A stretch of 57,193 nucleotides of DNA from positions 1 through 57,193 of IMG/VR virus record IMGVR_UViG_3300032331_001351; one strand, 5' to 3'. Made by a program: the position numbers and the translations under genes. Source of the DNA: a virus (taxonomy: Duplodnaviria > Caudoviricetes). Below, in pieces: positions 1-57,193 of the stretch. The notes beneath the pieces were generated by a model that did not search any database, was not told where the DNA came from, and saw only the letters and a program-made list of their open reading frames with translations. The first letter of the stretch is position 1, and each line of letters opens with the position of its first letter.

Positions 1-123
1 CACTAAAATTTAAACCAGATGTAACAGGAGGGGTGATTAAGCTGTTGTAATTTTGTGTTATCTGCTCAGGGGTTTGACCATAGCGTGTAGCCAGTGTATT
101 GGCTAAGTTATCGTTCATTCCAC
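1..123. repeat. Terminal direct repeat, left copy (123 bp; circular assembly overlap)
   Basis: Bases 1-123 (cactaaaatt...tcgttcattccac) are identical to 57071-57193 and lie inside a continuous ORF. Confidence 0.95.
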
Positions 124-1405
124 CGTTGTCTTTAATTGTGTCTGCTACTTGTTGTGGTGTTGCATTTGGGTTCGCCGCAAACCATTTATCCACGCTGTTT
201 TGAAGAGGTGTAGGTTCAGGTGCAGGCGCAGGAGCACTTTCAGCTTCTTTGATTTTGGAAATAAGACTACGAATCGCACCGCCAAAACCGTAACCGACAG
301 GACCACCATCAGCATACTTTTCAGCAAGGTCGTGAACAGAGCCGCCATGGGCTCTTCCAATGAATATACCGCGTCTGTTAAACTGTGATACATCTGGGCT
401 TGACTCAGTAGTAACAGCGGTGGCGGCATCAGCGGCAGCTTTAGCGTCTGCTGCTGCTTTAGCGTCAGCCGCAGCTTTAGCCGCTTTCTCATTAGCCGCA
501 ATCTGTGCGAATGTAGAGTTAAGATCTTTAGGATTAAATTTGTTTGAGGAAAGTTGATCCATCCAATAGTTGTAACCGGGGGCGTCAATAGTCCCTGCGT
601 CCCAGCTACGACCGATACTCTTATAAGCGTCTACAATATTAGCGTTGTAATTGGGATAAGCCCTCGCTGTGAGTTGCGCCCAATCACCTTCATTTGGTTT
701 ACCAAAAGTAGAAGTTGAGGCGTTTCTCAAGTCAGCATCGGTATAACCAAGGTTACGCTGCTGAAGGTAGTAGTCAGACTTAGCTTGGGGCGCGTCATTA
801 ATCATTGACACCGGCACAGCGCCGTAAGTTGGGTTCTTAAGCTGATTACCGTAATAGCTACCTGTAGCGTTGTAAACGTCTTGATTGCTAATACCTTTGC
901 TTTTCATATAGTCTTGATTAGACTGAGTAGAAGCGTAAGGGTTTAGAGCTACGTAGTCTCTAGTGTTTGCATAAAACTTGTCAGCCCCCATACCTTGACC
1001 GGTTGTGTCATTTTTAGTGGTATTGGTTGCAAACTTCATAGCGTCTGACACCGGGCGATTGCCGACGTCAAACTGACTTTGTACATACATCGGCGTGTTT
1101 TGCAGGCGGTTTTGGTAATCAGTTTTGTAAGTATCATAAGACTTCTGATCAAGTCCGTACTTGCGCATTTGCTCGCCAAAGGCTACCGGGTCATACGCAG
1201 CGCGACCTTCTTTTTTACCGAAGTCAGTATAATGCTGCTGTAATTGCTCAGGAGTAGTTAACGAAGCCGCTGCCAAATCAGGATTCATTTTGGCATAATA
1301 AGCCGTATCAAGTTCCGTACTAGGAGCAGCCGTGCCAGTATAAGTAGCCATACCGGGCGTGCCCACCCCGTACTGCTTCATAATTCGATTGAGTTCAAAT
1401 CCCAT
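1..1405 (-). CDS. N-terminal part of a ~1124-aa putative ejection/internal virion protein spanning the circular junction (continues in 55101-57188)
   Basis: ATG at 1405 with AGGAG SD at 1411-1415. It translates as MGFELNRIMKQYG... and is in frame with the MNDNLAN... ORF (1405-118 = 429 codons). It is absent from the ORF track because it runs off the window edge. Confidence 0.85.
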   Translation of the reverse strand, partial: MGFELNRIMKQYGVGTPGMATYTGTAAPSTELDTAYYAKMNPDLAAASLTTPEQLQQHYTDFGKKEGRAAYDPVAFGEQMRKYGLDQKSYDTYKTDYQNRLQNTPMYVQSQFDVGNRPVSDAMKFATNTTKNDTTGQGMGADKFYANTRDYVALNPYASTQSNQDYMKSKGISNQDVYNATGSYYGNQLKNPTYGAVPVSMINDAPQAKSDYYLQQRNLGYTDADLRNASTSTFGKPNEGDWAQLTARAYPNYNANIVDAYKSIGRSWDAGTIDAPGYNYWMDQLSSNKFNPKDLNSTFAQIAANEKAAKAAADAKAAADAKAAADAATAVTTESSPDVSQFNRRGIFIGRAHGGSVHDLAEKYADGGPVGYGFGGAIRSLISKIKEAESAPAPAPEPTPLQNSVDKWFAANPNATPQQVADTIKDNGGMNDNLANTLATRYGQTPEQITQNYNSLITPPVTSGLNFS

Positions 1406-1414
1406 GTCTGCTCC

Positions 1415-2860
1415 TTAACCTAAAGCGTTCAAACCTTTAGCCGTGTATATTCCGGTCGCCAGTTGAGACAAAGGCGAAGCTGAATATGTGGCACCGGTTG
1501 AACCGCCAGACTGCGTTGTTGTTTGAGGTGTGATTGGAGCCATGCCGCGAACCTGCGTGCTGAGCCAATCCATTTGCTGTTTAGGATACAACTGCTCGTT
1601 CTGGAACTGCTGCTGTGCGGCGTTGAGTTGATTCTGCATTTGACCCTGTTGAGCAGCACCGGCGCTCTCAAGGGAGGCAACGTCAGCTGAACGCATAGCT
1701 TGTTCTTGCTGTTGCATATTAGCAAACTGACTGAGCGCCGACATCTGGCGCTGGTAGTCAGATGCTTGAGCCTGTTGAGCCGCTTGAGCCGCATTAAGAC
1801 CGAACTGCTGCTGGGCTTGACCCGCGCCGGTTTGAGTTTGTCCCAAATTAGCTAAGTTTTGCATTTGTTGAGAAGTCAACTGCCCTTGCGTCTGACCAAT
1901 GTTAGCAAGGTTCTGCTGCTGTTGGGCTGTCAATGAACCTGCGGCTTGTCCAAGGCTTTGATATTGACCCGCGCCCTGAAGCACGCGAGAAAGGTCTGCG
2001 CCGGAAATACTACCGACGGTACCAGCCAACTGCGCTTGACGTGCGAGATCAGCCTGAGAAGCGCCGAGAGCCTGACCGTAGCCTTGGTTAGCCAGTTGAG
2101 CTTGCTGGTTGAGGATAGCTTCCTGAGTGTCACGTACGGCGCGACTACCGAACTCACCCATACGGCTAGAACCAAACTGACCGGCTTTGATGAAGGCGTC
2201 AGACACGCCGGGCAGGATGTTTTCAGAAAGATTACGAGAACCCTGTTTAGCGATAGCGTCCATGACCCCCGTTTGATACGGGCTCATGTATTGGTTGATA
2301 TTAGCAGCGGATGATCCCGCAGCCGCCGTTAAATACGGGTTAGCCGCTGTCAACGCCTGTTTAGAAAGCGCCTGAGCTGTGGTAAGGTCGGCATTTTTTA
2401 AATACGGGTTAGCTGCCGCAACAGAGTCTAAACCGGCGGCTTTAGTCAAATTGCCTGAACCAGCACCAACAATGTCTAATTTACCAGCTTGATCAAAATA
2501 ACCTTGACCAGTTTGTAACTGACCTAAAGCCGTAGCGGGGGCTTGTAAATATTTATTTTGAGCTGCGGTTAAAGTATCAGCAGTACCTTTACTACCAAAC
2601 CCATACATGTCGCTTTGGGCTTTATCTAAGTCTTGTTGATAAAAACCTTGGTTAGCTTGTACATTTTTATACGCTTGCTGCTGTAGCGGAGAAAGCTCAG
2701 CGACAGTAGGCATGTCGTAAGCCTGATAAGGCTTATTGGCAATGTTCTGTGCAACCTGGATTTGATTGTAAATAGCATCTTGCATCCACTTTGGTGTCTC
2801 AGTGGATGAGCTAGCGTACGAAGTTGCGGTCTGTGGAGACCCTTGGAATAAACTACCCAT
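1415..2860 (-). CDS. Putative DNA ejection/pilot protein (Gln/Ala-rich, helical)
   Basis: 481 aa, Q/A/G-rich, lies among ejection-type genes downstream of the GNAT and nozzle genes as in podoviruses. Confidence 0.6.
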   Translation of the reverse strand: MGSLFQGSPQTATSYASSSTETPKWMQDAIYNQIQVAQNIANKPYQAYDMPTVAELSPLQQQAYKNVQANQGFYQQDLDKAQSDMYGFGSKGTADTLTAAQNKYLQAPATALGQLQTGQGYFDQAGKLDIVGAGSGNLTKAAGLDSVAAANPYLKNADLTTAQALSKQALTAANPYLTAAAGSSAANINQYMSPYQTGVMDAIAKQGSRNLSENILPGVSDAFIKAGQFGSSRMGEFGSRAVRDTQEAILNQQAQLANQGYGQALGASQADLARQAQLAGTVGSISGADLSRVLQGAGQYQSLGQAAGSLTAQQQQNLANIGQTQGQLTSQQMQNLANLGQTQTGAGQAQQQFGLNAAQAAQQAQASDYQRQMSALSQFANMQQQEQAMRSADVASLESAGAAQQGQMQNQLNAAQQQFQNEQLYPKQQMDWLSTQVRGMAPITPQTTTQSGGSTGATYSASPLSQLATGIYTAKGLNALG

Positions 2861-4740
2861 TATGCAAACTCCTTCAAATAGGCTAAGGGAGACTTAGCAT
2901 TAGGGCTAATCTTACCCTTTGCTAAAGTCTTACCTTTGTGAGAACGAATGTTTTGGCGCATAGCGTCGAGGCGTTTAGCTCCCTCTTTATTAGAGCCGTC
3001 CCCTAACATTGCAACTGTTTCTGCATCAATCACGTATTCACCATCTGAAAGTTTAGCATCAATGGTGTCTGCTCGACCAGACCCAGCTCCTTGAGCGAAC
3101 CGGGCAACAGCTGACAGAGCGCCGCCCCTTGCTTTGTTTACGACAGGCGCTTGAGGAATATTATAAGCCCCTTGCTCGGCAGCGACTTGCCCCGGCTGGG
3201 TTTGTGCATAACCAGTGATTCGTGGCCAATTAGAAGCCATGAACTGGTCAAGACTCATGTTAGCCGCATTAGCATCGGTTTGCATTCTATTCCAATCCCA
3301 TGTGACTGAAGGACGGTTAAAATACTCTTGCTGCTGCGGAGACATTTTCGCTATAGCTTCTTGAGCTACAGGTGGTGGTTTCTGTAGAGCGCTCAGAATA
3401 GACAAACCGCCCAACACTTTAGTTCCTATACCCATGCCGGTATCAGCTTTAGCGTCGGTCGTAGTTGTTGGGGTTTTGGTTTCAAACGGGCTACCCTTGA
3501 GAGCTTTGTCCCAGAATCCAGGCTCAGCGGTTTTCCATGCCACTTTGCCATCCGGACCAACTTGATAAGAACCTGCATCAACTTTAAAAGCCATTTTTCC
3601 GGTCGCCGGGTCTAATACGTTTGTACCCGTTCTACCTTGAGCGTCTGTACCGGCTGTTCCTGGAGCGGGCGCAGTGCTACCGTCAGGCATAGTGATTGTT
3701 TTAGGCGCTGCAGCTTCACCGGTTTTAAGGTTATCAACCACCGCGTCAGAAGGTTTCATACCAACATTAACGCCTCGCATTAAACCTGAAGCCAGACCGA
3801 CGGTCGCAGCTGTTTTAGGATCATAGCCTGCGGTCAATGCGTTGCCAAAACTCTGTCCGGCACTAGTGACACCCTGCTCAAACGCAGTCGGACCACCAGC
3901 CAGATTACCAGCAAGTTGGCCGATTGCGCCACCGGCAACACCTTGCAAAGCGCCTTTAGCAAAACCCTGACCAGTGATTGCCCCTGCGGCACCACCAACT
4001 AAACCGCTACCTATGATATTTTGCGTGACGGCGCTAGCACCAGGAGCGACAAACTCACCCACAGCGCCACCTAGACCGCCACCTAGCCCGCCCATTAGAG
4101 CGCCTTTTTTCCAATCTCCACCGCCGAGCGCAGAGCTTGCGCCGCCAATAATGGCTCCGCCAAGCATTGACGCCCCGATACCTGAAGCGCCTAACGCGCT
4201 ACCTATAGCTGTGCCTAAACCGGGAACAAAGACAGCCAAGGCGATAGGTAAAACTGCAGATAAAAAGTCGCCGCCGTCTTTATATTCACGCAAGCCTGTG
4301 TTTGGGTTGATAGTACCCGCGCCGCCCATGCGCTTGAGCATCTCAGCTTCGCGGCTATTGATGTGCGCTAGTTCAGTATCACCGCCGCGACCCGCAGACG
4401 CAACGCGGCGAGCGGCGACCGCTAAACCGCCGCGAGCGTAACCTTGCTTTTTCAACCGGTCTTGCAAGCCGTAAAGCGCAATTAGCAAAGAAACAACAAA
4501 CACTTGATCAAACTGTTCAGGCACCATTCGCGCATCAATGATGCCGTCTTTGACTGCGGCGTCACGAACTTCTTGATACTTGTCAGGGTTTTGGAGAACA
4601 AACTCTAGCAGCTGAATAGATTTATCAAGATCTTCCGGCACGATAGGCATGCGCGCAACTTGCGCCTCCATCGCATCGACAGCTTGCGCATACTGAGGGT
4701 CTTGCTCAGCCATTTGCGTGATAGCGCTTCTAATTTCCAT
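2860..4740 (-). CDS. Putative ejection/internal virion protein with Gly-zipper hydrophobic segments and AxGG motifs
   Basis: 626 aa; YARGG, YKDGG and KARGG motifs; GRGGDTELAHIN...INPNTGLREY and GSGRADTIDAKLSDGEYV modules; long Gly/Ala-rich hydrophobic stretch. Confidence 0.6.
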   Translation of the reverse strand: MEIRSAITQMAEQDPQYAQAVDAMEAQVARMPIVPEDLDKSIQLLEFVLQNPDKYQEVRDAAVKDGIIDARMVPEQFDQVFVVSLLIALYGLQDRLKKQGYARGGLAVAARRVASAGRGGDTELAHINSREAEMLKRMGGAGTINPNTGLREYKDGGDFLSAVLPIALAVFVPGLGTAIGSALGASGIGASMLGGAIIGGASSALGGGDWKKGALMGGLGGGLGGAVGEFVAPGASAVTQNIIGSGLVGGAAGAITGQGFAKGALQGVAGGAIGQLAGNLAGGPTAFEQGVTSAGQSFGNALTAGYDPKTAATVGLASGLMRGVNVGMKPSDAVVDNLKTGEAAAPKTITMPDGSTAPAPGTAGTDAQGRTGTNVLDPATGKMAFKVDAGSYQVGPDGKVAWKTAEPGFWDKALKGSPFETKTPTTTTDAKADTGMGIGTKVLGGLSILSALQKPPPVAQEAIAKMSPQQQEYFNRPSVTWDWNRMQTDANAANMSLDQFMASNWPRITGYAQTQPGQVAAEQGAYNIPQAPVVNKARGGALSAVARFAQGAGSGRADTIDAKLSDGEYVIDAETVAMLGDGSNKEGAKRLDAMRQNIRSHKGKTLAKGKISPNAKSPLAYLKEFA

Positions 4741-4741
4741 A

Positions 4742-5176
4742 TTAACCTCTGTACCAAACGTGTGAATGATAATCCTCAGCTAAAAAGCCGTAGATGTGTA
4801 AATCGTCGTCAGCCAACGCTTTACGCATCACGCCTTCTAACTTAAACCCAAAATGCTCATTGAGTTTTTTAGCTAGTTTGTTTTTACCGCGCAGCAAACC
4901 GGTAACCCGTGCCGCCCGCAGCTTGTCAAACACAAAACCAAAAACCTCATTAAACATCTCAATCGTGCCTTTCGGCGTTACTTTCCTGTTGTCAATGACA
5001 ATGCTGAGGTCAATGTTACGGGGCGTGAAATTAGTCATCACCACGACGCATACAAACTCATCATTCTCATCCACCGCCGACATCGTCCTGAAGAACGATG
5101 GCGCATTTTCAAGCTCTAGTTTTGCACGCGCCCAAGCCTCAGCTTCGTCTTCGCGTTCAAAACCAATAAACCGCAT
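4742..5176 (-). CDS. GNAT-fold acetyltransferase-like virion assembly protein
   Basis: C-terminal N..A.KLNEHFGFKLEGVMR is a RimJ-type GNAT motif; position before the ejection genes is typical of podoviruses. Confidence 0.75.
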   Translation of the reverse strand: MRFIGFEREDEAEAWARAKLELENAPSFFRTMSAVDENDEFVCVVVMTNFTPRNIDLSIVIDNRKVTPKGTIEMFNEVFGFVFDKLRAARVTGLLRGKNKLAKKLNEHFGFKLEGVMRKALADDDLHIYGFLAEDYHSHVWYRG

Positions 5177-5412
5177 TACTCAGCCGCCTGACAGAACCTT
5201 TCAGCCCACTCCCGCCAGTCACTAAACTGGTATGGGTTAGGGAAGTTCTCTTTCAACGTCAAATTGTTCAAAAACTGCATAGCCCAGTTCTGCCAGTTAT
5301 CCACCTCGTCTAACCGACCGAACGCACCGTAAGGGTCAAGGTCAAGCGTGACTTGGTCAGCCCAGTCACGCAGCTCCATGTACATTGGCAAAGTGATGCG
5401 AACACCGCTCAT
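5176..5412 (-). CDS. Hypothetical Trp-rich protein
   Basis: 78 aa, translationally coupled to both neighbours (TAATG and ATGA overlaps). Confidence 0.7.
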   Translation of the reverse strand: MSGVRITLPMYMELRDWADQVTLDLDPYGAFGRLDEVDNWQNWAMQFLNNLTLKENFPNPYQFSDWREWAERFCQAAE

Positions 5413-7256
5413 CCCAACACCGTCTTGTCGCCAGTGGACACGTGACCGATGATTTGACCCATCTGGTAGTCGCCATACACTTCATTTGATTCAAACCGCA
5501 CGCGGAGTTCGCGGCGCTGCTCTTTGAGCATAACGATTTCTTGAAACGGCTCGCTAATGTTGTTTGGATCAACAAAAGTGAAATTAGAACTGTAAACTTC
5601 AGGCGCTCTAGCATTAGCGCGTCCCGTAACCTGCACGGTCATGTCGCCGCTCTGTACAAAGTCAGGTTCAATACGGGTAATGCGCAAATACTCATTTTTA
5701 CCTTGAGTAAGTGAAGACAGGTCGGCGGTTTCAAAATAAGACGCTATCGGGTTTATAATTTGTCCGTCAATCTCATCAACGCCTTGCTCCTGAACCCAAA
5801 CGCGATAATCGCTACCCGTGCCGACAGCGCCAGCTAGGATAGGCGCGGCAAAAGCATTGTTGAAAGCCCCGGCAGCGCGACCATTAGCGGGCAGCTGAGT
5901 GTCATACCACGTGTTTTCACGCACATTATAAATTACTGCGTGAGTGCATTCGGTAGCGTCACCGCGAGGGTAGCACCACCAGATCTCGCCGTAACGAGGC
6001 ACTTTGAAAGCAAACACTTTATTGCGCTCGCGTTTGTTGAGACCGTCAAAAAAGTAATTCAAGTTCAAAGAGTTTGGCACCTCACGCACCACGCCGTTGA
6101 ACATTAAAAACCGGTCAACACCACACCAGAAAAACACGCCATCATAATCTACGACAGAGTTTTCAGAAATGATAGACGTGTCCGTAGCTACTACGTCAAA
6201 TTGAAAAACAGCAGAGCCGCCGGTGAACGTGGCGCGGATAACCGCGTCATAAGCCCAGAAGATACCGGCAGGAGCTGTGCCTGAACCAGCGCGTAAGGGT
6301 AAACCCTTGATAATCTTTTGACCCCACACCCGAGCGACCCCAGCGCCAGCGCCGGTTTCGGTCAAGTTGGTCGGCTCACCGGGCACAGACCAGCCGATGA
6401 TGCCGTCTGTTCCGTAATAGAACAAATAGGGGTGTAGAGAAACAACGCCGCCGGTGCAGTTTGTGTTCGCCGGCAAGTTTACCGATTGTAAAACACCTGT
6501 ACCTAACACTTCACCAAAGAAGATCTGCCCCCCGGTGCTGTTAGAGATACTATGTAGGTTCGGTGACACATGGGCGATTATGTAGTTCTGATTAGTAGAA
6601 GAATCATACTGGTAATCAAACATCCACATATTTTCAACGCTAGTGACTAGCGCGTCCGAACCGCCGGACATGTCCACTTTTGAAGTGGTGAGCGTCGTAG
6701 TGGTAGCGACTACTGCCAAGCCGTTGGGCGCAGAACCCGCAAGAGTTGCGGTGATATTGATCTGTGCTCCAACAGCAACAGCTGAGTAATTCGGGCTAGA
6801 CGTATAAGCGGTGATATTAGCCGCGACCGCCGTAGCAGTAGCTGCTAAGCTAGTTGCGTAAGCGACCGGAGCCGACATAATGTTGATACCGTTAACAGTT
6901 ATACTGTCAACCGAACCGGCAGCGCCGCCCGTCAGCGTAACGCTACCCGTTGCTTGAACCGCAGCCGGAGTTCTATTGCTAACTACTGAGCTGTTTCCGG
7001 TGATGTCTAAGGTAAAACGCTCAAGCGTGCTAGAGCCGCCAGAGTGGCAGTAAATATAATCTTGCTGTGTAAAGTTTGAGAACCCGCGACTGATTTGAGT
7101 CAAATACTTTTGCGTTGATTTATAACCGCCGATTTTACGGGGTAAACCCCGTTGCCAACGAACCCACTGCCCGTCAGTGTAAAAATTGCCGTCAAATTTA
7201 GTCCCGTCCCGTTTAATACCGGGTTCAGACCTGAGGACAACGGTCATTTCAGGCAT
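5409..7256 (-). CDS. Putative tail nozzle/DNA stabilisation protein (P22 gp10-like position)
   Basis: 615 aa, beta-rich; N-terminal PGIKRDGT...WVRWQRGLPRKIGG; EIWWCYP motif; synteny with adaptor and GNAT genes. Confidence 0.6.
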   Translation of the reverse strand: MPEMTVVLRSEPGIKRDGTKFDGNFYTDGQWVRWQRGLPRKIGGYKSTQKYLTQISRGFSNFTQQDYIYCHSGGSSTLERFTLDITGNSSVVSNRTPAAVQATGSVTLTGGAAGSVDSITVNGINIMSAPVAYATSLAATATAVAANITAYTSSPNYSAVAVGAQINITATLAGSAPNGLAVVATTTTLTTSKVDMSGGSDALVTSVENMWMFDYQYDSSTNQNYIIAHVSPNLHSISNSTGGQIFFGEVLGTGVLQSVNLPANTNCTGGVVSLHPYLFYYGTDGIIGWSVPGEPTNLTETGAGAGVARVWGQKIIKGLPLRAGSGTAPAGIFWAYDAVIRATFTGGSAVFQFDVVATDTSIISENSVVDYDGVFFWCGVDRFLMFNGVVREVPNSLNLNYFFDGLNKRERNKVFAFKVPRYGEIWWCYPRGDATECTHAVIYNVRENTWYDTQLPANGRAAGAFNNAFAAPILAGAVGTGSDYRVWVQEQGVDEIDGQIINPIASYFETADLSSLTQGKNEYLRITRIEPDFVQSGDMTVQVTGRANARAPEVYSSNFTFVDPNNISEPFQEIVMLKEQRRELRVRFESNEVYGDYQMGQIIGHVSTGDKTVLG

Positions 7257-8455
7257 TAGAACGTCCCGCCGTTAACAGCGCCCGCAGGCAACGCGCCCAA
7301 CGCAGCATAAGCCGCCGCCCCGTCTACGGCAGTAAACACGCCGATACCGACAGAAGTGCCGCCTAGGTTAATCAAAGCTGACCCAGCCGTAGTTGCTCCA
7401 GTTCCACCCTGAGCGACTGCAATTGGATAAGACACGCCGAAGGTGTCAGCGCGTAGCACGTTCGTGCCGTCGCTATACATGATGGCGCGTTCGCCACTAG
7501 CTAGGGCAACCCCTGTACCCGCCGGTGTTTTTACTGTGAACGTATAAGCGCCGGTAGTCTGGTTGTCAACCCAATACTGCTGTACTGTGGCGGGCACAAT
7601 AATATTGCGGTTACCCGTCAACACCCCAGTAAAGCGGTATGACACTCGGTTGAGTTCAGTACCGGTCAATGTGTAGTTACCTGTACCGCCCACTGCAATG
7701 ACCGTATAGTCAAACGCAAAAACAGCAGACTTACCGAAACCGATGGTGTAGAAATTAACGCCGTCACAGGCAATGATCGCTGACTCACCGGGTTGAAAGC
7801 TGAGGAACGATGTGCCGTCAATCAGCGTTGTACCGGGCGCATCTGCGGCAATAGCCCCGGTGCCTGAGTTGCGCAAATATATAAACCAGTTATTACCTAG
7901 GACTGTAGGGTCTGGTAGAGTTAGCGTGCCGCCCGCGCCTGTCCAGTTGAACATTTTAGCGCGGTCAGCTAGCGCCGACGTGTAGTTACTGTTGAAACCT
8001 GTGATTGGTACCGACTGAGAAAGCAGAGCACCTACAGCTACAATACCCGTTCCGGCGAGCGCAGAAGCGTTAGCAGTAGAAGTCGTAGCGCCGAACTGTA
8101 GCGTCTCCCATAGCCCGGCTACCGTAGAGTTGTTGGTCAAGTAGACTTGCCATACCGTGCCCGGAGCAATAGAAACGACTTGAACGCTGGCGGCGTCTCT
8201 AACTACGAAAGTTTGAGAACCTTGGTTGTTGAAAAGAATCGTATTACCCGTGCCCGTTTTAGAGGCATCGGGCAGCGTAATAAACAACCCCGCCGAGGAC
8301 GCCGTGACGTCCATGATGCGGGTCGCAAGGTTTATACTAGTTGAGGTTTCGGTTGGCCAGCTGAGAACGATGTTGGTGGACAGCGCCACCGAACTATAGC
8401 TAATCTCACTGGGGTAAATGTTCGCGCCACCAAAGACGTCATTATAGATAGGCAT
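7256..8455 (-). CDS. Putative tail structural protein
   Basis: 399 aa, T/G/S-rich beta character, ends in VNGGTF like the long fibre gene. Confidence 0.6.
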   Translation of the reverse strand: MPIYNDVFGGANIYPSEISYSSVALSTNIVLSWPTETSTSINLATRIMDVTASSAGLFITLPDASKTGTGNTILFNNQGSQTFVVRDAASVQVVSIAPGTVWQVYLTNNSTVAGLWETLQFGATTSTANASALAGTGIVAVGALLSQSVPITGFNSNYTSALADRAKMFNWTGAGGTLTLPDPTVLGNNWFIYLRNSGTGAIAADAPGTTLIDGTSFLSFQPGESAIIACDGVNFYTIGFGKSAVFAFDYTVIAVGGTGNYTLTGTELNRVSYRFTGVLTGNRNIIVPATVQQYWVDNQTTGAYTFTVKTPAGTGVALASGERAIMYSDGTNVLRADTFGVSYPIAVAQGGTGATTAGSALINLGGTSVGIGVFTAVDGAAAYAALGALPAGAVNGGTF

Positions 8456-9087
8456 TACGCTTCACTCCTGTTTGCTGAGCGATCCATGATGCGCTTGAGG
8501 TCTTCCCCGTTGAGAGCCTGAGCAGCACGGTCGTACATTCCCTGCCACGTTTGAATACGCTCATCACTTTTGAGGAACGGGGTAGCTTCCAGCAGGGTTG
8601 CGTAAAGCAACACGTCAGGTGCGTATTCAGTGAGCCAGTTTGTTTGAAAATCATCACCCAGGAAACGCGGCTGCTCGTAGTATAAAATTTCAAGCGTCTT
8701 TGCGGTGGCTGGGGTCGGGGTTATAAGCCAGTGCTGAAAGTCGTAATCAGCATAGTACGCAGGGCTACCGGTTTGAGTTTCAACTGGCCAGTAGTTACGT
8801 AGATACTCGTATGAACGGGCAAAAATAGGAACGCCGTCAACAGTCATACTCACCGTATCGCGCCAGCGGTCAGGCTTCAAGTAAACAGCCACCCCCGCCG
8901 AGAGCGGCGTAGTTACTGCGCGAATAAAACCTTCAATTTTAAGTTCACGGGCGATACGGCGCTCACCTAGTGTAACTAGGCGAGGGAGCTGGTCATAAAC
9001 GATTTGGTCGCTCTCCTGCGTGAAACCACGTTCAAGATAGCGCCTCACGTCCACCAGCAGACTGTCGTACGTCATGCTATAGCTCAT
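8455..9087 (-). CDS. Putative head-tail adaptor protein
   Basis: 210 aa; PTP...LEILYY and NWLTEYAPDVLLYATLLEA motifs typical of podovirus adaptor-like proteins. Confidence 0.6.
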   Translation of the reverse strand: MSYSMTYDSLLVDVRRYLERGFTQESDQIVYDQLPRLVTLGERRIARELKIEGFIRAVTTPLSAGVAVYLKPDRWRDTVSMTVDGVPIFARSYEYLRNYWPVETQTGSPAYYADYDFQHWLITPTPATAKTLEILYYEQPRFLGDDFQTNWLTEYAPDVLLYATLLEATPFLKSDERIQTWQGMYDRAAQALNGEDLKRIMDRSANRSEA

Positions 9088-9127
9088 AAATACTCCATGG
9101 GTATTAGCAGCTGATTCAGCATGCGCC
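9088..9127 (-). promoter_or_regulatory. Candidate structured 5' leader, copy 1
   Basis: CAUG-CU-N5-AGCUGC...CAUG-N8-AUG; an AAUAC/GUAUU stem encloses the GGAG SD; paralogous to 21956-22000. Confidence 0.45.
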
Positions 9128-9137
9128 GTTTTGATGA

Positions 9138-9167
9138 ATTATAACCTTGAAACAAGTTTCAAGGCAA
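9138..9167 (-). promoter_or_regulatory. sigma70-type promoter TTGCCT-N18-TATAAT containing a palindrome
   Basis: Minus-strand -35 at 9167-9162 and -10 at 9143-9138; CCTTGAAAC-AA-GTTTCAAGG inverted repeat at 9145-9164. Confidence 0.7.
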
Positions 9168-9192
9168 GTTGTTCTAGTTTTTAGCAGGGAGT

Positions 9193-9534
9193 TCACCCCA
9201 CGTTGCGCTCAAAGTGAGGACAATCTACCAATGATTTGAAATTACCACCCCACCTGTTTTTAGGGTGCAGCGTCTCCCAATAAGCACCCAGAGGAGCTAA
9301 CGCAGCTTTGTCCCAAATGATCTGCCCGCTTTTAAAGAAGTTCAGGTCTATCGCGCAGCGCTTCAGGTGTATCGAGTTTAGCGTTTTAGAGCGACCCGTT
9401 TTTACGTAAATGGCTTGTTGCTCAGGGGTGCGGGCGAGTTCCCCGCCGGTAACCATAAAGCCTTGAGCCGTAGCGTACTGGATGAGTTTGCAGGCATCTA
9501 GCAAAAACCCCGCCTGTTCATTACTTAAGCTCAT
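9193..9534 (-). CDS. Endolysin, peptidase M15 family (L-Ala-D-Glu peptidase-like)
   Basis: RT.EQQ, SxH....AxD (SIHLKRCAID) and WGG.F...D.PHFE zinc-peptidase motifs. Confidence 0.85.
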   Translation of the reverse strand: MSLSNEQAGFLLDACKLIQYATAQGFMVTGGELARTPEQQAIYVKTGRSKTLNSIHLKRCAIDLNFFKSGQIIWDKAALAPLGAYWETLHPKNRWGGNFKSLVDCPHFERNVG

Positions 9535-10049
9535 TCTTTACCCCCTTTGCGCATTTCCATAACCTTCTCAACAGTACGACCCCCAAAGTAAGCGGTCATC
9601 ACCAGCATACCCCATTGACCGAGCAACGCTACGTAAGACTCCTGAACATTAATACCTGCGGCGCTCAATGCCGCAAACAGTAAGTACGCGGTCAATATAT
9701 ACACCAACGTCATAGGTCTGATGTTTTTAGACAGCCAAGAATCCGAGGTCATGTCGGCTTCCCAGCGCTTAGACACATTGTCTTCTTGATTAGCTTGAGC
9801 CGCTAGCAGGGCTTTAAGTTCTTCCTGCTCTAACCGGGCTTTTTCAATACCGAGTTCTAAGAGCCGTTCTTCGTGGTCATATTGAAGCTGGCGCAGTTTG
9901 CTGACCTCTTCAGGGCTTGGGTTATCAGAAATCTTTACGCCGAGCGCTTGCTCAACAACTTCTTTACCTTTAGCCTGAATAGCCGAAGACAAAAGACCCA
10001 AGCCGTTCTGGGCTAAGGTTCCGAGCAGTGATGCGACTATTGGAATCAT
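9531..10049 (-). CDS. Putative holin (3TM/GTA-type)
   Basis: D..SDSWLSKNIRP, two C-terminal TM segments and YFGGR..EK; adjacent to the endolysin. Confidence 0.7.
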   Translation of the reverse strand: MIPIVASLLGTLAQNGLGLLSSAIQAKGKEVVEQALGVKISDNPSPEEVSKLRQLQYDHEERLLELGIEKARLEQEELKALLAAQANQEDNVSKRWEADMTSDSWLSKNIRPMTLVYILTAYLLFAALSAAGINVQESYVALLGQWGMLVMTAYFGGRTVEKVMEMRKGGKE

Positions 10050-10324
10050 TGTTTGTCCTTTTTCTCTAATTCTTTCAACATTTTCTCAATCCTGGCTTCT
10101 ATACGCTCTGCCTTCTTTTGTATTGTGAGGGTATCAAAATACATACTAGCCATCAACGGCAGCAGTAAACAAATAAAAACTATCAACAGCACGACAACAA
10201 CTACATATCCCGACTGCGATGGATCATGTACATCAATGCCCACATTTCCAAGATTACTATCAGGACTGCTCCGAAAATTAACGCTTCGTCCGCCAGTTTG
10301 TTGAGCCGATTTTGACGTTGCCAT
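10046..10324 (-). CDS. Membrane protein (TM plus coiled coil) in lysis cassette; start uncertain, may be GTG at 10243
   Basis: Hydrophobic VVVVVLLIVFICLLLPLM followed by a charged coiled coil; ATGA overlap with the holin. Confidence 0.5.
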   Translation of the reverse strand: MATSKSAQQTGGRSVNFRSSPDSNLGNVGIDVHDPSQSGYVVVVVLLIVFICLLLPLMASMYFDTLTIQKKAERIEARIEKMLKELEKKDKQ

Positions 10325-10728
10325 TTTCTTTTCCGTTCTGCAATTACTTCCTGTTTGATCTCTTCCTCATGCTTTTTTGCCAACTTTGCGTATTCTTGTT
10401 CATACCTTGACCAGACCGCGCCTAACGCCGGGTCTGTGTGGTAGATCAAGAACTCACGTAGTTCAACTGATTGCCGTTCAAGTTCAATCTGATTAAAAAC
10501 ATTTTCTAGCGCCTGTGCTTTAAGTGATTTCTCTTTAGGAGGGTTGATTTCTTGACGTTTGACTTCTTTCTTGACTTCTTCGTGCGCCTCAAAAAACTGT
10601 CCTATGAACCCTGAAATCTCCTTTGTTATTTTATAAAGGTCTGAGCCGGTAGCTTTAGCCTCTTTGTAAAGTGATATACCTTGCTTGATACCAGCAATTG
10701 CGGTGAGAGCAAGGGTGATCGGTTCAAT
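10201..10728 (-). CDS. Hypothetical coiled-coil protein with C-terminal TM; probable ATT start
   Basis: The frame stays open 93 codons upstream of the called TTG (10449) to ATT-GAA-CCG-ATC (IEPITLALTAIAG...). GAGG lies 5 nt upstream, and an in-frame TGA further up leaves no canonical start. Confidence 0.65.
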   Translation of the reverse strand: MEPITLALTAIAGIKQGISLYKEAKATGSDLYKITKEISGFIGQFFEAHEEVKKEVKRQEINPPKEKSLKAQALENVFNQIELERQSVELREFLIYHTDPALGAVWSRYEQEYAKLAKKHEEEIKQEVIAERKRKWQRQNRLNKLADEALIFGAVLIVILEMWALMYMIHRSRDM

Positions 10729-10735
10729 TTTGTCC

Positions 10736-11008
10736 TCACTTTTTTGTCATTTTTTCACGCTCTTCGAGTAACTGCACTTTGACCTGAAGCTGATGAATGT
10801 CTTTGTAAATCTCTTCTTTCATAGCATGGCGCTTTTCGGCTGAAAGTGGAGAATCTGTTGGCACACCTTCTCTGGTAATCAAAGCGGGCATTGCGCCTTC
10901 AATTCGTGTCAAACGGGTAGAGAAATCATTGACCTGCCCGAGCAGCCAAGCAAGAGATGCCACAATGATCGGTATGACTGCCTTGAGTACATCTGCCCAG
11001 TTCATCAC
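10736..11008 (-). CDS. Hypothetical membrane-anchored coiled-coil protein
   Basis: N-terminal TM (VLKAVIPIIVASLAWLL) followed by a coiled coil. Confidence 0.65.
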   Translation of the reverse strand: MMNWADVLKAVIPIIVASLAWLLGQVNDFSTRLTRIEGAMPALITREGVPTDSPLSAEKRHAMKEEIYKDIHQLQVKVQLLEEREKMTKK

Positions 11009-11238
11009 TTAACCCCGTGAAAATAATTAGCTACATAGCCAACAGCTGAAGAAATGGCAGAGATTAGAGCCATACCCGCCCAAAAGCCTCCACGACCCTG
11101 GTTAGCAAGACCTACCAACTGTTCAAGTTGGCTTTCCATCTTGTCCATCTTCTTTGACATATCGTCAAAGCGGCGTTCATAGTCTTCGACTTTCTGCCAA
11201 AGCACACCGTATTTCACTGGGTCGATCTCGATAGCCAT
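11005..11238 (-). CDS. Coiled-coil plus C-terminal TM protein (XhlA/holin-associated-like)
   Basis: IDPVKYG.L, coiled coil, ANQGRGGFW and a TM segment. Confidence 0.65.
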   Translation of the reverse strand: MAIEIDPVKYGVLWQKVEDYERRFDDMSKKMDKMESQLEQLVGLANQGRGGFWAGMALISAISSAVGYVANYFHGVK

Positions 11239-11247
11239 TTCTTGTCC

Positions 11248-13605
11248 TTATGCGATGGCGAGGAAAATATAAGAACCGCCAGATACGTTAACTGTACCAG
11301 AAGCAGCAGCCGTGACTTGGAAACCAACACCAGTATTGTCAATATAGTTTGTGCTTGTGACTTGAGCAGCTGAACTGTCAAGTAGTAAGTAAGGGTCATT
11401 GCCTGAAATAATGCCGCGTGCTGAATCCCACACATACGTATCATTATTTCCAACAACACCAACTCGTGTAATCAGCACAAATCTTGCACCTGATGCAAAA
11501 CCGCAATTGATAGTCTGAAGTGCGCCTGTGCCAGTATATGTACCGACCTTAGAAACGCCAGCACAAGTTGCCCACATCCATAAAACAGAGTCATACCCAG
11601 ACACGTTGAGGGCAGAGTTATTGTCTAAAGTAACTGTAGTTGAAGTTGGTTGTGCGCCAAAACTTAATCCACCAGAATAAGATGAGCTTGTGGATGAATC
11701 ATTTGCACCCCAAGCATTTTTATACCAGTAGGTTGATGCACCAAAGTTTCCACCAAGAATCCAGTAGCTTCCACCTGTTCTGCGCTTGCCGATAATCAAT
11801 TCAGGGGCGACTGTCAAGTTATGGTTTAACACAAGCGTTGAACCTGTTCCTGTATAACAAACAACGTCCATGAATGATGAAGCGCGTTGGAAGAAATACG
11901 CTGTATCAAAATTACCGTTTGCAATAACAGCGGTATCTCCGTTGTACCAAGTACCTGCCTGACCAATTGACCTAGCAATGCCAAGACCACCAACACGACC
12001 GCTAGCTGATGATTCAGCAGCCGTGCTATTTGTAATCAAGTATGGGTTTGTAGTGGTATTACCGACTGTATTTGACGTAAAGCCATCAACAATTCCGCGC
12101 AGCCTGTCAACAATTTGCCATCCAGGTGTGGCCAAAGCAAAGTTAAATACTACATCTTTAACAGGAACGCTTGCTCCCAAAGTACCATTAGAAGTTGTAG
12201 CTGGCTCAAACACAGTTGTTGCATCCGTAGGCGTTTTCATTGGTCTACGAATGGCTATGTAAATGTAAGTTCCGCCGCTTGTATTGAAATTTCCTGTACT
12301 AGTTTGGATTTGAAAACCGGTAGCTTGTGGAGTGGCTAAATTTAGACCTGCGCCCTCAGCAATAGCTAAATCTGCATATGACTCATTGTCAGTGTTATTA
12401 CTAAAACCGCGGATGGTATCTAACATTACCCAGTTTCCTGAGCCAGATGATTTTTTAACCATTAACCACTGAGGCTCATAACCAATATTGATTATTGGTC
12501 CTGTAGCAGAGCCATTGCCTGTATAAGACCCGCAGGTAATCACGCTATCTGCACCGCTAGCTCCAAATCCACCTGCGTTACTTGCAAAAATGTAAGCTAC
12601 GTATGTGACGCCTGAAGAATTAACATATCCACCACCAGACACAGTAAATTGCGTTGAGGTTGGTAAAGTGCTAAAGTAGCCGTTTGCGTATGGACCTCCG
12701 CCAGTTGTATCAAGTTGCAAGTTTTGGCCACTTGTAAATGCGTTATGCCACACAATCCAGTTTTCAGTATCATTTGTAGCTTTCACCATGATACACCCAG
12801 GTGTACTTTGCAAATTGTGTGAAAGTGTTTGGCTACCGCCATTACCAGTATAAGTTACAATATCGAAGAATTTTGGCTGTTTACGGAATGTCCAGCTAGT
12901 ATAAGCAACCGAAGCCGTGTTCTGTCTAACGCTCACACCAAGTTGAAAGCCGTTTGAATTAAATGCTTCCAAGTTTGTACCAACCGTATAGGCAGGTCCA
13001 TTTGTGTTTGTCATCATCCAATTATTAACACCCCTAGCGGTGTCATAAATCATATTATCTTGATACGTGGTTGATGTTCTTGATTTGCACCAAACCATAC
13101 CACCTTTACCAGCTAGATCAATGTTGTTAACAATAGTGTTGGTTAAATACGTTGTCGGTGCTCCATTACCTACATAAAGTGTGGTGGAGAAAACTTCTTC
13201 AACGAAGTTTGAAGCCGGAGTTACGCTATTACTTGCAGAGCTAGAAGGACCAGTTCCAGCACCATTAGTTGCGGTCACCGTAAAAGTATAAGCTGTACCA
13301 TTAGTCAAGCCTGAAACCGTCACAGGAGAAGATGCACCAGTTCCGGTGAAACCGCCAGGACTTGACGTGGCTGTGTAGCTAGTGATTGCTGAACTGCCAA
13401 TATCTGAAGGCGCGGTAAACGCAACGCTAGCATTACCGCTACCCGCAGTAGCCGTGCCAATTGTAGGCGCTCCAGGGATAGTTGGCCACAAACCCTGCTT
13501 ACGGTAACCGGCAGCTTGGCTCAAAGTCCACATACCTTTAGCTGTGCTACCATCTACCGTAGGATTGGTCTTAGTTATAAACCCGCCAGGATATTGTTCG
13601 CTCAT
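11248..13605 (-). CDS. Tail fibre/receptor-binding protein, paralogue A (FN3 domain plus repeated YTGNG/HNL...P beta modules)
   Basis: PGAPTIGTAT...VSGLTNGTAYTFTV FN3 motif; repeated FDIVTYTGNG..HNL; ends YIFLAIA. Confidence 0.75.
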   Translation of the reverse strand: MSEQYPGGFITKTNPTVDGSTAKGMWTLSQAAGYRKQGLWPTIPGAPTIGTATAGSGNASVAFTAPSDIGSSAITSYTATSSPGGFTGTGASSPVTVSGLTNGTAYTFTVTATNGAGTGPSSSASNSVTPASNFVEEVFSTTLYVGNGAPTTYLTNTIVNNIDLAGKGGMVWCKSRTSTTYQDNMIYDTARGVNNWMMTNTNGPAYTVGTNLEAFNSNGFQLGVSVRQNTASVAYTSWTFRKQPKFFDIVTYTGNGGSQTLSHNLQSTPGCIMVKATNDTENWIVWHNAFTSGQNLQLDTTGGGPYANGYFSTLPTSTQFTVSGGGYVNSSGVTYVAYIFASNAGGFGASGADSVITCGSYTGNGSATGPIINIGYEPQWLMVKKSSGSGNWVMLDTIRGFSNNTDNESYADLAIAEGAGLNLATPQATGFQIQTSTGNFNTSGGTYIYIAIRRPMKTPTDATTVFEPATTSNGTLGASVPVKDVVFNFALATPGWQIVDRLRGIVDGFTSNTVGNTTTNPYLITNSTAAESSASGRVGGLGIARSIGQAGTWYNGDTAVIANGNFDTAYFFQRASSFMDVVCYTGTGSTLVLNHNLTVAPELIIGKRRTGGSYWILGGNFGASTYWYKNAWGANDSSTSSSYSGGLSFGAQPTSTTVTLDNNSALNVSGYDSVLWMWATCAGVSKVGTYTGTGALQTINCGFASGARFVLITRVGVVGNNDTYVWDSARGIISGNDPYLLLDSSAAQVTSTNYIDNTGVGFQVTAAASGTVNVSGGSYIFLAIA

Positions 13606-13614
13606 GTCTTGTCC

Positions 13615-15864
13615 TTACGCAATCGCTAAGAAAATGTACGTGCCGCCTGAAGCATTGATACCTGCCGCAGTGCTGACGATCTGGAACCCGGTGGTGATAG
13701 TATAAATACTATTAGCGTTAACTTCAGCAGCGTTACTGTTAAGTAACAATGATGGGTCGGTGCCGGACACCATACCACGAACCGTATCCCAGACATACCA
13801 GTCGCCTGTAGAGTCGGTACGCTTGATTAAGACGAACCGCGCTCCTGCCGCAAAGCCGCAAGCAATCGTTTGCGTTGCACCTGTGCCAGTATAACTGCCG
13901 ACTTTACTTATACCAGCGCAAGTAGCGAACAAATAATTAACTATGCTATCATTTACAGCGCCGAAGTTTGCACCGATTCTAAAAACAGAAGAGGTTGGTT
14001 GCGCGTTAATGTAATTGTCATACCCCCCGGTCGTTCCGGCACTAGTTGCAAAATATAATCCGGTATACGTTGAAGCTGTAAAGTTTGTTGCAATGTACCA
14101 ACCCTGCGCACTGGTTCTGTCTTTCAGTATCATCATTTCAGGAGCAACCCCTAAATTATGAGTAAGGTTTTGAGCGCTTCCTGTCGCTTTAAAAACAACC
14201 TCATCAAAAAATCCAGGGGCGCGTTGGAAGTTCCAAGTTGTAAACCCCCCAGAAGCGTTACCGTTGGCTCCGTAAGTAAAACCCGTGTTCCAATAATTGT
14301 ACGTGAATGGACCGTAATCTGCTGTAGATTCAGCACTTGATGATGGTGTAAACAAAAGCGTTTGATACCCGCTATTTGCGATTGGCACGCCTCTTAATCT
14401 GTCCGCTGCTGCGCCAACAATACCTTGCGAATTGTAAGACATCAAAGACATATCAACTCTAAACCCTGTTGTTTGAACAGTTCCTGCAGAAGCCGAAACA
14501 ACCTTTGCCGGAGCAAACACTTTAGTCCCGTCTGTGGGCACAGCCATTGGTCCACGGCGAACAGCTATGTAAATGAAGTTGTTTGATGTGGCGGTATTAT
14601 TAACAGTAAACCCTGTTGATGTAGGACCAACAGTTGAATTTTCTTCTGCATTTGTAGTGTTTGCTGTTAATTGCCTGCTATAAAGGACACCGTTATTCCA
14701 TGTAACCATCCCCCTCAGGTCATCTGTTACAATCCAAGAGTAACCGGTGGAGCTGCTATTTTTAATCATCACCCACTGCGGCTCATATCCAAGGCTCACC
14801 GTCGCATTACCACTTCCATCAGTAGTAAAAGACCCACAACTGATCACATTATCCGAACCGGTTAAGCCAAAGCCTCCTGCATTGCTAGCGAACAAGTACG
14901 CTACGTAATCAACACCCGCGTCAAGCGCACTGCCCGGAAAACTTATTGTGGTTGATGAGACATTTATCCAATTAGTTGAGGCAGTTGGCGCGGTTGTATC
15001 ATTTAATTGAAGGTATCTATTTATTGCGTAAAAGCCACCGCCGTCAAGACCAACATGATAAACTTTCCAGTCTTGAGAGCCGCTCGTGCTTTTTATCATT
15101 ACACACGCGGGAGTTGAACCTAGATTGTGAGAAATGTTTCCAGTATTAGGTGGCTTGCTTCCGTCGGTTGTAAAAGTCACAATATCAAAAAACTTAGCTT
15201 GTTCTCTGAATACCCATGAGGCATAGTTGTAAGGGCTTAGGTTTACGTTTGAGTTTGAACCAATTGTAAAACCATTTGAGTTGTAAGCGGTAACGCCTGT
15301 TGAAACTGTTGTTTGTGCGGCTGAACTAGAACTTTCTAAAACTTTGGTCACACCTCGTACTGTGTCATACCATTGAAACGGTCCACCAGCCGTGTTACGA
15401 ATTTTGCCAATAACTAACCCACCTTTGCCCGCCAAATCAATGCCGTTGGTGATGGTCTGTGTAGAGCTGTTACCTGTATAAAGCCAAGTCGAGAACACAT
15501 CTTCTACGTAACTAGGCAATACCGGCGTCACGCTGTTAGAAGCCGCGCTCTCAGGACCGTAGCCGTTCACGTTCTGAGCAGCTACGGTAAATGTGTAAGC
15601 CGTGCCGTTGGTCAAGCCTGAGACCGTAACCGGTGAGGTCAAACCCGTACCGGTAAAACCGCCGGGGGTTGAAGTCACGCGGTAGCCGGTAATTGCATTA
15701 GCAGGGAAGCCCGTGTCAGCAGGAGCAGTAAAAGCAACCGAAGCTGAAGCATTACCGGCAGTAGCCACAGGGCTCGTAGGAGCACCGGGCACAGATGGCC
15801 AAGTGTTACCCCCACGGGCTTGCATTTGTTGTCTTGAGGTCCACAGACCGTTAAAATTAGGCAT
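13615..15864 (-). CDS. Tail fibre/receptor-binding protein, paralogue B
   Basis: Same architecture as 11248-13605; likely start MPNFNG at 15864, a TAATG overlap with the upstream gene. Confidence 0.75.
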   Translation of the reverse strand: MPNFNGLWTSRQQMQARGGNTWPSVPGAPTSPVATAGNASASVAFTAPADTGFPANAITGYRVTSTPGGFTGTGLTSPVTVSGLTNGTAYTFTVAAQNVNGYGPESAASNSVTPVLPSYVEDVFSTWLYTGNSSTQTITNGIDLAGKGGLVIGKIRNTAGGPFQWYDTVRGVTKVLESSSSAAQTTVSTGVTAYNSNGFTIGSNSNVNLSPYNYASWVFREQAKFFDIVTFTTDGSKPPNTGNISHNLGSTPACVMIKSTSGSQDWKVYHVGLDGGGFYAINRYLQLNDTTAPTASTNWINVSSTTISFPGSALDAGVDYVAYLFASNAGGFGLTGSDNVISCGSFTTDGSGNATVSLGYEPQWVMIKNSSSTGYSWIVTDDLRGMVTWNNGVLYSRQLTANTTNAEENSTVGPTSTGFTVNNTATSNNFIYIAVRRGPMAVPTDGTKVFAPAKVVSASAGTVQTTGFRVDMSLMSYNSQGIVGAAADRLRGVPIANSGYQTLLFTPSSSAESTADYGPFTYNYWNTGFTYGANGNASGGFTTWNFQRAPGFFDEVVFKATGSAQNLTHNLGVAPEMMILKDRTSAQGWYIATNFTASTYTGLYFATSAGTTGGYDNYINAQPTSSVFRIGANFGAVNDSIVNYLFATCAGISKVGSYTGTGATQTIACGFAAGARFVLIKRTDSTGDWYVWDTVRGMVSGTDPSLLLNSNAAEVNANSIYTITTGFQIVSTAAGINASGGTYIFLAIA

Positions 15865-16973
15865 TACAAATCCCCTGTATTCGTCGACGGGAAGGCTCTG
15901 CCAGATCCCCAAATAATGCGGACTGCGCCACCGCCGCCAGCGCCGTCAGAATAGCCACCACCGCCACCACCGCCGTAAACTCCACCGCCGCCCACTTTAG
16001 CAGGGCTTCCCGTACCGCCGCCTGAACCGCCACCACCGCCGTTAGTTCCGGCTCCTGGGTTACCGCCTACGCCGCCGGTTCCATTGGTTCCTTGTCCAAG
16101 AATACCAACTCCACCGCCACCTGAGTAGCCGCCATACCAAGCGCCCGCACCGCCACCGCCACCGCCTGAACCATCTGAACCAGAACCCTGCCCATCACCA
16201 CTAGCTCCAGCGCCGCCAGTACCGGCGTATCCGCCAGCCCCGCCACCGCCACCATAGTAAGCTCCACCACCGGTGCTACCGCCAACGCCGCCGTTACCGC
16301 CACCGTCACCAGTACCGCCAGATCCCCCAGCACCGCCTGTTTTTGGGAAAGTGCCGTTACCTTTTATACCGCCGTTGGCTACAACAATTGTAGAGCTAAA
16401 TGTTGAACTGGTTCCGTTAGAACCTGTACCGTCATAATTTTGAGCGCCGCCGGAACCGACGACAACTTGATATGAATTGCCAGGAGTAACAGATATGTTG
16501 TTTTTATATCTTACCTCACCGCCACCGCCACCACAAGCGTATCCACCACCACCCCCGCCTCCGACAGCAACAACGCAAATACTTGTAACCCCCGTTGGGC
16601 AAACCCAAGGGGTAGTTCCTACGGTTGTAAAGGCTTGCTGACCGATAGCTAAAGGCGTAACCACATTGCTTGATGCGCTGGCTGGGCTATTGCCGTAAGC
16701 GTTGTTAGCGAAAACTTGAAAAGAATAAGCTGTACCCGTAGTTAAACCCGCCACTGTTACCGGCGAAGACGCACCTGTGCCGATAATATTACCGGGGGAA
16801 GATACTACGGTGTAACTTGAAATAGCACCGCCGCCGATGTCAGTCGGGGCTGTAAACGTCACAGAAACAGACGTGCTGGAGGCTTGCGTAGCTGTACCGA
16901 TAGTAGGTGCGCTCGGAGCTTTCAACGGGAAATAGGAAGCGGTCAATATTGCCGCCTGATAGCGCATTGACAT
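15864..16973 (-). CDS. Tail fibre-associated protein: FN3 plus glycine-rich domain
   Basis: FN3 motif, then VVAVGGGGGG...GGGGAVRIIW glycine-rich domain. Confidence 0.75.
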   Translation of the reverse strand: MSMRYQAAILTASYFPLKAPSAPTIGTATQASSTSVSVTFTAPTDIGGGAISSYTVVSSPGNIIGTGASSPVTVAGLTTGTAYSFQVFANNAYGNSPASASSNVVTPLAIGQQAFTTVGTTPWVCPTGVTSICVVAVGGGGGGGYACGGGGGEVRYKNNISVTPGNSYQVVVGSGGAQNYDGTGSNGTSSTFSSTIVVANGGIKGNGTFPKTGGAGGSGGTGDGGGNGGVGGSTGGGAYYGGGGGAGGYAGTGGAGASGDGQGSGSDGSGGGGGGAGAWYGGYSGGGGVGILGQGTNGTGGVGGNPGAGTNGGGGGSGGGTGSPAKVGGGGVYGGGGGGGYSDGAGGGGAVRIIWGSGRAFPSTNTGDL

Positions 16974-16986
16974 AAGTCGCTCCTAT

Positions 16987-17358
16987 TTAAGTGATTGCTT
17001 CGTAGCTGGCGGTGAGTTCTATTGCGTTACTGGTTGCGACTGTCACGACGATAGATTGGGCTTCGCCAATGTAAATCGCAGTGGTTTTATCAACAATGAT
17101 CAGCGAAGCGTTAGCCGGTACGCTAATCTGGTAAGCAATACGATACGCCGTACCACCACCGCTAATCGCGCTGTTGATCGAGACCGTCACAGCAACAGCA
17201 GAAGCAGTCACGTTAGAAGCAACTAAGTTGTCTAGTTTGTTGACCGTGCCAACCGCCGGAGTCAATGCTGTCCAAGTTGTGACGCTGGTCGTGCTCGGGA
17301 TTAAATAAGACGTATTGCCGTAGATCGACGTTACGTTAACGATATTGGGGTTTGCCAT
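16987..17358 (-). CDS. Small structural/tail protein
   Basis: 123 aa, beta-rich (MANPNIVNV...SYEAIT), SD AGGAG. Confidence 0.65.
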   Translation of the reverse strand: MANPNIVNVTSIYGNTSYLIPSTTSVTTWTALTPAVGTVNKLDNLVASNVTASAVAVTVSINSAISGGGTAYRIAYQISVPANASLIIVDKTTAIYIGEAQSIVVTVATSNAIELTASYEAIT

Positions 17359-17368
17359 TTATAGCTCC

Positions 17369-17680
17369 TTAGAATCCGAAAATCATCGCCATGGCGATAG
17401 CTTTGCCTGTTGAAACGCCAGCGGAACCGAATGACAGGTTCCCGGCTCCATCGGTAACGACCGCTTGACCGCTAGCACCGTCAGCTGTAGGGTACTTCAA
17501 ACCCACAGGGTTGTTGATGATACGCTTCACCGTGCCGGTGTTGTTCTTAGCGTAAAGCGCCATGTCCGCATCTGCGATGTTGAAACCTAATTCACCCGGG
17601 TTCAAATTACCGGACGTGGGGGCAGCGCCCGCTGTGGTCGTACGGTAAAGCTGAATTGGGGTGTAGCCTGTTTGTGCCAT
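17369..17680 (-). CDS. Tail fibre-associated protein
   Basis: P..L..GEL..N.AD..LY fibre N-terminal-like motif; C-terminal TGKAIAMAMIFG. Confidence 0.6.
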   Translation of the reverse strand: MAQTGYTPIQLYRTTTAGAAPTSGNLNPGELGFNIADADMALYAKNNTGTVKRIINNPVGLKYPTADGASGQAVVTDGAGNLSFGSAGVSTGKAIAMAMIFGF

Positions 17681-17685
17681 GTCTG

Positions 17686-18030
17686 TTACCTCAAGTTTTC
17701 AAGTTTGTAAAGGGTCTTCATATGCATTCCTGTGAGATCATCAACGATGTTCTCTAAGGCTGGAACACCCTTAGCGACCTTGTTTCGGTTTTCATTCAGC
17801 CAAATTATATCATCATGAATGAGTTTTGCAATGCTTTTCTCTTGATCTTCAACGCTACCAATGATACCGAACGTGCCTTGATAGGCTTCTATCAAATCAT
17901 CAAGCTGCTCAATCACATCCTCATAATAATGCCCGAGGGCTTTATGTTCAGCGTATGATTTCGTTTTCCAGTGCGCAATATGAGCAGCGTTTCTAGCGTG
18001 GAATAGGCGCTCAATTAGTTCTTCAATCAT
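17686..18030 (-). CDS. Ferritin/Dps-like four-helix protein (DUF5856-like)
   Basis: H..HW.T.SYAEHKAL..YY, D.L.E.YQG and C-terminal TLYKL..L. Confidence 0.65.
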   Translation of the reverse strand: MIEELIERLFHARNAAHIAHWKTKSYAEHKALGHYYEDVIEQLDDLIEAYQGTFGIIGSVEDQEKSIAKLIHDDIIWLNENRNKVAKGVPALENIVDDLTGMHMKTLYKLENLR

Positions 18031-20666
18031 CAGAATGTGCCCCCGTTAATACCACCCCAAGCCGGGGCGCTTGCTCCAGCAGAAGTCAATACCTGCCCGG
18101 CGGTTCCATTAGCGAGGAAAGTCGTCGCGCCCGAACCGCTTTGGTACGGGATTTGGCTAGCTGCACCGCCCGCGAGGTTAGTTGCTGTGGTTGCCGTAGT
18201 TGCTGTGGTTGCCGTAGTTGCACTACCCACCGTAACCGAAGCCGGGTTGGTCCATCCAGGAGCAGACCCGCTTGAAGTCAACAGGTACGTACTTGCGCCA
18301 ATACCTAACTTACTCAGCGCAGTGCCTGAAGCGTAATACGGTAAGTCACCCGCCGTAAAGCTGGTCAAACCTGTTCCGCCAGTAGCCGTGGTCACAGTAT
18401 TTAAAGAAATTACTGTACCAGAGATATTGATTGGCGCAGTCCCACTGTAAACTTGTGAAGTGCTAAATTCAGTAAAAGTTATGGCGGTTGTACCGAAAAC
18501 AATTGTTCCGGTAGTTGTAACTACAAACGCAACACCTTTATTTACAGTACCGTTCTGAGTAAAGAAATAATCATTAAGGCTCAGGTCACCCGTACCCGTG
18601 CCGTAACTATCTGTGTCAGTAGACCGAGTTAAAACTGTACCGCCGGTAGCCCAAGTGTAAACGCCGTTGTATGCTTGGTTGACTTCATCTTTTACCAAAA
18701 TACGGTTCGTATTTGCAAGAGAATAACCGTCAAGCGTAGTTAATGCGACTGAGAGCGTAAGTGTTGCACCGACGCCTAACACGCCGTTGTCGTAAGTTAC
18801 TGTGCCGCCAGTTTGAGCCGCAAGGCTTTGAGTGGTTGCTACTTGAACTGGAGCATGATAAGTCAAGCCGGTAGTAACTAAACCATCTACGTATTGTTTT
18901 GTCGTTAGCTGTAAATCGCTAACGGGGTTTTGCGTCACCGCAACCGAAGTCAAACCACCCAGCGTCAGAGACGATGCGCCCAATGAGATTGCGGTTGTAC
19001 CTACTGTTACCGCGCTGTTTGTTAACGCGCTGTTAGGAATAGCGCTAAAGTTTGTGCCAGTCAAAGTCGGCGTGGTGCTATAGCTCGGGGTTGAACCGCC
19101 GACTAGAACCCCTGTGCCCGCAGCGAGTAATGAAGTCGCACCTGCGCCGGTTTGATAAGGCACAGAACCCGCCGCACCCCCGGCAATGTTTGTAGAAGTA
19201 CCTACGGCGAGGGTGGATTGCGCCACATACTGAGGAGCCGAAGCCCCGGCTGTCAATACGTAGTTAGTTGTACCGTTTGCTAAAAATGTTGTAACGCCTG
19301 AAGCCGTGTTATAGGGTAAAGAACCTGCCGCACCGCCAGCAATATTAGTAGCTGTTGTTGCAGTAGTGGCGGTTGTCGCGGTTGTAGCTGTAGCCGCATT
19401 ACCTCCTATAGACAATGACGTAGCTGTTCCGGTCAAACCCGTTCCCGGACCAGTAAACTGCGTGGTTGCTGTAACCGTCGTGCCGGTAACCGTAGAAGCC
19501 GTAGTAGCGCCGATAGGTGTGCTGTTGATAGTGCTCGTAGCTATCGTTTTACCTGACAGAGAAGACGGGATGTCTTGATTTGTCAAAGCTCGGAAAGTCG
19601 GAGTAGCGTCAATACCGCTAGTAGGACCTGAAAATATTTGATTAGCGGGTTGAGCTAACCATGCGGCAGTCAATACGCCGCTCGCCGTAACAGGTGAGTT
19701 TGAAATAGCAAACTCAGCGCTCGGTAACGCTAATCCGACTGAGGTGACTGTACCTGTGCCGGGTACTGAACCCCAAACGAGGTTAGTACCGTTCCAATAT
19801 AAAATCGTGTTAGCGCTCGTAGGGGCGGGTACAAACCCGGTAGTTCCCGCGCCGGTTTGGTAAAGTACTTGATTAGCTGTGCCGCCGTTGATGTTGTTAG
19901 CTTGACCTACATTGAGCCCACTTTGATTAGACCATGTATACTGGCTCGTACCGCCTGAAAGCAAAACCTGCCCGGCAGTCCCGGCGGGACCAACGTACAA
20001 TCCATCAGCACCAGACCAAATGACAGCCCCCGGCTGCATGACTAAACTGCGAGCCGTGCCGCCGTTGTTCAAGCCGAGAATATTGTCTACTTGATCATCA
20101 GCTGACAGATCAACTGCGGGGTGTTTGTGGTCGCCGCGAGACAGCGTGTTTGCGACCCCCGCCGAGCCGCTTTGAAAACCCGCCTGTGGCAAGGCAGAGC
20201 TGAAGTTAGCCGTCAGGGTGACGTTACCGCTCAAAGCCCCGCCGCCGGTCAAGCCGTTACCCGCGATTACTTGCGTGCTCGTAGGAACGTAACCGGAAAT
20301 AGTTGCCGGGATAGTAGTAGCTGCGGTCACGCGTCCGGTACTGTCAACGGTAAACACCGGAATATTTGTAGCGTTACCGTACACACCAGCCGTAACACCG
20401 GTGTCTGAGAGCAGCGTGCCGTTGATACCTTTAGAGGCAACGCTTAGGGTCACATTACCCGTCAGCTGACCGCCCCCGGTCATACCCGTACCGGCAATTA
20501 CTTGCGTGCTGGTTGGCACGCCCGCTACGCTCAGCAGGTCACCCACGCGGATTTGATAATTATTGCCTTGATAGACAATCATCATCAAACTGTTTTCGCT
20601 AGCGACCGGCGCTACGGGCAGCTGCGTGATTCGCGTTGGTATTAGATTACTTGGGACGTTAGACAT
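18030..20666 (-). CDS. Long tail fibre protein
   Basis: 878 aa, T/G/A/S-rich; repeated N[IL]AGG...PY.T..G.T units; TTKQYVD, RILVKD...NGVY; ends INGGTF. Confidence 0.75.
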   Translation of the reverse strand: MSNVPSNLIPTRITQLPVAPVASENSLMMIVYQGNNYQIRVGDLLSVAGVPTSTQVIAGTGMTGGGQLTGNVTLSVASKGINGTLLSDTGVTAGVYGNATNIPVFTVDSTGRVTAATTIPATISGYVPTSTQVIAGNGLTGGGALSGNVTLTANFSSALPQAGFQSGSAGVANTLSRGDHKHPAVDLSADDQVDNILGLNNGGTARSLVMQPGAVIWSGADGLYVGPAGTAGQVLLSGGTSQYTWSNQSGLNVGQANNINGGTANQVLYQTGAGTTGFVPAPTSANTILYWNGTNLVWGSVPGTGTVTSVGLALPSAEFAISNSPVTASGVLTAAWLAQPANQIFSGPTSGIDATPTFRALTNQDIPSSLSGKTIATSTINSTPIGATTASTVTGTTVTATTQFTGPGTGLTGTATSLSIGGNAATATTATTATTATTATNIAGGAAGSLPYNTASGVTTFLANGTTNYVLTAGASAPQYVAQSTLAVGTSTNIAGGAAGSVPYQTGAGATSLLAAGTGVLVGGSTPSYSTTPTLTGTNFSAIPNSALTNSAVTVGTTAISLGASSLTLGGLTSVAVTQNPVSDLQLTTKQYVDGLVTTGLTYHAPVQVATTQSLAAQTGGTVTYDNGVLGVGATLTLSVALTTLDGYSLANTNRILVKDEVNQAYNGVYTWATGGTVLTRSTDTDSYGTGTGDLSLNDYFFTQNGTVNKGVAFVVTTTGTIVFGTTAITFTEFSTSQVYSGTAPINISGTVISLNTVTTATGGTGLTSFTAGDLPYYASGTALSKLGIGASTYLLTSSGSAPGWTNPASVTVGSATTATTATTATTATNLAGGAASQIPYQSGSGATTFLANGTAGQVLTSAGASAPAWGGINGGTF

Positions 20667-20969
20667 TTAGAACTCCAGGTAGCCGTTGCCGTCTTCAGTG
20701 GTGAAGAACTCGTCACCGGCTTCTTGAATTACACCAGCCGGGTGAGTGTTGATCGGTGTGTCCGGGCGGTTGAAAGGAAGGACAATCTGGTCAGGACGAC
20801 GAGGCGCGAGACGGTACGGGTCGTACTCGTCGCGGTCTTCTTCACAAACCATCAAGCCGGGGTAATTTGGGTCGGGAGACAAATCAGAGAGCAACATCTT
20901 ACGCGAGCAACGACCGCAAATGGCGATGCCATAAGTCGGTTGGCCACTCGGGTCAAGAAACACGCTCAT
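20667..20969 (-). CDS. Hypothetical Cys-containing protein
   Basis: AICGRC...GLMVC..D.D..DP; coupled to neighbours. Confidence 0.7.
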   Translation of the reverse strand: MSVFLDPSGQPTYGIAICGRCSRKMLLSDLSPDPNYPGLMVCEEDRDEYDPYRLAPRRPDQIVLPFNRPDTPINTHPAGVIQEAGDEFFTTEDGNGYLEF

Positions 20970-21955
20970 TTAGTGTAAACTCCGATACCGGGGTTAATCT
21001 GAATTGGTGAGCCGTCATTGTCACCGTCCCAAGCACGTTGCAAGCTCATAGCGGCTTTCTGCTCGAGAACTGCCATAATTTGCGGGTCAACTTGTGGGGT
21101 TTCAGCAGCAACCTCAGCTGACAAGCCGTCAATAATCGCGTTAAGCCACCGCTGAGGCACTTCTACGTCTTGTTGTAGGTTTGCTGTGTCCATTATCTGA
21201 CGATGCCGCCAGAGGACTAACTGAGCCTGTTCAGCCGCTACGAAGGGCGCTGGCCACAGGTTTACCACAGGGCGCGGCAAATCGCGCTGAAAGTAGTAAT
21301 TGCTAGGACGCCCAGGAAACACTTTATTGCTCTGGTTGACGTAACTGTCGCGGTTCAACTGCCCGAGCGGAATCTCTTGAGGCATGTTGCCGAGGCTTAC
21401 CGTTGTGTATCTGAAAACAGCGTTAGGGTCTTGCGTATAAATACGGAAGTACGGATACGCGAGAGCGCCAGAAATGTCAGTCCAGGTGATTTCACCTGCA
21501 ACTGCGACATCATCAAAGCTACCCACAGTAACCCAGACTGTGCCGTTAGTGCTCACTTGAAAGTAAAGCGGAGTAGACGCGCCGGACCACTCGATGCCAA
21601 CCGTATCAACTACGGTCTGAGTAGTGAAGTTGACTTGATATAAATTACCCGCTGTCGTATTCACGCCGGTGACCGGTTGAATAGTGCGGTAATTCAAATT
21701 GAGGACTTCTACCGTGCCGTTGGGCAGGGTAACGATAGGCTGGTTCTCATACATAGGTAGAACCATTTTCTCAATACACCAGCTCGGTGTTTTGATGCTA
21801 GCCAGCTCTGACAAAAACAAATAAAGGGATTCTAGGGCATAAACCTGCATCTCGGCTGTGATAGCCTGAGCGGGCAGACGGCAACGCCTGAAGGCGTGGT
21901 CTACCACCTTCAGCGCGTTAAACGTCGTTGTACTCACCGTGCCTGAATATGCCAT
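20966..21955 (-). CDS. Putative adaptor/connector structural protein
   Basis: 329 aa; NK...GRP..YYFQR...LWP.P and DVEVPQRW motifs. Confidence 0.55.
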   Translation of the reverse strand: MAYSGTVSTTTFNALKVVDHAFRRCRLPAQAITAEMQVYALESLYLFLSELASIKTPSWCIEKMVLPMYENQPIVTLPNGTVEVLNLNYRTIQPVTGVNTTAGNLYQVNFTTQTVVDTVGIEWSGASTPLYFQVSTNGTVWVTVGSFDDVAVAGEITWTDISGALAYPYFRIYTQDPNAVFRYTTVSLGNMPQEIPLGQLNRDSYVNQSNKVFPGRPSNYYFQRDLPRPVVNLWPAPFVAAEQAQLVLWRHRQIMDTANLQQDVEVPQRWLNAIIDGLSAEVAAETPQVDPQIMAVLEQKAAMSLQRAWDGDNDGSPIQINPGIGVYTK

Positions 21956-22000
21956 GCTAACCCCGTGTTGTAGTCAGATGGCAGCTGTCCTAGCACGCCC
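21956..22000 (-). promoter_or_regulatory. Candidate structured 5' leader, copy 2
   Basis: CGUG-CU-N5-AGCUGC...CACG-N8-AUG; compensatory change relative to copy 1. Confidence 0.45.
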
Positions 22001-22012
22001 TATATTGACAAA

Positions 22013-22040
22013 ATTATAATTCAACCCTGCTAAAAAGCAA
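22013..22040 (-). promoter_or_regulatory. sigma70-type promoter TTGCTT-N16-TATAAT
   Basis: -10 at 22018-22013, -35 at 22040-22035. Confidence 0.5.
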
Positions 22041-22046
22041 AGGGAA

Positions 22047-22541
22047 TTAGCAATTACTCTTACCCATTTTGCCGCCCTTGCTCATCATCTTACCGCCTTT
22101 GCTCATCATCATTTTCTCGCCGGGCAAATTAGGCGCGGTGTTCATGCGGGTTTCACCGGGGTTTTTATTGGCAATAACCCCCAACGCGCCTCGGTTCTTC
22201 AACATACCTTGCGGAGCTGATGGGGCTTTCACAGTTTCACTCATCATGACTTCTTTACGCTGCATGCGGGGGGTCTCCATGGATTCATGCTTTTCCATAG
22301 CGCGACGGCTAGGATAGTTTTCTCCGGTGGCTTTCTCCATCACTTTACCGCCTTTAGCCATAGGGGTCATTTTCTGACCGACTAAGGTTTTTTGAACGGC
22401 GTTAGACTTAGCCATCTGAACGCTTTGACCCGCTTTAGCGGAACCACCCATAGCATAACCTTTAGCCATACCGCCTCCGCAGTAGCCTACAGCTTTACCT
22501 GCCGATGAGAAATTAAAATCTTTAACTTTTCCGACTGTCAT
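22047..22541 (-). CDS. Basic low-complexity protein with MAKGG/MSKGG repeats (possible internal head protein)
   Basis: Likely start MTVGKVKD at 22541 (SD AAGGGG); YCGGG, YAMGG, MAKGG and MSKGG x2. Confidence 0.65.
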   Translation of the reverse strand: MTVGKVKDFNFSSAGKAVGYCGGGMAKGYAMGGSAKAGQSVQMAKSNAVQKTLVGQKMTPMAKGGKVMEKATGENYPSRRAMEKHESMETPRMQRKEVMMSETVKAPSAPQGMLKNRGALGVIANKNPGETRMNTAPNLPGEKMMMSKGGKMMSKGGKMGKSNC

Positions 22542-22551
22542 GTTTATCCCC

Positions 22552-22965
22552 TTAGTTGGTACTAGCGTAGGTTTTAAGGCACTCAAGCACGATAGTGTAC
22601 ATATCGCCCGCTGAAGTATCTACTGTTGTGAACAACAAATTGCCATTACTACCTGCGCCCGCGTTATTTGGGATACCGCCAAACGATTCAAAACTCATGT
22701 TGTAAGTGGTGTTTTGCGGAATCATCCAAGCAAACTGGTCAGTTGTTGCATCCCAAAGGATACGAACTTCCATACCATGAGTGTTAGCCCAAATACGATT
22801 AATTTTGACGCCGTTGCAAGCCAAATTAAAAGAATTACGAGCAAGCGTTGTTACGTCAATTTTGGTAACAGCGGTTTCACCCGTGCCGTCAGAAATGTTT
22901 GTAAACTTGGCAATGAACAAGCGCTCACCGTCAAGAATTGTTTGCGAGGTTACTGCATCTGCCAT
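22552..22965 (-). CDS. Hypothetical virion protein
   Basis: 137 aa, SD AGGAG, beta-rich, downstream of the capsid gene. Confidence 0.65.
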   Translation of the reverse strand: MADAVTSQTILDGERLFIAKFTNISDGTGETAVTKIDVTTLARNSFNLACNGVKINRIWANTHGMEVRILWDATTDQFAWMIPQNTTYNMSFESFGGIPNNAGAGSNGNLLFTTVDTSAGDMYTIVLECLKTYASTN

Positions 22966-22988
22966 GTTTATCTCCTAAGCGTTAAGTT

Positions 22989-23010
22989 AAAAACCGGGGG
23001 CGAACCCCCG
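22989..23010 (-). terminator. Rho-independent terminator
   Basis: Minus strand CGGGGG-TTCG-CCCCCG followed by GTTTTT. Confidence 0.8.
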
Positions 23011-23017
23011 ATGAATA

Positions 23018-23506
23018 TTAAGACGCTTGGGTAAACGTAACGCCAGCTGCAACTGCGCAGAAAGCATAAGCAAACCAAGAAGTTCCATCGCTAATCATAA
23101 AGACGCGGTCGCCTGCAACAGATTGAGCATCCACAAAAGAGATAGTGTCATCTGCTGTACCAGTATCACCAGCCGCGCCAGAAGCGGGATACGCCTGACC
23201 TTTGATGATGTTTGCGCTTGCGCTCGTTACCACTGTGTAGCTAGCGCCAGAGGGCGCGGCTCCCACGATGAATGTGTAATTTACACCAGCCGCAGGTAGA
23301 GGCAAAGTGGTTACAAATTCAGTAGCTGAACTCAAGAAAAATGTTGTGCCTGACTGAGCGGCTGTCAAAGTTGAAGCTGCTGTCAGAGTTGTTACAGACG
23401 CTAAGCCTGTGATTGAACCGGTTACGTTGCCAGTTACGTTACCAGTCAAATTGCCAATAAAGCCATTAGTTGACGTTACTGGTCCGGAAAAGGTAGTTGA
23501 AGCCAT
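23018..23506 (-). CDS. Putative capsid decoration/head fibre protein
   Basis: MASTTFSGPVTS.NGF start, NLTGNVTGNVTG repeat; follows the capsid gene. Confidence 0.55.
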   Translation of the reverse strand: MASTTFSGPVTSTNGFIGNLTGNVTGNVTGSITGLASVTTLTAASTLTAAQSGTTFFLSSATEFVTTLPLPAAGVNYTFIVGAAPSGASYTVVTSASANIIKGQAYPASGAAGDTGTADDTISFVDAQSVAGDRVFMISDGTSWFAYAFCAVAAGVTFTQAS

Positions 23507-23511
23507 TTTAA

Positions 23512-23590
23512 ATTCCTCTCATGCGAGTTGGTGGGTATCTGTCTGCATGACGTCAGCCGGGGCTGTCAGATACACCGGAAAATCCCGGAA
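23512..23590 (-). ncRNA. Candidate pseudoknotted RNA downstream of the capsid gene (possibly Mu-gpT-DE-like)
   Basis: GUAUCUG/CAGAUAC stem with an inner CAGCC/GGCUG hairpin; loop UCAUGC is complementary to GCAUGA just before the SD GAGGA. Confidence 0.55.
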
Positions 23591-23595
23591 AAAGC

Positions 23596-23620
23596 AAAAA
23601 GAGGGGGACCGAAGCCCCCC
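23596..23620 (-). terminator. Rho-independent terminator after the major capsid gene
   Basis: Minus strand GGGGGGC-TTCG-GTCCCCC-TCTTTTT. Confidence 0.75.
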
Positions 23621-23627
23621 GCCTTTA

Positions 23628-24542
23628 TTAAACGCCAGCTGTACCGTAAACACCACGTGGGTCAGTCCAACCCACTGTGTAACGCTCAGTAGCCTTGTAG
23701 CGCATTGAGTCGGTCTCGAAGTCACCTTCCATAGACTTCTCCAAGCCACGACGCATCAACAACTTCAAGCCTTCAGGCGCGTCGGTCTGCACCCACCATG
23801 CGGTAGATGAAGTGATACGCGACAAGTTAGCTTGACCTTCAGCCAGCAAGCCCATGGACTTAACTGGGTTGATGTCGTTGTCGGCTGTGCCGGTACGCAA
23901 CACGCTCTTCAACAGGACTTCTGCTTGGAACACGTTAGAAGGACCGGAAACGATCTTCTTAGGTGTCAAACGGATACGCTTACCGTTGTTGTCAACGGCG
24001 TTGCGGATCTGAATAAGCATCTGCTCAAGTGAGGTTTGTGACAAGTTAGCGGGTGTGCTCAGCTGGTTGCTGAACGTACCGTTAACGATGGGGTGCGAAG
24101 TGCTGACCAAAGACACGCCATCACCGCCAACATACGCGCTGTTGAAAGCACGATTAAGAATGTTAGCCGAGAGGGTCTCTTTCGTTTCAATCAAAGACTG
24201 TGCCAAGTGTTTGGCATAGGTTTGACCGATACGGATGTGGTCGCCGTCTTCTACGAGAACTTTGGTCAAGCTGAATGCCAAACCATAGACTTTGTAGAGG
24301 TAACGCTGCAAGAACAACACGCCGCCAGATTGGTAAGTAACAGCCATACCGTCGGGCAGTTCAGGCGCAGCGCCAAAACCATAAAGAACGGGTTCTTCGT
24401 GGTAGTTGCGTGGGATGCCTTTTTGCTCGCGGAAGACCATCTTCCACTCGTCAGCTCGTTGGTCATAAACACCATCGAACACTTCGTTGAGGATAGGCTC
24501 AACAACGGATCTAAAGTCCGTACTACGCATTGGGGTAGCCAT
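23628..24542 (-). CDS. Major capsid protein (HK97 fold, Mu gpT-like family)
   Basis: 304 aa; A.ILNRAF...GGDGVSL....HP, L...SLEQ, ADND.NP, EGDFETDSMRYKATERY..GWTDPRG; strongly biased codons, strong SD and a downstream terminator. Confidence 0.85.
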   Translation of the reverse strand: MATPMRSTDFRSVVEPILNEVFDGVYDQRADEWKMVFREQKGIPRNYHEEPVLYGFGAAPELPDGMAVTYQSGGVLFLQRYLYKVYGLAFSLTKVLVEDGDHIRIGQTYAKHLAQSLIETKETLSANILNRAFNSAYVGGDGVSLVSTSHPIVNGTFSNQLSTPANLSQTSLEQMLIQIRNAVDNNGKRIRLTPKKIVSGPSNVFQAEVLLKSVLRTGTADNDINPVKSMGLLAEGQANLSRITSSTAWWVQTDAPEGLKLLMRRGLEKSMEGDFETDSMRYKATERYTVGWTDPRGVYGTAGV

Positions 24543-24555
24543 GTTTTAGCCCTCC

Positions 24556-25149
24556 TTAGATTGAGTTCACTGCGGCTTTGTAGTGGTGTTCGTTAATGCG
24601 AACAGTCACAACGGCATACGCGTCAGTGAGGGAATCGTTGATCTCATATCCTAAACCGGTGATCTGGAATTGACCAGAAGTGGCTTGGATGGCGGTTAGG
24701 TAAGTGTTTGACAAACCCGTTGATGTTGAGCCGCCGGGAGAGGCGACTGTCCAATCACACTCTTCGCCGACAGCCGTTTGAATGGTTGTGCCAGCAGAAG
24801 GGTTGTTGTATTGAACATCAAACAGCGTTTCAGGATCGTCATATACCCATGCTGTAATCTCAGTACCAGTCGTGCCAGATGGCCAGAAAGGAGAGATTGT
24901 AGGCTTGCCGGTGGCGTCTAAATATTGAACACCAGCAAAGATGCCCAACAGGGAGATACCATCAACAGTGCCTGAACGAGTACCGTCAGACGTGCCGAGT
25001 TGAATTACACCAGCGTCAGTCAGTTTAACGGGGTCACCGCTAAAAATGTTAGCCGCATAGGTGCTCGCGATTACATAGGCTTTTGGGCGCATCTGACCAC
25101 TGTTGTGGAAAGAAGCACGAAAGCCAAATGGTGCACTTATCGAAGACAT
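24556..25149 (-). CDS. Putative capsid cement/minor head protein
   Basis: APFGFR, IFSGDPV, G.F.G.QY and VYDDP..LF motifs; immediately upstream of the capsid gene. Confidence 0.6.
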   Translation of the reverse strand: MSSISAPFGFRASFHNSGQMRPKAYVIASTYAANIFSGDPVKLTDAGVIQLGTSDGTRSGTVDGISLLGIFAGVQYLDATGKPTISPFWPSGTTGTEITAWVYDDPETLFDVQYNNPSAGTTIQTAVGEECDWTVASPGGSTSTGLSNTYLTAIQATSGQFQITGLGYEINDSLTDAYAVVTVRINEHHYKAAVNSI

Positions 25150-25179
25150 AGTTGCTCCTAAATGGATTAAAAGGTTGCG

Positions 25180-25710
25180 TCAGGAAAGATCAAAACGAGC
25201 TTCCCGGTGTTGTCCTATTTCCATATTACCGTCTCCCATGGTCAGTCGCGACTTAGATGAACGCGCTTGCTCCTCGAGGAAATCAGCCGTATCGGTGAGT
25301 TTTTCCTCTTCACGAAGCGGGGCATCATGATGAGCCTCCTTCATGTATTTCTCATAAAGAGAAATAGGTAGCTTAAAAGCCAACATCTCATTCACCCCAA
25401 TGAGCCCTGCCCAATCACCCGTTTTAAGGGTTGCGTATTCCCAGCCAGGAACATCTTCTGACTTTACTGGTTCGTAGCCCAGTCGTATCCGCATTTGGAT
25501 AGAGTCACGAGGGTTAGTCGTGGTCAGCCAGCAACAATGCCAGCCGGGAAGTTTCGGTAAGTCCGGTAAAGAGGACTGAAAAAACTGCTGACGGAACATT
25601 TCAACCCGCTCGTCTTCGGTAACCTCTCGGTTTTGAGTGACTGCGCGATCTACCATCGCACGACTTTCACGACCTTCTCCTGCGGATTTCTTTAAGCGTT
25701 CGTCTGTCAT
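25180..25710 (-). CDS. Hypothetical head-module protein
   Basis: 176 aa between scaffold and capsid genes; PGW...W...R.RLGYEPV. Confidence 0.65.
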   Translation of the reverse strand: MTDERLKKSAGEGRESRAMVDRAVTQNREVTEDERVEMFRQQFFQSSLPDLPKLPGWHCCWLTTTNPRDSIQMRIRLGYEPVKSEDVPGWEYATLKTGDWAGLIGVNEMLAFKLPISLYEKYMKEAHHDAPLREEEKLTDTADFLEEQARSSKSRLTMGDGNMEIGQHREARFDLS

Positions 25711-25740
25711 AATACTCGCTCCTTTCAGCGATTGAAACCA

Positions 25741-25769
25741 ATTATAGGTTAAGAAAAATAAAAAGGCAA
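25741..25769 (-). promoter_or_regulatory. sigma70-type promoter TTGCCT-N17-TATAAT
   Basis: -35 at 25769-25764 and -10 at 25746-25741; positioned to drive the capsid operon. Confidence 0.7.
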
Positions 25770-25783
25770 CTCATTCAAGTTAT

Positions 25784-26749
25784 TCATGCTTTGTTAGCAC
25801 GATCGTACTCGGAATAACGCTTGGCGTATTTCATGCGTAAGACCGGATCATCCCAAACGCCCGCCTCAATCAATGCTTGCTTACGTTCAGGACTGAGGTA
25901 GATTTCCTTACGTGTTGACGCGGGTGCGTGTTCACGTCCGGAGCCTACAGCAGGACCACCGCGAGGAGTTCGTTCCTCACGAGCGGGCTGGCGCTCATTC
26001 TTGAATTTTTCAGGTAGGCGGCGAGCCGTGCGCTTACGCAATTCATCCCAGTATTCTTCTGACTGTGGATTGAATCCATCTTTAGCTAGGGCTTGGTCAA
26101 TCGCAATAACAACAGCTGAAGCCTCATCACGTCCTTGCGAATCGTACCATGGATTTTCAGCCATGAACTCCTTAGCGTAATGCATCGTCATGTCGTCAAG
26201 CTGCTGACCCGCCGGTTGCGGACGCTGCTGGGCGGCTTGGTTCTTAGCGAACTGGAGCTGCTGCATTTTCTGCATAGCTTGATCGCGGTAACGCATAGCC
26301 TGAGTTACGTCAGCGCCGTTGCCCGCCTCCACCGCCTTAGCAATGACGCGGTCTGCCATTTCGGCTTCCTTAGCCGCTTCAGCAATTGCGTTGTCGTAAC
26401 TGCCGAGGTCTACTTGATGGGCGCGTTGTTCTTGAGCAGATACGCGGCGCTCAAGGTCATCATTACGCTTACGTAAGAAGTCAAGCTCGAGTTTGTCGCG
26501 CTTGATGGCTTGGTCTCTACGGTCTTTACGCTCGACTTTTTCAAGTCTACGTCGCTCGCGGATTGCTGCACGCTCATCATCATTACCATCACCCTCGTCT
26601 TCTGTAGCGGAAGACGCGGTGCGTTCATCCTCTTGGTCTTCTTGTTCTTCGTGATCAGCTTCCTGATCGGTCAGATCTTTTTTATCTTCAACAATAACGA
26701 TTTCTTCGTTACCGTCTTTTTCGTCGTCTTCTCTCAATACTTCAGCCAT
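25784..26749 (-). CDS. Putative capsid scaffolding protein
   Basis: Acidic N-terminus, long coiled coil, NPWY and C-terminal LSPE...YAK; lies between portal and capsid genes. Confidence 0.65.
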   Translation of the reverse strand: MAEVLREDDEKDGNEEIVIVEDKKDLTDQEADHEEQEDQEDERTASSATEDEGDGNDDERAAIRERRRLEKVERKDRRDQAIKRDKLELDFLRKRNDDLERRVSAQEQRAHQVDLGSYDNAIAEAAKEAEMADRVIAKAVEAGNGADVTQAMRYRDQAMQKMQQLQFAKNQAAQQRPQPAGQQLDDMTMHYAKEFMAENPWYDSQGRDEASAVVIAIDQALAKDGFNPQSEEYWDELRKRTARRLPEKFKNERQPAREERTPRGGPAVGSGREHAPASTRKEIYLSPERKQALIEAGVWDDPVLRMKYAKRYSEYDRANKA

Positions 26750-26762
26750 AACTCATCTCCTT

Positions 26763-27176
26763 TCAGATGAATGCTCGAATTGCCAACGGGTCGCCAGTTA
26801 CCTGCCCGATGATATCCAAGTCATTGAAAATAACAAACATTGCAGATTCGTCTTTGCCCGGGAGCTTAACTTCCCAGCGATCACCACCATACTTAGCCAC
26901 GCGAACATGTTCACCAGCTTTGCACCAGTCACCTTCTGGCCAAGGTTTCATTGTGTCTCGGTTCTTAAACGCCAGCGGACCAAGGGCAATTACCTTGCCG
27001 ATTTGGGTGTTCCACTTTTCGGTTTCATTAGAACCATGGATGTCAATGATGATACCCCCAGCAGATTTCTTTTTAGGTGTACGGATCTGAATCAGAACAC
27101 GGCTCCCGAAAGGCTGAATTCCGGCATCTACTGCCGGGAAAGCCTCCGCTATTGCGTCCTCATAGGTCATTGTCAA
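26763..27176 (-). CDS. groES: GroES-like co-chaperonin
   Basis: QPFGSRVLI, K.SAGGII mobile loop, G.VIALGP, KYGG and FNDLDIIG. Confidence 0.8.
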   Translation of the reverse strand: MTMTYEDAIAEAFPAVDAGIQPFGSRVLIQIRTPKKKSAGGIIIDIHGSNETEKWNTQIGKVIALGPLAFKNRDTMKPWPEGDWCKAGEHVRVAKYGGDRWEVKLPGKDESAMFVIFNDLDIIGQVTGDPLAIRAFI

Positions 27177-27357
27177 AGTTTTTCTCCTCGTCTAGAAGGT
27201 TCAATAGTACGTTGATTGCCGCCTCATAACCAGCAACCATTCCCACGCGATACCCGTACTCGAAAGTGTCGCGAGTCTGAGGACGCATCAAGGCTTCAAC
27301 AGCAAATGACTGCTGCTCTGCCTTGAGGCGATTCAAAAGTTGAGACTCAACATTCAT
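27160..27357 (-). CDS. Hypothetical protein
   Basis: 65 aa, coupled to neighbours; FEYG..VG...GY motif. Confidence 0.65.
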   Translation of the reverse strand: MNVESQLLNRLKAEQQSFAVEALMRPQTRDTFEYGYRVGMVAGYEAAINVLLNLLDEEKNFDNDL

Positions 27358-27491
27358 GCAGGAATCTTAGGCGTCGCGGGGGCAGCTGGCAAGGTTTGAC
27401 CGTTCAGCTTTTCGCCCGCCGCTAGGCGGTGTTTCTGTTTCACAAATGCACCAGTCATAGGGACTGTGCCGGGGGTGGGTTTGTCGCTCAT
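27354..27491 (-). CDS. Small hypothetical protein (45 aa, MSDKPTPGTVPMTG...)
   Basis: Read by hand, below the track cutoff; SD AGGAG and ATGA overlap with the next gene. Confidence 0.6.
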   Translation of the reverse strand: MSDKPTPGTVPMTGAFVKQKHRLAAGEKLNGQTLPAAPATPKIPA

Positions 27492-27501
27492 AGCGTTCTC
27501 C

Positions 27502-29985
27502 TTAGGGGTTGGGGTTAATTCCGGTTCCGGTACTCACTGCGACCTTCTCGCCCGTGGCCATTTCGGCAGCGGCTAGCAGTTTCGCGGTGTCGTTGTCAGC
27601 CGTGTTCATACGTTCACGGGTCTGTAGGTCTGCGGCGAGGCGCTGATCTTCAGCCATTTGACGCATCTGCTCGGCTTGTAGGCGCTCAGAGCTGGCTTGT
27701 TGATCAGCGGCGAGCTTAGCCTGCAACGCCTGTGCGTCTTGCGCCAAGCGGGCTTGGTTGTACTTCGAGTTCTCAGCCAACTTAGCCTGTTCAACTTGAG
27801 TACGAGACTGGGCGTTGATCTGCGCAACCTGTAGGCTGCTATCAGGGGGCATAGGTGGCTGGGGTTTGAACTGCTGAGCGGCTTCATCAATCTGTGCCAA
27901 CTCTTGAGCAAACCCGCCGAGCTGTTGCTCGATGAATTTCTGCACTTCCAAGATGACTTTGACCTGATCTTGAGCTTCTTCAGGGATCAACTCCTCAGTT
28001 TGCGCCTTGTCAACTGCGTTATGTGCTTCAACTAGGTAGTAATTGAGCAAATGATCACGCAAATGTGTGGCGATTGGGTACAAAAACGTCTTTGCGATAG
28101 CCGGGTTAGAGCCAAACAGCGGAGACTTGAGAAACGGTATGTGCGTCATCAAGTGCGCCATGTGATCTTGCGACGGGAGCACGTAAAGCGGGCGACCCAT
28201 AGCGGCGGCGACGTTCTCAGACACCGGATCCATGTCCTCGCTACCCGGCAACGGCTGCAACACCTCATTCGCAGGCACTTTCATGTTGCGGAGGAACATT
28301 TCCTCTACTTTGCGCGCATCATACATCTGCGGCATAGCCTGAGCACGCTGCATGATTGCTTGAGTTTGCGCAAAACGCTGCGTCTCACTGAAAATTGCGG
28401 GGTCGCTGACGGGAATGATGTCCATTGGACCGTCAAAATCAGACGGGTCAATCTCAATACCAGCGGCTTGTGCCTCGATGTCCTCGGTCGTCAAGTACGC
28501 GCTGTTGATACGGTGCAAAATCTTGAAGCAACGCGCCATCGAGCCATGCAACCGGCTGTGAATTGAACTAAACACCACCATACCCTGCTCAATGAGCGCC
28601 ATGGTTGTGCCTACAGGCTGGTTAGGGTTTTGGTCAGAGAGCTTCTCAAACGAGGTTTGCACCACGCCCTTACCCGCGTCCACCAGGAAGCCTAAGAGCT
28701 GAAACAGCGTGGGGCTGGGACCATTAAACGGGATAGGCATCGCCAGCTTGCGCACGTCATCGATGAGCGCCCCACCTTCCATCTCAACCACTTCGGTCGG
28801 TTGGACGTTGAGGGTTTGCCCGCCGGGACCACCTTTCAGCTTGAGCAGCGTGGGGACGTTCTGAATGTGCGCCGAATCCAACAGGGCGCGGAGTGCGCCG
28901 GTGGCTGCACCGCTCAGACCGCCAATCATATGCGTCAGACCGATTGGGTAAGCCCCGCGCCAAGGCACAAAGGGGAACTCTACAATCCAGTCTAGCTCTT
29001 GCTGGCGCTCGTCGTCAGGTTCCCAGTTACGGTACAACCCTAAGCCGAGGTTAGTCGACTTGTCAATGCTGAGGATATACGGCTCGGGACCATCGCCAAA
29101 GTCTAGGTAGGTGTAAACCTCGTAGATTGTACGCAGTCCGTCTTCGTTGTAGCTCAGGTCTTTGCGCCCCTCAATCTTGTCGTTAGCTTGAGTGGACTTG
29201 CTGAACTCGGGATCATCCGGGATGCCCAAGTCAACGTCAATGTACATACCCGACTTGACGCGCCGGGTGTACTCAAACTTCGTAATATACTGCACGTGCG
29301 TTTTACGCTCGGCGGTGTAGAAGTTGGTCGCTGCGAACGGCAGGTAGATGTCATCAATAGCGATGAACTCTGAGCAGGGACGGCGGTGCAACGGGTTCCA
29401 CATGAACTTCATGTACTGACCGCCGCCCAGCGGGAGTTGCGTGCTCAGCTGTTCAAGCTCGCCCCGGAACTCGACCATCTGCTCAGTAGTCTGCCAGTTC
29501 ATGAACTCAGTCTTGCGCTCGGCTTTCTGAATCTTGGACTTGTCGCGCTCGCCGTGGATCTTGCTTTTGACCGGACCATTGGGCGGGAACACTTCCTTCA
29601 TGAACCGGGCTGAGAAGTCCACGCATGCTTCAACGAGCATCGGATGCACGACCTTGTTTGCGCCGGTAAACTGAGCGCCACCGGGCGCGTCGTCACCTAG
29701 ACCGGTGCGGCGTAAGCCCTCCTCGTACTGCTTGTCGCGCTTCTCACGTGCCTCTTTGTCGTTGCCGATCTTTTCAAGCAGGTCGCTAATAGCGGTCTTG
29801 AGTAGGTCTTGCTCCACCTCGTCAACGATGTTGGCAAAGTGCTCGAGCTTGGCGGCATGGTCAACGTCGTTCTTCTCACGAATGATTGCGCCACCGTCCT
29901 CGGTGTCTTCAACTTCGTTGTCAACGTCCTCGAGTTCTACGGTCTCGCCCTCTGGCAGCACGTCTTCTATTCTTTTAGTCGCCAT
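27502..29985 (-). CDS. Portal protein
   Basis: 827 aa; GA.KVVHP.L.EA.V.F.AR, F.P..G.Y.IGL.H.IGG and PVGTTMAL.E motifs; Q/A-rich C-terminal helical extension; lies between terminase and scaffold. Confidence 0.8.
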   Translation of the reverse strand: MATKRIEDVLPEGETVELEDVDNEVEDTEDGGAIIREKNDVDHAAKLEHFANIVDEVEQDLLKTAISDLLEKIGNDKEAREKRDKQYEEGLRRTGLGDDAPGGAQFTGANKVVHPMLVEACVDFSARFMKEVFPPNGPVKSKIHGERDKSKIQKAERKTEFMNWQTTEQMVEFRGELEQLSTQLPLGGGQYMKFMWNPLHRRPCSEFIAIDDIYLPFAATNFYTAERKTHVQYITKFEYTRRVKSGMYIDVDLGIPDDPEFSKSTQANDKIEGRKDLSYNEDGLRTIYEVYTYLDFGDGPEPYILSIDKSTNLGLGLYRNWEPDDERQQELDWIVEFPFVPWRGAYPIGLTHMIGGLSGAATGALRALLDSAHIQNVPTLLKLKGGPGGQTLNVQPTEVVEMEGGALIDDVRKLAMPIPFNGPSPTLFQLLGFLVDAGKGVVQTSFEKLSDQNPNQPVGTTMALIEQGMVVFSSIHSRLHGSMARCFKILHRINSAYLTTEDIEAQAAGIEIDPSDFDGPMDIIPVSDPAIFSETQRFAQTQAIMQRAQAMPQMYDARKVEEMFLRNMKVPANEVLQPLPGSEDMDPVSENVAAAMGRPLYVLPSQDHMAHLMTHIPFLKSPLFGSNPAIAKTFLYPIATHLRDHLLNYYLVEAHNAVDKAQTEELIPEEAQDQVKVILEVQKFIEQQLGGFAQELAQIDEAAQQFKPQPPMPPDSSLQVAQINAQSRTQVEQAKLAENSKYNQARLAQDAQALQAKLAADQQASSERLQAEQMRQMAEDQRLAADLQTRERMNTADNDTAKLLAAAEMATGEKVAVSTGTGINPNP

Positions 29986-29993
29986 TAATTACC

Positions 29994-32588
29994 TCACATA
30001 AATTGGTTAAGTATCGCATCCACGCGACTAGGGTCATAGGCTGAGACGCTGCCGCCGTCAGCAAAAGGTATTTGATACTGCACTTGACCTGAAGGGCTAC
30101 CCCGTTTAGGTTTGTTCACATTGACGCTCAAATGTCCTGGACCAACTTTGCCAGAGTATCCTGCGTTGTAACCCATTACTTCGCTACCGTAAGGTGTCTT
30201 CATTCCCTGCACGCCGAGCATTGCTTGCCCCGCGCCGAGCGGGATTGACCCGTTGAGCATTCCGATGTAAACATCTTTTGCGTCAAGCGGCTTCTGTACT
30301 CTGGCGTTCAGGTTCAAGTCGCCAAGGTTGACGTTGTAGTTGGCGGCGAGGTTCTTCATCAGCTGATCGCGCTCACCTTGCGTCATGCGGTTCATGTCAA
30401 TACCCGCGCTGAAGTCACCACCGCCCACGCGGGCGCGGATACCGGTGCCGACGTTAGAGGCGGTTTCCTCGCGGTTGACTCCGGTCTGCTTCATAGCGTG
30501 CTTGTAAAGGCGCAACGCTTCTGGGTCCTCAGTGAACTCCATGTCTGGTCCGCGAACGCTGCCGCCTTCTTCGTACCCACGGGGAGCATCAATCGTGTTC
30601 ATAATATCGTCCACTTGAAATGGGTCGTATGTGGTGAGCGGGTCTCCCACCAAACCGCCCTCGGCGTAACCGGGTGCGGCTTGACCTTCACCCTTGAGGA
30701 TGAACTCCTTAGCCTCCGGGGTGAAGTTGATCTCGTAATAGGCGTCGCCAATCTTGCGTGAGTCAACGCCGGGTATCTTGAGCAGGGGCTTGAGACCTTC
30801 CTTCAAAATTTGTTGATCGTAAATAGGCGCGTAAGCTGAACTCTCTTTGAGCCGCACAGCGCTAATCGGTTTTGCGGTCGGGTAGTATACGGTGTCCGCG
30901 CCGTTCTCAAGCGCATGCTGAATGGCGGCTTTGAAAACAGTACCGTGCGCTTGACGCAATGCGCCGCTCTGCGCTTTACCTTTCTGTGCGTCGGACTGAA
31001 TCTCTTCAATTACCATGCTGTTAGGTTTAGCGAATATTTTCTCATCGCTTGACAGTCTCGGTTGAATCAACTGCCGCGCCTCGTCTGGTGCGTCAGCAGG
31101 AATAAACGTCCCGCGTACATGACCGATGAGACCTTCTTCACCCTCGTGACCGGGGTAATGTTTGTACCCGCTCATCTGGTTAGGGTGAGACACGCCGATT
31201 TCAAAATACCCGTTTGCGGTTTTGTCTGGGTCTGCAAGTAGACGTTGAAAGTCTTGATAAGCGTAGCCTCCAGGTTCCACCCCCATGAACCCGTAATCTT
31301 GCTCGCGCAAGGTTTCAAAGGTGTTGTTGACCGCGTTCTGACGCTCTTCATCAAACAGGTCATCTATCGCCGCACGACCGTCCGGCGTGTCCATACCGGC
31401 TCGCCTCAAACTTTGTTGCAGTTCAGGAGACAACGCCCCAAACTCTGAATAGCCGTTGTGGTAGTCGTCCAACATCCTGAGGTTTTCGCGGTTGTGTCGC
31501 GTTCCTAGGCGGTCAAGCATACCCTCGTAGATGTTCCAGCGGTCTTCCATGACCAGCTCTTCAGCTTGCTGCAACAAGTGCGCATCGGCGCTCTCAGCTG
31601 AGTTAACGAGGTCTACTTTGTTGTACTGTGACGGGGGGATGCGCTGCTCGAACTCAGCCTTCGTCATACGGGTGTTTGGTTCAAGACCTTGGTACTGCTT
31701 GACGAGGTCGTCAAACCCCTCTTGCGTCATACCGGGCTTGCCGCGCAATTGATTCAAAAAATTTTCAGGGGTCTGTGCCTCTGGTCCTTTGAGGATCTCA
31801 GCCCGAGCCATGGGCTTCAGGTTCAGGTTACCTTGTGGCTGCACAACGTACATCGGCTTAGCCGCCTGTGGCACCAGCTTAGCGAGTGCTCCGCTGTTGT
31901 CAAGAACGGCGCGGTTGAGTTCCTCGCCGACCACCCGTGCTCCGGCTTTACCAGCTTTACCCGCGACCTTGCCGAGTGCGCCGACCACGGGCACAGCATC
32001 AGCACCGAGCAAGACCGTATCCGCAAACGACTCAGCACGACCGGTCTTGAACTGCGGTATACGGCTCATCGCGGGAACTTGCATCGGGTAGTTACCGTAC
32101 GACCAGTTCTCAACTTCCTCCGGCGCTTTACCCATCAGCATATCACCCACGCCTGCACCGCCGAGCAGGGGAACCCATGGCTTGACTTCGTACTGGTTGG
32201 TGTAATCTTTTGCGGACTTGAGGGCTTGGGCTATCTTACCCAACGCTGCGTTCTGCGGAATGGCGCGGACTGAGTCACCCTCAGCGTAATGCGTCCTGAC
32301 TGAACCGCCGTCTGCCCACTTGACCTTGTCAGCCCAATACGCTGCGCTGCTCGGTCCCTTGGCGATGTTCTTTGCGTGACGTGACTTGAACGAGGCTCGC
32401 TTAGCCTTCATGCGGTCGGACTCGCCCGCCTTGGGCTTACCCGCCGTGCTCGCCCCTTGCTCACCAAACCGGATGATCTTCTCTTTGCCATCTACCTTGG
32501 TCTTCACGATGTGAGACTTGGTCGGATGGCTCGGAGTTCGCCGTGGCTGGTTGAGCGGCAAGCTGTCCTTGTCGATGCGGTCGGTCAT
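29994..32588 (-). CDS. Multi-module protein: basic N-terminal domain, central EEIQSD domain and C-terminal beta-strand-rich module, separated by AxGG motifs
   Basis: 864 aa; ...YWADKVKW|ADGG, YAEGG, YEEGG, ...QYQIPF|ADGG; YDP..VD.I.N occurs twice. Confidence 0.7.
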   Translation of the reverse strand: MTDRIDKDSLPLNQPRRTPSHPTKSHIVKTKVDGKEKIIRFGEQGASTAGKPKAGESDRMKAKRASFKSRHAKNIAKGPSSAAYWADKVKWADGGSVRTHYAEGDSVRAIPQNAALGKIAQALKSAKDYTNQYEVKPWVPLLGGAGVGDMLMGKAPEEVENWSYGNYPMQVPAMSRIPQFKTGRAESFADTVLLGADAVPVVGALGKVAGKAGKAGARVVGEELNRAVLDNSGALAKLVPQAAKPMYVVQPQGNLNLKPMARAEILKGPEAQTPENFLNQLRGKPGMTQEGFDDLVKQYQGLEPNTRMTKAEFEQRIPPSQYNKVDLVNSAESADAHLLQQAEELVMEDRWNIYEGMLDRLGTRHNRENLRMLDDYHNGYSEFGALSPELQQSLRRAGMDTPDGRAAIDDLFDEERQNAVNNTFETLREQDYGFMGVEPGGYAYQDFQRLLADPDKTANGYFEIGVSHPNQMSGYKHYPGHEGEEGLIGHVRGTFIPADAPDEARQLIQPRLSSDEKIFAKPNSMVIEEIQSDAQKGKAQSGALRQAHGTVFKAAIQHALENGADTVYYPTAKPISAVRLKESSAYAPIYDQQILKEGLKPLLKIPGVDSRKIGDAYYEINFTPEAKEFILKGEGQAAPGYAEGGLVGDPLTTYDPFQVDDIMNTIDAPRGYEEGGSVRGPDMEFTEDPEALRLYKHAMKQTGVNREETASNVGTGIRARVGGGDFSAGIDMNRMTQGERDQLMKNLAANYNVNLGDLNLNARVQKPLDAKDVYIGMLNGSIPLGAGQAMLGVQGMKTPYGSEVMGYNAGYSGKVGPGHLSVNVNKPKRGSPSGQVQYQIPFADGGSVSAYDPSRVDAILNQFM

Positions 32589-32749
32589 TTCTTCCTCGCC
32601 GCTCTCATGTTGTCTACCATGTTGGGGTAGGGTCTACCCGCGCTCTTAGCTGCCGCCTTGGCAGACGACTTAGCCGCTGGTGACAGCGCTTTGCTCTCGC
32701 CGAGGCTCTTGGGTCGGGCTTTGTCCCAGATAGGCTTCTTAGGCTGCAT
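32585..32749 (-). CDS. Small basic protein (54 aa, MQPKKPIWDK...GRPYPNMVDNMRAARKK)
   Basis: Read by hand; overlaps the terL stop and has an ATGA overlap with the next gene. Confidence 0.65.
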   Translation of the reverse strand: MQPKKPIWDKARPKSLGESKALSPAAKSSAKAAAKSAGRPYPNMVDNMRAARKK

Positions 32750-34310
32750 ACGGGTTTACCCTCGGTTTGTTAGAGATGCGAGGCTCGTCGATATCTTTTG
32801 CTTGAGGTAAATCAAACCATCTATCATTTTTGAGATAAATGATAGCTTGCGTAAACGTGTCAACATAATCATCATGCTCCGCTACTGGGAACTTGCCCAG
32901 TTGTTTGAGGAAAGCCGCTGCCCAACTCACCGGGTGTCCGGGGTTCTTTCCTGATTCCGGTACCCACAACAACCCCAACTCCAAGGTGGGCGCGGCTTGA
33001 TGTGCCCTTGATACCTTGTCAGCCTGACCTGGATTATAGCCCACGGCGGGCACTTTCGCCAAGCGCAAGTCTTGCAACAATGATTGACCGCTGGCTTTCG
33101 CTTCCACCAATATCCTGTCCGGGCGGCGGGCGCGTGAGTACGGAGAGTCCTTCGTCATGCCGCCGTATTCCGTCGTCCAGTCTTTCACGGCTCGTGCCCG
33201 CAAGTCTGGATAGCTCAGGTGTTCGTCCCACGCATCAATGAGCATTGCATTGCGCTCCCCCTTGTGCGTGAACATCGCCCAGACCGAGCAGGCAGTCGGG
33301 TCACCCGTTGTCTTCTCAGTGAACGCACAGTCGTAGGACTGCAGTATGTACTCAAACGGGGGCAGCGGTGACGTCGATGGCCAGAGTTTGAAGTGCGAGG
33401 TCTTGAGGATACCGCCCTCGCTCGGTGTGGGGTCTTGCTGTAGCTGACCGGCGGTTCCGTATGTACCCAACAGCTGCTTCAGCATCGTGATCTCGGCTGC
33501 ACCGAACCGCTCTGGGCAGATCAGCTCGCCTTTCGTCTTACGGGGGTCGTAGGGTCCGAGCACAGTCTTACGTGACTTACCGTCCCACTCTGCCGGAATG
33601 CAAATATGCTCCCAGCCCTTGATGTCCTCAAGGATGTGTCCGCTGATGTCACGCTCGTGTAGGCGCTGCATGACGGTCACCATCGCATCGGTCTTCGGGT
33701 TGTTGAGTCGCGTTGACCACACCATGTCAAACCACTCAAGGTCTGACTCACGCATGACCTCTGACTGCGCGGCTTGAGCGCCGTGCGGGTCGTCAAGTAT
33801 CAAGCGTGAGCCGCCTTCACCCGTGGCTGTACCGCCGACCGAGGTCGCGAGCCGGTAACCGGTCTTGTCGTTCTCAAACCGCTGCTTGGCGTTCTGGTCG
33901 CCGGCAAAGGCAAACATGTAGCCCCATCGTTCCTGATACCACGGTGACTGCAACAGTCGCCGGGTCTTCAAGTTGTCGCGTGTGCTCAGGTTGCCAGAGT
34001 ACGACGCGCACAGGAACTTCTGAGCAGGGTCAGTAATCCACTCCCACGCTGGCCACATGACGCTGACGATGGTCGACTTTGAATGCCGGGGTGGGATGTT
34101 AATGAGCAGCCGGTGTATCTCACCCGCGCTCACTGCCTCAAGATGTTCGCAGATCGCCTCAATGTGCCAACTCGCAATGAACGGTATACCCGGCTCAACC
34201 ACGTGCCAGCTCTGCTTGACGAACTCGTACAGCGAACCCGAAGCAGAGCGGCGCTCTTGCTCTCGCTTGACGAGGTCAAGCATGACAGCCGGGTTCATGG
34301 GCGCGTTCAC
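32739..34310 (-). CDS. terL: Terminase large subunit
   Basis: LLINIPPRHSKS (Walker A variant), LILDDPH (Walker B), MQRLHE.D, QQ.P, SYDCA, VEAKASG and HDDYVD nuclease motifs. Confidence 0.92.
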   Translation of the reverse strand: MNAPMNPAVMLDLVKREQERRSASGSLYEFVKQSWHVVEPGIPFIASWHIEAICEHLEAVSAGEIHRLLINIPPRHSKSTIVSVMWPAWEWITDPAQKFLCASYSGNLSTRDNLKTRRLLQSPWYQERWGYMFAFAGDQNAKQRFENDKTGYRLATSVGGTATGEGGSRLILDDPHGAQAAQSEVMRESDLEWFDMVWSTRLNNPKTDAMVTVMQRLHERDISGHILEDIKGWEHICIPAEWDGKSRKTVLGPYDPRKTKGELICPERFGAAEITMLKQLLGTYGTAGQLQQDPTPSEGGILKTSHFKLWPSTSPLPPFEYILQSYDCAFTEKTTGDPTACSVWAMFTHKGERNAMLIDAWDEHLSYPDLRARAVKDWTTEYGGMTKDSPYSRARRPDRILVEAKASGQSLLQDLRLAKVPAVGYNPGQADKVSRAHQAAPTLELGLLWVPESGKNPGHPVSWAAAFLKQLGKFPVAEHDDYVDTFTQAIIYLKNDRWFDLPQAKDIDEPRISNKPRVNPYAA

Positions 34311-34897
34311 TTCTGCCCAGCCTTGGCGAGCAAGCGGCTCATGTTCTCAAGCTCGTCATCGCTCAGGTTCTTCAGGTCGACCGCCGCGAGTGCGATTGGA
34401 CCGCCGTTTGAGCCGGTGTGCTCCTGGGTGATCTTGTCGCCGTAGACCTTGGGCAGCATCTTGCTGAGCATCCACTTGCGGGTGTCAATCTGAACCCGCT
34501 TGTGCGCAATGACGTCGCTGTTGAGCGGTAGCAGCATCTGCTTGAGCTTGGGCTTACCGTCCGGTTCAAACAGGGGGTCGCCGTCCGGGGACAGCTCCTG
34601 CACCGTCACCCACTCGTGCGTCTTGTCGCTCAGCGCGACGATCTCATCAGCGAGCAGCAGGTAGCCGATCTCGCGGGCGTGCGCGTAGTCCTTGCCTATC
34701 CCCTCCGGGTCTGTCTGAATCCAAGCCAGAAAACCCGCCACAGTTGGCATACCGGGGTCAGTCGAGCAGATGTTTTCAAGCGAGCGCCCCTTCTGCAGCT
34801 CCGCGCAGACATGAGCAGAGACCTGCTCCCGGTCGTACTTCCGGGCGGTAGGACGCGGTACACCTTTGCTGGTGCGAACTGGGGTTGTGTTATTCAT
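34307..34897 (-). CDS. terS: Terminase small subunit (Sf6 gp1-like)
   Basis: G.SL..IC....MP....F..W HTH, Y..ARE, RVQIDTRKWMLSK.LPK.YGDK; likely start ATG at 34897. Confidence 0.85.
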   Translation of the reverse strand: MNNTTPVRTSKGVPRPTARKYDREQVSAHVCAELQKGRSLENICSTDPGMPTVAGFLAWIQTDPEGIGKDYAHAREIGYLLLADEIVALSDKTHEWVTVQELSPDGDPLFEPDGKPKLKQMLLPLNSDVIAHKRVQIDTRKWMLSKMLPKVYGDKITQEHTGSNGGPIALAAVDLKNLSDDELENMSRLLAKAGQK

Positions 34898-34904
34898 GAT
34901 TGAG

Positions 34905-34933
34905 ATTATACCTTCCTGAGTCAAAAAAGACAA
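34905..34933 (-). promoter_or_regulatory. sigma70-type promoter TTGTCT-N17-TATAAT, placing +1 at the terS ATG
   Basis: TATAAT-ctcaatc-ATG with no SD. Confidence 0.6.
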
Positions 34934-34943
34934 GCACAAAAGT

Positions 34944-35194
34944 GATCGGTCGTTCGTCTATATAGAGGACACCCGAACGAACGATTACTTTCACCTACAA
35001 AACATACGTTCCGTAAAAACCACCGAACGATTAAACCGAACGATTACCCTCAAACCTTCTGATCGGCTACGGAGAGAGGACGAATGTCCCTCTCCTCCGG
35101 CGTTCCGAACGTAATTAGAAGAGGCAAAACAGCTAATCGTTCGTTCGGCGCTATCGTTCGAACGATTACCCGAACGATCAAACCGAACGATTAC
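34944..35194. repeat. Iteron-like CGAACGA(TTAC) repeat cluster with dyad symmetry (putative ori or pac)
   Basis: About 9-10 copies in both orientations; perfect 15-bp inverted repeat 34973-34987/35134-35148; 25-bp direct repeat with one mismatch 35023-35047/35170-35194; central imperfect hairpin 35071-35098. Confidence 0.8.
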
Positions 35195-35203
35195 TTTTTT
35201 CAT

Positions 35204-35305
35204 TTAATCTATCTCACTCAACATGAGTATAGAAACGGCAATAATCGCTACGGTCGCACCGCCAGAGCAGAACAGTATGACAGCCCATGCAAACATTTCA
35301 AGCAT
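35204..35305 (-). CDS. Small hydrophobic peptide (33 aa)
   Basis: MLEMFAWAVILFCSGGATVAIIAVSILMLSEID; last in a chain of overlapping small ORFs. Confidence 0.45.
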   Translation of the reverse strand: MLEMFAWAVILFCSGGATVAIIAVSILMLSEID

Positions 35306-35480
35306 TCTTTTTCTCCTTCAAGTTACTGAACCCGATCCGGTTCTTGAGGTCGGCGCAGGTTTGGCATCGCCACATCTTACGACCCGCGATGGTGCGCACC
35401 TGTTTGACCGCAGGTTGCGTGCGACACACCTGACACGTCGGGGGTCGGTGTGGTACCGAAATGCCGATGGGTCTGGTCAT
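35298..35480 (-). CDS. Small zinc-ribbon protein (CQVC...WRCQTC)
   Basis: Two CxxC pairs; ATGA overlap with the upstream ORF. Confidence 0.6.
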   Translation of the reverse strand: MTRPIGISVPHRPPTCQVCRTQPAVKQVRTIAGRKMWRCQTCADLKNRIGFSNLKEKKNA

Positions 35481-35692
35481 GCTTTCATATCCCTCACAAA
35501 ACACGCAAAGCTCGCGGCAGTATCGCCAAAAGGCATACGGTCAAACTTTTGCGCTACTTCCTCAAGCACCTCGTTGCGGTGTGCTGAGTTGTAGCACTCA
35601 CCGGGGGTGGGGCACTGGGCGTGATAACAGCCGGGGCAGACAAAGTCGAGCTTCATCTGAGCGGATTCTTTTTTACTTTTGAACCCGGTCAT
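35477..35692 (-). CDS. Hypothetical protein (MTGFKSKK...RNEVLEEVA...FGDTAASFA.FVRDMK)
   Basis: Likely start ATG at 35692 (ATGA overlap); resembles small phage accessory proteins. Confidence 0.6.
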   Translation of the reverse strand: MTGFKSKKESAQMKLDFVCPGCYHAQCPTPGECYNSAHRNEVLEEVAQKFDRMPFGDTAASFACFVRDMKA

Positions 35693-35802
35693 GATGCTAT
35701 CCAAGCCGCCAGCGCGTAGCCCGCATAAACCAACCCGACCGCCGCGCACAGTATTGACAGCAGTACGCAGAATATTACAACCAGTTTGTCTTCATTAGTC
35801 AT
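35689..35802 (-). CDS. Small single-TM peptide (37 aa)
   Basis: MTNEDKLVVIFCVLLSILCAAVGLVYAGYALAAWIAS; SD GGGAG; coupled to neighbours. Confidence 0.5.
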   Translation of the reverse strand: MTNEDKLVVIFCVLLSILCAAVGLVYAGYALAAWIAS

Positions 35803-35953
35803 GTGAGTCGCTCCCTTTTCTTAACCATGCGTTGAATTTACCTTTCACCTCGCCCTCGGTGTATCCGAAAAAGACCCGGCGCACCTGTGGGTCTACGTAG
35901 GTGAGCTTCCACCAGTTCTCAGTTATACGTTCTATCACGATATTGTTCTCCAT
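35795..35953 (-). CDS. Hypothetical protein (52 aa)
   Basis: MENNIVIERITENWW...; starts 4 nt after the primase stop. Confidence 0.55.
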   Translation of the reverse strand: MENNIVIERITENWWKLTYVDPQVRRVFFGYTEGEVKGKFNAWLRKGSDSHD

Positions 35954-35957
35954 TTGT

Positions 35958-38096
35958 TTATATCCCAAATTTACCACGTTCAATGGCTTCAACAACTTCC
36001 TCATTGACACGTAGGTAGTGGTTGGCACGACCTTGCGGTTTCTCTAGCTCGACGCGCTCAAGCGAGCCGTCGTTCAGGAGACTGGTTACGGCGCGTTCCT
36101 TGCGCTCTTGACTGGCTTTGACGCCGCCTTGTGCCACGGGCAAGCGCTCATAGTAGGAGCGGGACTTGCCGGGGTCTTTGCGTACAAGGTCAAGCACCTC
36201 GTTACAGATGCGTGCCCATTGGTCTTGCTCTTTTTGTTCCTTGCGGTCTTCCTTCATCTGAGTGCGTTCGCCCTGCTTGAGTGGGCGGGCGACCGAGTGA
36301 CTGAACCAGATCTCTTTGTCGTAGCCCAGCACGTCTTTATGGCGCTCTTTGTTTGACACGAGGTCAAAGGTGAGTTCCGGAAAGGCGGTAGGGAACCTGA
36401 CCTTGACCGCTTTGAGCACGCGGGGGGCGTCCTCGTAATCGCCGTCTTTGAACACGGTATACACGCCTTGTGCGTCCCCGGTCCAAGCCGACGCACCCCT
36501 CGGGGACAGGAAGTCAGACTCGGTCATCCCAGCGATCTTTGACGTGTGGCTGACGATGACGATTGGGAACAGCGCAAAGGACTGTTTGATGTACGCCATT
36601 GCGCGCCCCACCTCCGCGTTGTCGTTCTCGTTTTCTAAATCAAACACCGCGTTAGCTGTATCAAAGATGACCAGCGGAAGCGCCGAGTGCATTGAGCCGT
36701 CGGCTTTCTCGTTGTCCACTGTCCATTCTTTGTACTCCTCAGCGACTTGAGACACGACCTTGGGGTCGAGCCGTTGAGCACTGATGACCCGTACCCGCTC
36801 GTCAAAGTCAGAGACCTTCATCCCGGTGTAGCCCCAGGAGTACAGCGAGTAAATGACCCGTTGAACCTGCACCACTGACTCAGTAATGATGATGACGTTA
36901 CGGCGCACTGCCGGTTTTAAAGCATAGTCATGCGGGCACAAGTGAGCGGAAGCTAACGCCATGGGCACGATGAGGGTCGTTTTACCGACTCCGGGAGCAC
37001 CAGCGACTACGTTCACCCCGGTTGACATGAAGTCATCGTACAAGTATTCAAAGACGTTGACCTGACCCGCGCCGCTGTCGGTTGCCCGCTTCAGGCTCAG
37101 CGGGTGCACTTCAGGTGTCCCGTCAGGTTTGTCAGCTTGTTGTTGATGCACATCATTTTTGTTCCCCACCCACCCGTTATCAATCGCCATGCGGAAAATT
37201 GAGCGGTAAGTGATTGAGTGCGGAGTGCTGATGTCTCGCTCCCATTTACGCCGTTGCGCCGAGGCATCAAATTTGTCGCTGGTTGCCGCCCATTCGGTCC
37301 AAATTTTGTAGCCGTTCTCGCCGTAAGGCTTGAGCACCATACCGACGTTGACCCACGTCGTATAGTCATCAGCGTCAACGTGTTTGAGCGCAGAGCGCAA
37401 ATCGTCAAACGTCTGAGCCGTGGCTACCGGAACCCCACCGCGCTCAGTCAGGCTATAGTTCACTGGAGGTCGTGCCTTACTCGCTATAAGCTGAGGTAAG
37501 GGGGAGGGCTTTGCCGGACGGGTTTGACTCAGCGGCGAGCGCCCTTGTTGCCATTTGTAATCTCCTGAGGGTCCGAGCGTAGGAGCGACGCAGATATAGC
37601 CGTGATGCTTGAGGTCAAGCCCCTTGCCCAGCGTGCCGGGGTAAGTCATGTCCTCATCAGCTGTAAACAACCTATGCTCCCCGCCGCCTTGAGTCACCGC
37701 CGTACAGTCGGAGTGCATGACGCCGTGTTCAGCTTCAAGTTGCGCTAGTGACTCAACACCGCCGTTCTGCGGGTCAATGTCCAGCGCCAGCAGTCCCGAG
37801 TCGGCTAGGGAAATACCTATACCCGCATCAGGATCCGTCGCCCACCAATCTCTGATGACTTGTTCATTTGTAGTTGAATCCTGATGCCCATGCGGAACCA
37901 GTTCAGACTGAGGATGCTTGCCCGCCTTGTGACCCTTTTCAGTATTAGGACGACCGCACCGGCACTGCCCGTTCTCGTCTACTGACCACACCGGCAACAC
38001 GTGCCAACCGAGCTTTGCGTAAGCCAGTGCGTAATCTAATGTCGCTGGTCCTTTAGTGTCTACCGCCCAAATGTGCTTGGGAGTCTTGCTGGTCAT
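35958..38096 (-). CDS. Bifunctional primase-polymerase with PriCT-2 and RecA-type (AAA_25/RepA-like) helicase domain
   Basis: AL.YA..GW.VLP, GKHP, LDIDP.NGG and T.GGG.H (prim-pol); Y..W..VGM.L...W..W (PriCT-2); GAPGVGKTT, IFDT, HTSK and RGASAW. Confidence 0.88.
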   Translation of the reverse strand: MTSKTPKHIWAVDTKGPATLDYALAYAKLGWHVLPVWSVDENGQCRCGRPNTEKGHKAGKHPQSELVPHGHQDSTTNEQVIRDWWATDPDAGIGISLADSGLLALDIDPQNGGVESLAQLEAEHGVMHSDCTAVTQGGGEHRLFTADEDMTYPGTLGKGLDLKHHGYICVAPTLGPSGDYKWQQGRSPLSQTRPAKPSPLPQLIASKARPPVNYSLTERGGVPVATAQTFDDLRSALKHVDADDYTTWVNVGMVLKPYGENGYKIWTEWAATSDKFDASAQRRKWERDISTPHSITYRSIFRMAIDNGWVGNKNDVHQQQADKPDGTPEVHPLSLKRATDSGAGQVNVFEYLYDDFMSTGVNVVAGAPGVGKTTLIVPMALASAHLCPHDYALKPAVRRNVIIITESVVQVQRVIYSLYSWGYTGMKVSDFDERVRVISAQRLDPKVVSQVAEEYKEWTVDNEKADGSMHSALPLVIFDTANAVFDLENENDNAEVGRAMAYIKQSFALFPIVIVSHTSKIAGMTESDFLSPRGASAWTGDAQGVYTVFKDGDYEDAPRVLKAVKVRFPTAFPELTFDLVSNKERHKDVLGYDKEIWFSHSVARPLKQGERTQMKEDRKEQKEQDQWARICNEVLDLVRKDPGKSRSYYERLPVAQGGVKASQERKERAVTSLLNDGSLERVELEKPQGRANHYLRVNEEVVEAIERGKFGI

Positions 38097-39643
38097 TGTT
38101 CTGTGTCTCCGTAAAAGAATTCCTCAAGCACGTTCCAGTATTGACCAGACCGACGGACGTACACTTCATCAGGTACGCGAGCGCCTTTCATTTGCCACGT
38201 TAAAGTGTCTGCGGGGGATGGTAAGTTTACCGCAAGCTGCCGCGAACCAAAAAACTTTAAGGTCTTCCGGTCGGGAACTTCGGTGTTGATGAAATTGGTT
38301 CCGCGAATCTTGATGCCTTCCTCGCTCACGCAGTTGTAGTTGACAAGCAGTATCGGCACCTGGGGGTTGCGCTTAGTGCGGATAGCGACCGTATTAGTTG
38401 ATTCAACTTGCATTTTGAGAACCGAGCCGTCCTTGGCCATTTGCCCGGTCATGGGGTCAATGGGTAACAGTTTGTGAGCGCCAATTACTTTTTCCCGCTC
38501 ACGCAACGCTCGCTGCTTAGCGGGGATGGCTTCAACTTTTTCAAGAGTTTCTTCGGTGTAGAAGGTTTCATACATGTCAACCCCGCCCAGCCGTTGCAGG
38601 TTGCCAACGAAGTCCAGTATCAGACAGTTCTTTTTGTCATCAGCTAGGCGTGTGCCCCGACCCTGGATTTGAACCCACAGAGAGGAGGAGAGAGTTGGTC
38701 TCAGGCACACAATGCAGTCAAGCGCCGGGAAGTCAAAGCCGGTGGTAATCATATCCACAGAGCAAAGCACGCGGGACTCACCTGATTTGAATTTGCGTAA
38801 TGAATCGCTGCGCTCGTCGCGGGTGATTGCGCCAGCCATCACGTCCGTCACCCAACCCGTCTCAACCGCAATCACTTCCGCTGCACGTTCAGCTGCGTCA
38901 ATAGTTGGGCAGTACACCGCAATATGCTTACGGTTGCCGGCGAGTTGCGGTAGTGAACGCGCCACGGCACGCAGCCATACCACGTCCTCCCGCTTGTCAA
39001 CGTCAGTCATCACGTAGTCGCCATTGGCTTTACGCGCCCCGTCAAGGTCAAGCTGTACGGTGGTTTCAACTCCTACTAGCGGGCAGAGGTAGCCGTCGCC
39101 TACAGCTTGTGGTACGGTATAGCTATAGGCGAGTTGATCAAACCAGAACTGGTCACCTTCCCCGTGAATGACCCCGTTGTCCATTCGCCACGGCGTTGCG
39201 GTCATAGCCACGCGCCCCGCGTCACGGTAGCGGTGTAGCACCGACTCATAGAGCGAACGCTCGCCCTTGTTATGCGGTACGCGGTGAGCCTCGTCAATAA
39301 TGATGAGGTCAGGCGGTTGCATTTCAGCCTGAACGCCCAGTATGCTTTGAATGGTGCCAAAGGTGACCGGCTCAAAACGGTCTTTACGTTTGAGTCCTGC
39401 GCAAACTATTCCGGGGTTGACTCCACTATAGCGCTTATAGGCGGCGGCGTTTTGCTCAACCAGCTGTTGAACGTGGGTGAGCGCCCAAACGCGGCGGTTG
39501 GTTTTCTTATAGTGATCCGCTAGGGCGGCAATGATGAGCGATTTGCCCGTACCGGTAGCAAGTTGAAGCACCGGATGGTGTGCTCCCCCTAGGGACGCTA
39601 TAGCGGCGTCGTAGGCTTCTTGCTGGTAAAATCTGAGTTGCAT
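38093..39643 (-). CDS. Superfamily 2 helicase (RadD/YejH-like)
   Basis: LRFYQ.EA, ATGTGKS, DEAH, TATP.R, TTGFD.P and Q..GRG.R motifs. Confidence 0.9.
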   Translation of the reverse strand: MQLRFYQQEAYDAAIASLGGAHHPVLQLATGTGKSLIIAALADHYKKTNRRVWALTHVQQLVEQNAAAYKRYSGVNPGIVCAGLKRKDRFEPVTFGTIQSILGVQAEMQPPDLIIIDEAHRVPHNKGERSLYESVLHRYRDAGRVAMTATPWRMDNGVIHGEGDQFWFDQLAYSYTVPQAVGDGYLCPLVGVETTVQLDLDGARKANGDYVMTDVDKREDVVWLRAVARSLPQLAGNRKHIAVYCPTIDAAERAAEVIAVETGWVTDVMAGAITRDERSDSLRKFKSGESRVLCSVDMITTGFDFPALDCIVCLRPTLSSSLWVQIQGRGTRLADDKKNCLILDFVGNLQRLGGVDMYETFYTEETLEKVEAIPAKQRALREREKVIGAHKLLPIDPMTGQMAKDGSVLKMQVESTNTVAIRTKRNPQVPILLVNYNCVSEEGIKIRGTNFINTEVPDRKTLKFFGSRQLAVNLPSPADTLTWQMKGARVPDEVYVRRSGQYWNVLEEFFYGDTEQ

Positions 39644-39674
39644 TCAAGCTCCAAGTTATACGTTATCACCGCGA

Positions 39675-39703
39675 ATTATGCCTGAGAATTTTAAAAAAGG
39701 CAA
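39675..39703 (-). promoter_or_regulatory. sigma70-type promoter TTGCCT-N17-CATAAT (leftward, helicase operon)
   Basis: -35 at 39703-39698 and -10 at 39680-39675, in the AT-rich divergent intergenic region. Confidence 0.6.
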
Positions 39704-39817
39704 ATTATTTTGAAAATTTATTTTTTGCCGACGTTGAATTACGTGCCGCGCAAACTTCATTCTCATAGGGGGAAACACCAATACCCAACTGCGGTGAAGG
39801 GTTTTAAAAAATAACGC

Positions 39818-39847
39818 TTGCCTTCTTCAAAACTTTCATGCTATAAT
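39818..39847 (+). promoter_or_regulatory. sigma70-type early promoter TTGCCT-N18-TATAAT with extended -10 (TG)
   Basis: TTGCCT 39818-39823, TGcTATAAT 39839-39847, A/T-rich upstream tract. Confidence 0.75.
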
Positions 39848-39903
39848 TCATTCATTGGTTAGCGCAGTGTTAACCATGATAACTGAATAACTGGAGAACT
39901 GAC

Positions 39904-40203
39904 ATGAACATCATCGCATCCCTTACCGCCCGCATCGAAGAATACCGCGCTACTAACAAGCAGCCGTGCAAAAACTACGCCACTGAAGCCGCCGCTGAAA
40001 AAGCTACTGCTCAAATGGCGCAAGACGCAGCCAACTACTTCCACAAAGAGCGCGGTGTTGAGGCTCGTCCCGCTCAGTACGTTGTGTTTTACAATGAGGC
40101 TTGGGGTCGTTGGGTTGGCGGTATCAACATGAGCGAGCTGATTCAGCGCTCATCAAGCACCGGCGGCTACCTTGGTTACTGCACAGGTTTCTTCGTTTTC
40201 TAA
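39904..40203 (+). CDS. Early hypothetical protein
   Basis: First gene after the early promoter; SD GGAG within the AATAACTGGAGAACT motif. Confidence 0.75.
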   Translation: MNIIASLTARIEEYRATNKQPCKNYATEAAAEKATAQMAQDAANYFHKERGVEARPAQYVVFYNEAWGRWVGGINMSELIQRSSSTGGYLGYCTGFFVF

Positions 40204-40252
40204 ACAACGGGGCGCAAGCCCCTCCTAATAACTCAATAACTGGAGAACTCAC

Positions 40253-40498
40253 ATGACACAAACCATCACCATCCGCGTTACTAAGAATTACGGCACCACA
40301 GTCGTTTACCCCGTCTGTGACACCGCTAAGAAGCTCGCCGAGCTTATCGGCACTAAGACGTTCACTAACGCCGCCTTGCATAAGCTCGTTGACTTAGGCT
40401 ACGAGATGACTGTTGAGCAGCCGAAGTTTTCTTTCAACGCGCCCTACAACGATCAGTTTTTGGGTGCACAGCCAGCCCGCGCTGGTCAAGACTACTAA
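40253..40498 (+). CDS. Early hypothetical protein (NYG....YPVC..AK.LA.L.GTKT.T)
   Basis: Strong SD; recurring small phage protein pattern. Confidence 0.75.
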   Translation: MTQTITIRVTKNYGTTVVYPVCDTAKKLAELIGTKTFTNAALHKLVDLGYEMTVEQPKFSFNAPYNDQFLGAQPARAGQDY

Positions 40499-40521
40499 CT
40501 CAATAACTAGGATAACTAATC

Positions 40522-40734
40522 ATGAAAAACAACTCTTGGAAAAAAGACTATTTGGTCGTGTTGCATAGCGACTATGACAACACTTGGTCAGACAAGACTA
40601 TCCCTTGCACGTTCCTGCAAGCGATTCGTTTTGTTCGCGCTAAGCATTGGAATCATGCAATGGACAAAGGTACTGTGCGTATCGTTACTCTCGCTGAGTT
40701 CGCGACCCTCCCTAAAGCTGAGGTGAAAGCATGA
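40522..40734 (+). CDS. Early hypothetical protein
   Basis: 70 aa, SD AGGA. Confidence 0.65.
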   Translation: MKNNSWKKDYLVVLHSDYDNTWSDKTIPCTFLQAIRFVRAKHWNHAMDKGTVRIVTLAEFATLPKAEVKA

Positions 40735-40910
40735 TCTCACGTATAGTTTTCTTACTCATCATACTGCTCGCTTTTGGTGTGGTTGGCACGTTTGATTACG
40801 AGGACGCGCTGATGGAAGAAGCCGCCTACTGCGACCGTCTTCAAAACAAAGTGCACACCGATTACAACAACCTCAAAGCCACCTGCGTTGCGGGTCATTG
40901 GACTAAATAA
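40731..40910 (+). CDS. Small exported/membrane protein (59 aa, MISRIVFLLIILLAFGVVGTFDYEDA...YC...C)
   Basis: Read by hand; ATGA overlap, SD GAGG, N-terminal hydrophobic segment. Confidence 0.6.
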   Translation: MISRIVFLLIILLAFGVVGTFDYEDALMEEAAYCDRLQNKVHTDYNNLKATCVAGHWTK

Positions 40911-40928
40911 ATTCCTTGGAGATTTGAA

Positions 40929-41357
40929 ATGAATACAGTAAACTTTTCCAGCATGACGACCCCACAATTGGTTTCGTTCTACAATAGGCACAGCACCACT
41001 CCGGTCAAGCGGTTCAGCGACCGTAAGACCGCCGAGCGGCGCTGTATTGAACTCTTTGAGAGTTTGCTCTCACCTGTATCTAGTAGCAAAGTGATTAAAC
41101 AAGTGGCTGATACTTCTAACCGCCCCGTTATGAAAGACTCTCTCAAGCTCGACCGCACAATCATCTGTGTGAACCTCGGTCAGACTTGGAAGAACGCATA
41201 CCAGATGTGGCGCGACAACCCTGACTGGATGACTAGCGCTCAGCAAGACCGCCTGACCGCCCAGCTCTACGCCGCTGCTAAGACCGGTGAGCAGAAGATT
41301 ATTGAAATCAATGGACGCAGTTTCATGCTCGTCAACATTAAAAGGGTAAAGAAATGA
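40929..41357 (+). CDS. Hypothetical protein (L...YN......VKRFSDRKTAERR N-terminal motif)
   Basis: 142 aa, SD GGAG. Confidence 0.7.
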   Translation: MNTVNFSSMTTPQLVSFYNRHSTTPVKRFSDRKTAERRCIELFESLLSPVSSSKVIKQVADTSNRPVMKDSLKLDRTIICVNLGQTWKNAYQMWRDNPDWMTSAQQDRLTAQLYAAAKTGEQKIIEINGRSFMLVNIKRVKK

Positions 41358-41581
41358 CTGAGAACGCACCTGAGTTGTTAGACGTGCTGTGGTTCAACAG
41401 CGGTAAAGGGATTGTAGGCGTTGCTGCCGTACAAACTGAGCCGACTGTCATCAAGTTTTACATCTGCCCGGTTGATGGTTTTAATGAAGTCATTGACGCT
41501 AATTTGGTCATGTCACATGGCGCAGCTTTCCCTGAAGTTGCCGGTTACGCATTATTTGGTATTACGGAGACAACAATATGA
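41354..41581 (+). CDS. Hypothetical protein
   Basis: 75 aa with ATGA overlaps on both sides. Confidence 0.65.
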   Translation: MTENAPELLDVLWFNSGKGIVGVAAVQTEPTVIKFYICPVDGFNEVIDANLVMSHGAAFPEVAGYALFGITETTI

Positions 41582-42534
41582 ACACAGTATTCCCAGAGTT
41601 GGCGCTTGACCGCAACGTAGTCAAGTGGGAGCAACACCTCGGCACGCAGACACCATGGGAGAACCGCAAGGGTCTCTGGTTCAAACGTGATGACTACTTT
41701 GCCCCGCTCGGCTACAGCGGTCCTAACGGCTCAAAGATGCGCCAGCTGATTTGGTACGTAAACAAGTTCCGCGCAGGTAAGACCCACATTGTCACTGGCG
41801 CAAGTATTCAATCCCCTCAGCTGAGCATGAGCGCCATCGTTGGTGCACATTACGGGTTACGCGCCCGTCAAATCGTATACAGCAAACCTGAAACCGTATT
41901 ACGTCACGAGAACCCGCGCATCGCCTACGGCTTTGATGCTGAGTTTGAATACGCTTCTGGTCCGTACAATCCTATTTTACAGCGTAAGGTGGTTGACCTG
42001 ACGCAGCCCACCTCGCTCGTAGTTGAGTACGGTATCACTGTGCCGCATGACCGCTACTCTGAGGATGACGTGCGTAAGTTTCACGAGGTCGGCGCTCATC
42101 AGACCTCTAACGTCCCGCCTGAAGTCAAGCGCCTTATCGCTCCTGCCGGGTCTTGTAATTCGTTGACGAGCATCATGCTCGGCTTGAGCCGTGATCCGCA
42201 CAATATTGATGAACTGTTCACTATAGGAATCGGTCCCGACAAGCGCGGCTGGATGCGTCAGCGCCTTGCGTACATCGGTATTGACGTCGACAAGCTGCCG
42301 TTCAGATGGAAGCATTACAGTCTGCACGACAACGGCTACAGCAAGTATAGCGATCACTTCACCGGTGAGAGTTTTGATGGCATCAAGTTTCATCCGACCT
42401 ACGAGGCTAAGATGTGGCGCTGGTTGACACACCATAACCAGTTGGAGTATGATGACAGCACCGCATTTTGGATTGTAGGCAGCGCCCCCGACACAAAAAT
42501 TGTTGAACCCTTTTACACTAGGAGACCCGTATGA
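41578..42534 (+). CDS. PLP-dependent fold-type II enzyme; putative amino acid-DNA decarboxylase
   Basis: TP.E...LWFKRDD...NGSKMRQ (PLP lysine), APAGSCNS phosphate loop and HPTYEAK; sits in the hmdU cluster. Confidence 0.8.
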   Translation: MNTVFPELALDRNVVKWEQHLGTQTPWENRKGLWFKRDDYFAPLGYSGPNGSKMRQLIWYVNKFRAGKTHIVTGASIQSPQLSMSAIVGAHYGLRARQIVYSKPETVLRHENPRIAYGFDAEFEYASGPYNPILQRKVVDLTQPTSLVVEYGITVPHDRYSEDDVRKFHEVGAHQTSNVPPEVKRLIAPAGSCNSLTSIMLGLSRDPHNIDELFTIGIGPDKRGWMRQRLAYIGIDVDKLPFRWKHYSLHDNGYSKYSDHFTGESFDGIKFHPTYEAKMWRWLTHHNQLEYDDSTAFWIVGSAPDTKIVEPFYTRRPV

Positions 42535-42734
42535 AGAACCCTGACAACAAAGACTATCAACCCTGGCTAGAGAAGACCGGCGGTTTTGCCCGTGACATGA
42601 CCATGCTTGAGCGAGTAGCGCTTGAGGTGTTACCGTTTATGGTTTCAAATGACGAGACTGATTTTGCGGAAGACGTTGACGCTGCTTTTTCAGTCGCCAA
42701 GCATTTCTTAGCTGAGAGAGCAAAACACATATGA
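42531..42734 (+). CDS. Small hypothetical protein
   Basis: DMTML...A...AF.VA..FLAER pattern of a common small phage family; ATGA overlaps. Confidence 0.65.
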   Translation: MKNPDNKDYQPWLEKTGGFARDMTMLERVALEVLPFMVSNDETDFAEDVDAAFSVAKHFLAERAKHI

Positions 42735-43729
42735 AAGACTACCGCCTACCGGAAAACCGGGAAGAGTACTTCACGGCGCTCTATAAGATGAATCTTGATT
42801 ACGGGGTTATGCCCGGTCTGGTTTATTTGTACATGCCTGAACTCGCTCGCCGCTATGAGTGGGACGCTGAGCAGAAGCTCTGGTTCGCATTTTTGAACGG
42901 CATGACGCAGAACCCTATAACTTCGCTGCGCTTGTTCACCCGTCTACCTAGCGTTCCCCCTGCGGGCGCTCAGCTGACACATTTCAACGACTGGTTTAAC
43001 GATCAATGGGATACGCTCCAGTTTGACACCGACCGCCGGTATCAGAAACGCGACACCCTTGAAGCTATCAAGACCTACGCTAAGTTGGTTGAGGAGTTTG
43101 GCTCTCAAGAGGCGATGTTGACCGGCAAACCGTACTCAGAGCTTTGGGATCTCGTGCGCAACCGCTACTACAGCTTTGGTCGCCTGTCATCGTTCAGCTA
43201 CCTCGAGTATGTCTACTTGAACGGCTACGGCGCTGACTGTGATGACCTGCTGTTCAGCGATAAGTCGGGCAGCAAATCACACCGTAACGGGATGTTGTTT
43301 TTGATCGGTAAAGATGAGTTGGTTTGGGATAAGCGACTACCTAACGGGCAAGACGGTAACTACCCTAAATTCAAATTAATGTGCGGGTTTTTAGCTTCCG
43401 GTGCCGACACTTTAATTGATGCGTTCAAATTGAATTACCCTAGCGTGCCTAACGTGGGTCGGTTCACTATGGAGTCAAACCTTTGCACGTTCAAGAATCA
43501 TTTCTTCGGTCGGCGCTACCCCGGTGTTTACGCTGACATGGCTCAAGAAAGAATTGACTGGGCTGACGCACGTGACCAGAGCGCCTACACCGAGGTGTTC
43601 AAAGACATGCGGTCACAGCTGCTGCCTGACTGGTTACGGGCTGAATGCGGTGGTAGCTCAGCAATTAAAGTGAACGCGGCGGTTTTCCCTGAGACGGGTA
43701 TGCCTTTCAGAGCGGAGCATTTTCTATGA
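42731..43729 (+). CDS. Amino acid:DNA transferase (aGPT-Pplase2, HhH-glycosylase fold)
   Basis: DYRL.ENR, EQKLW.AFL.G, FGRLSSFSYLE (HhH), SHRNG and ESNLC.FK...RYPG.Y motifs; cluster context. Confidence 0.75.
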   Translation: MKDYRLPENREEYFTALYKMNLDYGVMPGLVYLYMPELARRYEWDAEQKLWFAFLNGMTQNPITSLRLFTRLPSVPPAGAQLTHFNDWFNDQWDTLQFDTDRRYQKRDTLEAIKTYAKLVEEFGSQEAMLTGKPYSELWDLVRNRYYSFGRLSSFSYLEYVYLNGYGADCDDLLFSDKSGSKSHRNGMLFLIGKDELVWDKRLPNGQDGNYPKFKLMCGFLASGADTLIDAFKLNYPSVPNVGRFTMESNLCTFKNHFFGRRYPGVYADMAQERIDWADARDQSAYTEVFKDMRSQLLPDWLRAECGGSSAIKVNAAVFPETGMPFRAEHFL

Positions 43730-44304
43730 AACACGTCATCCTTAGAATCGCTGGCACGTTCGGCTCGGGCAAGACCACCGCTATGCGGGGATTCTTTGAT
43801 TACCCGACTGAGACTTTAATGAGCGGTAAAAAGATCGCCGGATACAAGGTTGACGCTAGCGCTGCCGGAATCACGCAGCCGATCTACGTGGTTGGTAAGT
43901 ATGACAACACGTGCGGTGGCACCGATGCCATCAAGACTCAGGCTGAGATTGCCGAGAAGATCCTGAAAGCGCACCCCCTAGGGCACGTGTTATATGAAGG
44001 CGCTTTGGTGTCTGCGAGCGGACTCGCCGGGCAGGTGACGCAAGCGATTCACCCTACCGGTTGTGACGTGTACGCATTCCTCGATACGCCGCAAGACCTC
44101 TGCGTTGAGCGGGTAAAGGGACGCCGCCTCGCCGCTGGTAATGAGAAAGAGTTCGACCCGAAGAACCTGATTGACAAGTTTGATTCAGTCGTCAACTGTT
44201 ATAAGAACCTGCGCAACGAGGGTACGTATGACGTCCGTAGGATTGACCACACCAACCCGCACCCACAATTAGTAGAAATTATAAAGGAGTACGAAAATGA
44301 TTGA
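43726..44304 (+). CDS. P-loop kinase; putative 5-hmdU DNA kinase catalytic domain
   Basis: GTFGSGKTT, GKY...CGGTD, LYEG and LDTP...C.ERV..RR. Confidence 0.8.
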   Translation: MKHVILRIAGTFGSGKTTAMRGFFDYPTETLMSGKKIAGYKVDASAAGITQPIYVVGKYDNTCGGTDAIKTQAEIAEKILKAHPLGHVLYEGALVSASGLAGQVTQAIHPTGCDVYAFLDTPQDLCVERVKGRRLAAGNEKEFDPKNLIDKFDSVVNCYKNLRNEGTYDVRRIDHTNPHPQLVEIIKEYEND

Positions 44305-45217
44305 CGAATGCCCATACCCGATGCCGACGGCTGAGACGGTATGCTCGATGGAGGGGTTGCTTTACTTCATTTGGGAACGCGAAGCTATTCGTCTTGCCCG
44401 TGAAAACGGTCACGCCGCGCCCTGGACTAAAGACCCGGTGCTCGCCAAGTACAAGTTTACTAACATTCACCGCAGCGATGATCGAGGCTCACAATGGATC
44501 ATTGATCACTTGATAGAACCAGCAGCGGCTAACGGCGATGAGCACTTGTGGTTTACGTTGTTGATCGCTCGCCTCATCAACTGGCCACCTACGCTACAGG
44601 TGTTGATTGACAAAAAAGTCATACCTTGCGCTCCTGAAAACTTTGATGCTGAGATGTTTGAGCACGCGCTTGAGCGCCTCAAAAAAGACGGTAAGAAGGT
44701 TTACTCGGGCGCGTATATGCTTTACCCTACAAAGATGGAGCCGGGGGGTAACAAGTCCAAGGCGGTCGCTAAGTACATCATCGGCAGCGCTATTGAGAAC
44801 GCTGACAACATCAGCGCCTCACTGTGGAACAACGAGCGGGGAATGTCTATTGAGCGGTTTGTAACTGAGCTGAGTAAGTGCTTCGGCATCAGTACTTTTA
44901 TTGCCGGGCAAGTAGCCGCAGACCTGACCTACACGGGTATGGACGTTGAAGATCTTTACACTTTTGCGCCTATTGGTCCCGGTAGCTCTCGGGGTTTGAA
45001 CTACTTACTAGGTAAACCGCCGTTCGCAACTTGGAAACAGAAAGAGTTCAACGCTGAGCTGAGTAACATCTTTGCCCACGCTGCTGACCGGCTTGACATC
45101 ATTGACATGACGCTGCATGATGTTCAGAACTGCATGTGCGAGTACAGCAAATACTGCCGCGCAGTCCTGGGCGAAGGTAAACCAAAAACAATTTATAAAA
45201 CAGAAACGGAGTTTTAA
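44297..45217 (+). CDS. 5-hmdU DNA kinase helical domain (aGPT-Pplase1)
   Basis: FIWERE.IR......PWT.DPVL..YKFTN..R.DDR, R.INWP.TL, G...F.A.Q...DL, GPGS.RGL and QN..CE.SKY. Confidence 0.85.
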   Translation: MIDECPYPMPTAETVCSMEGLLYFIWEREAIRLARENGHAAPWTKDPVLAKYKFTNIHRSDDRGSQWIIDHLIEPAAANGDEHLWFTLLIARLINWPPTLQVLIDKKVIPCAPENFDAEMFEHALERLKKDGKKVYSGAYMLYPTKMEPGGNKSKAVAKYIIGSAIENADNISASLWNNERGMSIERFVTELSKCFGISTFIAGQVAADLTYTGMDVEDLYTFAPIGPGSSRGLNYLLGKPPFATWKQKEFNAELSNIFAHAADRLDIIDMTLHDVQNCMCEYSKYCRAVLGEGKPKTIYKTETEF

Positions 45218-45218
45218 G

Positions 45219-46256
45219 ATGGAACTGTTAGTAAGAAATGTCAATCAAGCGTTTAGCGAAATCTTCTGGAAAATGAAGGTGCTCAATCTCCAGCCAGAAC
45301 AGACCCGTAACGGTCTCGCTATGGTTTACCCTGAGCCGGTGATCACAGTTTATAAATATCCGTACGAGCGCGTCCTGTTTGACAAAAAGCGCGACGCTAA
45401 CCCTATCTTTCATCTGATGGAGTCAATCTGGATGCTCGCAGGGCGCAATGACGTTGCGTTCCTACAGCAGTTCAACAAGCGCATGGTCGAGTTCAGCGAC
45501 GACGGTAAGACGTTTAACGCCGCCTATGGTCACCGCTGGCGTAAGCATTTCGGTCGTGACCAGCTTGATGAAGTTATCAGGTTGTTGCGCCGCGACCCTA
45601 CTACCCGTCAGGCTGTTGTTCAGATTTGGGACGATGCAGACTTGGCTAAGAAGACTAAAGACAAAGCATGCAATACGCAGATCATTTTTGATACGCGTAA
45701 CAACCGCCTGAACATGACGGTGTTCAACCGGTCAAATGATATCTGGTGGGGTGCTTACGGCGCTAACGCGGTGCACTTTAGTTTCTTGCAGGAGTTTGTC
45801 GCCTCCGCTATAGCTATGCACTTAGGCGTGTACCGTCAGGTCAGTAACAACTTACACCTTTACACAGAGCTTTATAACGCTAAAGATTACCTGTTTGCGC
45901 CGCCTGACGCAGACAGCTATGACCTTTACCGTAAAGGTGAAGTGCGCCCCCTGCCAATCATGTTGAACGGCGAGTACAAGTTGTTCCTAGCTGAATGTGA
46001 GATGTTCTGCCACGATCCTTTTAACGAGCGTATACACTACGCTAACCCGTTCTTTGAGCACGTGGCTCACCCAATGGCTATGGTCAGCAAGGTACGTAAT
46101 ATACACGCCGGTGACGGGCGTAGCTACGCGGCTAAAATCCGCGCTGCCGATTGGAAACGCGCCACTTTCGATTGGATTGACCGCCGCGAACACGCTCGTA
46201 AAATGAAAGAGGAAGATGACGAGATAAACGAGTTGCGTAAAGCTGTGAAAAAATAA
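45219..46256 (+). CDS. Thymidylate synthase-family dUMP hydroxymethylase
   Basis: RDANP.FH..E..WML.GR, AYG.RWR, KD..CN (catalytic Cys) and NRSND.WWGAYGAN..HF (Asn indicates dUMP specificity); likely start ATG at 45219. Confidence 0.85.
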   Translation: MELLVRNVNQAFSEIFWKMKVLNLQPEQTRNGLAMVYPEPVITVYKYPYERVLFDKKRDANPIFHLMESIWMLAGRNDVAFLQQFNKRMVEFSDDGKTFNAAYGHRWRKHFGRDQLDEVIRLLRRDPTTRQAVVQIWDDADLAKKTKDKACNTQIIFDTRNNRLNMTVFNRSNDIWWGAYGANAVHFSFLQEFVASAIAMHLGVYRQVSNNLHLYTELYNAKDYLFAPPDADSYDLYRKGEVRPLPIMLNGEYKLFLAECEMFCHDPFNERIHYANPFFEHVAHPMAMVSKVRNIHAGDGRSYAAKIRAADWKRATFDWIDRREHARKMKEEDDEINELRKAVKK

Positions 46257-46257
46257 C

Positions 46258-46287
46258 TTTACTTTTGTTAAAAATGTGAGCTATAAT
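46258..46287 (+). promoter_or_regulatory. sigma70-type promoter TTTACT-N18-TATAAT
   Basis: AT-rich intergenic region ahead of the HD/polymerase operon. Confidence 0.6.
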
Positions 46288-46319
46288 TTTTAACATAACT
46301 GCTAACTGGAGAACTTTTT

Positions 46320-46808
46320 GTGAAACAAACCCTTGATTTTATTCTGGCTGGAAGCGAAGTAAAGCGGTATCATACCGTGACTACGCTCGTGTCTGAGACC
46401 GTCGGTCATCATTCACACGGCGTGGCTATGCTTTGCCTTCTTTTCGACCCTATGGCGAGCCGTCAGGTGCTGATGGCTGCGATGTTTCATGACCTCGCGG
46501 AGTTTCAAACCGGGGACATCCCCTCACCGGCAAAGCGTGAGTTTGGCATCGGCGGTAAGGTAGACGAATTGGAACTGCGTCTGATGACCGCTGCCGGAAT
46601 CATAATGCCTCACCTCACCCCCGAAGACAAGCGCACTCTCAAACTCTCTGACGTAGCTCAGGGGGCGTTGTTTTGCGCCCGAGAGCTTTCCCTCGGTAAT
46701 AAGCGTATGCGCCGCGTCTTCGATCGTTACATGAGCTACGCTGACGAGATGATGCTCGTCGGACGTGAGCGTGAAATTTTCAACATGATAAAGGACTACG
46801 CAGCATGA
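46320..46808 (+). CDS. HD-domain 5'-deoxynucleotidase (YfbR-like)
   Basis: VKRYH...ETVGHHS, HDLAE..TGDIPSP.K and K..D motifs. Confidence 0.85.
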   Translation: MKQTLDFILAGSEVKRYHTVTTLVSETVGHHSHGVAMLCLLFDPMASRQVLMAAMFHDLAEFQTGDIPSPAKREFGIGGKVDELELRLMTAAGIIMPHLTPEDKRTLKLSDVAQGALFCARELSLGNKRMRRVFDRYMSYADEMMLVGREREIFNMIKDYAA

Positions 46809-47089
46809 GCGCGGCTAATCAAAAACAAATCGGCGGTAATCACTACAAGCACGGCGGTGAGGAACACTGGGACCGCGTGCATCGTTTGAATTTGAATTAC
46901 TTTCAAGCAGCCACCACTAAGTATGTTGAGCGTTGCTACCTGAAAGGTAATCCGATTCAAGACTTACAGAAAGCCGTTCATTTCCTTGAGAAGTTGATCG
47001 AGATCGAGCAGCGTAAAGCTGATGAAAAATGCGTCGCGGTTCTAAGTGATGGCAGCGAGCCGACCTCCGGTTATGTTAACCAAGACTGA
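46805..47089 (+). CDS. DUF3310/SaV-like protein, possible nucleotide kinase
   Basis: QIGGNHYK, F......KY..R...KG...DL.KA.H.LE.LIE. Confidence 0.75.
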   Translation: MSAANQKQIGGNHYKHGGEEHWDRVHRLNLNYFQAATTKYVERCYLKGNPIQDLQKAVHFLEKLIEIEQRKADEKCVAVLSDGSEPTSGYVNQD

Positions 47090-47090
47090 C

Positions 47091-48932
47091 ATGGGGACTT
47101 GGGTGTTTGATACTGAAACTCTACCTAATCGTACTTTGTTCTGCGCTAAGAACATTGAGACGGGGGAGTGGTTTGACTTGTGGCGTCACACTGACGACGC
47201 CCCGGCTCGTCTTACCCGTTTCGTACAGCAGCCCGACACGACATTGATCGGCTTCAACAGTAAGTCGTTTGACAACGCGGTCGTGGCGGCTTTCTGCCTC
47301 GGCAGGAGTGAGATAGAGATCAAGCGTATTGCTGATGACATCATCACCAATCGTCTTGCGCCGTGGAATTCGATGCGCAAGCACAATTTACGTGACATCA
47401 TTCTTGATGACATTGACTTGATTGAGGTCGCCCCGTCATTTGTAGGTTTGAAAGCCTACGGCGCTCGCATGCACATGCCTAAGTTGCAGGACATGCCTAT
47501 CGCCCATGACGCGATGATCACCCCCGAGCAAGAGCCCATGCTTTTGGAGTACTGCCACAACGACGTAGATACGACCGCCGAGCTGTTGAATCAGCTCGAA
47601 GGTGAGTTATTACTGCGCGTTGAGATGAGCCGCCGGTACGGAGCAGACATGCGTAGCAAGTCTGATTCGCAGATGGCTGAACAGGCTTACATCACTAGCA
47701 TGGGTCTCAAGCGTCAAGATAATGAGATACCTAAAACTGTTAAATATACCCCTCCGGCATTTTTAAAGTTTATGGACGCAGAGCTACAGGGGCTGCTTGA
47801 CCGCGTCTCTAAGCACGTGTTCAATATGAACTCGGTCACTGGGCACGTGCAGCTTCCAGATTTCCTCGGTGAACAAGCAATCGTTTTTGGCAGCGGTCAA
47901 TATCAACTCGGCGTGGGCGGTATACACAGCGTGCATGATAAGCAGGTTTGTTACGTTGCCGGTGATGATTACATTTGTGATATTGATGCAGCGTCGTTCT
48001 ACCCAAGTATCATCCTTGAGTGCGGCTTTGTGCCGGTTGCATTGGGTAAGCGGTTTGTTGAAGAGTATCGCAAGATTTACGAGCGCCGCCTCGAGGCAAA
48101 GCGCAACGGCGACAAGATAACTGACGCAACGCTGAAGATTTCCCTGAACGGCACGTTCGGTAAGCTGGCTAGCCGTTACTCAGTGTTGTACTCGCCGGAC
48201 TTGATGTTGGCGGTTACGTTGACTGGCCAGTTCACTCTGCTCATGTTGATTGAGTGGCTTGAGCGAGCTGGGGCTGTGACGCTATCAGCTAATACTGATG
48301 GCATCGCAATTCATTTCAACAAGGAGAAAAAAGAGCTGATTGAAAAAGTAGTTAACAAATTTAGTGAGGTGTCTGGGTTCGCGTTTGAATACACGTATTA
48401 CCGCGCCCTCGCTATGAAAGACGTCAACAACTATATTGCGGTCAAACCCGACCGTAAGCTGAAAGTGAAAGGCATTTATGCGCCACTCTCTCTTAAGAAA
48501 AACCCGACGGCACAAGTTGCAGCGGATGCGGTTGGAGCATGGTTGGCAAGCGGTATACCGTTTGAAACAACTATCAAAAATGCTCCATTCACTGACTTCA
48601 TCAGCGCCCGGAACGTCACTGGTGGCGGTCAGCAGAATAGCTTCTACTTGGGTAAAGTTGTACGATGGTATCAGTCGACCGACGCTGCTCTTGAACCGAT
48701 TAAGTATGCTTCGAACGGTAATAAAGTACCGAAGACAGAAGGCGCTAGAGCCTGCATGACCCTGCTTGATAAACAGATTCACCCACTTGATCTTGACTAT
48801 AACTGGTATAACAAAGAGGCGATCAAAATCGCCATCGCGGTTGGCTGCGCACATTATTTGACCTCGGAGCAACTCGCTCTAGTGGCACCACCACCAAAGA
48901 AAACTAGGAAAGTTAAAAATGGAACAAGGTAA
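47091..48932 (+). CDS. Family B-type DNA polymerase with 3'-5' exonuclease
   Basis: FDTET, GFNS..FD and YC.ND (Exo I-III); DAASFYPS, K..LNG.FGK and ANTDG (Pol A-C); likely start at 47091. Confidence 0.9.
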   Translation: MGTWVFDTETLPNRTLFCAKNIETGEWFDLWRHTDDAPARLTRFVQQPDTTLIGFNSKSFDNAVVAAFCLGRSEIEIKRIADDIITNRLAPWNSMRKHNLRDIILDDIDLIEVAPSFVGLKAYGARMHMPKLQDMPIAHDAMITPEQEPMLLEYCHNDVDTTAELLNQLEGELLLRVEMSRRYGADMRSKSDSQMAEQAYITSMGLKRQDNEIPKTVKYTPPAFLKFMDAELQGLLDRVSKHVFNMNSVTGHVQLPDFLGEQAIVFGSGQYQLGVGGIHSVHDKQVCYVAGDDYICDIDAASFYPSIILECGFVPVALGKRFVEEYRKIYERRLEAKRNGDKITDATLKISLNGTFGKLASRYSVLYSPDLMLAVTLTGQFTLLMLIEWLERAGAVTLSANTDGIAIHFNKEKKELIEKVVNKFSEVSGFAFEYTYYRALAMKDVNNYIAVKPDRKLKVKGIYAPLSLKKNPTAQVAADAVGAWLASGIPFETTIKNAPFTDFISARNVTGGGQQNSFYLGKVVRWYQSTDAALEPIKYASNGNKVPKTEGARACMTLLDKQIHPLDLDYNWYNKEAIKIAIAVGCAHYLTSEQLALVAPPPKKTRKVKNGTR

Positions 48933-49287
48933 TCAACGCACTGTCTATGTGGTTCAAGTAGACAACCATAAAGATCTTTCAGATGCGAAAAAGTATGGTT
49001 CACTACGGGCTGTGTTTGGCAACCCGCGTAAGCCGTACGACACGACGAGTATGATAGCTAAGGCGCGTCGCGTCATGGCTGAATGGCAAGCGGGCGACCA
49101 CCTGCTGATGATTGGCGACCCCACGCTCTGCGCGGTGTGTATGTCAGTGGTTAATGAGAAAGATGACATCATCAATATTTTGAGCTGGGACCGGAACTCG
49201 TTTTCGTACCTACCTCAGCGTTGGGACTTTGGTCAAATGGGTCTCGACTATGACGATTTTGAAGCAGCGGACGACAAACCGCTTTAA
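48919..49287 (+). CDS. Hypothetical protein (VYVVQ...A.KYG...D.LL..GDP...L.WDR)
   Basis: 122 aa, alpha/beta pattern, SD AGGA. Confidence 0.75.
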   Translation: MEQGNQRTVYVVQVDNHKDLSDAKKYGSLRAVFGNPRKPYDTTSMIAKARRVMAEWQAGDHLLMIGDPTLCAVCMSVVNEKDDIINILSWDRNSFSYLPQRWDFGQMGLDYDDFEAADDKPL

Positions 49288-49306
49288 CCCACGAAAGGAG
49301 AACAAA

Positions 49307-50047
49307 ATGTCAAACTGGCAAGATGCCTTGAGAAAAGGTAAACAAGATGTACCGCCCCGTATCTGCATTTACGGGGGTCACGGTATCGGTAAGTCCACCT
49401 TGGCTAGTAAGTTTCCAGCGCCGATTTTTATCAGCACTGAGGACGGTCTAGACTCGTTGGATGTTACCAGCTTCCCGCGTGCAGCTAAGGTTGAGGACGT
49501 GGTCGAGAACATCAAGACTCTCATCAAAGAGGATCATGCGTTCAAGACCGTGGTGATCGACTCGGTTGATTGGCTCATTGAGCCGCTCATCGTGAGCAAC
49601 GTGGAGTCTTCGCATGATGCTAAAGACCTTGCCTATGGCAAAGGTCAGATGCTCGTTGCTGAGGAGTTCCGCGAGATACTGCAAGGACTGGACGTGCTGC
49701 GCGTAAAGCGCCGTATGAACGTCGTGCTGATCGCTCACGCTGCGGTGGTGAAGTTTGAAGACCCGCGCACCGAACCCTACGACCGCTATCAGCCAAAGCT
49801 ACCTAATCGTTGCAATGCGCTGTTGCAGGAGTGGGCTGATGTGCTTGCGTTTGCCGCGTTCAAGGTGATCATTCGCAAGTCTGACTCCGGTTTCAATAAC
49901 CAGAAGAACCGAGGCGTAACAACCGGTGAGCGTTTGCTTCACTTTGTTGAGAACCCCGCTTTTGCTGCAAAGAACCGGTATACCTGTCCTGATGAGATTG
50001 AGATGACAATCGAAAATCTCGAGAAATTGATTCCCATTACTAAATAA
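49307..50047 (+). CDS. Sak4-like AAA_24 ATPase/recombinase
   Basis: IYGGHGIGKST, TVVIDSVDWL, YGKG, LIAH and AKNR; likely start 49307 with SD AAGGAG. Confidence 0.85.
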   Translation: MSNWQDALRKGKQDVPPRICIYGGHGIGKSTLASKFPAPIFISTEDGLDSLDVTSFPRAAKVEDVVENIKTLIKEDHAFKTVVIDSVDWLIEPLIVSNVESSHDAKDLAYGKGQMLVAEEFREILQGLDVLRVKRRMNVVLIAHAAVVKFEDPRTEPYDRYQPKLPNRCNALLQEWADVLAFAAFKVIIRKSDSGFNNQKNRGVTTGERLLHFVENPAFAAKNRYTCPDEIEMTIENLEKLIPITK

Positions 50048-50064
50048 CTGAAGGAGTAATTAAC

Positions 50065-50568
50065 ATGGCTAAATTTGGCTTCGACGTCTCTGACGTCACC
50101 CCTGACACCGGTGCTACCGGTGGTTCTTATGACCCTATCCCTGAGGGCGAGTACATTCTGAAAGCTGTTGAAGCTGAAGAAAAAACAACTAGTGCCGGTA
50201 CAGGTTCTTACATCAAAGTGAAGTTTGAAGTTGTTAAGGGCGAGTTCGCCACCCGCCTGTTGTGGCAAAACTTCAACGTCAACAACCCGTCTGAGAAAGC
50301 TCAGCGTATCGGTCGTCAGCAGATGGTGGCTTGGGCTACTGCTTGCGGTAAGCCGGATGCCGATGATACTGACAAGCTGCTTGACAAGCCTTTCAGCGCG
50401 GCGGTGAGTATTGAGAAAGGTACTGGCGGCTATGCTGACAGCAACCGCATCAAAGCGTTCCTGTTCAACCAAGAAGCCGCCCCCGCCAAGGCAGCGCCTA
50501 AAGCCGCAGCTAAACCTGCCGCCGCAGCCGCGCCCGCCGCAGGTAAGTCAGCTAACCCTTGGGATTGA
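50065..50568 (+). CDS. DUF669-like single-stranded DNA-binding protein
   Basis: YDPIPEGEY, G.G.Y..V.FEV..G, A..IG, N.IK and an Ala/Pro tail ending PWD; follows Sak4. Confidence 0.75.
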   Translation: MAKFGFDVSDVTPDTGATGGSYDPIPEGEYILKAVEAEEKTTSAGTGSYIKVKFEVVKGEFATRLLWQNFNVNNPSEKAQRIGRQQMVAWATACGKPDADDTDKLLDKPFSAAVSIEKGTGGYADSNRIKAFLFNQEAAPAKAAPKAAAKPAAAAAPAAGKSANPWD

Positions 50569-50573
50569 TTTTA

Positions 50574-50661
50574 GGGGTGGTTAAGCCAGCGACTGAGGAT
50601 GTCAATGTGGGGGGTTTTCTGGCTTTCTACCTCACCTCGTTAACGACCAAATCAGCACCCC
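50574..50661 (+). ncRNA. Candidate pseudoknotted structured RNA
   Basis: GGGGUG/CACCCC closes a long interrupted hairpin; the apical loop CUGGCUU (50619-50625) is complementary to the 5' bulge AAGCCAG (50583-50589). Confidence 0.5.
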
Positions 50662-50683
50662 GCCTTATAACAGGAGAACTTAA

Positions 50684-51523
50684 ATGGTAGCTATACCGCC
50701 TAGACCAGAGCAGGAGATCATTAACCGGGTCTACGCTGCTATTGAGAAAGAGAAGTCGTCAACTGACCTCTACCTTGGGCGGCTTGGCTCGTCTTTTATA
50801 GGCGAAGAATGTATACGGCACATCTGGCTTGACTGGCGCGGGTTTGCCCGTGAAGGTTTTGACGGACGTATGCTTCGCCTGTTTGAGACGGGGCACTTGC
50901 AGGAGGAACGTATCGTGGCTGATTTGCGCCGCGCAGGGTTAGCCGTCTGGGACAAACAGGAAGATGGTAAGCAGTTTGAGTTCATTGACGAGACCGGGCA
51001 CTTCATCACTAAAGTGGACGGCGTTACTAAGGACGTACCGGATTCTGAAAAGACTCCGCATATTCTTGAGGTCAAGACGCACAATAAGAACAGCTTTAGC
51101 GGTGTCGTAAAGAAGGGTATTCAAGAGTCTAAACCGCTACACTATGCTCAGGTTCAAATCAGCATGGCGTTGGGCGGGTTTACTCGCGCACTTTACGTCG
51201 CTGTCTGCAAAGACGATGAACAGTTCTACGTTGAGCGCGTCAAGGAAGACAAAGAAGCGCAAGCAAAGTTGAAACAGAAAATCATCAAACTGACCGAGGC
51301 GCGTCTGCGCCCCGCCGGTATTAGTGATGACGGTAGCAGCTTCGGGTGTAAGTTTTGTAGTATGAAAGCGGTCTGCGTTCGTGAGGCTGAACCCTTACGT
51401 CACTGCCGTACTTGTTCTATGGCCACGCCTACCCCGGCAGGAACGTGGACATGCGAACTCAACAAAGAAACTCTCAGCATGGACGCCCAGCGTGCGGGCT
51501 GTGAGAATTACGAGGCATTATGA
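50684..51523 (+). CDS. Cas4-like/PD-(D/E)xK exonuclease
   Basis: LG.S.IG..C.R, F..GH..E, DG, LE.KT, HYAQ.Q..M, CKFC....C and CRTC. Confidence 0.85.
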   Translation: MVAIPPRPEQEIINRVYAAIEKEKSSTDLYLGRLGSSFIGEECIRHIWLDWRGFAREGFDGRMLRLFETGHLQEERIVADLRRAGLAVWDKQEDGKQFEFIDETGHFITKVDGVTKDVPDSEKTPHILEVKTHNKNSFSGVVKKGIQESKPLHYAQVQISMALGGFTRALYVAVCKDDEQFYVERVKEDKEAQAKLKQKIIKLTEARLRPAGISDDGSSFGCKFCSMKAVCVREAEPLRHCRTCSMATPTPAGTWTCELNKETLSMDAQRAGCENYEAL

Positions 51524-51996
51524 TTACAATCGGTATTGATCCAGGACTCAGCGGCGCTATCGGCGTTCTACGTGACGGCGTTTTTGTAGCCGTGGAAGAT
51601 ATGCCGATCGTAGCTAAAGGCTCGGGTGCTGTAAAGAATGAAGTAGACCCTGCCGGGCTAATCACTATGCTCAGGAGGCACGCCCCCGCTGAGGAGGCGG
51701 TGTGCGTTGCACTTGAGCGGGTGAACGCTATGCCCGGTCAGGGGTCATCTTCTATTTTTAGTCTCGGGGATAGCTTCGGCTCTGCCCGAGCTTCTATTGC
51801 GGGGTGTCGTTTTGAAACAGTTTACATGACCCCGACGCAATGGAAGAAACATTTCAAACTAACTAGCGACAAAGAAATGAGCAGGGCGCTCGCGATTCGC
51901 ATGTTCCCTGAAGCGCCGCTCAACTTGAAGAAACACTCTGACCGTGCGGAGGCGTTGCTCATGGCTCGCTGGCTTTACGAGACGAGGTACAAATGA
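51520..51996 (+). CDS. RuvC-like Holliday junction resolvase
   Basis: IGIDPGLSGAI, LE.V..MPGQG, P..WKK and D.AEALL. Confidence 0.85.
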   Translation: MITIGIDPGLSGAIGVLRDGVFVAVEDMPIVAKGSGAVKNEVDPAGLITMLRRHAPAEEAVCVALERVNAMPGQGSSSIFSLGDSFGSARASIAGCRFETVYMTPTQWKKHFKLTSDKEMSRALAIRMFPEAPLNLKKHSDRAEALLMARWLYETRYK

Positions 51997-52229
51997 TTGA
52001 CACGCGTATAAGCGGCATACCCTGCAAGGCAGAGATGGTCGGCGGGTATTACCAAAAGCCAGACTATGGCACATGGGCTAGCGACGTAGACTACTACGGA
52101 GGCTGGTTTGACGTAGAGTTTGAAATCTATGACCGTAAAGGCTATCGAGCAAAATGGCTTGAGAACAAAATGACCGCTAAAGATGAAGAGCGGATTGTCA
52201 ATGAACTAATTGAACAAGAAGGACGATAA
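51993..52229 (+). CDS. Hypothetical protein (GIPC...SD.DYYG...DRKGY.A.WLE.K)
   Basis: 78 aa, coupled to neighbours. Confidence 0.7.
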   Translation: MIDTRISGIPCKAEMVGGYYQKPDYGTWASDVDYYGGWFDVEFEIYDRKGYRAKWLENKMTAKDEERIVNELIEQEGR

Positions 52230-52411
52230 TGGAAACTTTTGAACCTAAATGCCCTTGGCATATTCAAGTCGGTGATTTGTTTATCTCCCCCGGTCGGGTG
52301 CCTAACACGGGTACGGTCTGGATCGGCGAAGTGAAAAGCGCCGAAGGTGGTGAATTCAAAACTGAAGAATTAGCCGAAGTAATACGCAAGTTTTATAACG
52401 AAAAGTTCTGA
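52229..52411 (+). CDS. Hypothetical protein
   Basis: 60 aa, TAATG/TGATG coupling. Confidence 0.65.
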   Translation: METFEPKCPWHIQVGDLFISPGRVPNTGTVWIGEVKSAEGGEFKTEELAEVIRKFYNEKF

Positions 52412-52818
52412 TGCCAAAAATAGCCCCTACAAGGGTTAAGAAGCAGGTCGGGTTGAACCCGATAGCTCAGGCTGTTGCACGTGAAAACATGCGTAAAACT
52501 ATTCTTGATCAAAAAATTCAACTGTATACGACGCAAGAGGGTGAGTCGTGTGTTGAATTCTGTGTGCCTATGTTTACTTTGTTTTCGGCTTTGCTCTCAA
52601 CAGCTGAAGCCGACCCGAAAGTGGGCACTGACAATTACGAAGTACGGATCATGCGCGGGACACTTTCTGCGCTTGATCAAATGATAGCTGATAACTCATA
52701 CCGCCGCATAAATATTGTTTCACTTGAAACTGGGTTGGACTGTGCTCAGGCGCTGATCGCTAAGATCAACCCTGTGCTGTTCAATCAAGAGTGGAACAAA
52801 ATTGCGGGCGGTGTGTGA
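52411..52818 (+). CDS. Hypothetical protein
   Basis: 135 aa, coupled to neighbours. Confidence 0.65.
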   Translation: MPKIAPTRVKKQVGLNPIAQAVARENMRKTILDQKIQLYTTQEGESCVEFCVPMFTLFSALLSTAEADPKVGTDNYEVRIMRGTLSALDQMIADNSYRRINIVSLETGLDCAQALIAKINPVLFNQEWNKIAGGV

Positions 52819-53018
52819 TGCCGTGGGCGTATATTCGCTCACTGCTCGGACCCGGACTTCATTGGGACAGGACTCAACAAGAACTGTTGAACGCGATAGC
52901 TCGGGCAGACCGCGAGGGTCAACACGATGCCGCTGACCATATTCGCATCATATTGCGTCTACGCAACAAAGTGTTGATGGACGTTGAGCAAAAAGAAACC
53001 CCGCCGGAGCGGGGTTAA
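52818..53018 (+). CDS. Hypothetical protein (MPWAYIRSLLGPG...)
   Basis: TGATG overlap gives a start at 52818. Confidence 0.55.
   Translation: MPWAYIRSLLGPGLHWDRTQQELLNAIARADREGQHDAADHIRIILRLRNKVLMDVEQKETPPERG
52989..53016. terminator. Terminator hairpin between the convergent arms
   Basis: AACCCCGC-CGGA-GCGGGGTT with a U-rich tail on the minus strand. Confidence 0.7.
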
Positions 53019-53058
53019 AGGTTGGCAACTGCTCGTGAAGGAGACAGTGTAGAGAATT

Positions 53059-55101
53059 TTACTTCATTTTCTCTTTCTCAGCCGCGATGTCCGCATCAAT
53101 GTCAGGACCGATCATTTTGGTTCCTGGGATGTTAGAATCAAGTTGAATGTCAGTCTCAACGTCTTCAGGCGCGGCTTTAGTGTCGATAGGTGAAGGCGGG
53201 AACGCTGCCGTGGTGCCCATGATAGCGCCGGTTTCGCCTTTACCAAGGCGTTTAGCCCCCGCAGCGGCTTTAACCTCATACTGCTCGATCAATTTGACCG
53301 CAGCCGCAACTTCATGCGGATCGCTGGACATGAGCAACTTGCCGACTTTCTCAGCAACTTCATCAGTCATCGTAGCGCCGCGTGCTAAGCGTGCTGCCAT
53401 GTTGGTCAGAGACCCCCAAAATCCTCCCGAGACGGCGTCCGCAACCGCAGCCCCCACACCTGGACCTTCTTCAAAGCGTTCGCGTGCCTGAGTGCGTCTT
53501 CCGGTAGCCGCGCCGCCTAAGATACGATTGGATTGTTGGAACAACTGCGCTTCACGTTCAAGCGCTGACTTGAACATTTCAAATTTAGCAGGGCTATCAA
53601 ATAATGGCTGTAACTTAGCTTGCATTTCAGGCGAACCGATGATGCGTTGGGCGGCGTTGATATTGCCTGACGGATCCATGATCTTGCTGTAAAGATCACG
53701 CACCACACCTGTACGGAACGCATCTTTTTCAGCCGCGCCCATTTTGCCGATCATGTCAATAACCTGCTCGTGATCGAGTTTGTTAAAATCATTCATACCT
53801 GCGCGCATTGCGTCAAGCACTTCCATGTCACCAGAATATGCTTGACGAGCCTTGAGGTAAGGCGAGTTCGCGCCGCCTGTAGCTTCATCAATCGCGTTAA
53901 CATATACGTTACGCAATTGTTTGAGAGCGTTAGCTTCGGCGCTGCTCATACCTTTAGCGCTAGTGTAACCGGCTTCAATAGTAGCGTCGATACCGCGCTT
54001 GACGTAATCAAGAGTGCGGACATCAGGTAGTTTTGTCAACTCAAGAATCTCATTCCCGTTAGCGTCAAATTTACCGCTAGGTTTATAGATTTCGGGCAAA
54101 GCAAACTTACTGGGGTCTTCTCCACGCAATTTAGCAGCTTGAGCCTCGGTATCAGCAATACTACGCGCTTTGCCCCAGAATTCTTGAAAGCGCGGGTTTT
54201 TCAACGCTTCAATAATACGCGGGTCATCTACGTCACCAAAAGCGTACGCGTCATCATAAAGCGTACCGGCTTGCTTACGCAAGTCAGCAACCATTTTTTG
54301 TTCATCAGCGTAGAAGTTACCAGACTTGATCCCTTTACGAGTTTGCGCATAAGTACGCTCACGTGCGCCAGCGGTTTGCTCGCCGAGTTTCTTTTCAACT
54401 AGACGACCGCTAGGACCGCTACGTTGGGCAACAGTCTCAGCTAAGTCAACTAGCGCCGGGTCAGCATTAGCTATAGTTGAAGGAATGTTACGGGCGCGGT
54501 CTTGAATAACTTTCTGCTCAATCTGTTGAGGAGTCATGCCTGACTCATTGATGGCACGAGACACTTTACCTGCCGCAGCGTTCGTGACAGTAGCTTCGCT
54601 CGGAGCAAGGCGGTCACGCAACCACCTAGCACCCGCACCACCGGCACGAATGACGGCAGGAGCGCCGCCCCCTACGACCCCGCCAACTACTGTACCGGTC
54701 GCGGCACCAGTACCCCGTTCACCGGGTTGAGCCGAACCAGCACCAGAAACCGCGCCGGTGGTCATACCCGTCACCATACCACGCGCATACGGGTTAGCAG
54801 CTAAACGAGCTAACGCGCTCGCAGCAACCGGTGCGGCAGTGCCACCTGTAGCCGGGGTAGCTAACATCGCGGCTAAAGCCGGAGCAGCGCCGCCACCGAA
54901 CTCAAGAGCCGGGGCTACAAACGGGTTCTCTTTAGAATACTGCGCGTATTCTTGGTTGATCTTAGCGAGTTCAGTCTCATAACCTTTACTACCGGCGAGT
55001 TTAGAGCGAAGCCATGCCTCAGCTTCATCACCCCAACCCATGCCGAGACCCTGCCCAACGGCGGCTCGCGCCGCGCCCACGTACGGATTAGCTGTAGCCA
55101 T
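53059..55101 (-). CDS. Putative DNA transfer/ejection protein
   Basis: 680 aa; GQGLGMGWGDE N-terminus, Gly/Ala-rich hydrophobic region, helical body; last gene of the virion operon. Confidence 0.6.
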   Translation of the reverse strand: MATANPYVGAARAAVGQGLGMGWGDEAEAWLRSKLAGSKGYETELAKINQEYAQYSKENPFVAPALEFGGGAAPALAAMLATPATGGTAAPVAASALARLAANPYARGMVTGMTTGAVSGAGSAQPGERGTGAATGTVVGGVVGGGAPAVIRAGGAGARWLRDRLAPSEATVTNAAAGKVSRAINESGMTPQQIEQKVIQDRARNIPSTIANADPALVDLAETVAQRSGPSGRLVEKKLGEQTAGARERTYAQTRKGIKSGNFYADEQKMVADLRKQAGTLYDDAYAFGDVDDPRIIEALKNPRFQEFWGKARSIADTEAQAAKLRGEDPSKFALPEIYKPSGKFDANGNEILELTKLPDVRTLDYVKRGIDATIEAGYTSAKGMSSAEANALKQLRNVYVNAIDEATGGANSPYLKARQAYSGDMEVLDAMRAGMNDFNKLDHEQVIDMIGKMGAAEKDAFRTGVVRDLYSKIMDPSGNINAAQRIIGSPEMQAKLQPLFDSPAKFEMFKSALEREAQLFQQSNRILGGAATGRRTQARERFEEGPGVGAAVADAVSGGFWGSLTNMAARLARGATMTDEVAEKVGKLLMSSDPHEVAAAVKLIEQYEVKAAAGAKRLGKGETGAIMGTTAAFPPSPIDTKAAPEDVETDIQLDSNIPGTKMIGPDIDADIAAEKEKMK

Positions 55102-57193
55102 TACTCATTCCCTCCCTCAAGCGGAGTCGTTGTACGGTAAGCGCCAGAAGTGATTTGATCCAGGCGACCTTGTTCCCGAGCCATGCGGTCTTGCAGCACT
55201 TTGTAAGTGCGCTTGATGATCGCGCCGCGCTCTTCTTTAGTCTTAGCGCCGATACCTTCAAGCTCGAGCAAAATTGAGCGTTCACCCTCAGTCGGGTTAC
55301 CGCCGAACGTAGCGCGAAGTTTAGCGAGACCTTGAGAACCGAGCAGGTTATTAAGGATACGGGTGTTGACGATTGTAGGATCTTTAGAACCCGCTGCCTC
55401 AGACAACCACTGCTGACCTTTGTCCATCCAGCCACCGGCTAGTGAGTTCGGGTTCAGCGCGTAAGCCTGTTTCAAGTCAGCTAGAGATTGTTTGCTAGAA
55501 GCAATCATGTCCTCAGCTTCTTTTTTCATATTGACTTCGGTGGGGCTTAATTTAGCCTGTTGAACTTTCTGATTTTCAAACTTGTTCTGCGCAAGCGCTA
55601 AATTAGCTTGAGCCAAAGAAACCCCGGCAAGAGACGCATTAATCTGCGCCAGTTTACCTTCGACGTTCAGATTACCGATCTCAGCAACCCGTTTCTGATA
55701 AGCAGGTGTACCGGGTTTGAGACCCTCATCAAGTGCCTGCTTGCCCGCAGTAGACTGAGGCTCACCGGACTTGATGTAATCTTTGATGAGTTCAGTAGCG
55801 ATAGCTCGCTTGTCTTTCATCTCTTCACCGGTCAACGCACGCAACGTGTTCAAGTCTTCTTTTGCTGAGGTCATCTTCATTTTCTGACCTTCAAGCGCGA
55901 GAGCAAGTTTCTGCTGACCTGCGGCGCGTTTGTTTTTAGCAAACTCACCTAGCTCTTTACCGACCATGCTGAGGTTCTCACTGAACTGACCGGTTTTAGT
56001 CGGTGCGCCAAACGCTGAGGCTAAGCGGAAATACATTTCGGCTTTAGAACTCTGTGCATCTTCAGGTGAGTTCATAGCGCCGGTGAGCATTTTAGCAAAT
56101 GCATCGCTCTCAGCTTTTGCGCTTTCTCGAGCAGTTTTCAAGTCTGCAGAATACGCGCTGTCTTTTGGACCATACGTGGCGAGAAGGGCTTGAATGTTAC
56201 CCATGCGCTCATCACCGAAAGGCGCTGGCGCTTTAGGCGGCACAGGGGCAACTTGCGCTACCGGCTGAGGAGCAGTTTTAGCATTGTTCACAGCGATCTC
56301 AGTCAATACTGATTTCGGCGGTGCGGCAACGACGGGCGGCTCAGTAGTTACCGGCGCTGGACGCGCAGCCATATCTACAGGAGAAGTTACGGCTTCAGAA
56401 GTAGGTGTGAAAAACCGATTCTTAAAATCTTGTTCTTCTTCAGGGTTTGCATAGTCATGTTTATACCTGACAGGACCAGCTGTTTGGTAATGAGTTTTCA
56501 CCGGACCACCTTGTGCGTACTTGTCGGCGAGGTCATGAACCGAACCACCATCTGCCCACTTGAACACTTTTGATATTCCGCCAGTTAAACCAGACACAAG
56601 GCTAGTTGCAGCGCTCGGGATATTTCCTTGTATAAACTGACGCCCAGCATTGACATAGTCATACGTTGGACCTATAGCGCTTGATAACACTGTATTTAAA
56701 CCCAATCTAGCTAGTTTATTAGTAGTATCATTGCCTCCACCACTATTGCCACCACTAACATTATTACTTACTACAACATTGCGATTGAAAGGGCTGCTAG
56801 TATAACGGGTTGCTATTTCAGGTTGAGCGGCTTGTATAAACTCCTCCATCTTATCAGCATTAATTTCATTACCAAATCGGTTTGCCCAATATTCAATGCC
56901 ACCCTGATCAGGAGCACGACCTAAAACCTCTTGATACAAATTTGCAATATCAGCACGAGCTTCCGGCATGTCGGCAAGTTTAGACACAGGTACACCCGGA
57001 CCCGGCGCAACATAATCGGCAGGTTTAGGAGGTCCATAATCAGCAGCTTTGAATAAAGGGCTACGGTACCCACTAAAATTTAAACCAGATGTAACAGGAG
57101 GGGTGATTAAGCTGTTGTAATTTTGTGTTATCTGCTCAGGGGTTTGACCATAGCGTGTAGCCAGTGTATTGGCTAAGTTATCGTTCATTCCAC
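55101..57193 (-). CDS. C-terminal part of the junction-spanning ejection/internal virion protein
   Basis: In frame with 1-1405; contains LYQEVLGRAPDQGGIEYW, KWADGGSV and F.G.PTEGER. Confidence 0.8.
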   Translation of the reverse strand, partial: GMNDNLANTLATRYGQTPEQITQNYNSLITPPVTSGLNFSGYRSPLFKAADYGPPKPADYVAPGPGVPVSKLADMPEARADIANLYQEVLGRAPDQGGIEYWANRFGNEINADKMEEFIQAAQPEIATRYTSSPFNRNVVVSNNVSGGNSGGGNDTTNKLARLGLNTVLSSAIGPTYDYVNAGRQFIQGNIPSAATSLVSGLTGGISKVFKWADGGSVHDLADKYAQGGPVKTHYQTAGPVRYKHDYANPEEEQDFKNRFFTPTSEAVTSPVDMAARPAPVTTEPPVVAAPPKSVLTEIAVNNAKTAPQPVAQVAPVPPKAPAPFGDERMGNIQALLATYGPKDSAYSADLKTARESAKAESDAFAKMLTGAMNSPEDAQSSKAEMYFRLASAFGAPTKTGQFSENLSMVGKELGEFAKNKRAAGQQKLALALEGQKMKMTSAKEDLNTLRALTGEEMKDKRAIATELIKDYIKSGEPQSTAGKQALDEGLKPGTPAYQKRVAEIGNLNVEGKLAQINASLAGVSLAQANLALAQNKFENQKVQQAKLSPTEVNMKKEAEDMIASSKQSLADLKQAYALNPNSLAGGWMDKGQQWLSEAAGSKDPTIVNTRILNNLLGSQGLAKLRATFGGNPTEGERSILLELEGIGAKTKEERGAIIKRTYKVLQDRMAREQGRLDQITSGAYRTTTPLEGGNE
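57071..57193. repeat. Terminal direct repeat, right copy
   Basis: Identical to 1-123. Confidence 0.95.

Follow-up and report, generated by a model that had tools for sequence, protein, structure and literature searches.

A predicted ViI-like thymidine hypermodification cassette in an uncultured lake phage

Homology searches confirmed a complete and well-conserved candidate cassette for thymidine hypermodification in the 57-kb genome of an uncultured lake phage (IMG/VR record IMGVR_UViG_3300032331_001351; the whole stretch of 57,193 nucleotides is called the window here). The cassette consists of eight genes on the + strand at positions 41578-47089 (Table 1). At six of the seven junctions between them, the stop codon of one gene overlaps or adjoins the start codon of the next. 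An earlier note, made from the sequence alone, had named seven of these components and described them as mostly coupled. All seven were found at the coordinates given and on the + strand by Pfam, PHROG or BLAST matches, and the coupling was borne out. Among the HMM profiles it had proposed, PF18724, PF18723 and PF00303 matched, and PF18748 fell below its curated cut-off. By gene content, the set is most like that of ViI, a known kind of system and not a new one. By homology, the cassette is a chimera: the half from the kinase to DUF3310 is closest to and syntenic with M6 and PaMx11, and the transferase and the PLP enzyme belong to the ViI type. The gene set supports the pathway type suggested in the note, from 5-hmdU through 5-PmdU and an amino-acid adduct to a decarboxylated adduct. 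There is about an even chance that the cassette is a ViI-type pathway in which serine is the donor and 5-NeOmdU is produced via O-serinyl-T.

Table 1. Genes of the cassette and the gene directly downstream (positions in the window).
Feature	Position	Strand	Basis
PLP-dependent enzyme, gp226 family, fold type II	41578..42534	+	BLASTP ViI gp226, phrog_3650
67-aa ORF, accessory, not core	42531..42734	+	between PLP and transferase genes
Amino acid:DNA transferase (AADT; formerly aGPT-Pplase clade 2)	42731..43729	+	PF18724
P-loop 5-hmdU DNA kinase (5-HMUDK)	43726..44304	+	phrog_800, tblastn to validated kinases
HMUDK_hel / aGPT-Pplase clade-1 protein	44297..45217	+	PF18723
Thymidylate-synthase-family dUMP hydroxymethylase, predicted 5-hmdUMP maker	45219..46256	+	PF00303, phrog_5131
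HD-domain YfbR-like 5'-deoxynucleotidase, presumed pool-shaping	46320..46808	+	PF12917, PF13023, NF003009
DUF3310 protein	46805..47089	+	PF11753 (sub-cut-off), phrog_5839, phrog_236
Family-B-like DNA polymerase, directly downstream (context)	47046..48932	+	phrog_1252

The homologue of thymidylate synthase (TS) matched PF00303 (75 bits, 6.5e-21) and phrog_5131 (7e-106), but it is below every NCBIfam cut-off for TS. Its best relative in the PDB was the CMP hydroxymethylase MilA (1e-22, vs 5e-12 for TS). The catalytic Cys, the Asn of "GAN" and the "CN" signature are all present. By sequence similarity, its nearest relatives are the enzymes of the 5-hmdU phages M6 and PaMx11 and a hydroxymethylase of solved structure rather than thymidylate synthases. 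For the start of this gene, 45219 is most likely, rather than 45117, because homology begins there. The HD protein matched PF12917 (8e-10), PF13023 and NF003009 (1.9e-7). M6 and PaMx11 have homologues in the corresponding place. The DUF3310 protein, which is 43% identical to the M6 homologue, matched PF11753 below the cut-off (20.9 bits, cut-off 24) as well as phrog_5839 (8e-21) and phrog_236 (2.5e-14). The PHROG label "nucleotide kinase" for this protein was not confirmed; BLASTP against T7 gp1.7 showed no similarity. The polymerase (phrog_1252, 6.6e-159) is 37-43% identical to siphophage polymerases, such as those of NP1 and Vibrio phages. In the proposed pathway it would need to incorporate 5-hmdUTP.

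The kinase reached only 23.7 bits with PF18748 (cut-off 27). It was recognized by tblastn to the validated kinases PaMx11 gp49 (2e-16), M6 gp54 (7e-8) and ViI gp67 (6e-7) and by phrog_800 (9e-17). This is the ViI gp67 family, mis-annotated as "terminase small subunit". The kinase's Walker A motif does not vary among 34 sequences. The helical clade-1 protein matched PF18723 (155 bits, 3.1e-45), is 31% identical to M6 gp55 (1e-35), and has a homologue in all five reference phages. Its gene and the kinase gene share 8 nt, and in SP10, as listed in Lee 2018 Table 3, the helical protein is fused behind the kinase. It may be a kinase partner or a second transferase.

The transferase matched PF18724 (ADDT; 64.7 bits vs the cut-off of 26.2, E 1.4e-17) and is 26% identical to ViI gp247 (9e-31). 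By analogy, it is predicted to put an amino-acid nucleophile in place of the phosphate of 5-PmdU. In the phylogeny that the earlier note had proposed, the deepest split (support 100/99) groups it with ViI and separates it from the N-linking glycine and putrescine enzymes. The window's transferase group is a separate clade, whose sister (support 91/93) is an actinophage clade of the Montesquieu transferase and a mycobacteriophage homologue. The AF2 model (pLDDT 93.7) had only one real match in the PDB, PaMx11 gp46/PUGT (8z2m, 8z2n; for 8z2n, probability 1.0), with TM 0.50-0.57. With residue roles taken from PMC11472151 section 14, the metal ligands and base clamp of gp46 (E243/T244/C247) correspond to the conserved E248/S249/C252, and the DNA-loop Arg is also conserved. 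The acceptor positions differ. The glycine ligands W146 and K150 of gp46 are replaced by L152 and S156, in an alignment at 14-15% identity, so that the Trp/Lys glycine-binding pair is missing. Leu at the Trp position is common to ViI. Ser156 is invariant and, in the alignment at ~15% identity, is Asn189 in ViI and the glycine-amine ligand Lys150 in PaMx11 gp46.

These residues bear on whether the product is N-linked as in M6, PaMx11 or PhiW-14, a glycinyl-derived or putrescinyl thymine. The order of kinase, helical protein, hydroxymethylase, HD and DUF3310 genes is shared with the Pseudomonas siphophages M6 (5-NedU) and PaMx11 (5-AcNmdU), which are the best matches for these five genes among the reference phages compared (kinase 30-33%, hydroxymethylase 42%), and this would fit such a product. 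The M6 and PaMx11 transferases, however, are N-alpha-glycine enzymes in the other deep clade, and the pair missing from the window's enzyme is Tyr/Lys in PhiW-14. M6 needs a radical-SAM isomerase and a PLP enzyme, and PaMx11 needs an FAD lyase and an acetyltransferase. A search of the whole genome found no homologues of M6 gp53 or PaMx11 gp47/gp48 (radical-SAM, FAD-lyase, acetylase) and no match to PF04055 (radical-SAM); among the tailoring enzymes of the two phages, only M6 gp52 gave a weak match, of 53 residues, to the PLP enzyme. In addition, glycine linked through its alpha-nitrogen offers a PLP enzyme no free amine (Lee 2021 section 19). An N-linked product is therefore very unlikely. The putrescinyl-like option in the note is unlikely too, since the PhiW-14 route needs no PLP enzyme (Lee 2021 Table 1) and its transferase branches within the other deep clade. 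The note's statement that radical-SAM, FAD and acetylase tailoring is missing holds for these homologues and for PF04055, but not for acetylase-like genes in general: a GNAT-like gene, unrelated to the PaMx11 acetylase, lies at 4742-5176 on the - strand.

The PLP enzyme had no Pfam match at E<=0.01 but matched phrog_3650 (9e-74). In BLASTP it aligned over its full length with ViI gp226 (31% identity, 2e-60), without a ~48-residue insertion present in gp226. K53, aligned with K92 of gp226, is invariant among 63 sequences and is the predicted Schiff-base lysine. Near-full-length tblastn matches were found in 348 phage records, mostly from ViI-like and Vibrio phages, with 30-33% identity among the matches listed. 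The best Foldseek matches of the AlphaFold2 model (pLDDT 97.2) were 4d8t and 1j0a (TM 0.65), a D-cysteine desulfhydrase and an ACC-deaminase homologue, both of fold type II. The usual chemistry of fold-type II enzymes is elimination and replacement, not decarboxylation. The nearest solved folds (desulfhydrases, deaminases and synthases), together with weak NCBIfam matches to the ACC-deaminase/D-Cys desulfhydrase family and a CoM-synthesis enzyme, would suit an enzyme that performs elimination, replacement or deamination on the DNA-linked amino acid, or supplies a free metabolite. The gene is also missing from some relatives: ten lack it in the locus sequence examined, and when the full records of four of these were searched, two, both complete genomes, had no copy and a third had one elsewhere. 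We regard such a role as unlikely, because gp226, the sole characterised member of the family, is a decarboxylase with O-SerT as substrate (Lee 2021 section 19), and beta-elimination of O-SerT would merely give back 5-hmdU. Among nine long representatives of the family tested, four are fused to PF18724 and three to a kinase or AAA domain; such fusions link these enzymes with the DNA pathway. By analogy, the window's enzyme is predicted to be a decarboxylase of a DNA-linked amino acid.

At least 80 relatives in IMG/VR carry the cassette. Of the 72 with enough sequence, 71 have the same gene order, and the polymerase follows DUF3310 in 42 of the 44 with enough sequence for that comparison. The dN/dS ratios are 0.03-0.13 across the cassette, in comparisons with unsaturated dS and with a swapped kinase allele left out, and 0.03-0.05 for the PLP gene. 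All the genes are intact, and selection on them is purifying. An intact copy was also found in a high-depth contig from an independent lake study; of the 40 differences listed for its PLP gene, 34 are at third codon positions. The public runs that contain the phage are all stored as assembled contigs. It is highly improbable, given this conservation in dozens of relatives and the affinity of the TS homologue to a hydroxymethylase, that virion DNA is left unmodified by the cassette, whether because the genes are relics or because the TS homologue is an ordinary thymidylate synthase, as the Pfam family name might suggest.

In the proposed ViI-type pathway, the TS-family enzyme would hydroxymethylate dUMP to 5-hmdUMP before replication. 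The HD nucleotidase, and perhaps DUF3310, would bias the nucleotide pools, and the B-family polymerase would put 5-hmdU into DNA in place of T. After replication, the kinase, perhaps acting together with the overlapping helical protein, would convert a fraction of 5-hmdU to 5-phosphomethyl-dU. The transferase would flip the base, and the side-chain oxygen of free L-serine would displace the phosphate to give O-serinyl-T. The PLP enzyme would then use K53 to form an aldimine with the free alpha-amine and would decarboxylate the adduct. The end product would be 5-(2-aminoethoxy)methyl-2'-deoxyuridine (5-NeOmdU), which is cationic and would block restriction and other nucleases. Each reaction has been shown by others for homologues and is assigned here by analogy; we infer that serine is the donor, that this PLP enzyme decarboxylates the adduct, and that T is replaced in part and not completely. 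By the same analogy, the amino acid must be attached through its side chain, because the PLP enzyme needs a free alpha-amine (Lee 2021 section 19) and no radical-SAM isomerase was found in the genome. If this is true, part of the phage thymine would be swapped for a bulky amino-acid-derived base, as ViI does against host nucleases.

ViI and other Ackermannviridae have the same enzyme classes in their 5-NeOmdU pathway, and neither they nor the window have an isomerase, lyase or acetylase. The ViI list, as tabulated, includes the kinase gp67, the PLP decarboxylase gp226, the clade-1 protein gp160 and the clade-2 serine:DNA transferase gp247 (Lee 2018 Table 3; Lee 2021 Table 1), each with a homologue in the window. 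ViI also has a second kinase, gp243, and a TS-family hydroxymethylase; an adjacent TS-family gene was seen in the ViI record. According to a preprint, HPLC-MS detected 5-NeOmdU in a phage of the Ackermannviridae that has this gene list (bioRxiv 10.64898/2026.05.19.726188). The 5-NeOmdU-like option of the note is thus the best reading. There are differences from ViI. The window phage has a single kinase and no homologue of gp243, and its genes form one coupled operon in a 57-kb genome, whereas those of ViI are scattered over 157 kb.

It is possible, though not probable, that the same pathway logic uses another side-chain nucleophile (threonine, homoserine, cysteine, lysine or ornithine), leading to an undescribed decarboxylated adduct. 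The separate transferase clade, its identity of just 26% to gp247 and Ser156 in place of Asn189 point in this direction. So does the faster evolution of the transferase (dN 0.09-0.14) than of the PLP enzyme (dN 0.01-0.04) among close relatives, and undescribed products are expected among metavirome clusters (Lee 2021 section 21). On the other hand, gp226, with which the partner PLP enzyme aligns over its whole length, acts on O-SerT, the transferase shares its superclade and Leu152 with the ViI enzyme, and the cassette has no extra tailoring gene. Serine remains the more probable donor.

The virion module resembles podophage types, as the note had said, judged solely from homology of virion genes, the portal gene among them. 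We know of no bearing of virion morphotype on base chemistry. The note's argument that this background makes a new base likely is not supported, since the same gene composition is present in a cultured phage, the Glutamicibacter siphophage Montesquieu. As in the window, its cluster contains a clade-2 transferase, an ACC-deaminase-like PLP enzyme (30% identity to the window's, 6e-30), P-loop proteins, a TS-family hydroxymethylase and a clade-1 protein. Montesquieu differs in its actinobacterial host, gene order and family-A polymerase. Its siphophage morphology is given in PMC9331655, from which hypermodification terms are absent.

The 67-aa ORF had no Pfam, PHROG or NCBIfam match. It was found in 6 of 80 related loci, and its dN/dS in comparison with L015 is 0.11.

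Pfam, BLASTP and fold searches confirmed the thymidine-hypermodification cassette that the earlier note had placed at 41,578-47,089. It consists of eight plus-strand genes. The gene for the thymidylate synthase (TS) homologue should begin at 45219, and an extra 67-aa ORF is present (both are included in the table). The domain assignments were borne out by profile searches above cut-off for PF18724 (ADDT, the transferase), PF18723 (HMUDK_hel, the helical protein), PF00303 (TS) and YfbR-like/HD. The P-loop kinase matched PF18748 with a score of 23.7, under the cut-off of 27, the DUF3310 match was also sub-threshold, and the PLP gene had no Pfam hit. Six of the seven junctions have a gene start that overlaps or abuts the previous stop. 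At the remaining one, 63 nt separate the HD gene from its upstream neighbor, and one promoter-like site lies in this gap. Promoter-like sites (16, with 8.8 expected) and terminator-like sites (9, with 10.4 expected) are too weak a signal for transcription-unit calls. Compared pairwise with close relatives, the eight genes have dN/dS values of 0.03-0.13 (unsaturated dS only, with the swapped kinase allele set aside). Among the public runs listed, no RNA run carries the sequence.

Features of the phage genome and of related loci
Feature	Record	Position	Strand
PLP enzyme	window	41578-42534	+
67-aa ORF	window	42531-42734	+
Transferase	window	42731-43729	+
Kinase	window	43726-44304	+
Helical protein	window	44297-45217	+
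TS homologue	window	45219-46256	+
YfbR-like/HD protein	window	46320-46808	+
DUF3310 protein	window		+
Late and structural genes	window	~1-35,000	-
Primase and helicase	window	35,958-39,643	-
Replication/nucleotide module	window	~39,900-53,000	+
ORF of ~1,125 aa across the record ends	window	1-1405 and 55101-57193	-
GNAT-like gene	window	4742-5176	-
Large virion gene, first of pair	window	11248-13605	-
Large virion gene, second of pair	window	13615-15912	-
DUF5856/Dps-like gene	window	17686-18030	-
ORF of 248-255 aa	L058	2916-3662	
ORF of 248-255 aa	L069	3726-4493	
ORF of 248-255 aa	L075	3461-4219	
Zemanar transferase locus	L099	1-2826	

As read from its sequence, the cassette is a chimera of a ViI-type tailoring pair and an M6/PaMx11-type supply/kinase module. 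The Pseudomonas siphophages M6 and PaMx11 give the best reference-phage match, in the same gene order, for the kinase, helical protein, hydroxymethylase, HD protein and DUF3310 protein. The transferase and the PLP enzyme belong to the type found in Salmonella phage ViI. Such recombined modules support the modular, combinatorial picture of Lee et al. (2021).

The TS homologue is predicted to be a dUMP hydroxymethylase. M6 and PaMx11 each have a single TS-family gene, with which it shares 42% identity; for the SP10 and ViI genes the figure is 38-39%. Among solved structures, the CMP hydroxymethylase MilA comes closest (1e-22, versus 5e-12 for thymidylate synthases), and the window protein falls far under every NCBIfam thymidylate-synthase cut-off. 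In a 10-sequence alignment, its catalytic Cys and "GAN" Asn are both present and are aligned with those of the ViI, M6, PaMx11, SPO1, SP10 and PhiW-14 enzymes. The GAN Asn is found in all eight enzymes of cassette-bearing phages, the window included, whereas T4 dCMP hydroxymethylase (gp42) has Asp. These eight enzymes also have a Cys-Asn dipeptide in common, where T4 td has Cys-His. HD and DUF3310 homologues lie downstream of the hydroxymethylase gene in M6 and PaMx11 as well. The PHROG label of the DUF3310 protein, "nucleotide kinase", was not adopted, as the protein shows no BLASTP similarity to T7 gp1.7 (E 0.64).

The 192-aa P-loop protein is related to PaMx11 gp49 (33%, 2e-16), M6 gp54 (30%, 7e-8) and ViI gp67 (28%, 6e-7) by tblastn, and its Walker A motif is invariant across 34 relatives. 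Phosphorylation of 5-hmdU in DNA has been demonstrated for M6 gp54 and ViI gp67, and PaMx11 gp49 appears among the 5-hmdU DNA kinases listed (Lee et al. 2021, with Table 1 therein). ViI has a second kinase, gp243 of the HMUD2 type, but the window has no homologue of it: BLASTP between the window kinase and gp243 gave E 0.94, and tblastn of gp243 against the window returned nothing at E<=1. The ViI pathway may or may not need gp243 (Lee et al. 2018). The helical protein, whose gene overlaps the kinase gene by 8 nt, matches PF18723 with 155 bits. Each of the five reference phages searched (ViI, M6, PaMx11, PhiW-14 and SP10) has a member of this family, and in SP10 the domain is fused behind the kinase, as is also seen in Table 3 of Lee et al. 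(2018). Glycine transfer in lysates did not require the M6 member (Lee et al. 2021). Complex prediction for the kinase and the helical protein gave a score of 0.00, which carries no weight either way. Profile-profile comparison of the helical protein with the transferase found no relation (probability 0.3); as the transferase alignment contained long fusion proteins, this does not count against a common fold.

The PLP enzyme is 31% identical to ViI gp226, a PLP decarboxylase, over its whole length (E 2e-60). K53 lies opposite gp226 K92, the lysine proposed for the internal aldimine (Lee et al. 2021), and does not vary among the 63 diverse relatives aligned. In the PDB, the AlphaFold2 model of the PLP enzyme (mean pLDDT 97.2) is best matched by D-cysteine desulfhydrase and by 1j0a, an ACC-deaminase homologue; threonine deaminase, CysM and further fold-type II enzymes come next. 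1j0a is the template reported for gp226 by Lee et al. (2021). The gp226-type family has 459 representatives (E<=0.001) in a library of 1.8 billion proteins. Among nine long members tested, four are fused to PF18724 and three to a kinase or AAA domain, with one kinase-PLP-transferase triple fusion among the long members. Such fusions were described by Lee et al. (2021).

The transferase scores 64.7 bits against PF18724 (cut-off 26.2) and is 26% identical to gp247, the serine:DNA transferase of ViI (E 9e-31). Homologues were found by tblastn in 376 phage records, of which mycobacteriophages (36%) and Glutamicibacter phage Montesquieu (38%) match best, ahead of Vibrio phages (30-31%). Salmonella phages are the commonest among these records (164), and Pseudomonas is outside the ten most frequent host names listed. 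The maximum-likelihood tree of 19 sequences has two groups (support 100/99). One includes PhiW-14, M6 and PaMx11; the other includes ViI and Vibrio phages, two actinophages and the window's group, which is sister to the actinophage pair (91/93). The transferase phylogeny, which the earlier note had proposed as a check, thus puts the window enzyme on the ViI side, apart from M6, PaMx11 and PhiW-14.

The transferase sequence had 0 hits in the PDB. Its AlphaFold2 model (pLDDT 93.7) has a sole real PDB match, PaMx11 gp46/PUGT (8z2m and 8z2n; probability 1.0, TM 0.50-0.57). Residue roles in gp46 (metal, base clamp, glycine ligands and DNA loop) were taken from Wen et al. (2024; PMC11472151). The metal ligands/base clamp E243/T244/C247 are kept in the window enzyme as E248/S249/C252, and the DNA-loop Arg is also kept. 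The glycine ligands W146/K150 correspond to W/K in M6, Y/K in PhiW-14, L185/N189 in ViI and L152/S156 in the window, a pairing of acceptor residues that is based on an alignment at ~15% identity. The window enzyme and ViI have Leu in common at one of these positions; at the other, the window has Ser where ViI has Asn. S156 is invariant in a 34-sequence alignment. From its clade and residue pattern, the transferase is predicted to link the amino acid through its side chain, as the ViI type does, and to be distinct from the N-linking type; serine is its putative donor. A putrescinyl route was rejected, as the PhiW-14 transferase belongs to the other deep clade and has the Y/K pair versus L/S in the window.

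The cassette had been described as devoid of radical-SAM, FAD or acetylase tailoring, and this holds for homologues of the M6 and PaMx11 enzymes. The whole genome is without PF04055, and tblastn with M6 gp53 and PaMx11 gp47 and gp48 found nothing above chance; the PaMx11 matches (E 0.42 and 0.048) are at chance level and neither is in a candidate gene. M6 gp52 gave only a 53-residue match at the C-terminus of the PLP gene (tblastn, E 0.004). The M6-type pathway, with a radical-SAM isomerase and an N-alpha-glycine transferase, does not fit the window: radical-SAM and gp53 homologues are absent, and the transferase, which has no W/K pair, belongs to the other clade. Nor does the window have the PaMx11-type pathway, with the FAD-dependent lyase gp47 and the acetyltransferase gp48. 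The late genes include one for a GNAT-like acyl-CoA N-acyltransferase (phrog_4470, 3.7e-21; Pfam sub-threshold). Related genes occur in Bcep22-like Burkholderia phages, Ralstonia phages and some other phages including those of Pseudomonas, and it is unrelated to PaMx11 gp48. It was set aside as a tailoring acetylase, as it is 36 kb away among late genes and its kin are not in PaMx11. It is not counted as part of the pathway, though N-acetylation of the product amine might conceivably take place.

The window has these components of the ViI-type pathway: a predicted hydroxymethylase with Asn, a kinase of the gp67/gp54 type, PF18724 and a gp226-type PLP enzyme, with no radical-SAM isomerase. A PLP enzyme needs a free alpha-amine, which in the absence of an isomerase leaves the side chain as the point of attachment of the amino acid (Lee et al. 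2021). In the proposed pathway, dUMP would be converted to 5-hmdUMP and incorporated into DNA, where 5-hmdU would be converted to 5-phosphomethyl-dU (5-PmdU), then to O-serinyl-T and finally to 5-(2-aminoethoxy)methyl-dU (5-NeOmdU). Each reaction has been shown for homologues (Lee et al. 2021). 5-NeOmdU would be the most economical reading of the window product, with about an even chance of being correct. Another Ackermannviridae phage with the same gene list was reported, in a preprint, to contain 5-NeOmdU by HPLC-MS at ~16% of T (bioRxiv 10.64898/2026.05.19.726188). It is possible, if rather unlikely, that the same pathway logic operates with another donor amino acid; the transferase is in its own clade and has the invariant Ser at the acceptor position where ViI has Asn. 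We tentatively consider that the transferase of this lineage could use a non-serine donor, in which case the window phage would make an undescribed decarboxylated thymine and its PLP-less sisters would keep a carboxylated adduct. Other PLP chemistry, an N-linked product or no modification are less probable still. The chemistry here, 5-NeOmdU in the favored reading, is most probably already known from ViI.

The IMG/VR scan found 80 loci whose transferases are 54-86% identical to that of the window. Among the 72 loci that extend at least 3.2 kb downstream, 71 keep the order of kinase, helical protein and hydroxymethylase, and HD, DUF3310 and polymerase come next in 42 of the 44 that extend at least 6.2 kb. 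The PLP gene is just upstream in 56 loci, elsewhere in the locus in 3, missing in 10 (absent despite at least 1.5 kb of upstream sequence) and undeterminable in 11. The PLP-less loci are L044 and L071 (whole records G001 and G003), L028 (G004), L047 (G002), L037, L038, L046, L053, L076 and L080. In whole-record searches for four of these ten, two 100%-complete records (60,781 and 57,497 bp) had no PLP gene anywhere, a 19-kb fragment kept a 25-residue PLP remnant, and a 101,830-bp record had a PLP gene outside the locus. In PLP-less phages, the mature base may be the carboxylated amino-acid adduct.

The kinase has two allelic forms, with 39-50% identity to the window in 26 loci and 60-94% in 49. 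The contrast is seen in L013-L018, L019, L022-L025 and others. In L015, the neighboring genes are 83-98% identical and the kinase 49%; such a divergent kinase amid close neighbors indicates a gene-sized swap inside the operon. Six of the 80 loci have the 67-aa ORF. A conserved 248-255-aa ORF with no Pfam hit lies between the PLP and transferase genes in three loci (L058, L069 and L075) and is a candidate for an extra tailoring or DNA-modifying enzyme. The same interval contains DHH/DHHA1 phosphoesterases in L027 and L052 and a MazG-like protein in L069.

Besides a study that may be the source, a second one, labelled as a lake water metagenome, has contigs from two runs that span the whole 5.5-kb stretch. 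They differ from it at 156 positions, have no indels and reach word depths of 220 and 48. Of the 40 differences listed for the PLP gene, 34 affect third codon positions. The cassette had no megablast match among 50,697 phage records, a collection in which the lineage is thus without a close cultured relative. Coopervirus mycobacteriophages are among the cultured phages with the most similar transferase. In Mycobacterium phage Zemanar, the transferase gene adjoins a ParB-like gene and a gene annotated as queuine tRNA-ribosyltransferase, and kinase, TS-family and PLP genes are absent from the 9.7 kb inspected. The same transferase clade seems to serve another purpose there.

Thymidine hypermodifications shield phage DNA from restriction and other nucleases, and are a source of DNA-labelling enzymes. 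The recombined cassette is a compact, coupled operon in a widespread freshwater lineage that is abundant in lakes and has a podophage-type virion module. Its compactness is convenient for heterologous reconstitution. The relatives with and without the PLP gene constitute a natural experiment on the contribution of the decarboxylation step, and with a donor other than serine, the lineage would offer at least two new DNA bases as a natural series. Clusters of such composition are already known from ViI-like phages. The cultured Glutamicibacter siphophage Montesquieu has the same composition, unremarked in its paper (PMC9331655). Many metavirome contigs combining these genes were reported by Lee et al. 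(2021), and this lineage may already be drawn in their contig figures. In the literature surveyed by titles, abstract openings and selected passages, no report of such a cassette in a podovirus was found.

The earlier note called the phage podovirus-like. The portal shares 51% identity with its counterpart in Caulobacter phage RW. For Roseobacter phages CRP-901/902 and pelagiphage HTVC023P the figure is 31-35%, and the HTVC023P type is termed Podoviridae in an abstract. Tail-tube, sheath and tape-measure PHROG families had no match among the 30 virion-region ORFs scanned, many of which are unannotated. On this virion homology, podophage morphology is plausible. No such cassette is annotated within the inspected 50 kb of the 62-kb record of phage RW. 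The DNA polymerase downstream of the cassette is family-B-like and 37-43% identical to enzymes of various siphophages. The tRNA scan of the window found none.

The 57,193-bp record is rated complete, and its ends are identical over 123 bp. The ~1,125-aa ORF runs through this terminal repeat: it leaves the record on the left and resumes on the right, as in a closed circle or a permuted genome. What is labelled a "direct terminal repeat" may therefore reflect overlapping ends of a circular assembly rather than a physical terminus of the genome. The two adjacent large genes (785 and 765 aa) match the same PHROGs, phrog_19943 and phrog_24898 (virion structural/tail fibre), and are probably a tandem pair of receptor-binding proteins. 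Midway through the tail-fibre region is the DUF5856/Dps-like gene (phrog_858, 1.2e-21; PF19174, 8.8e-18), which carries the PHROG label "starvation-inducible transcriptional regulator".
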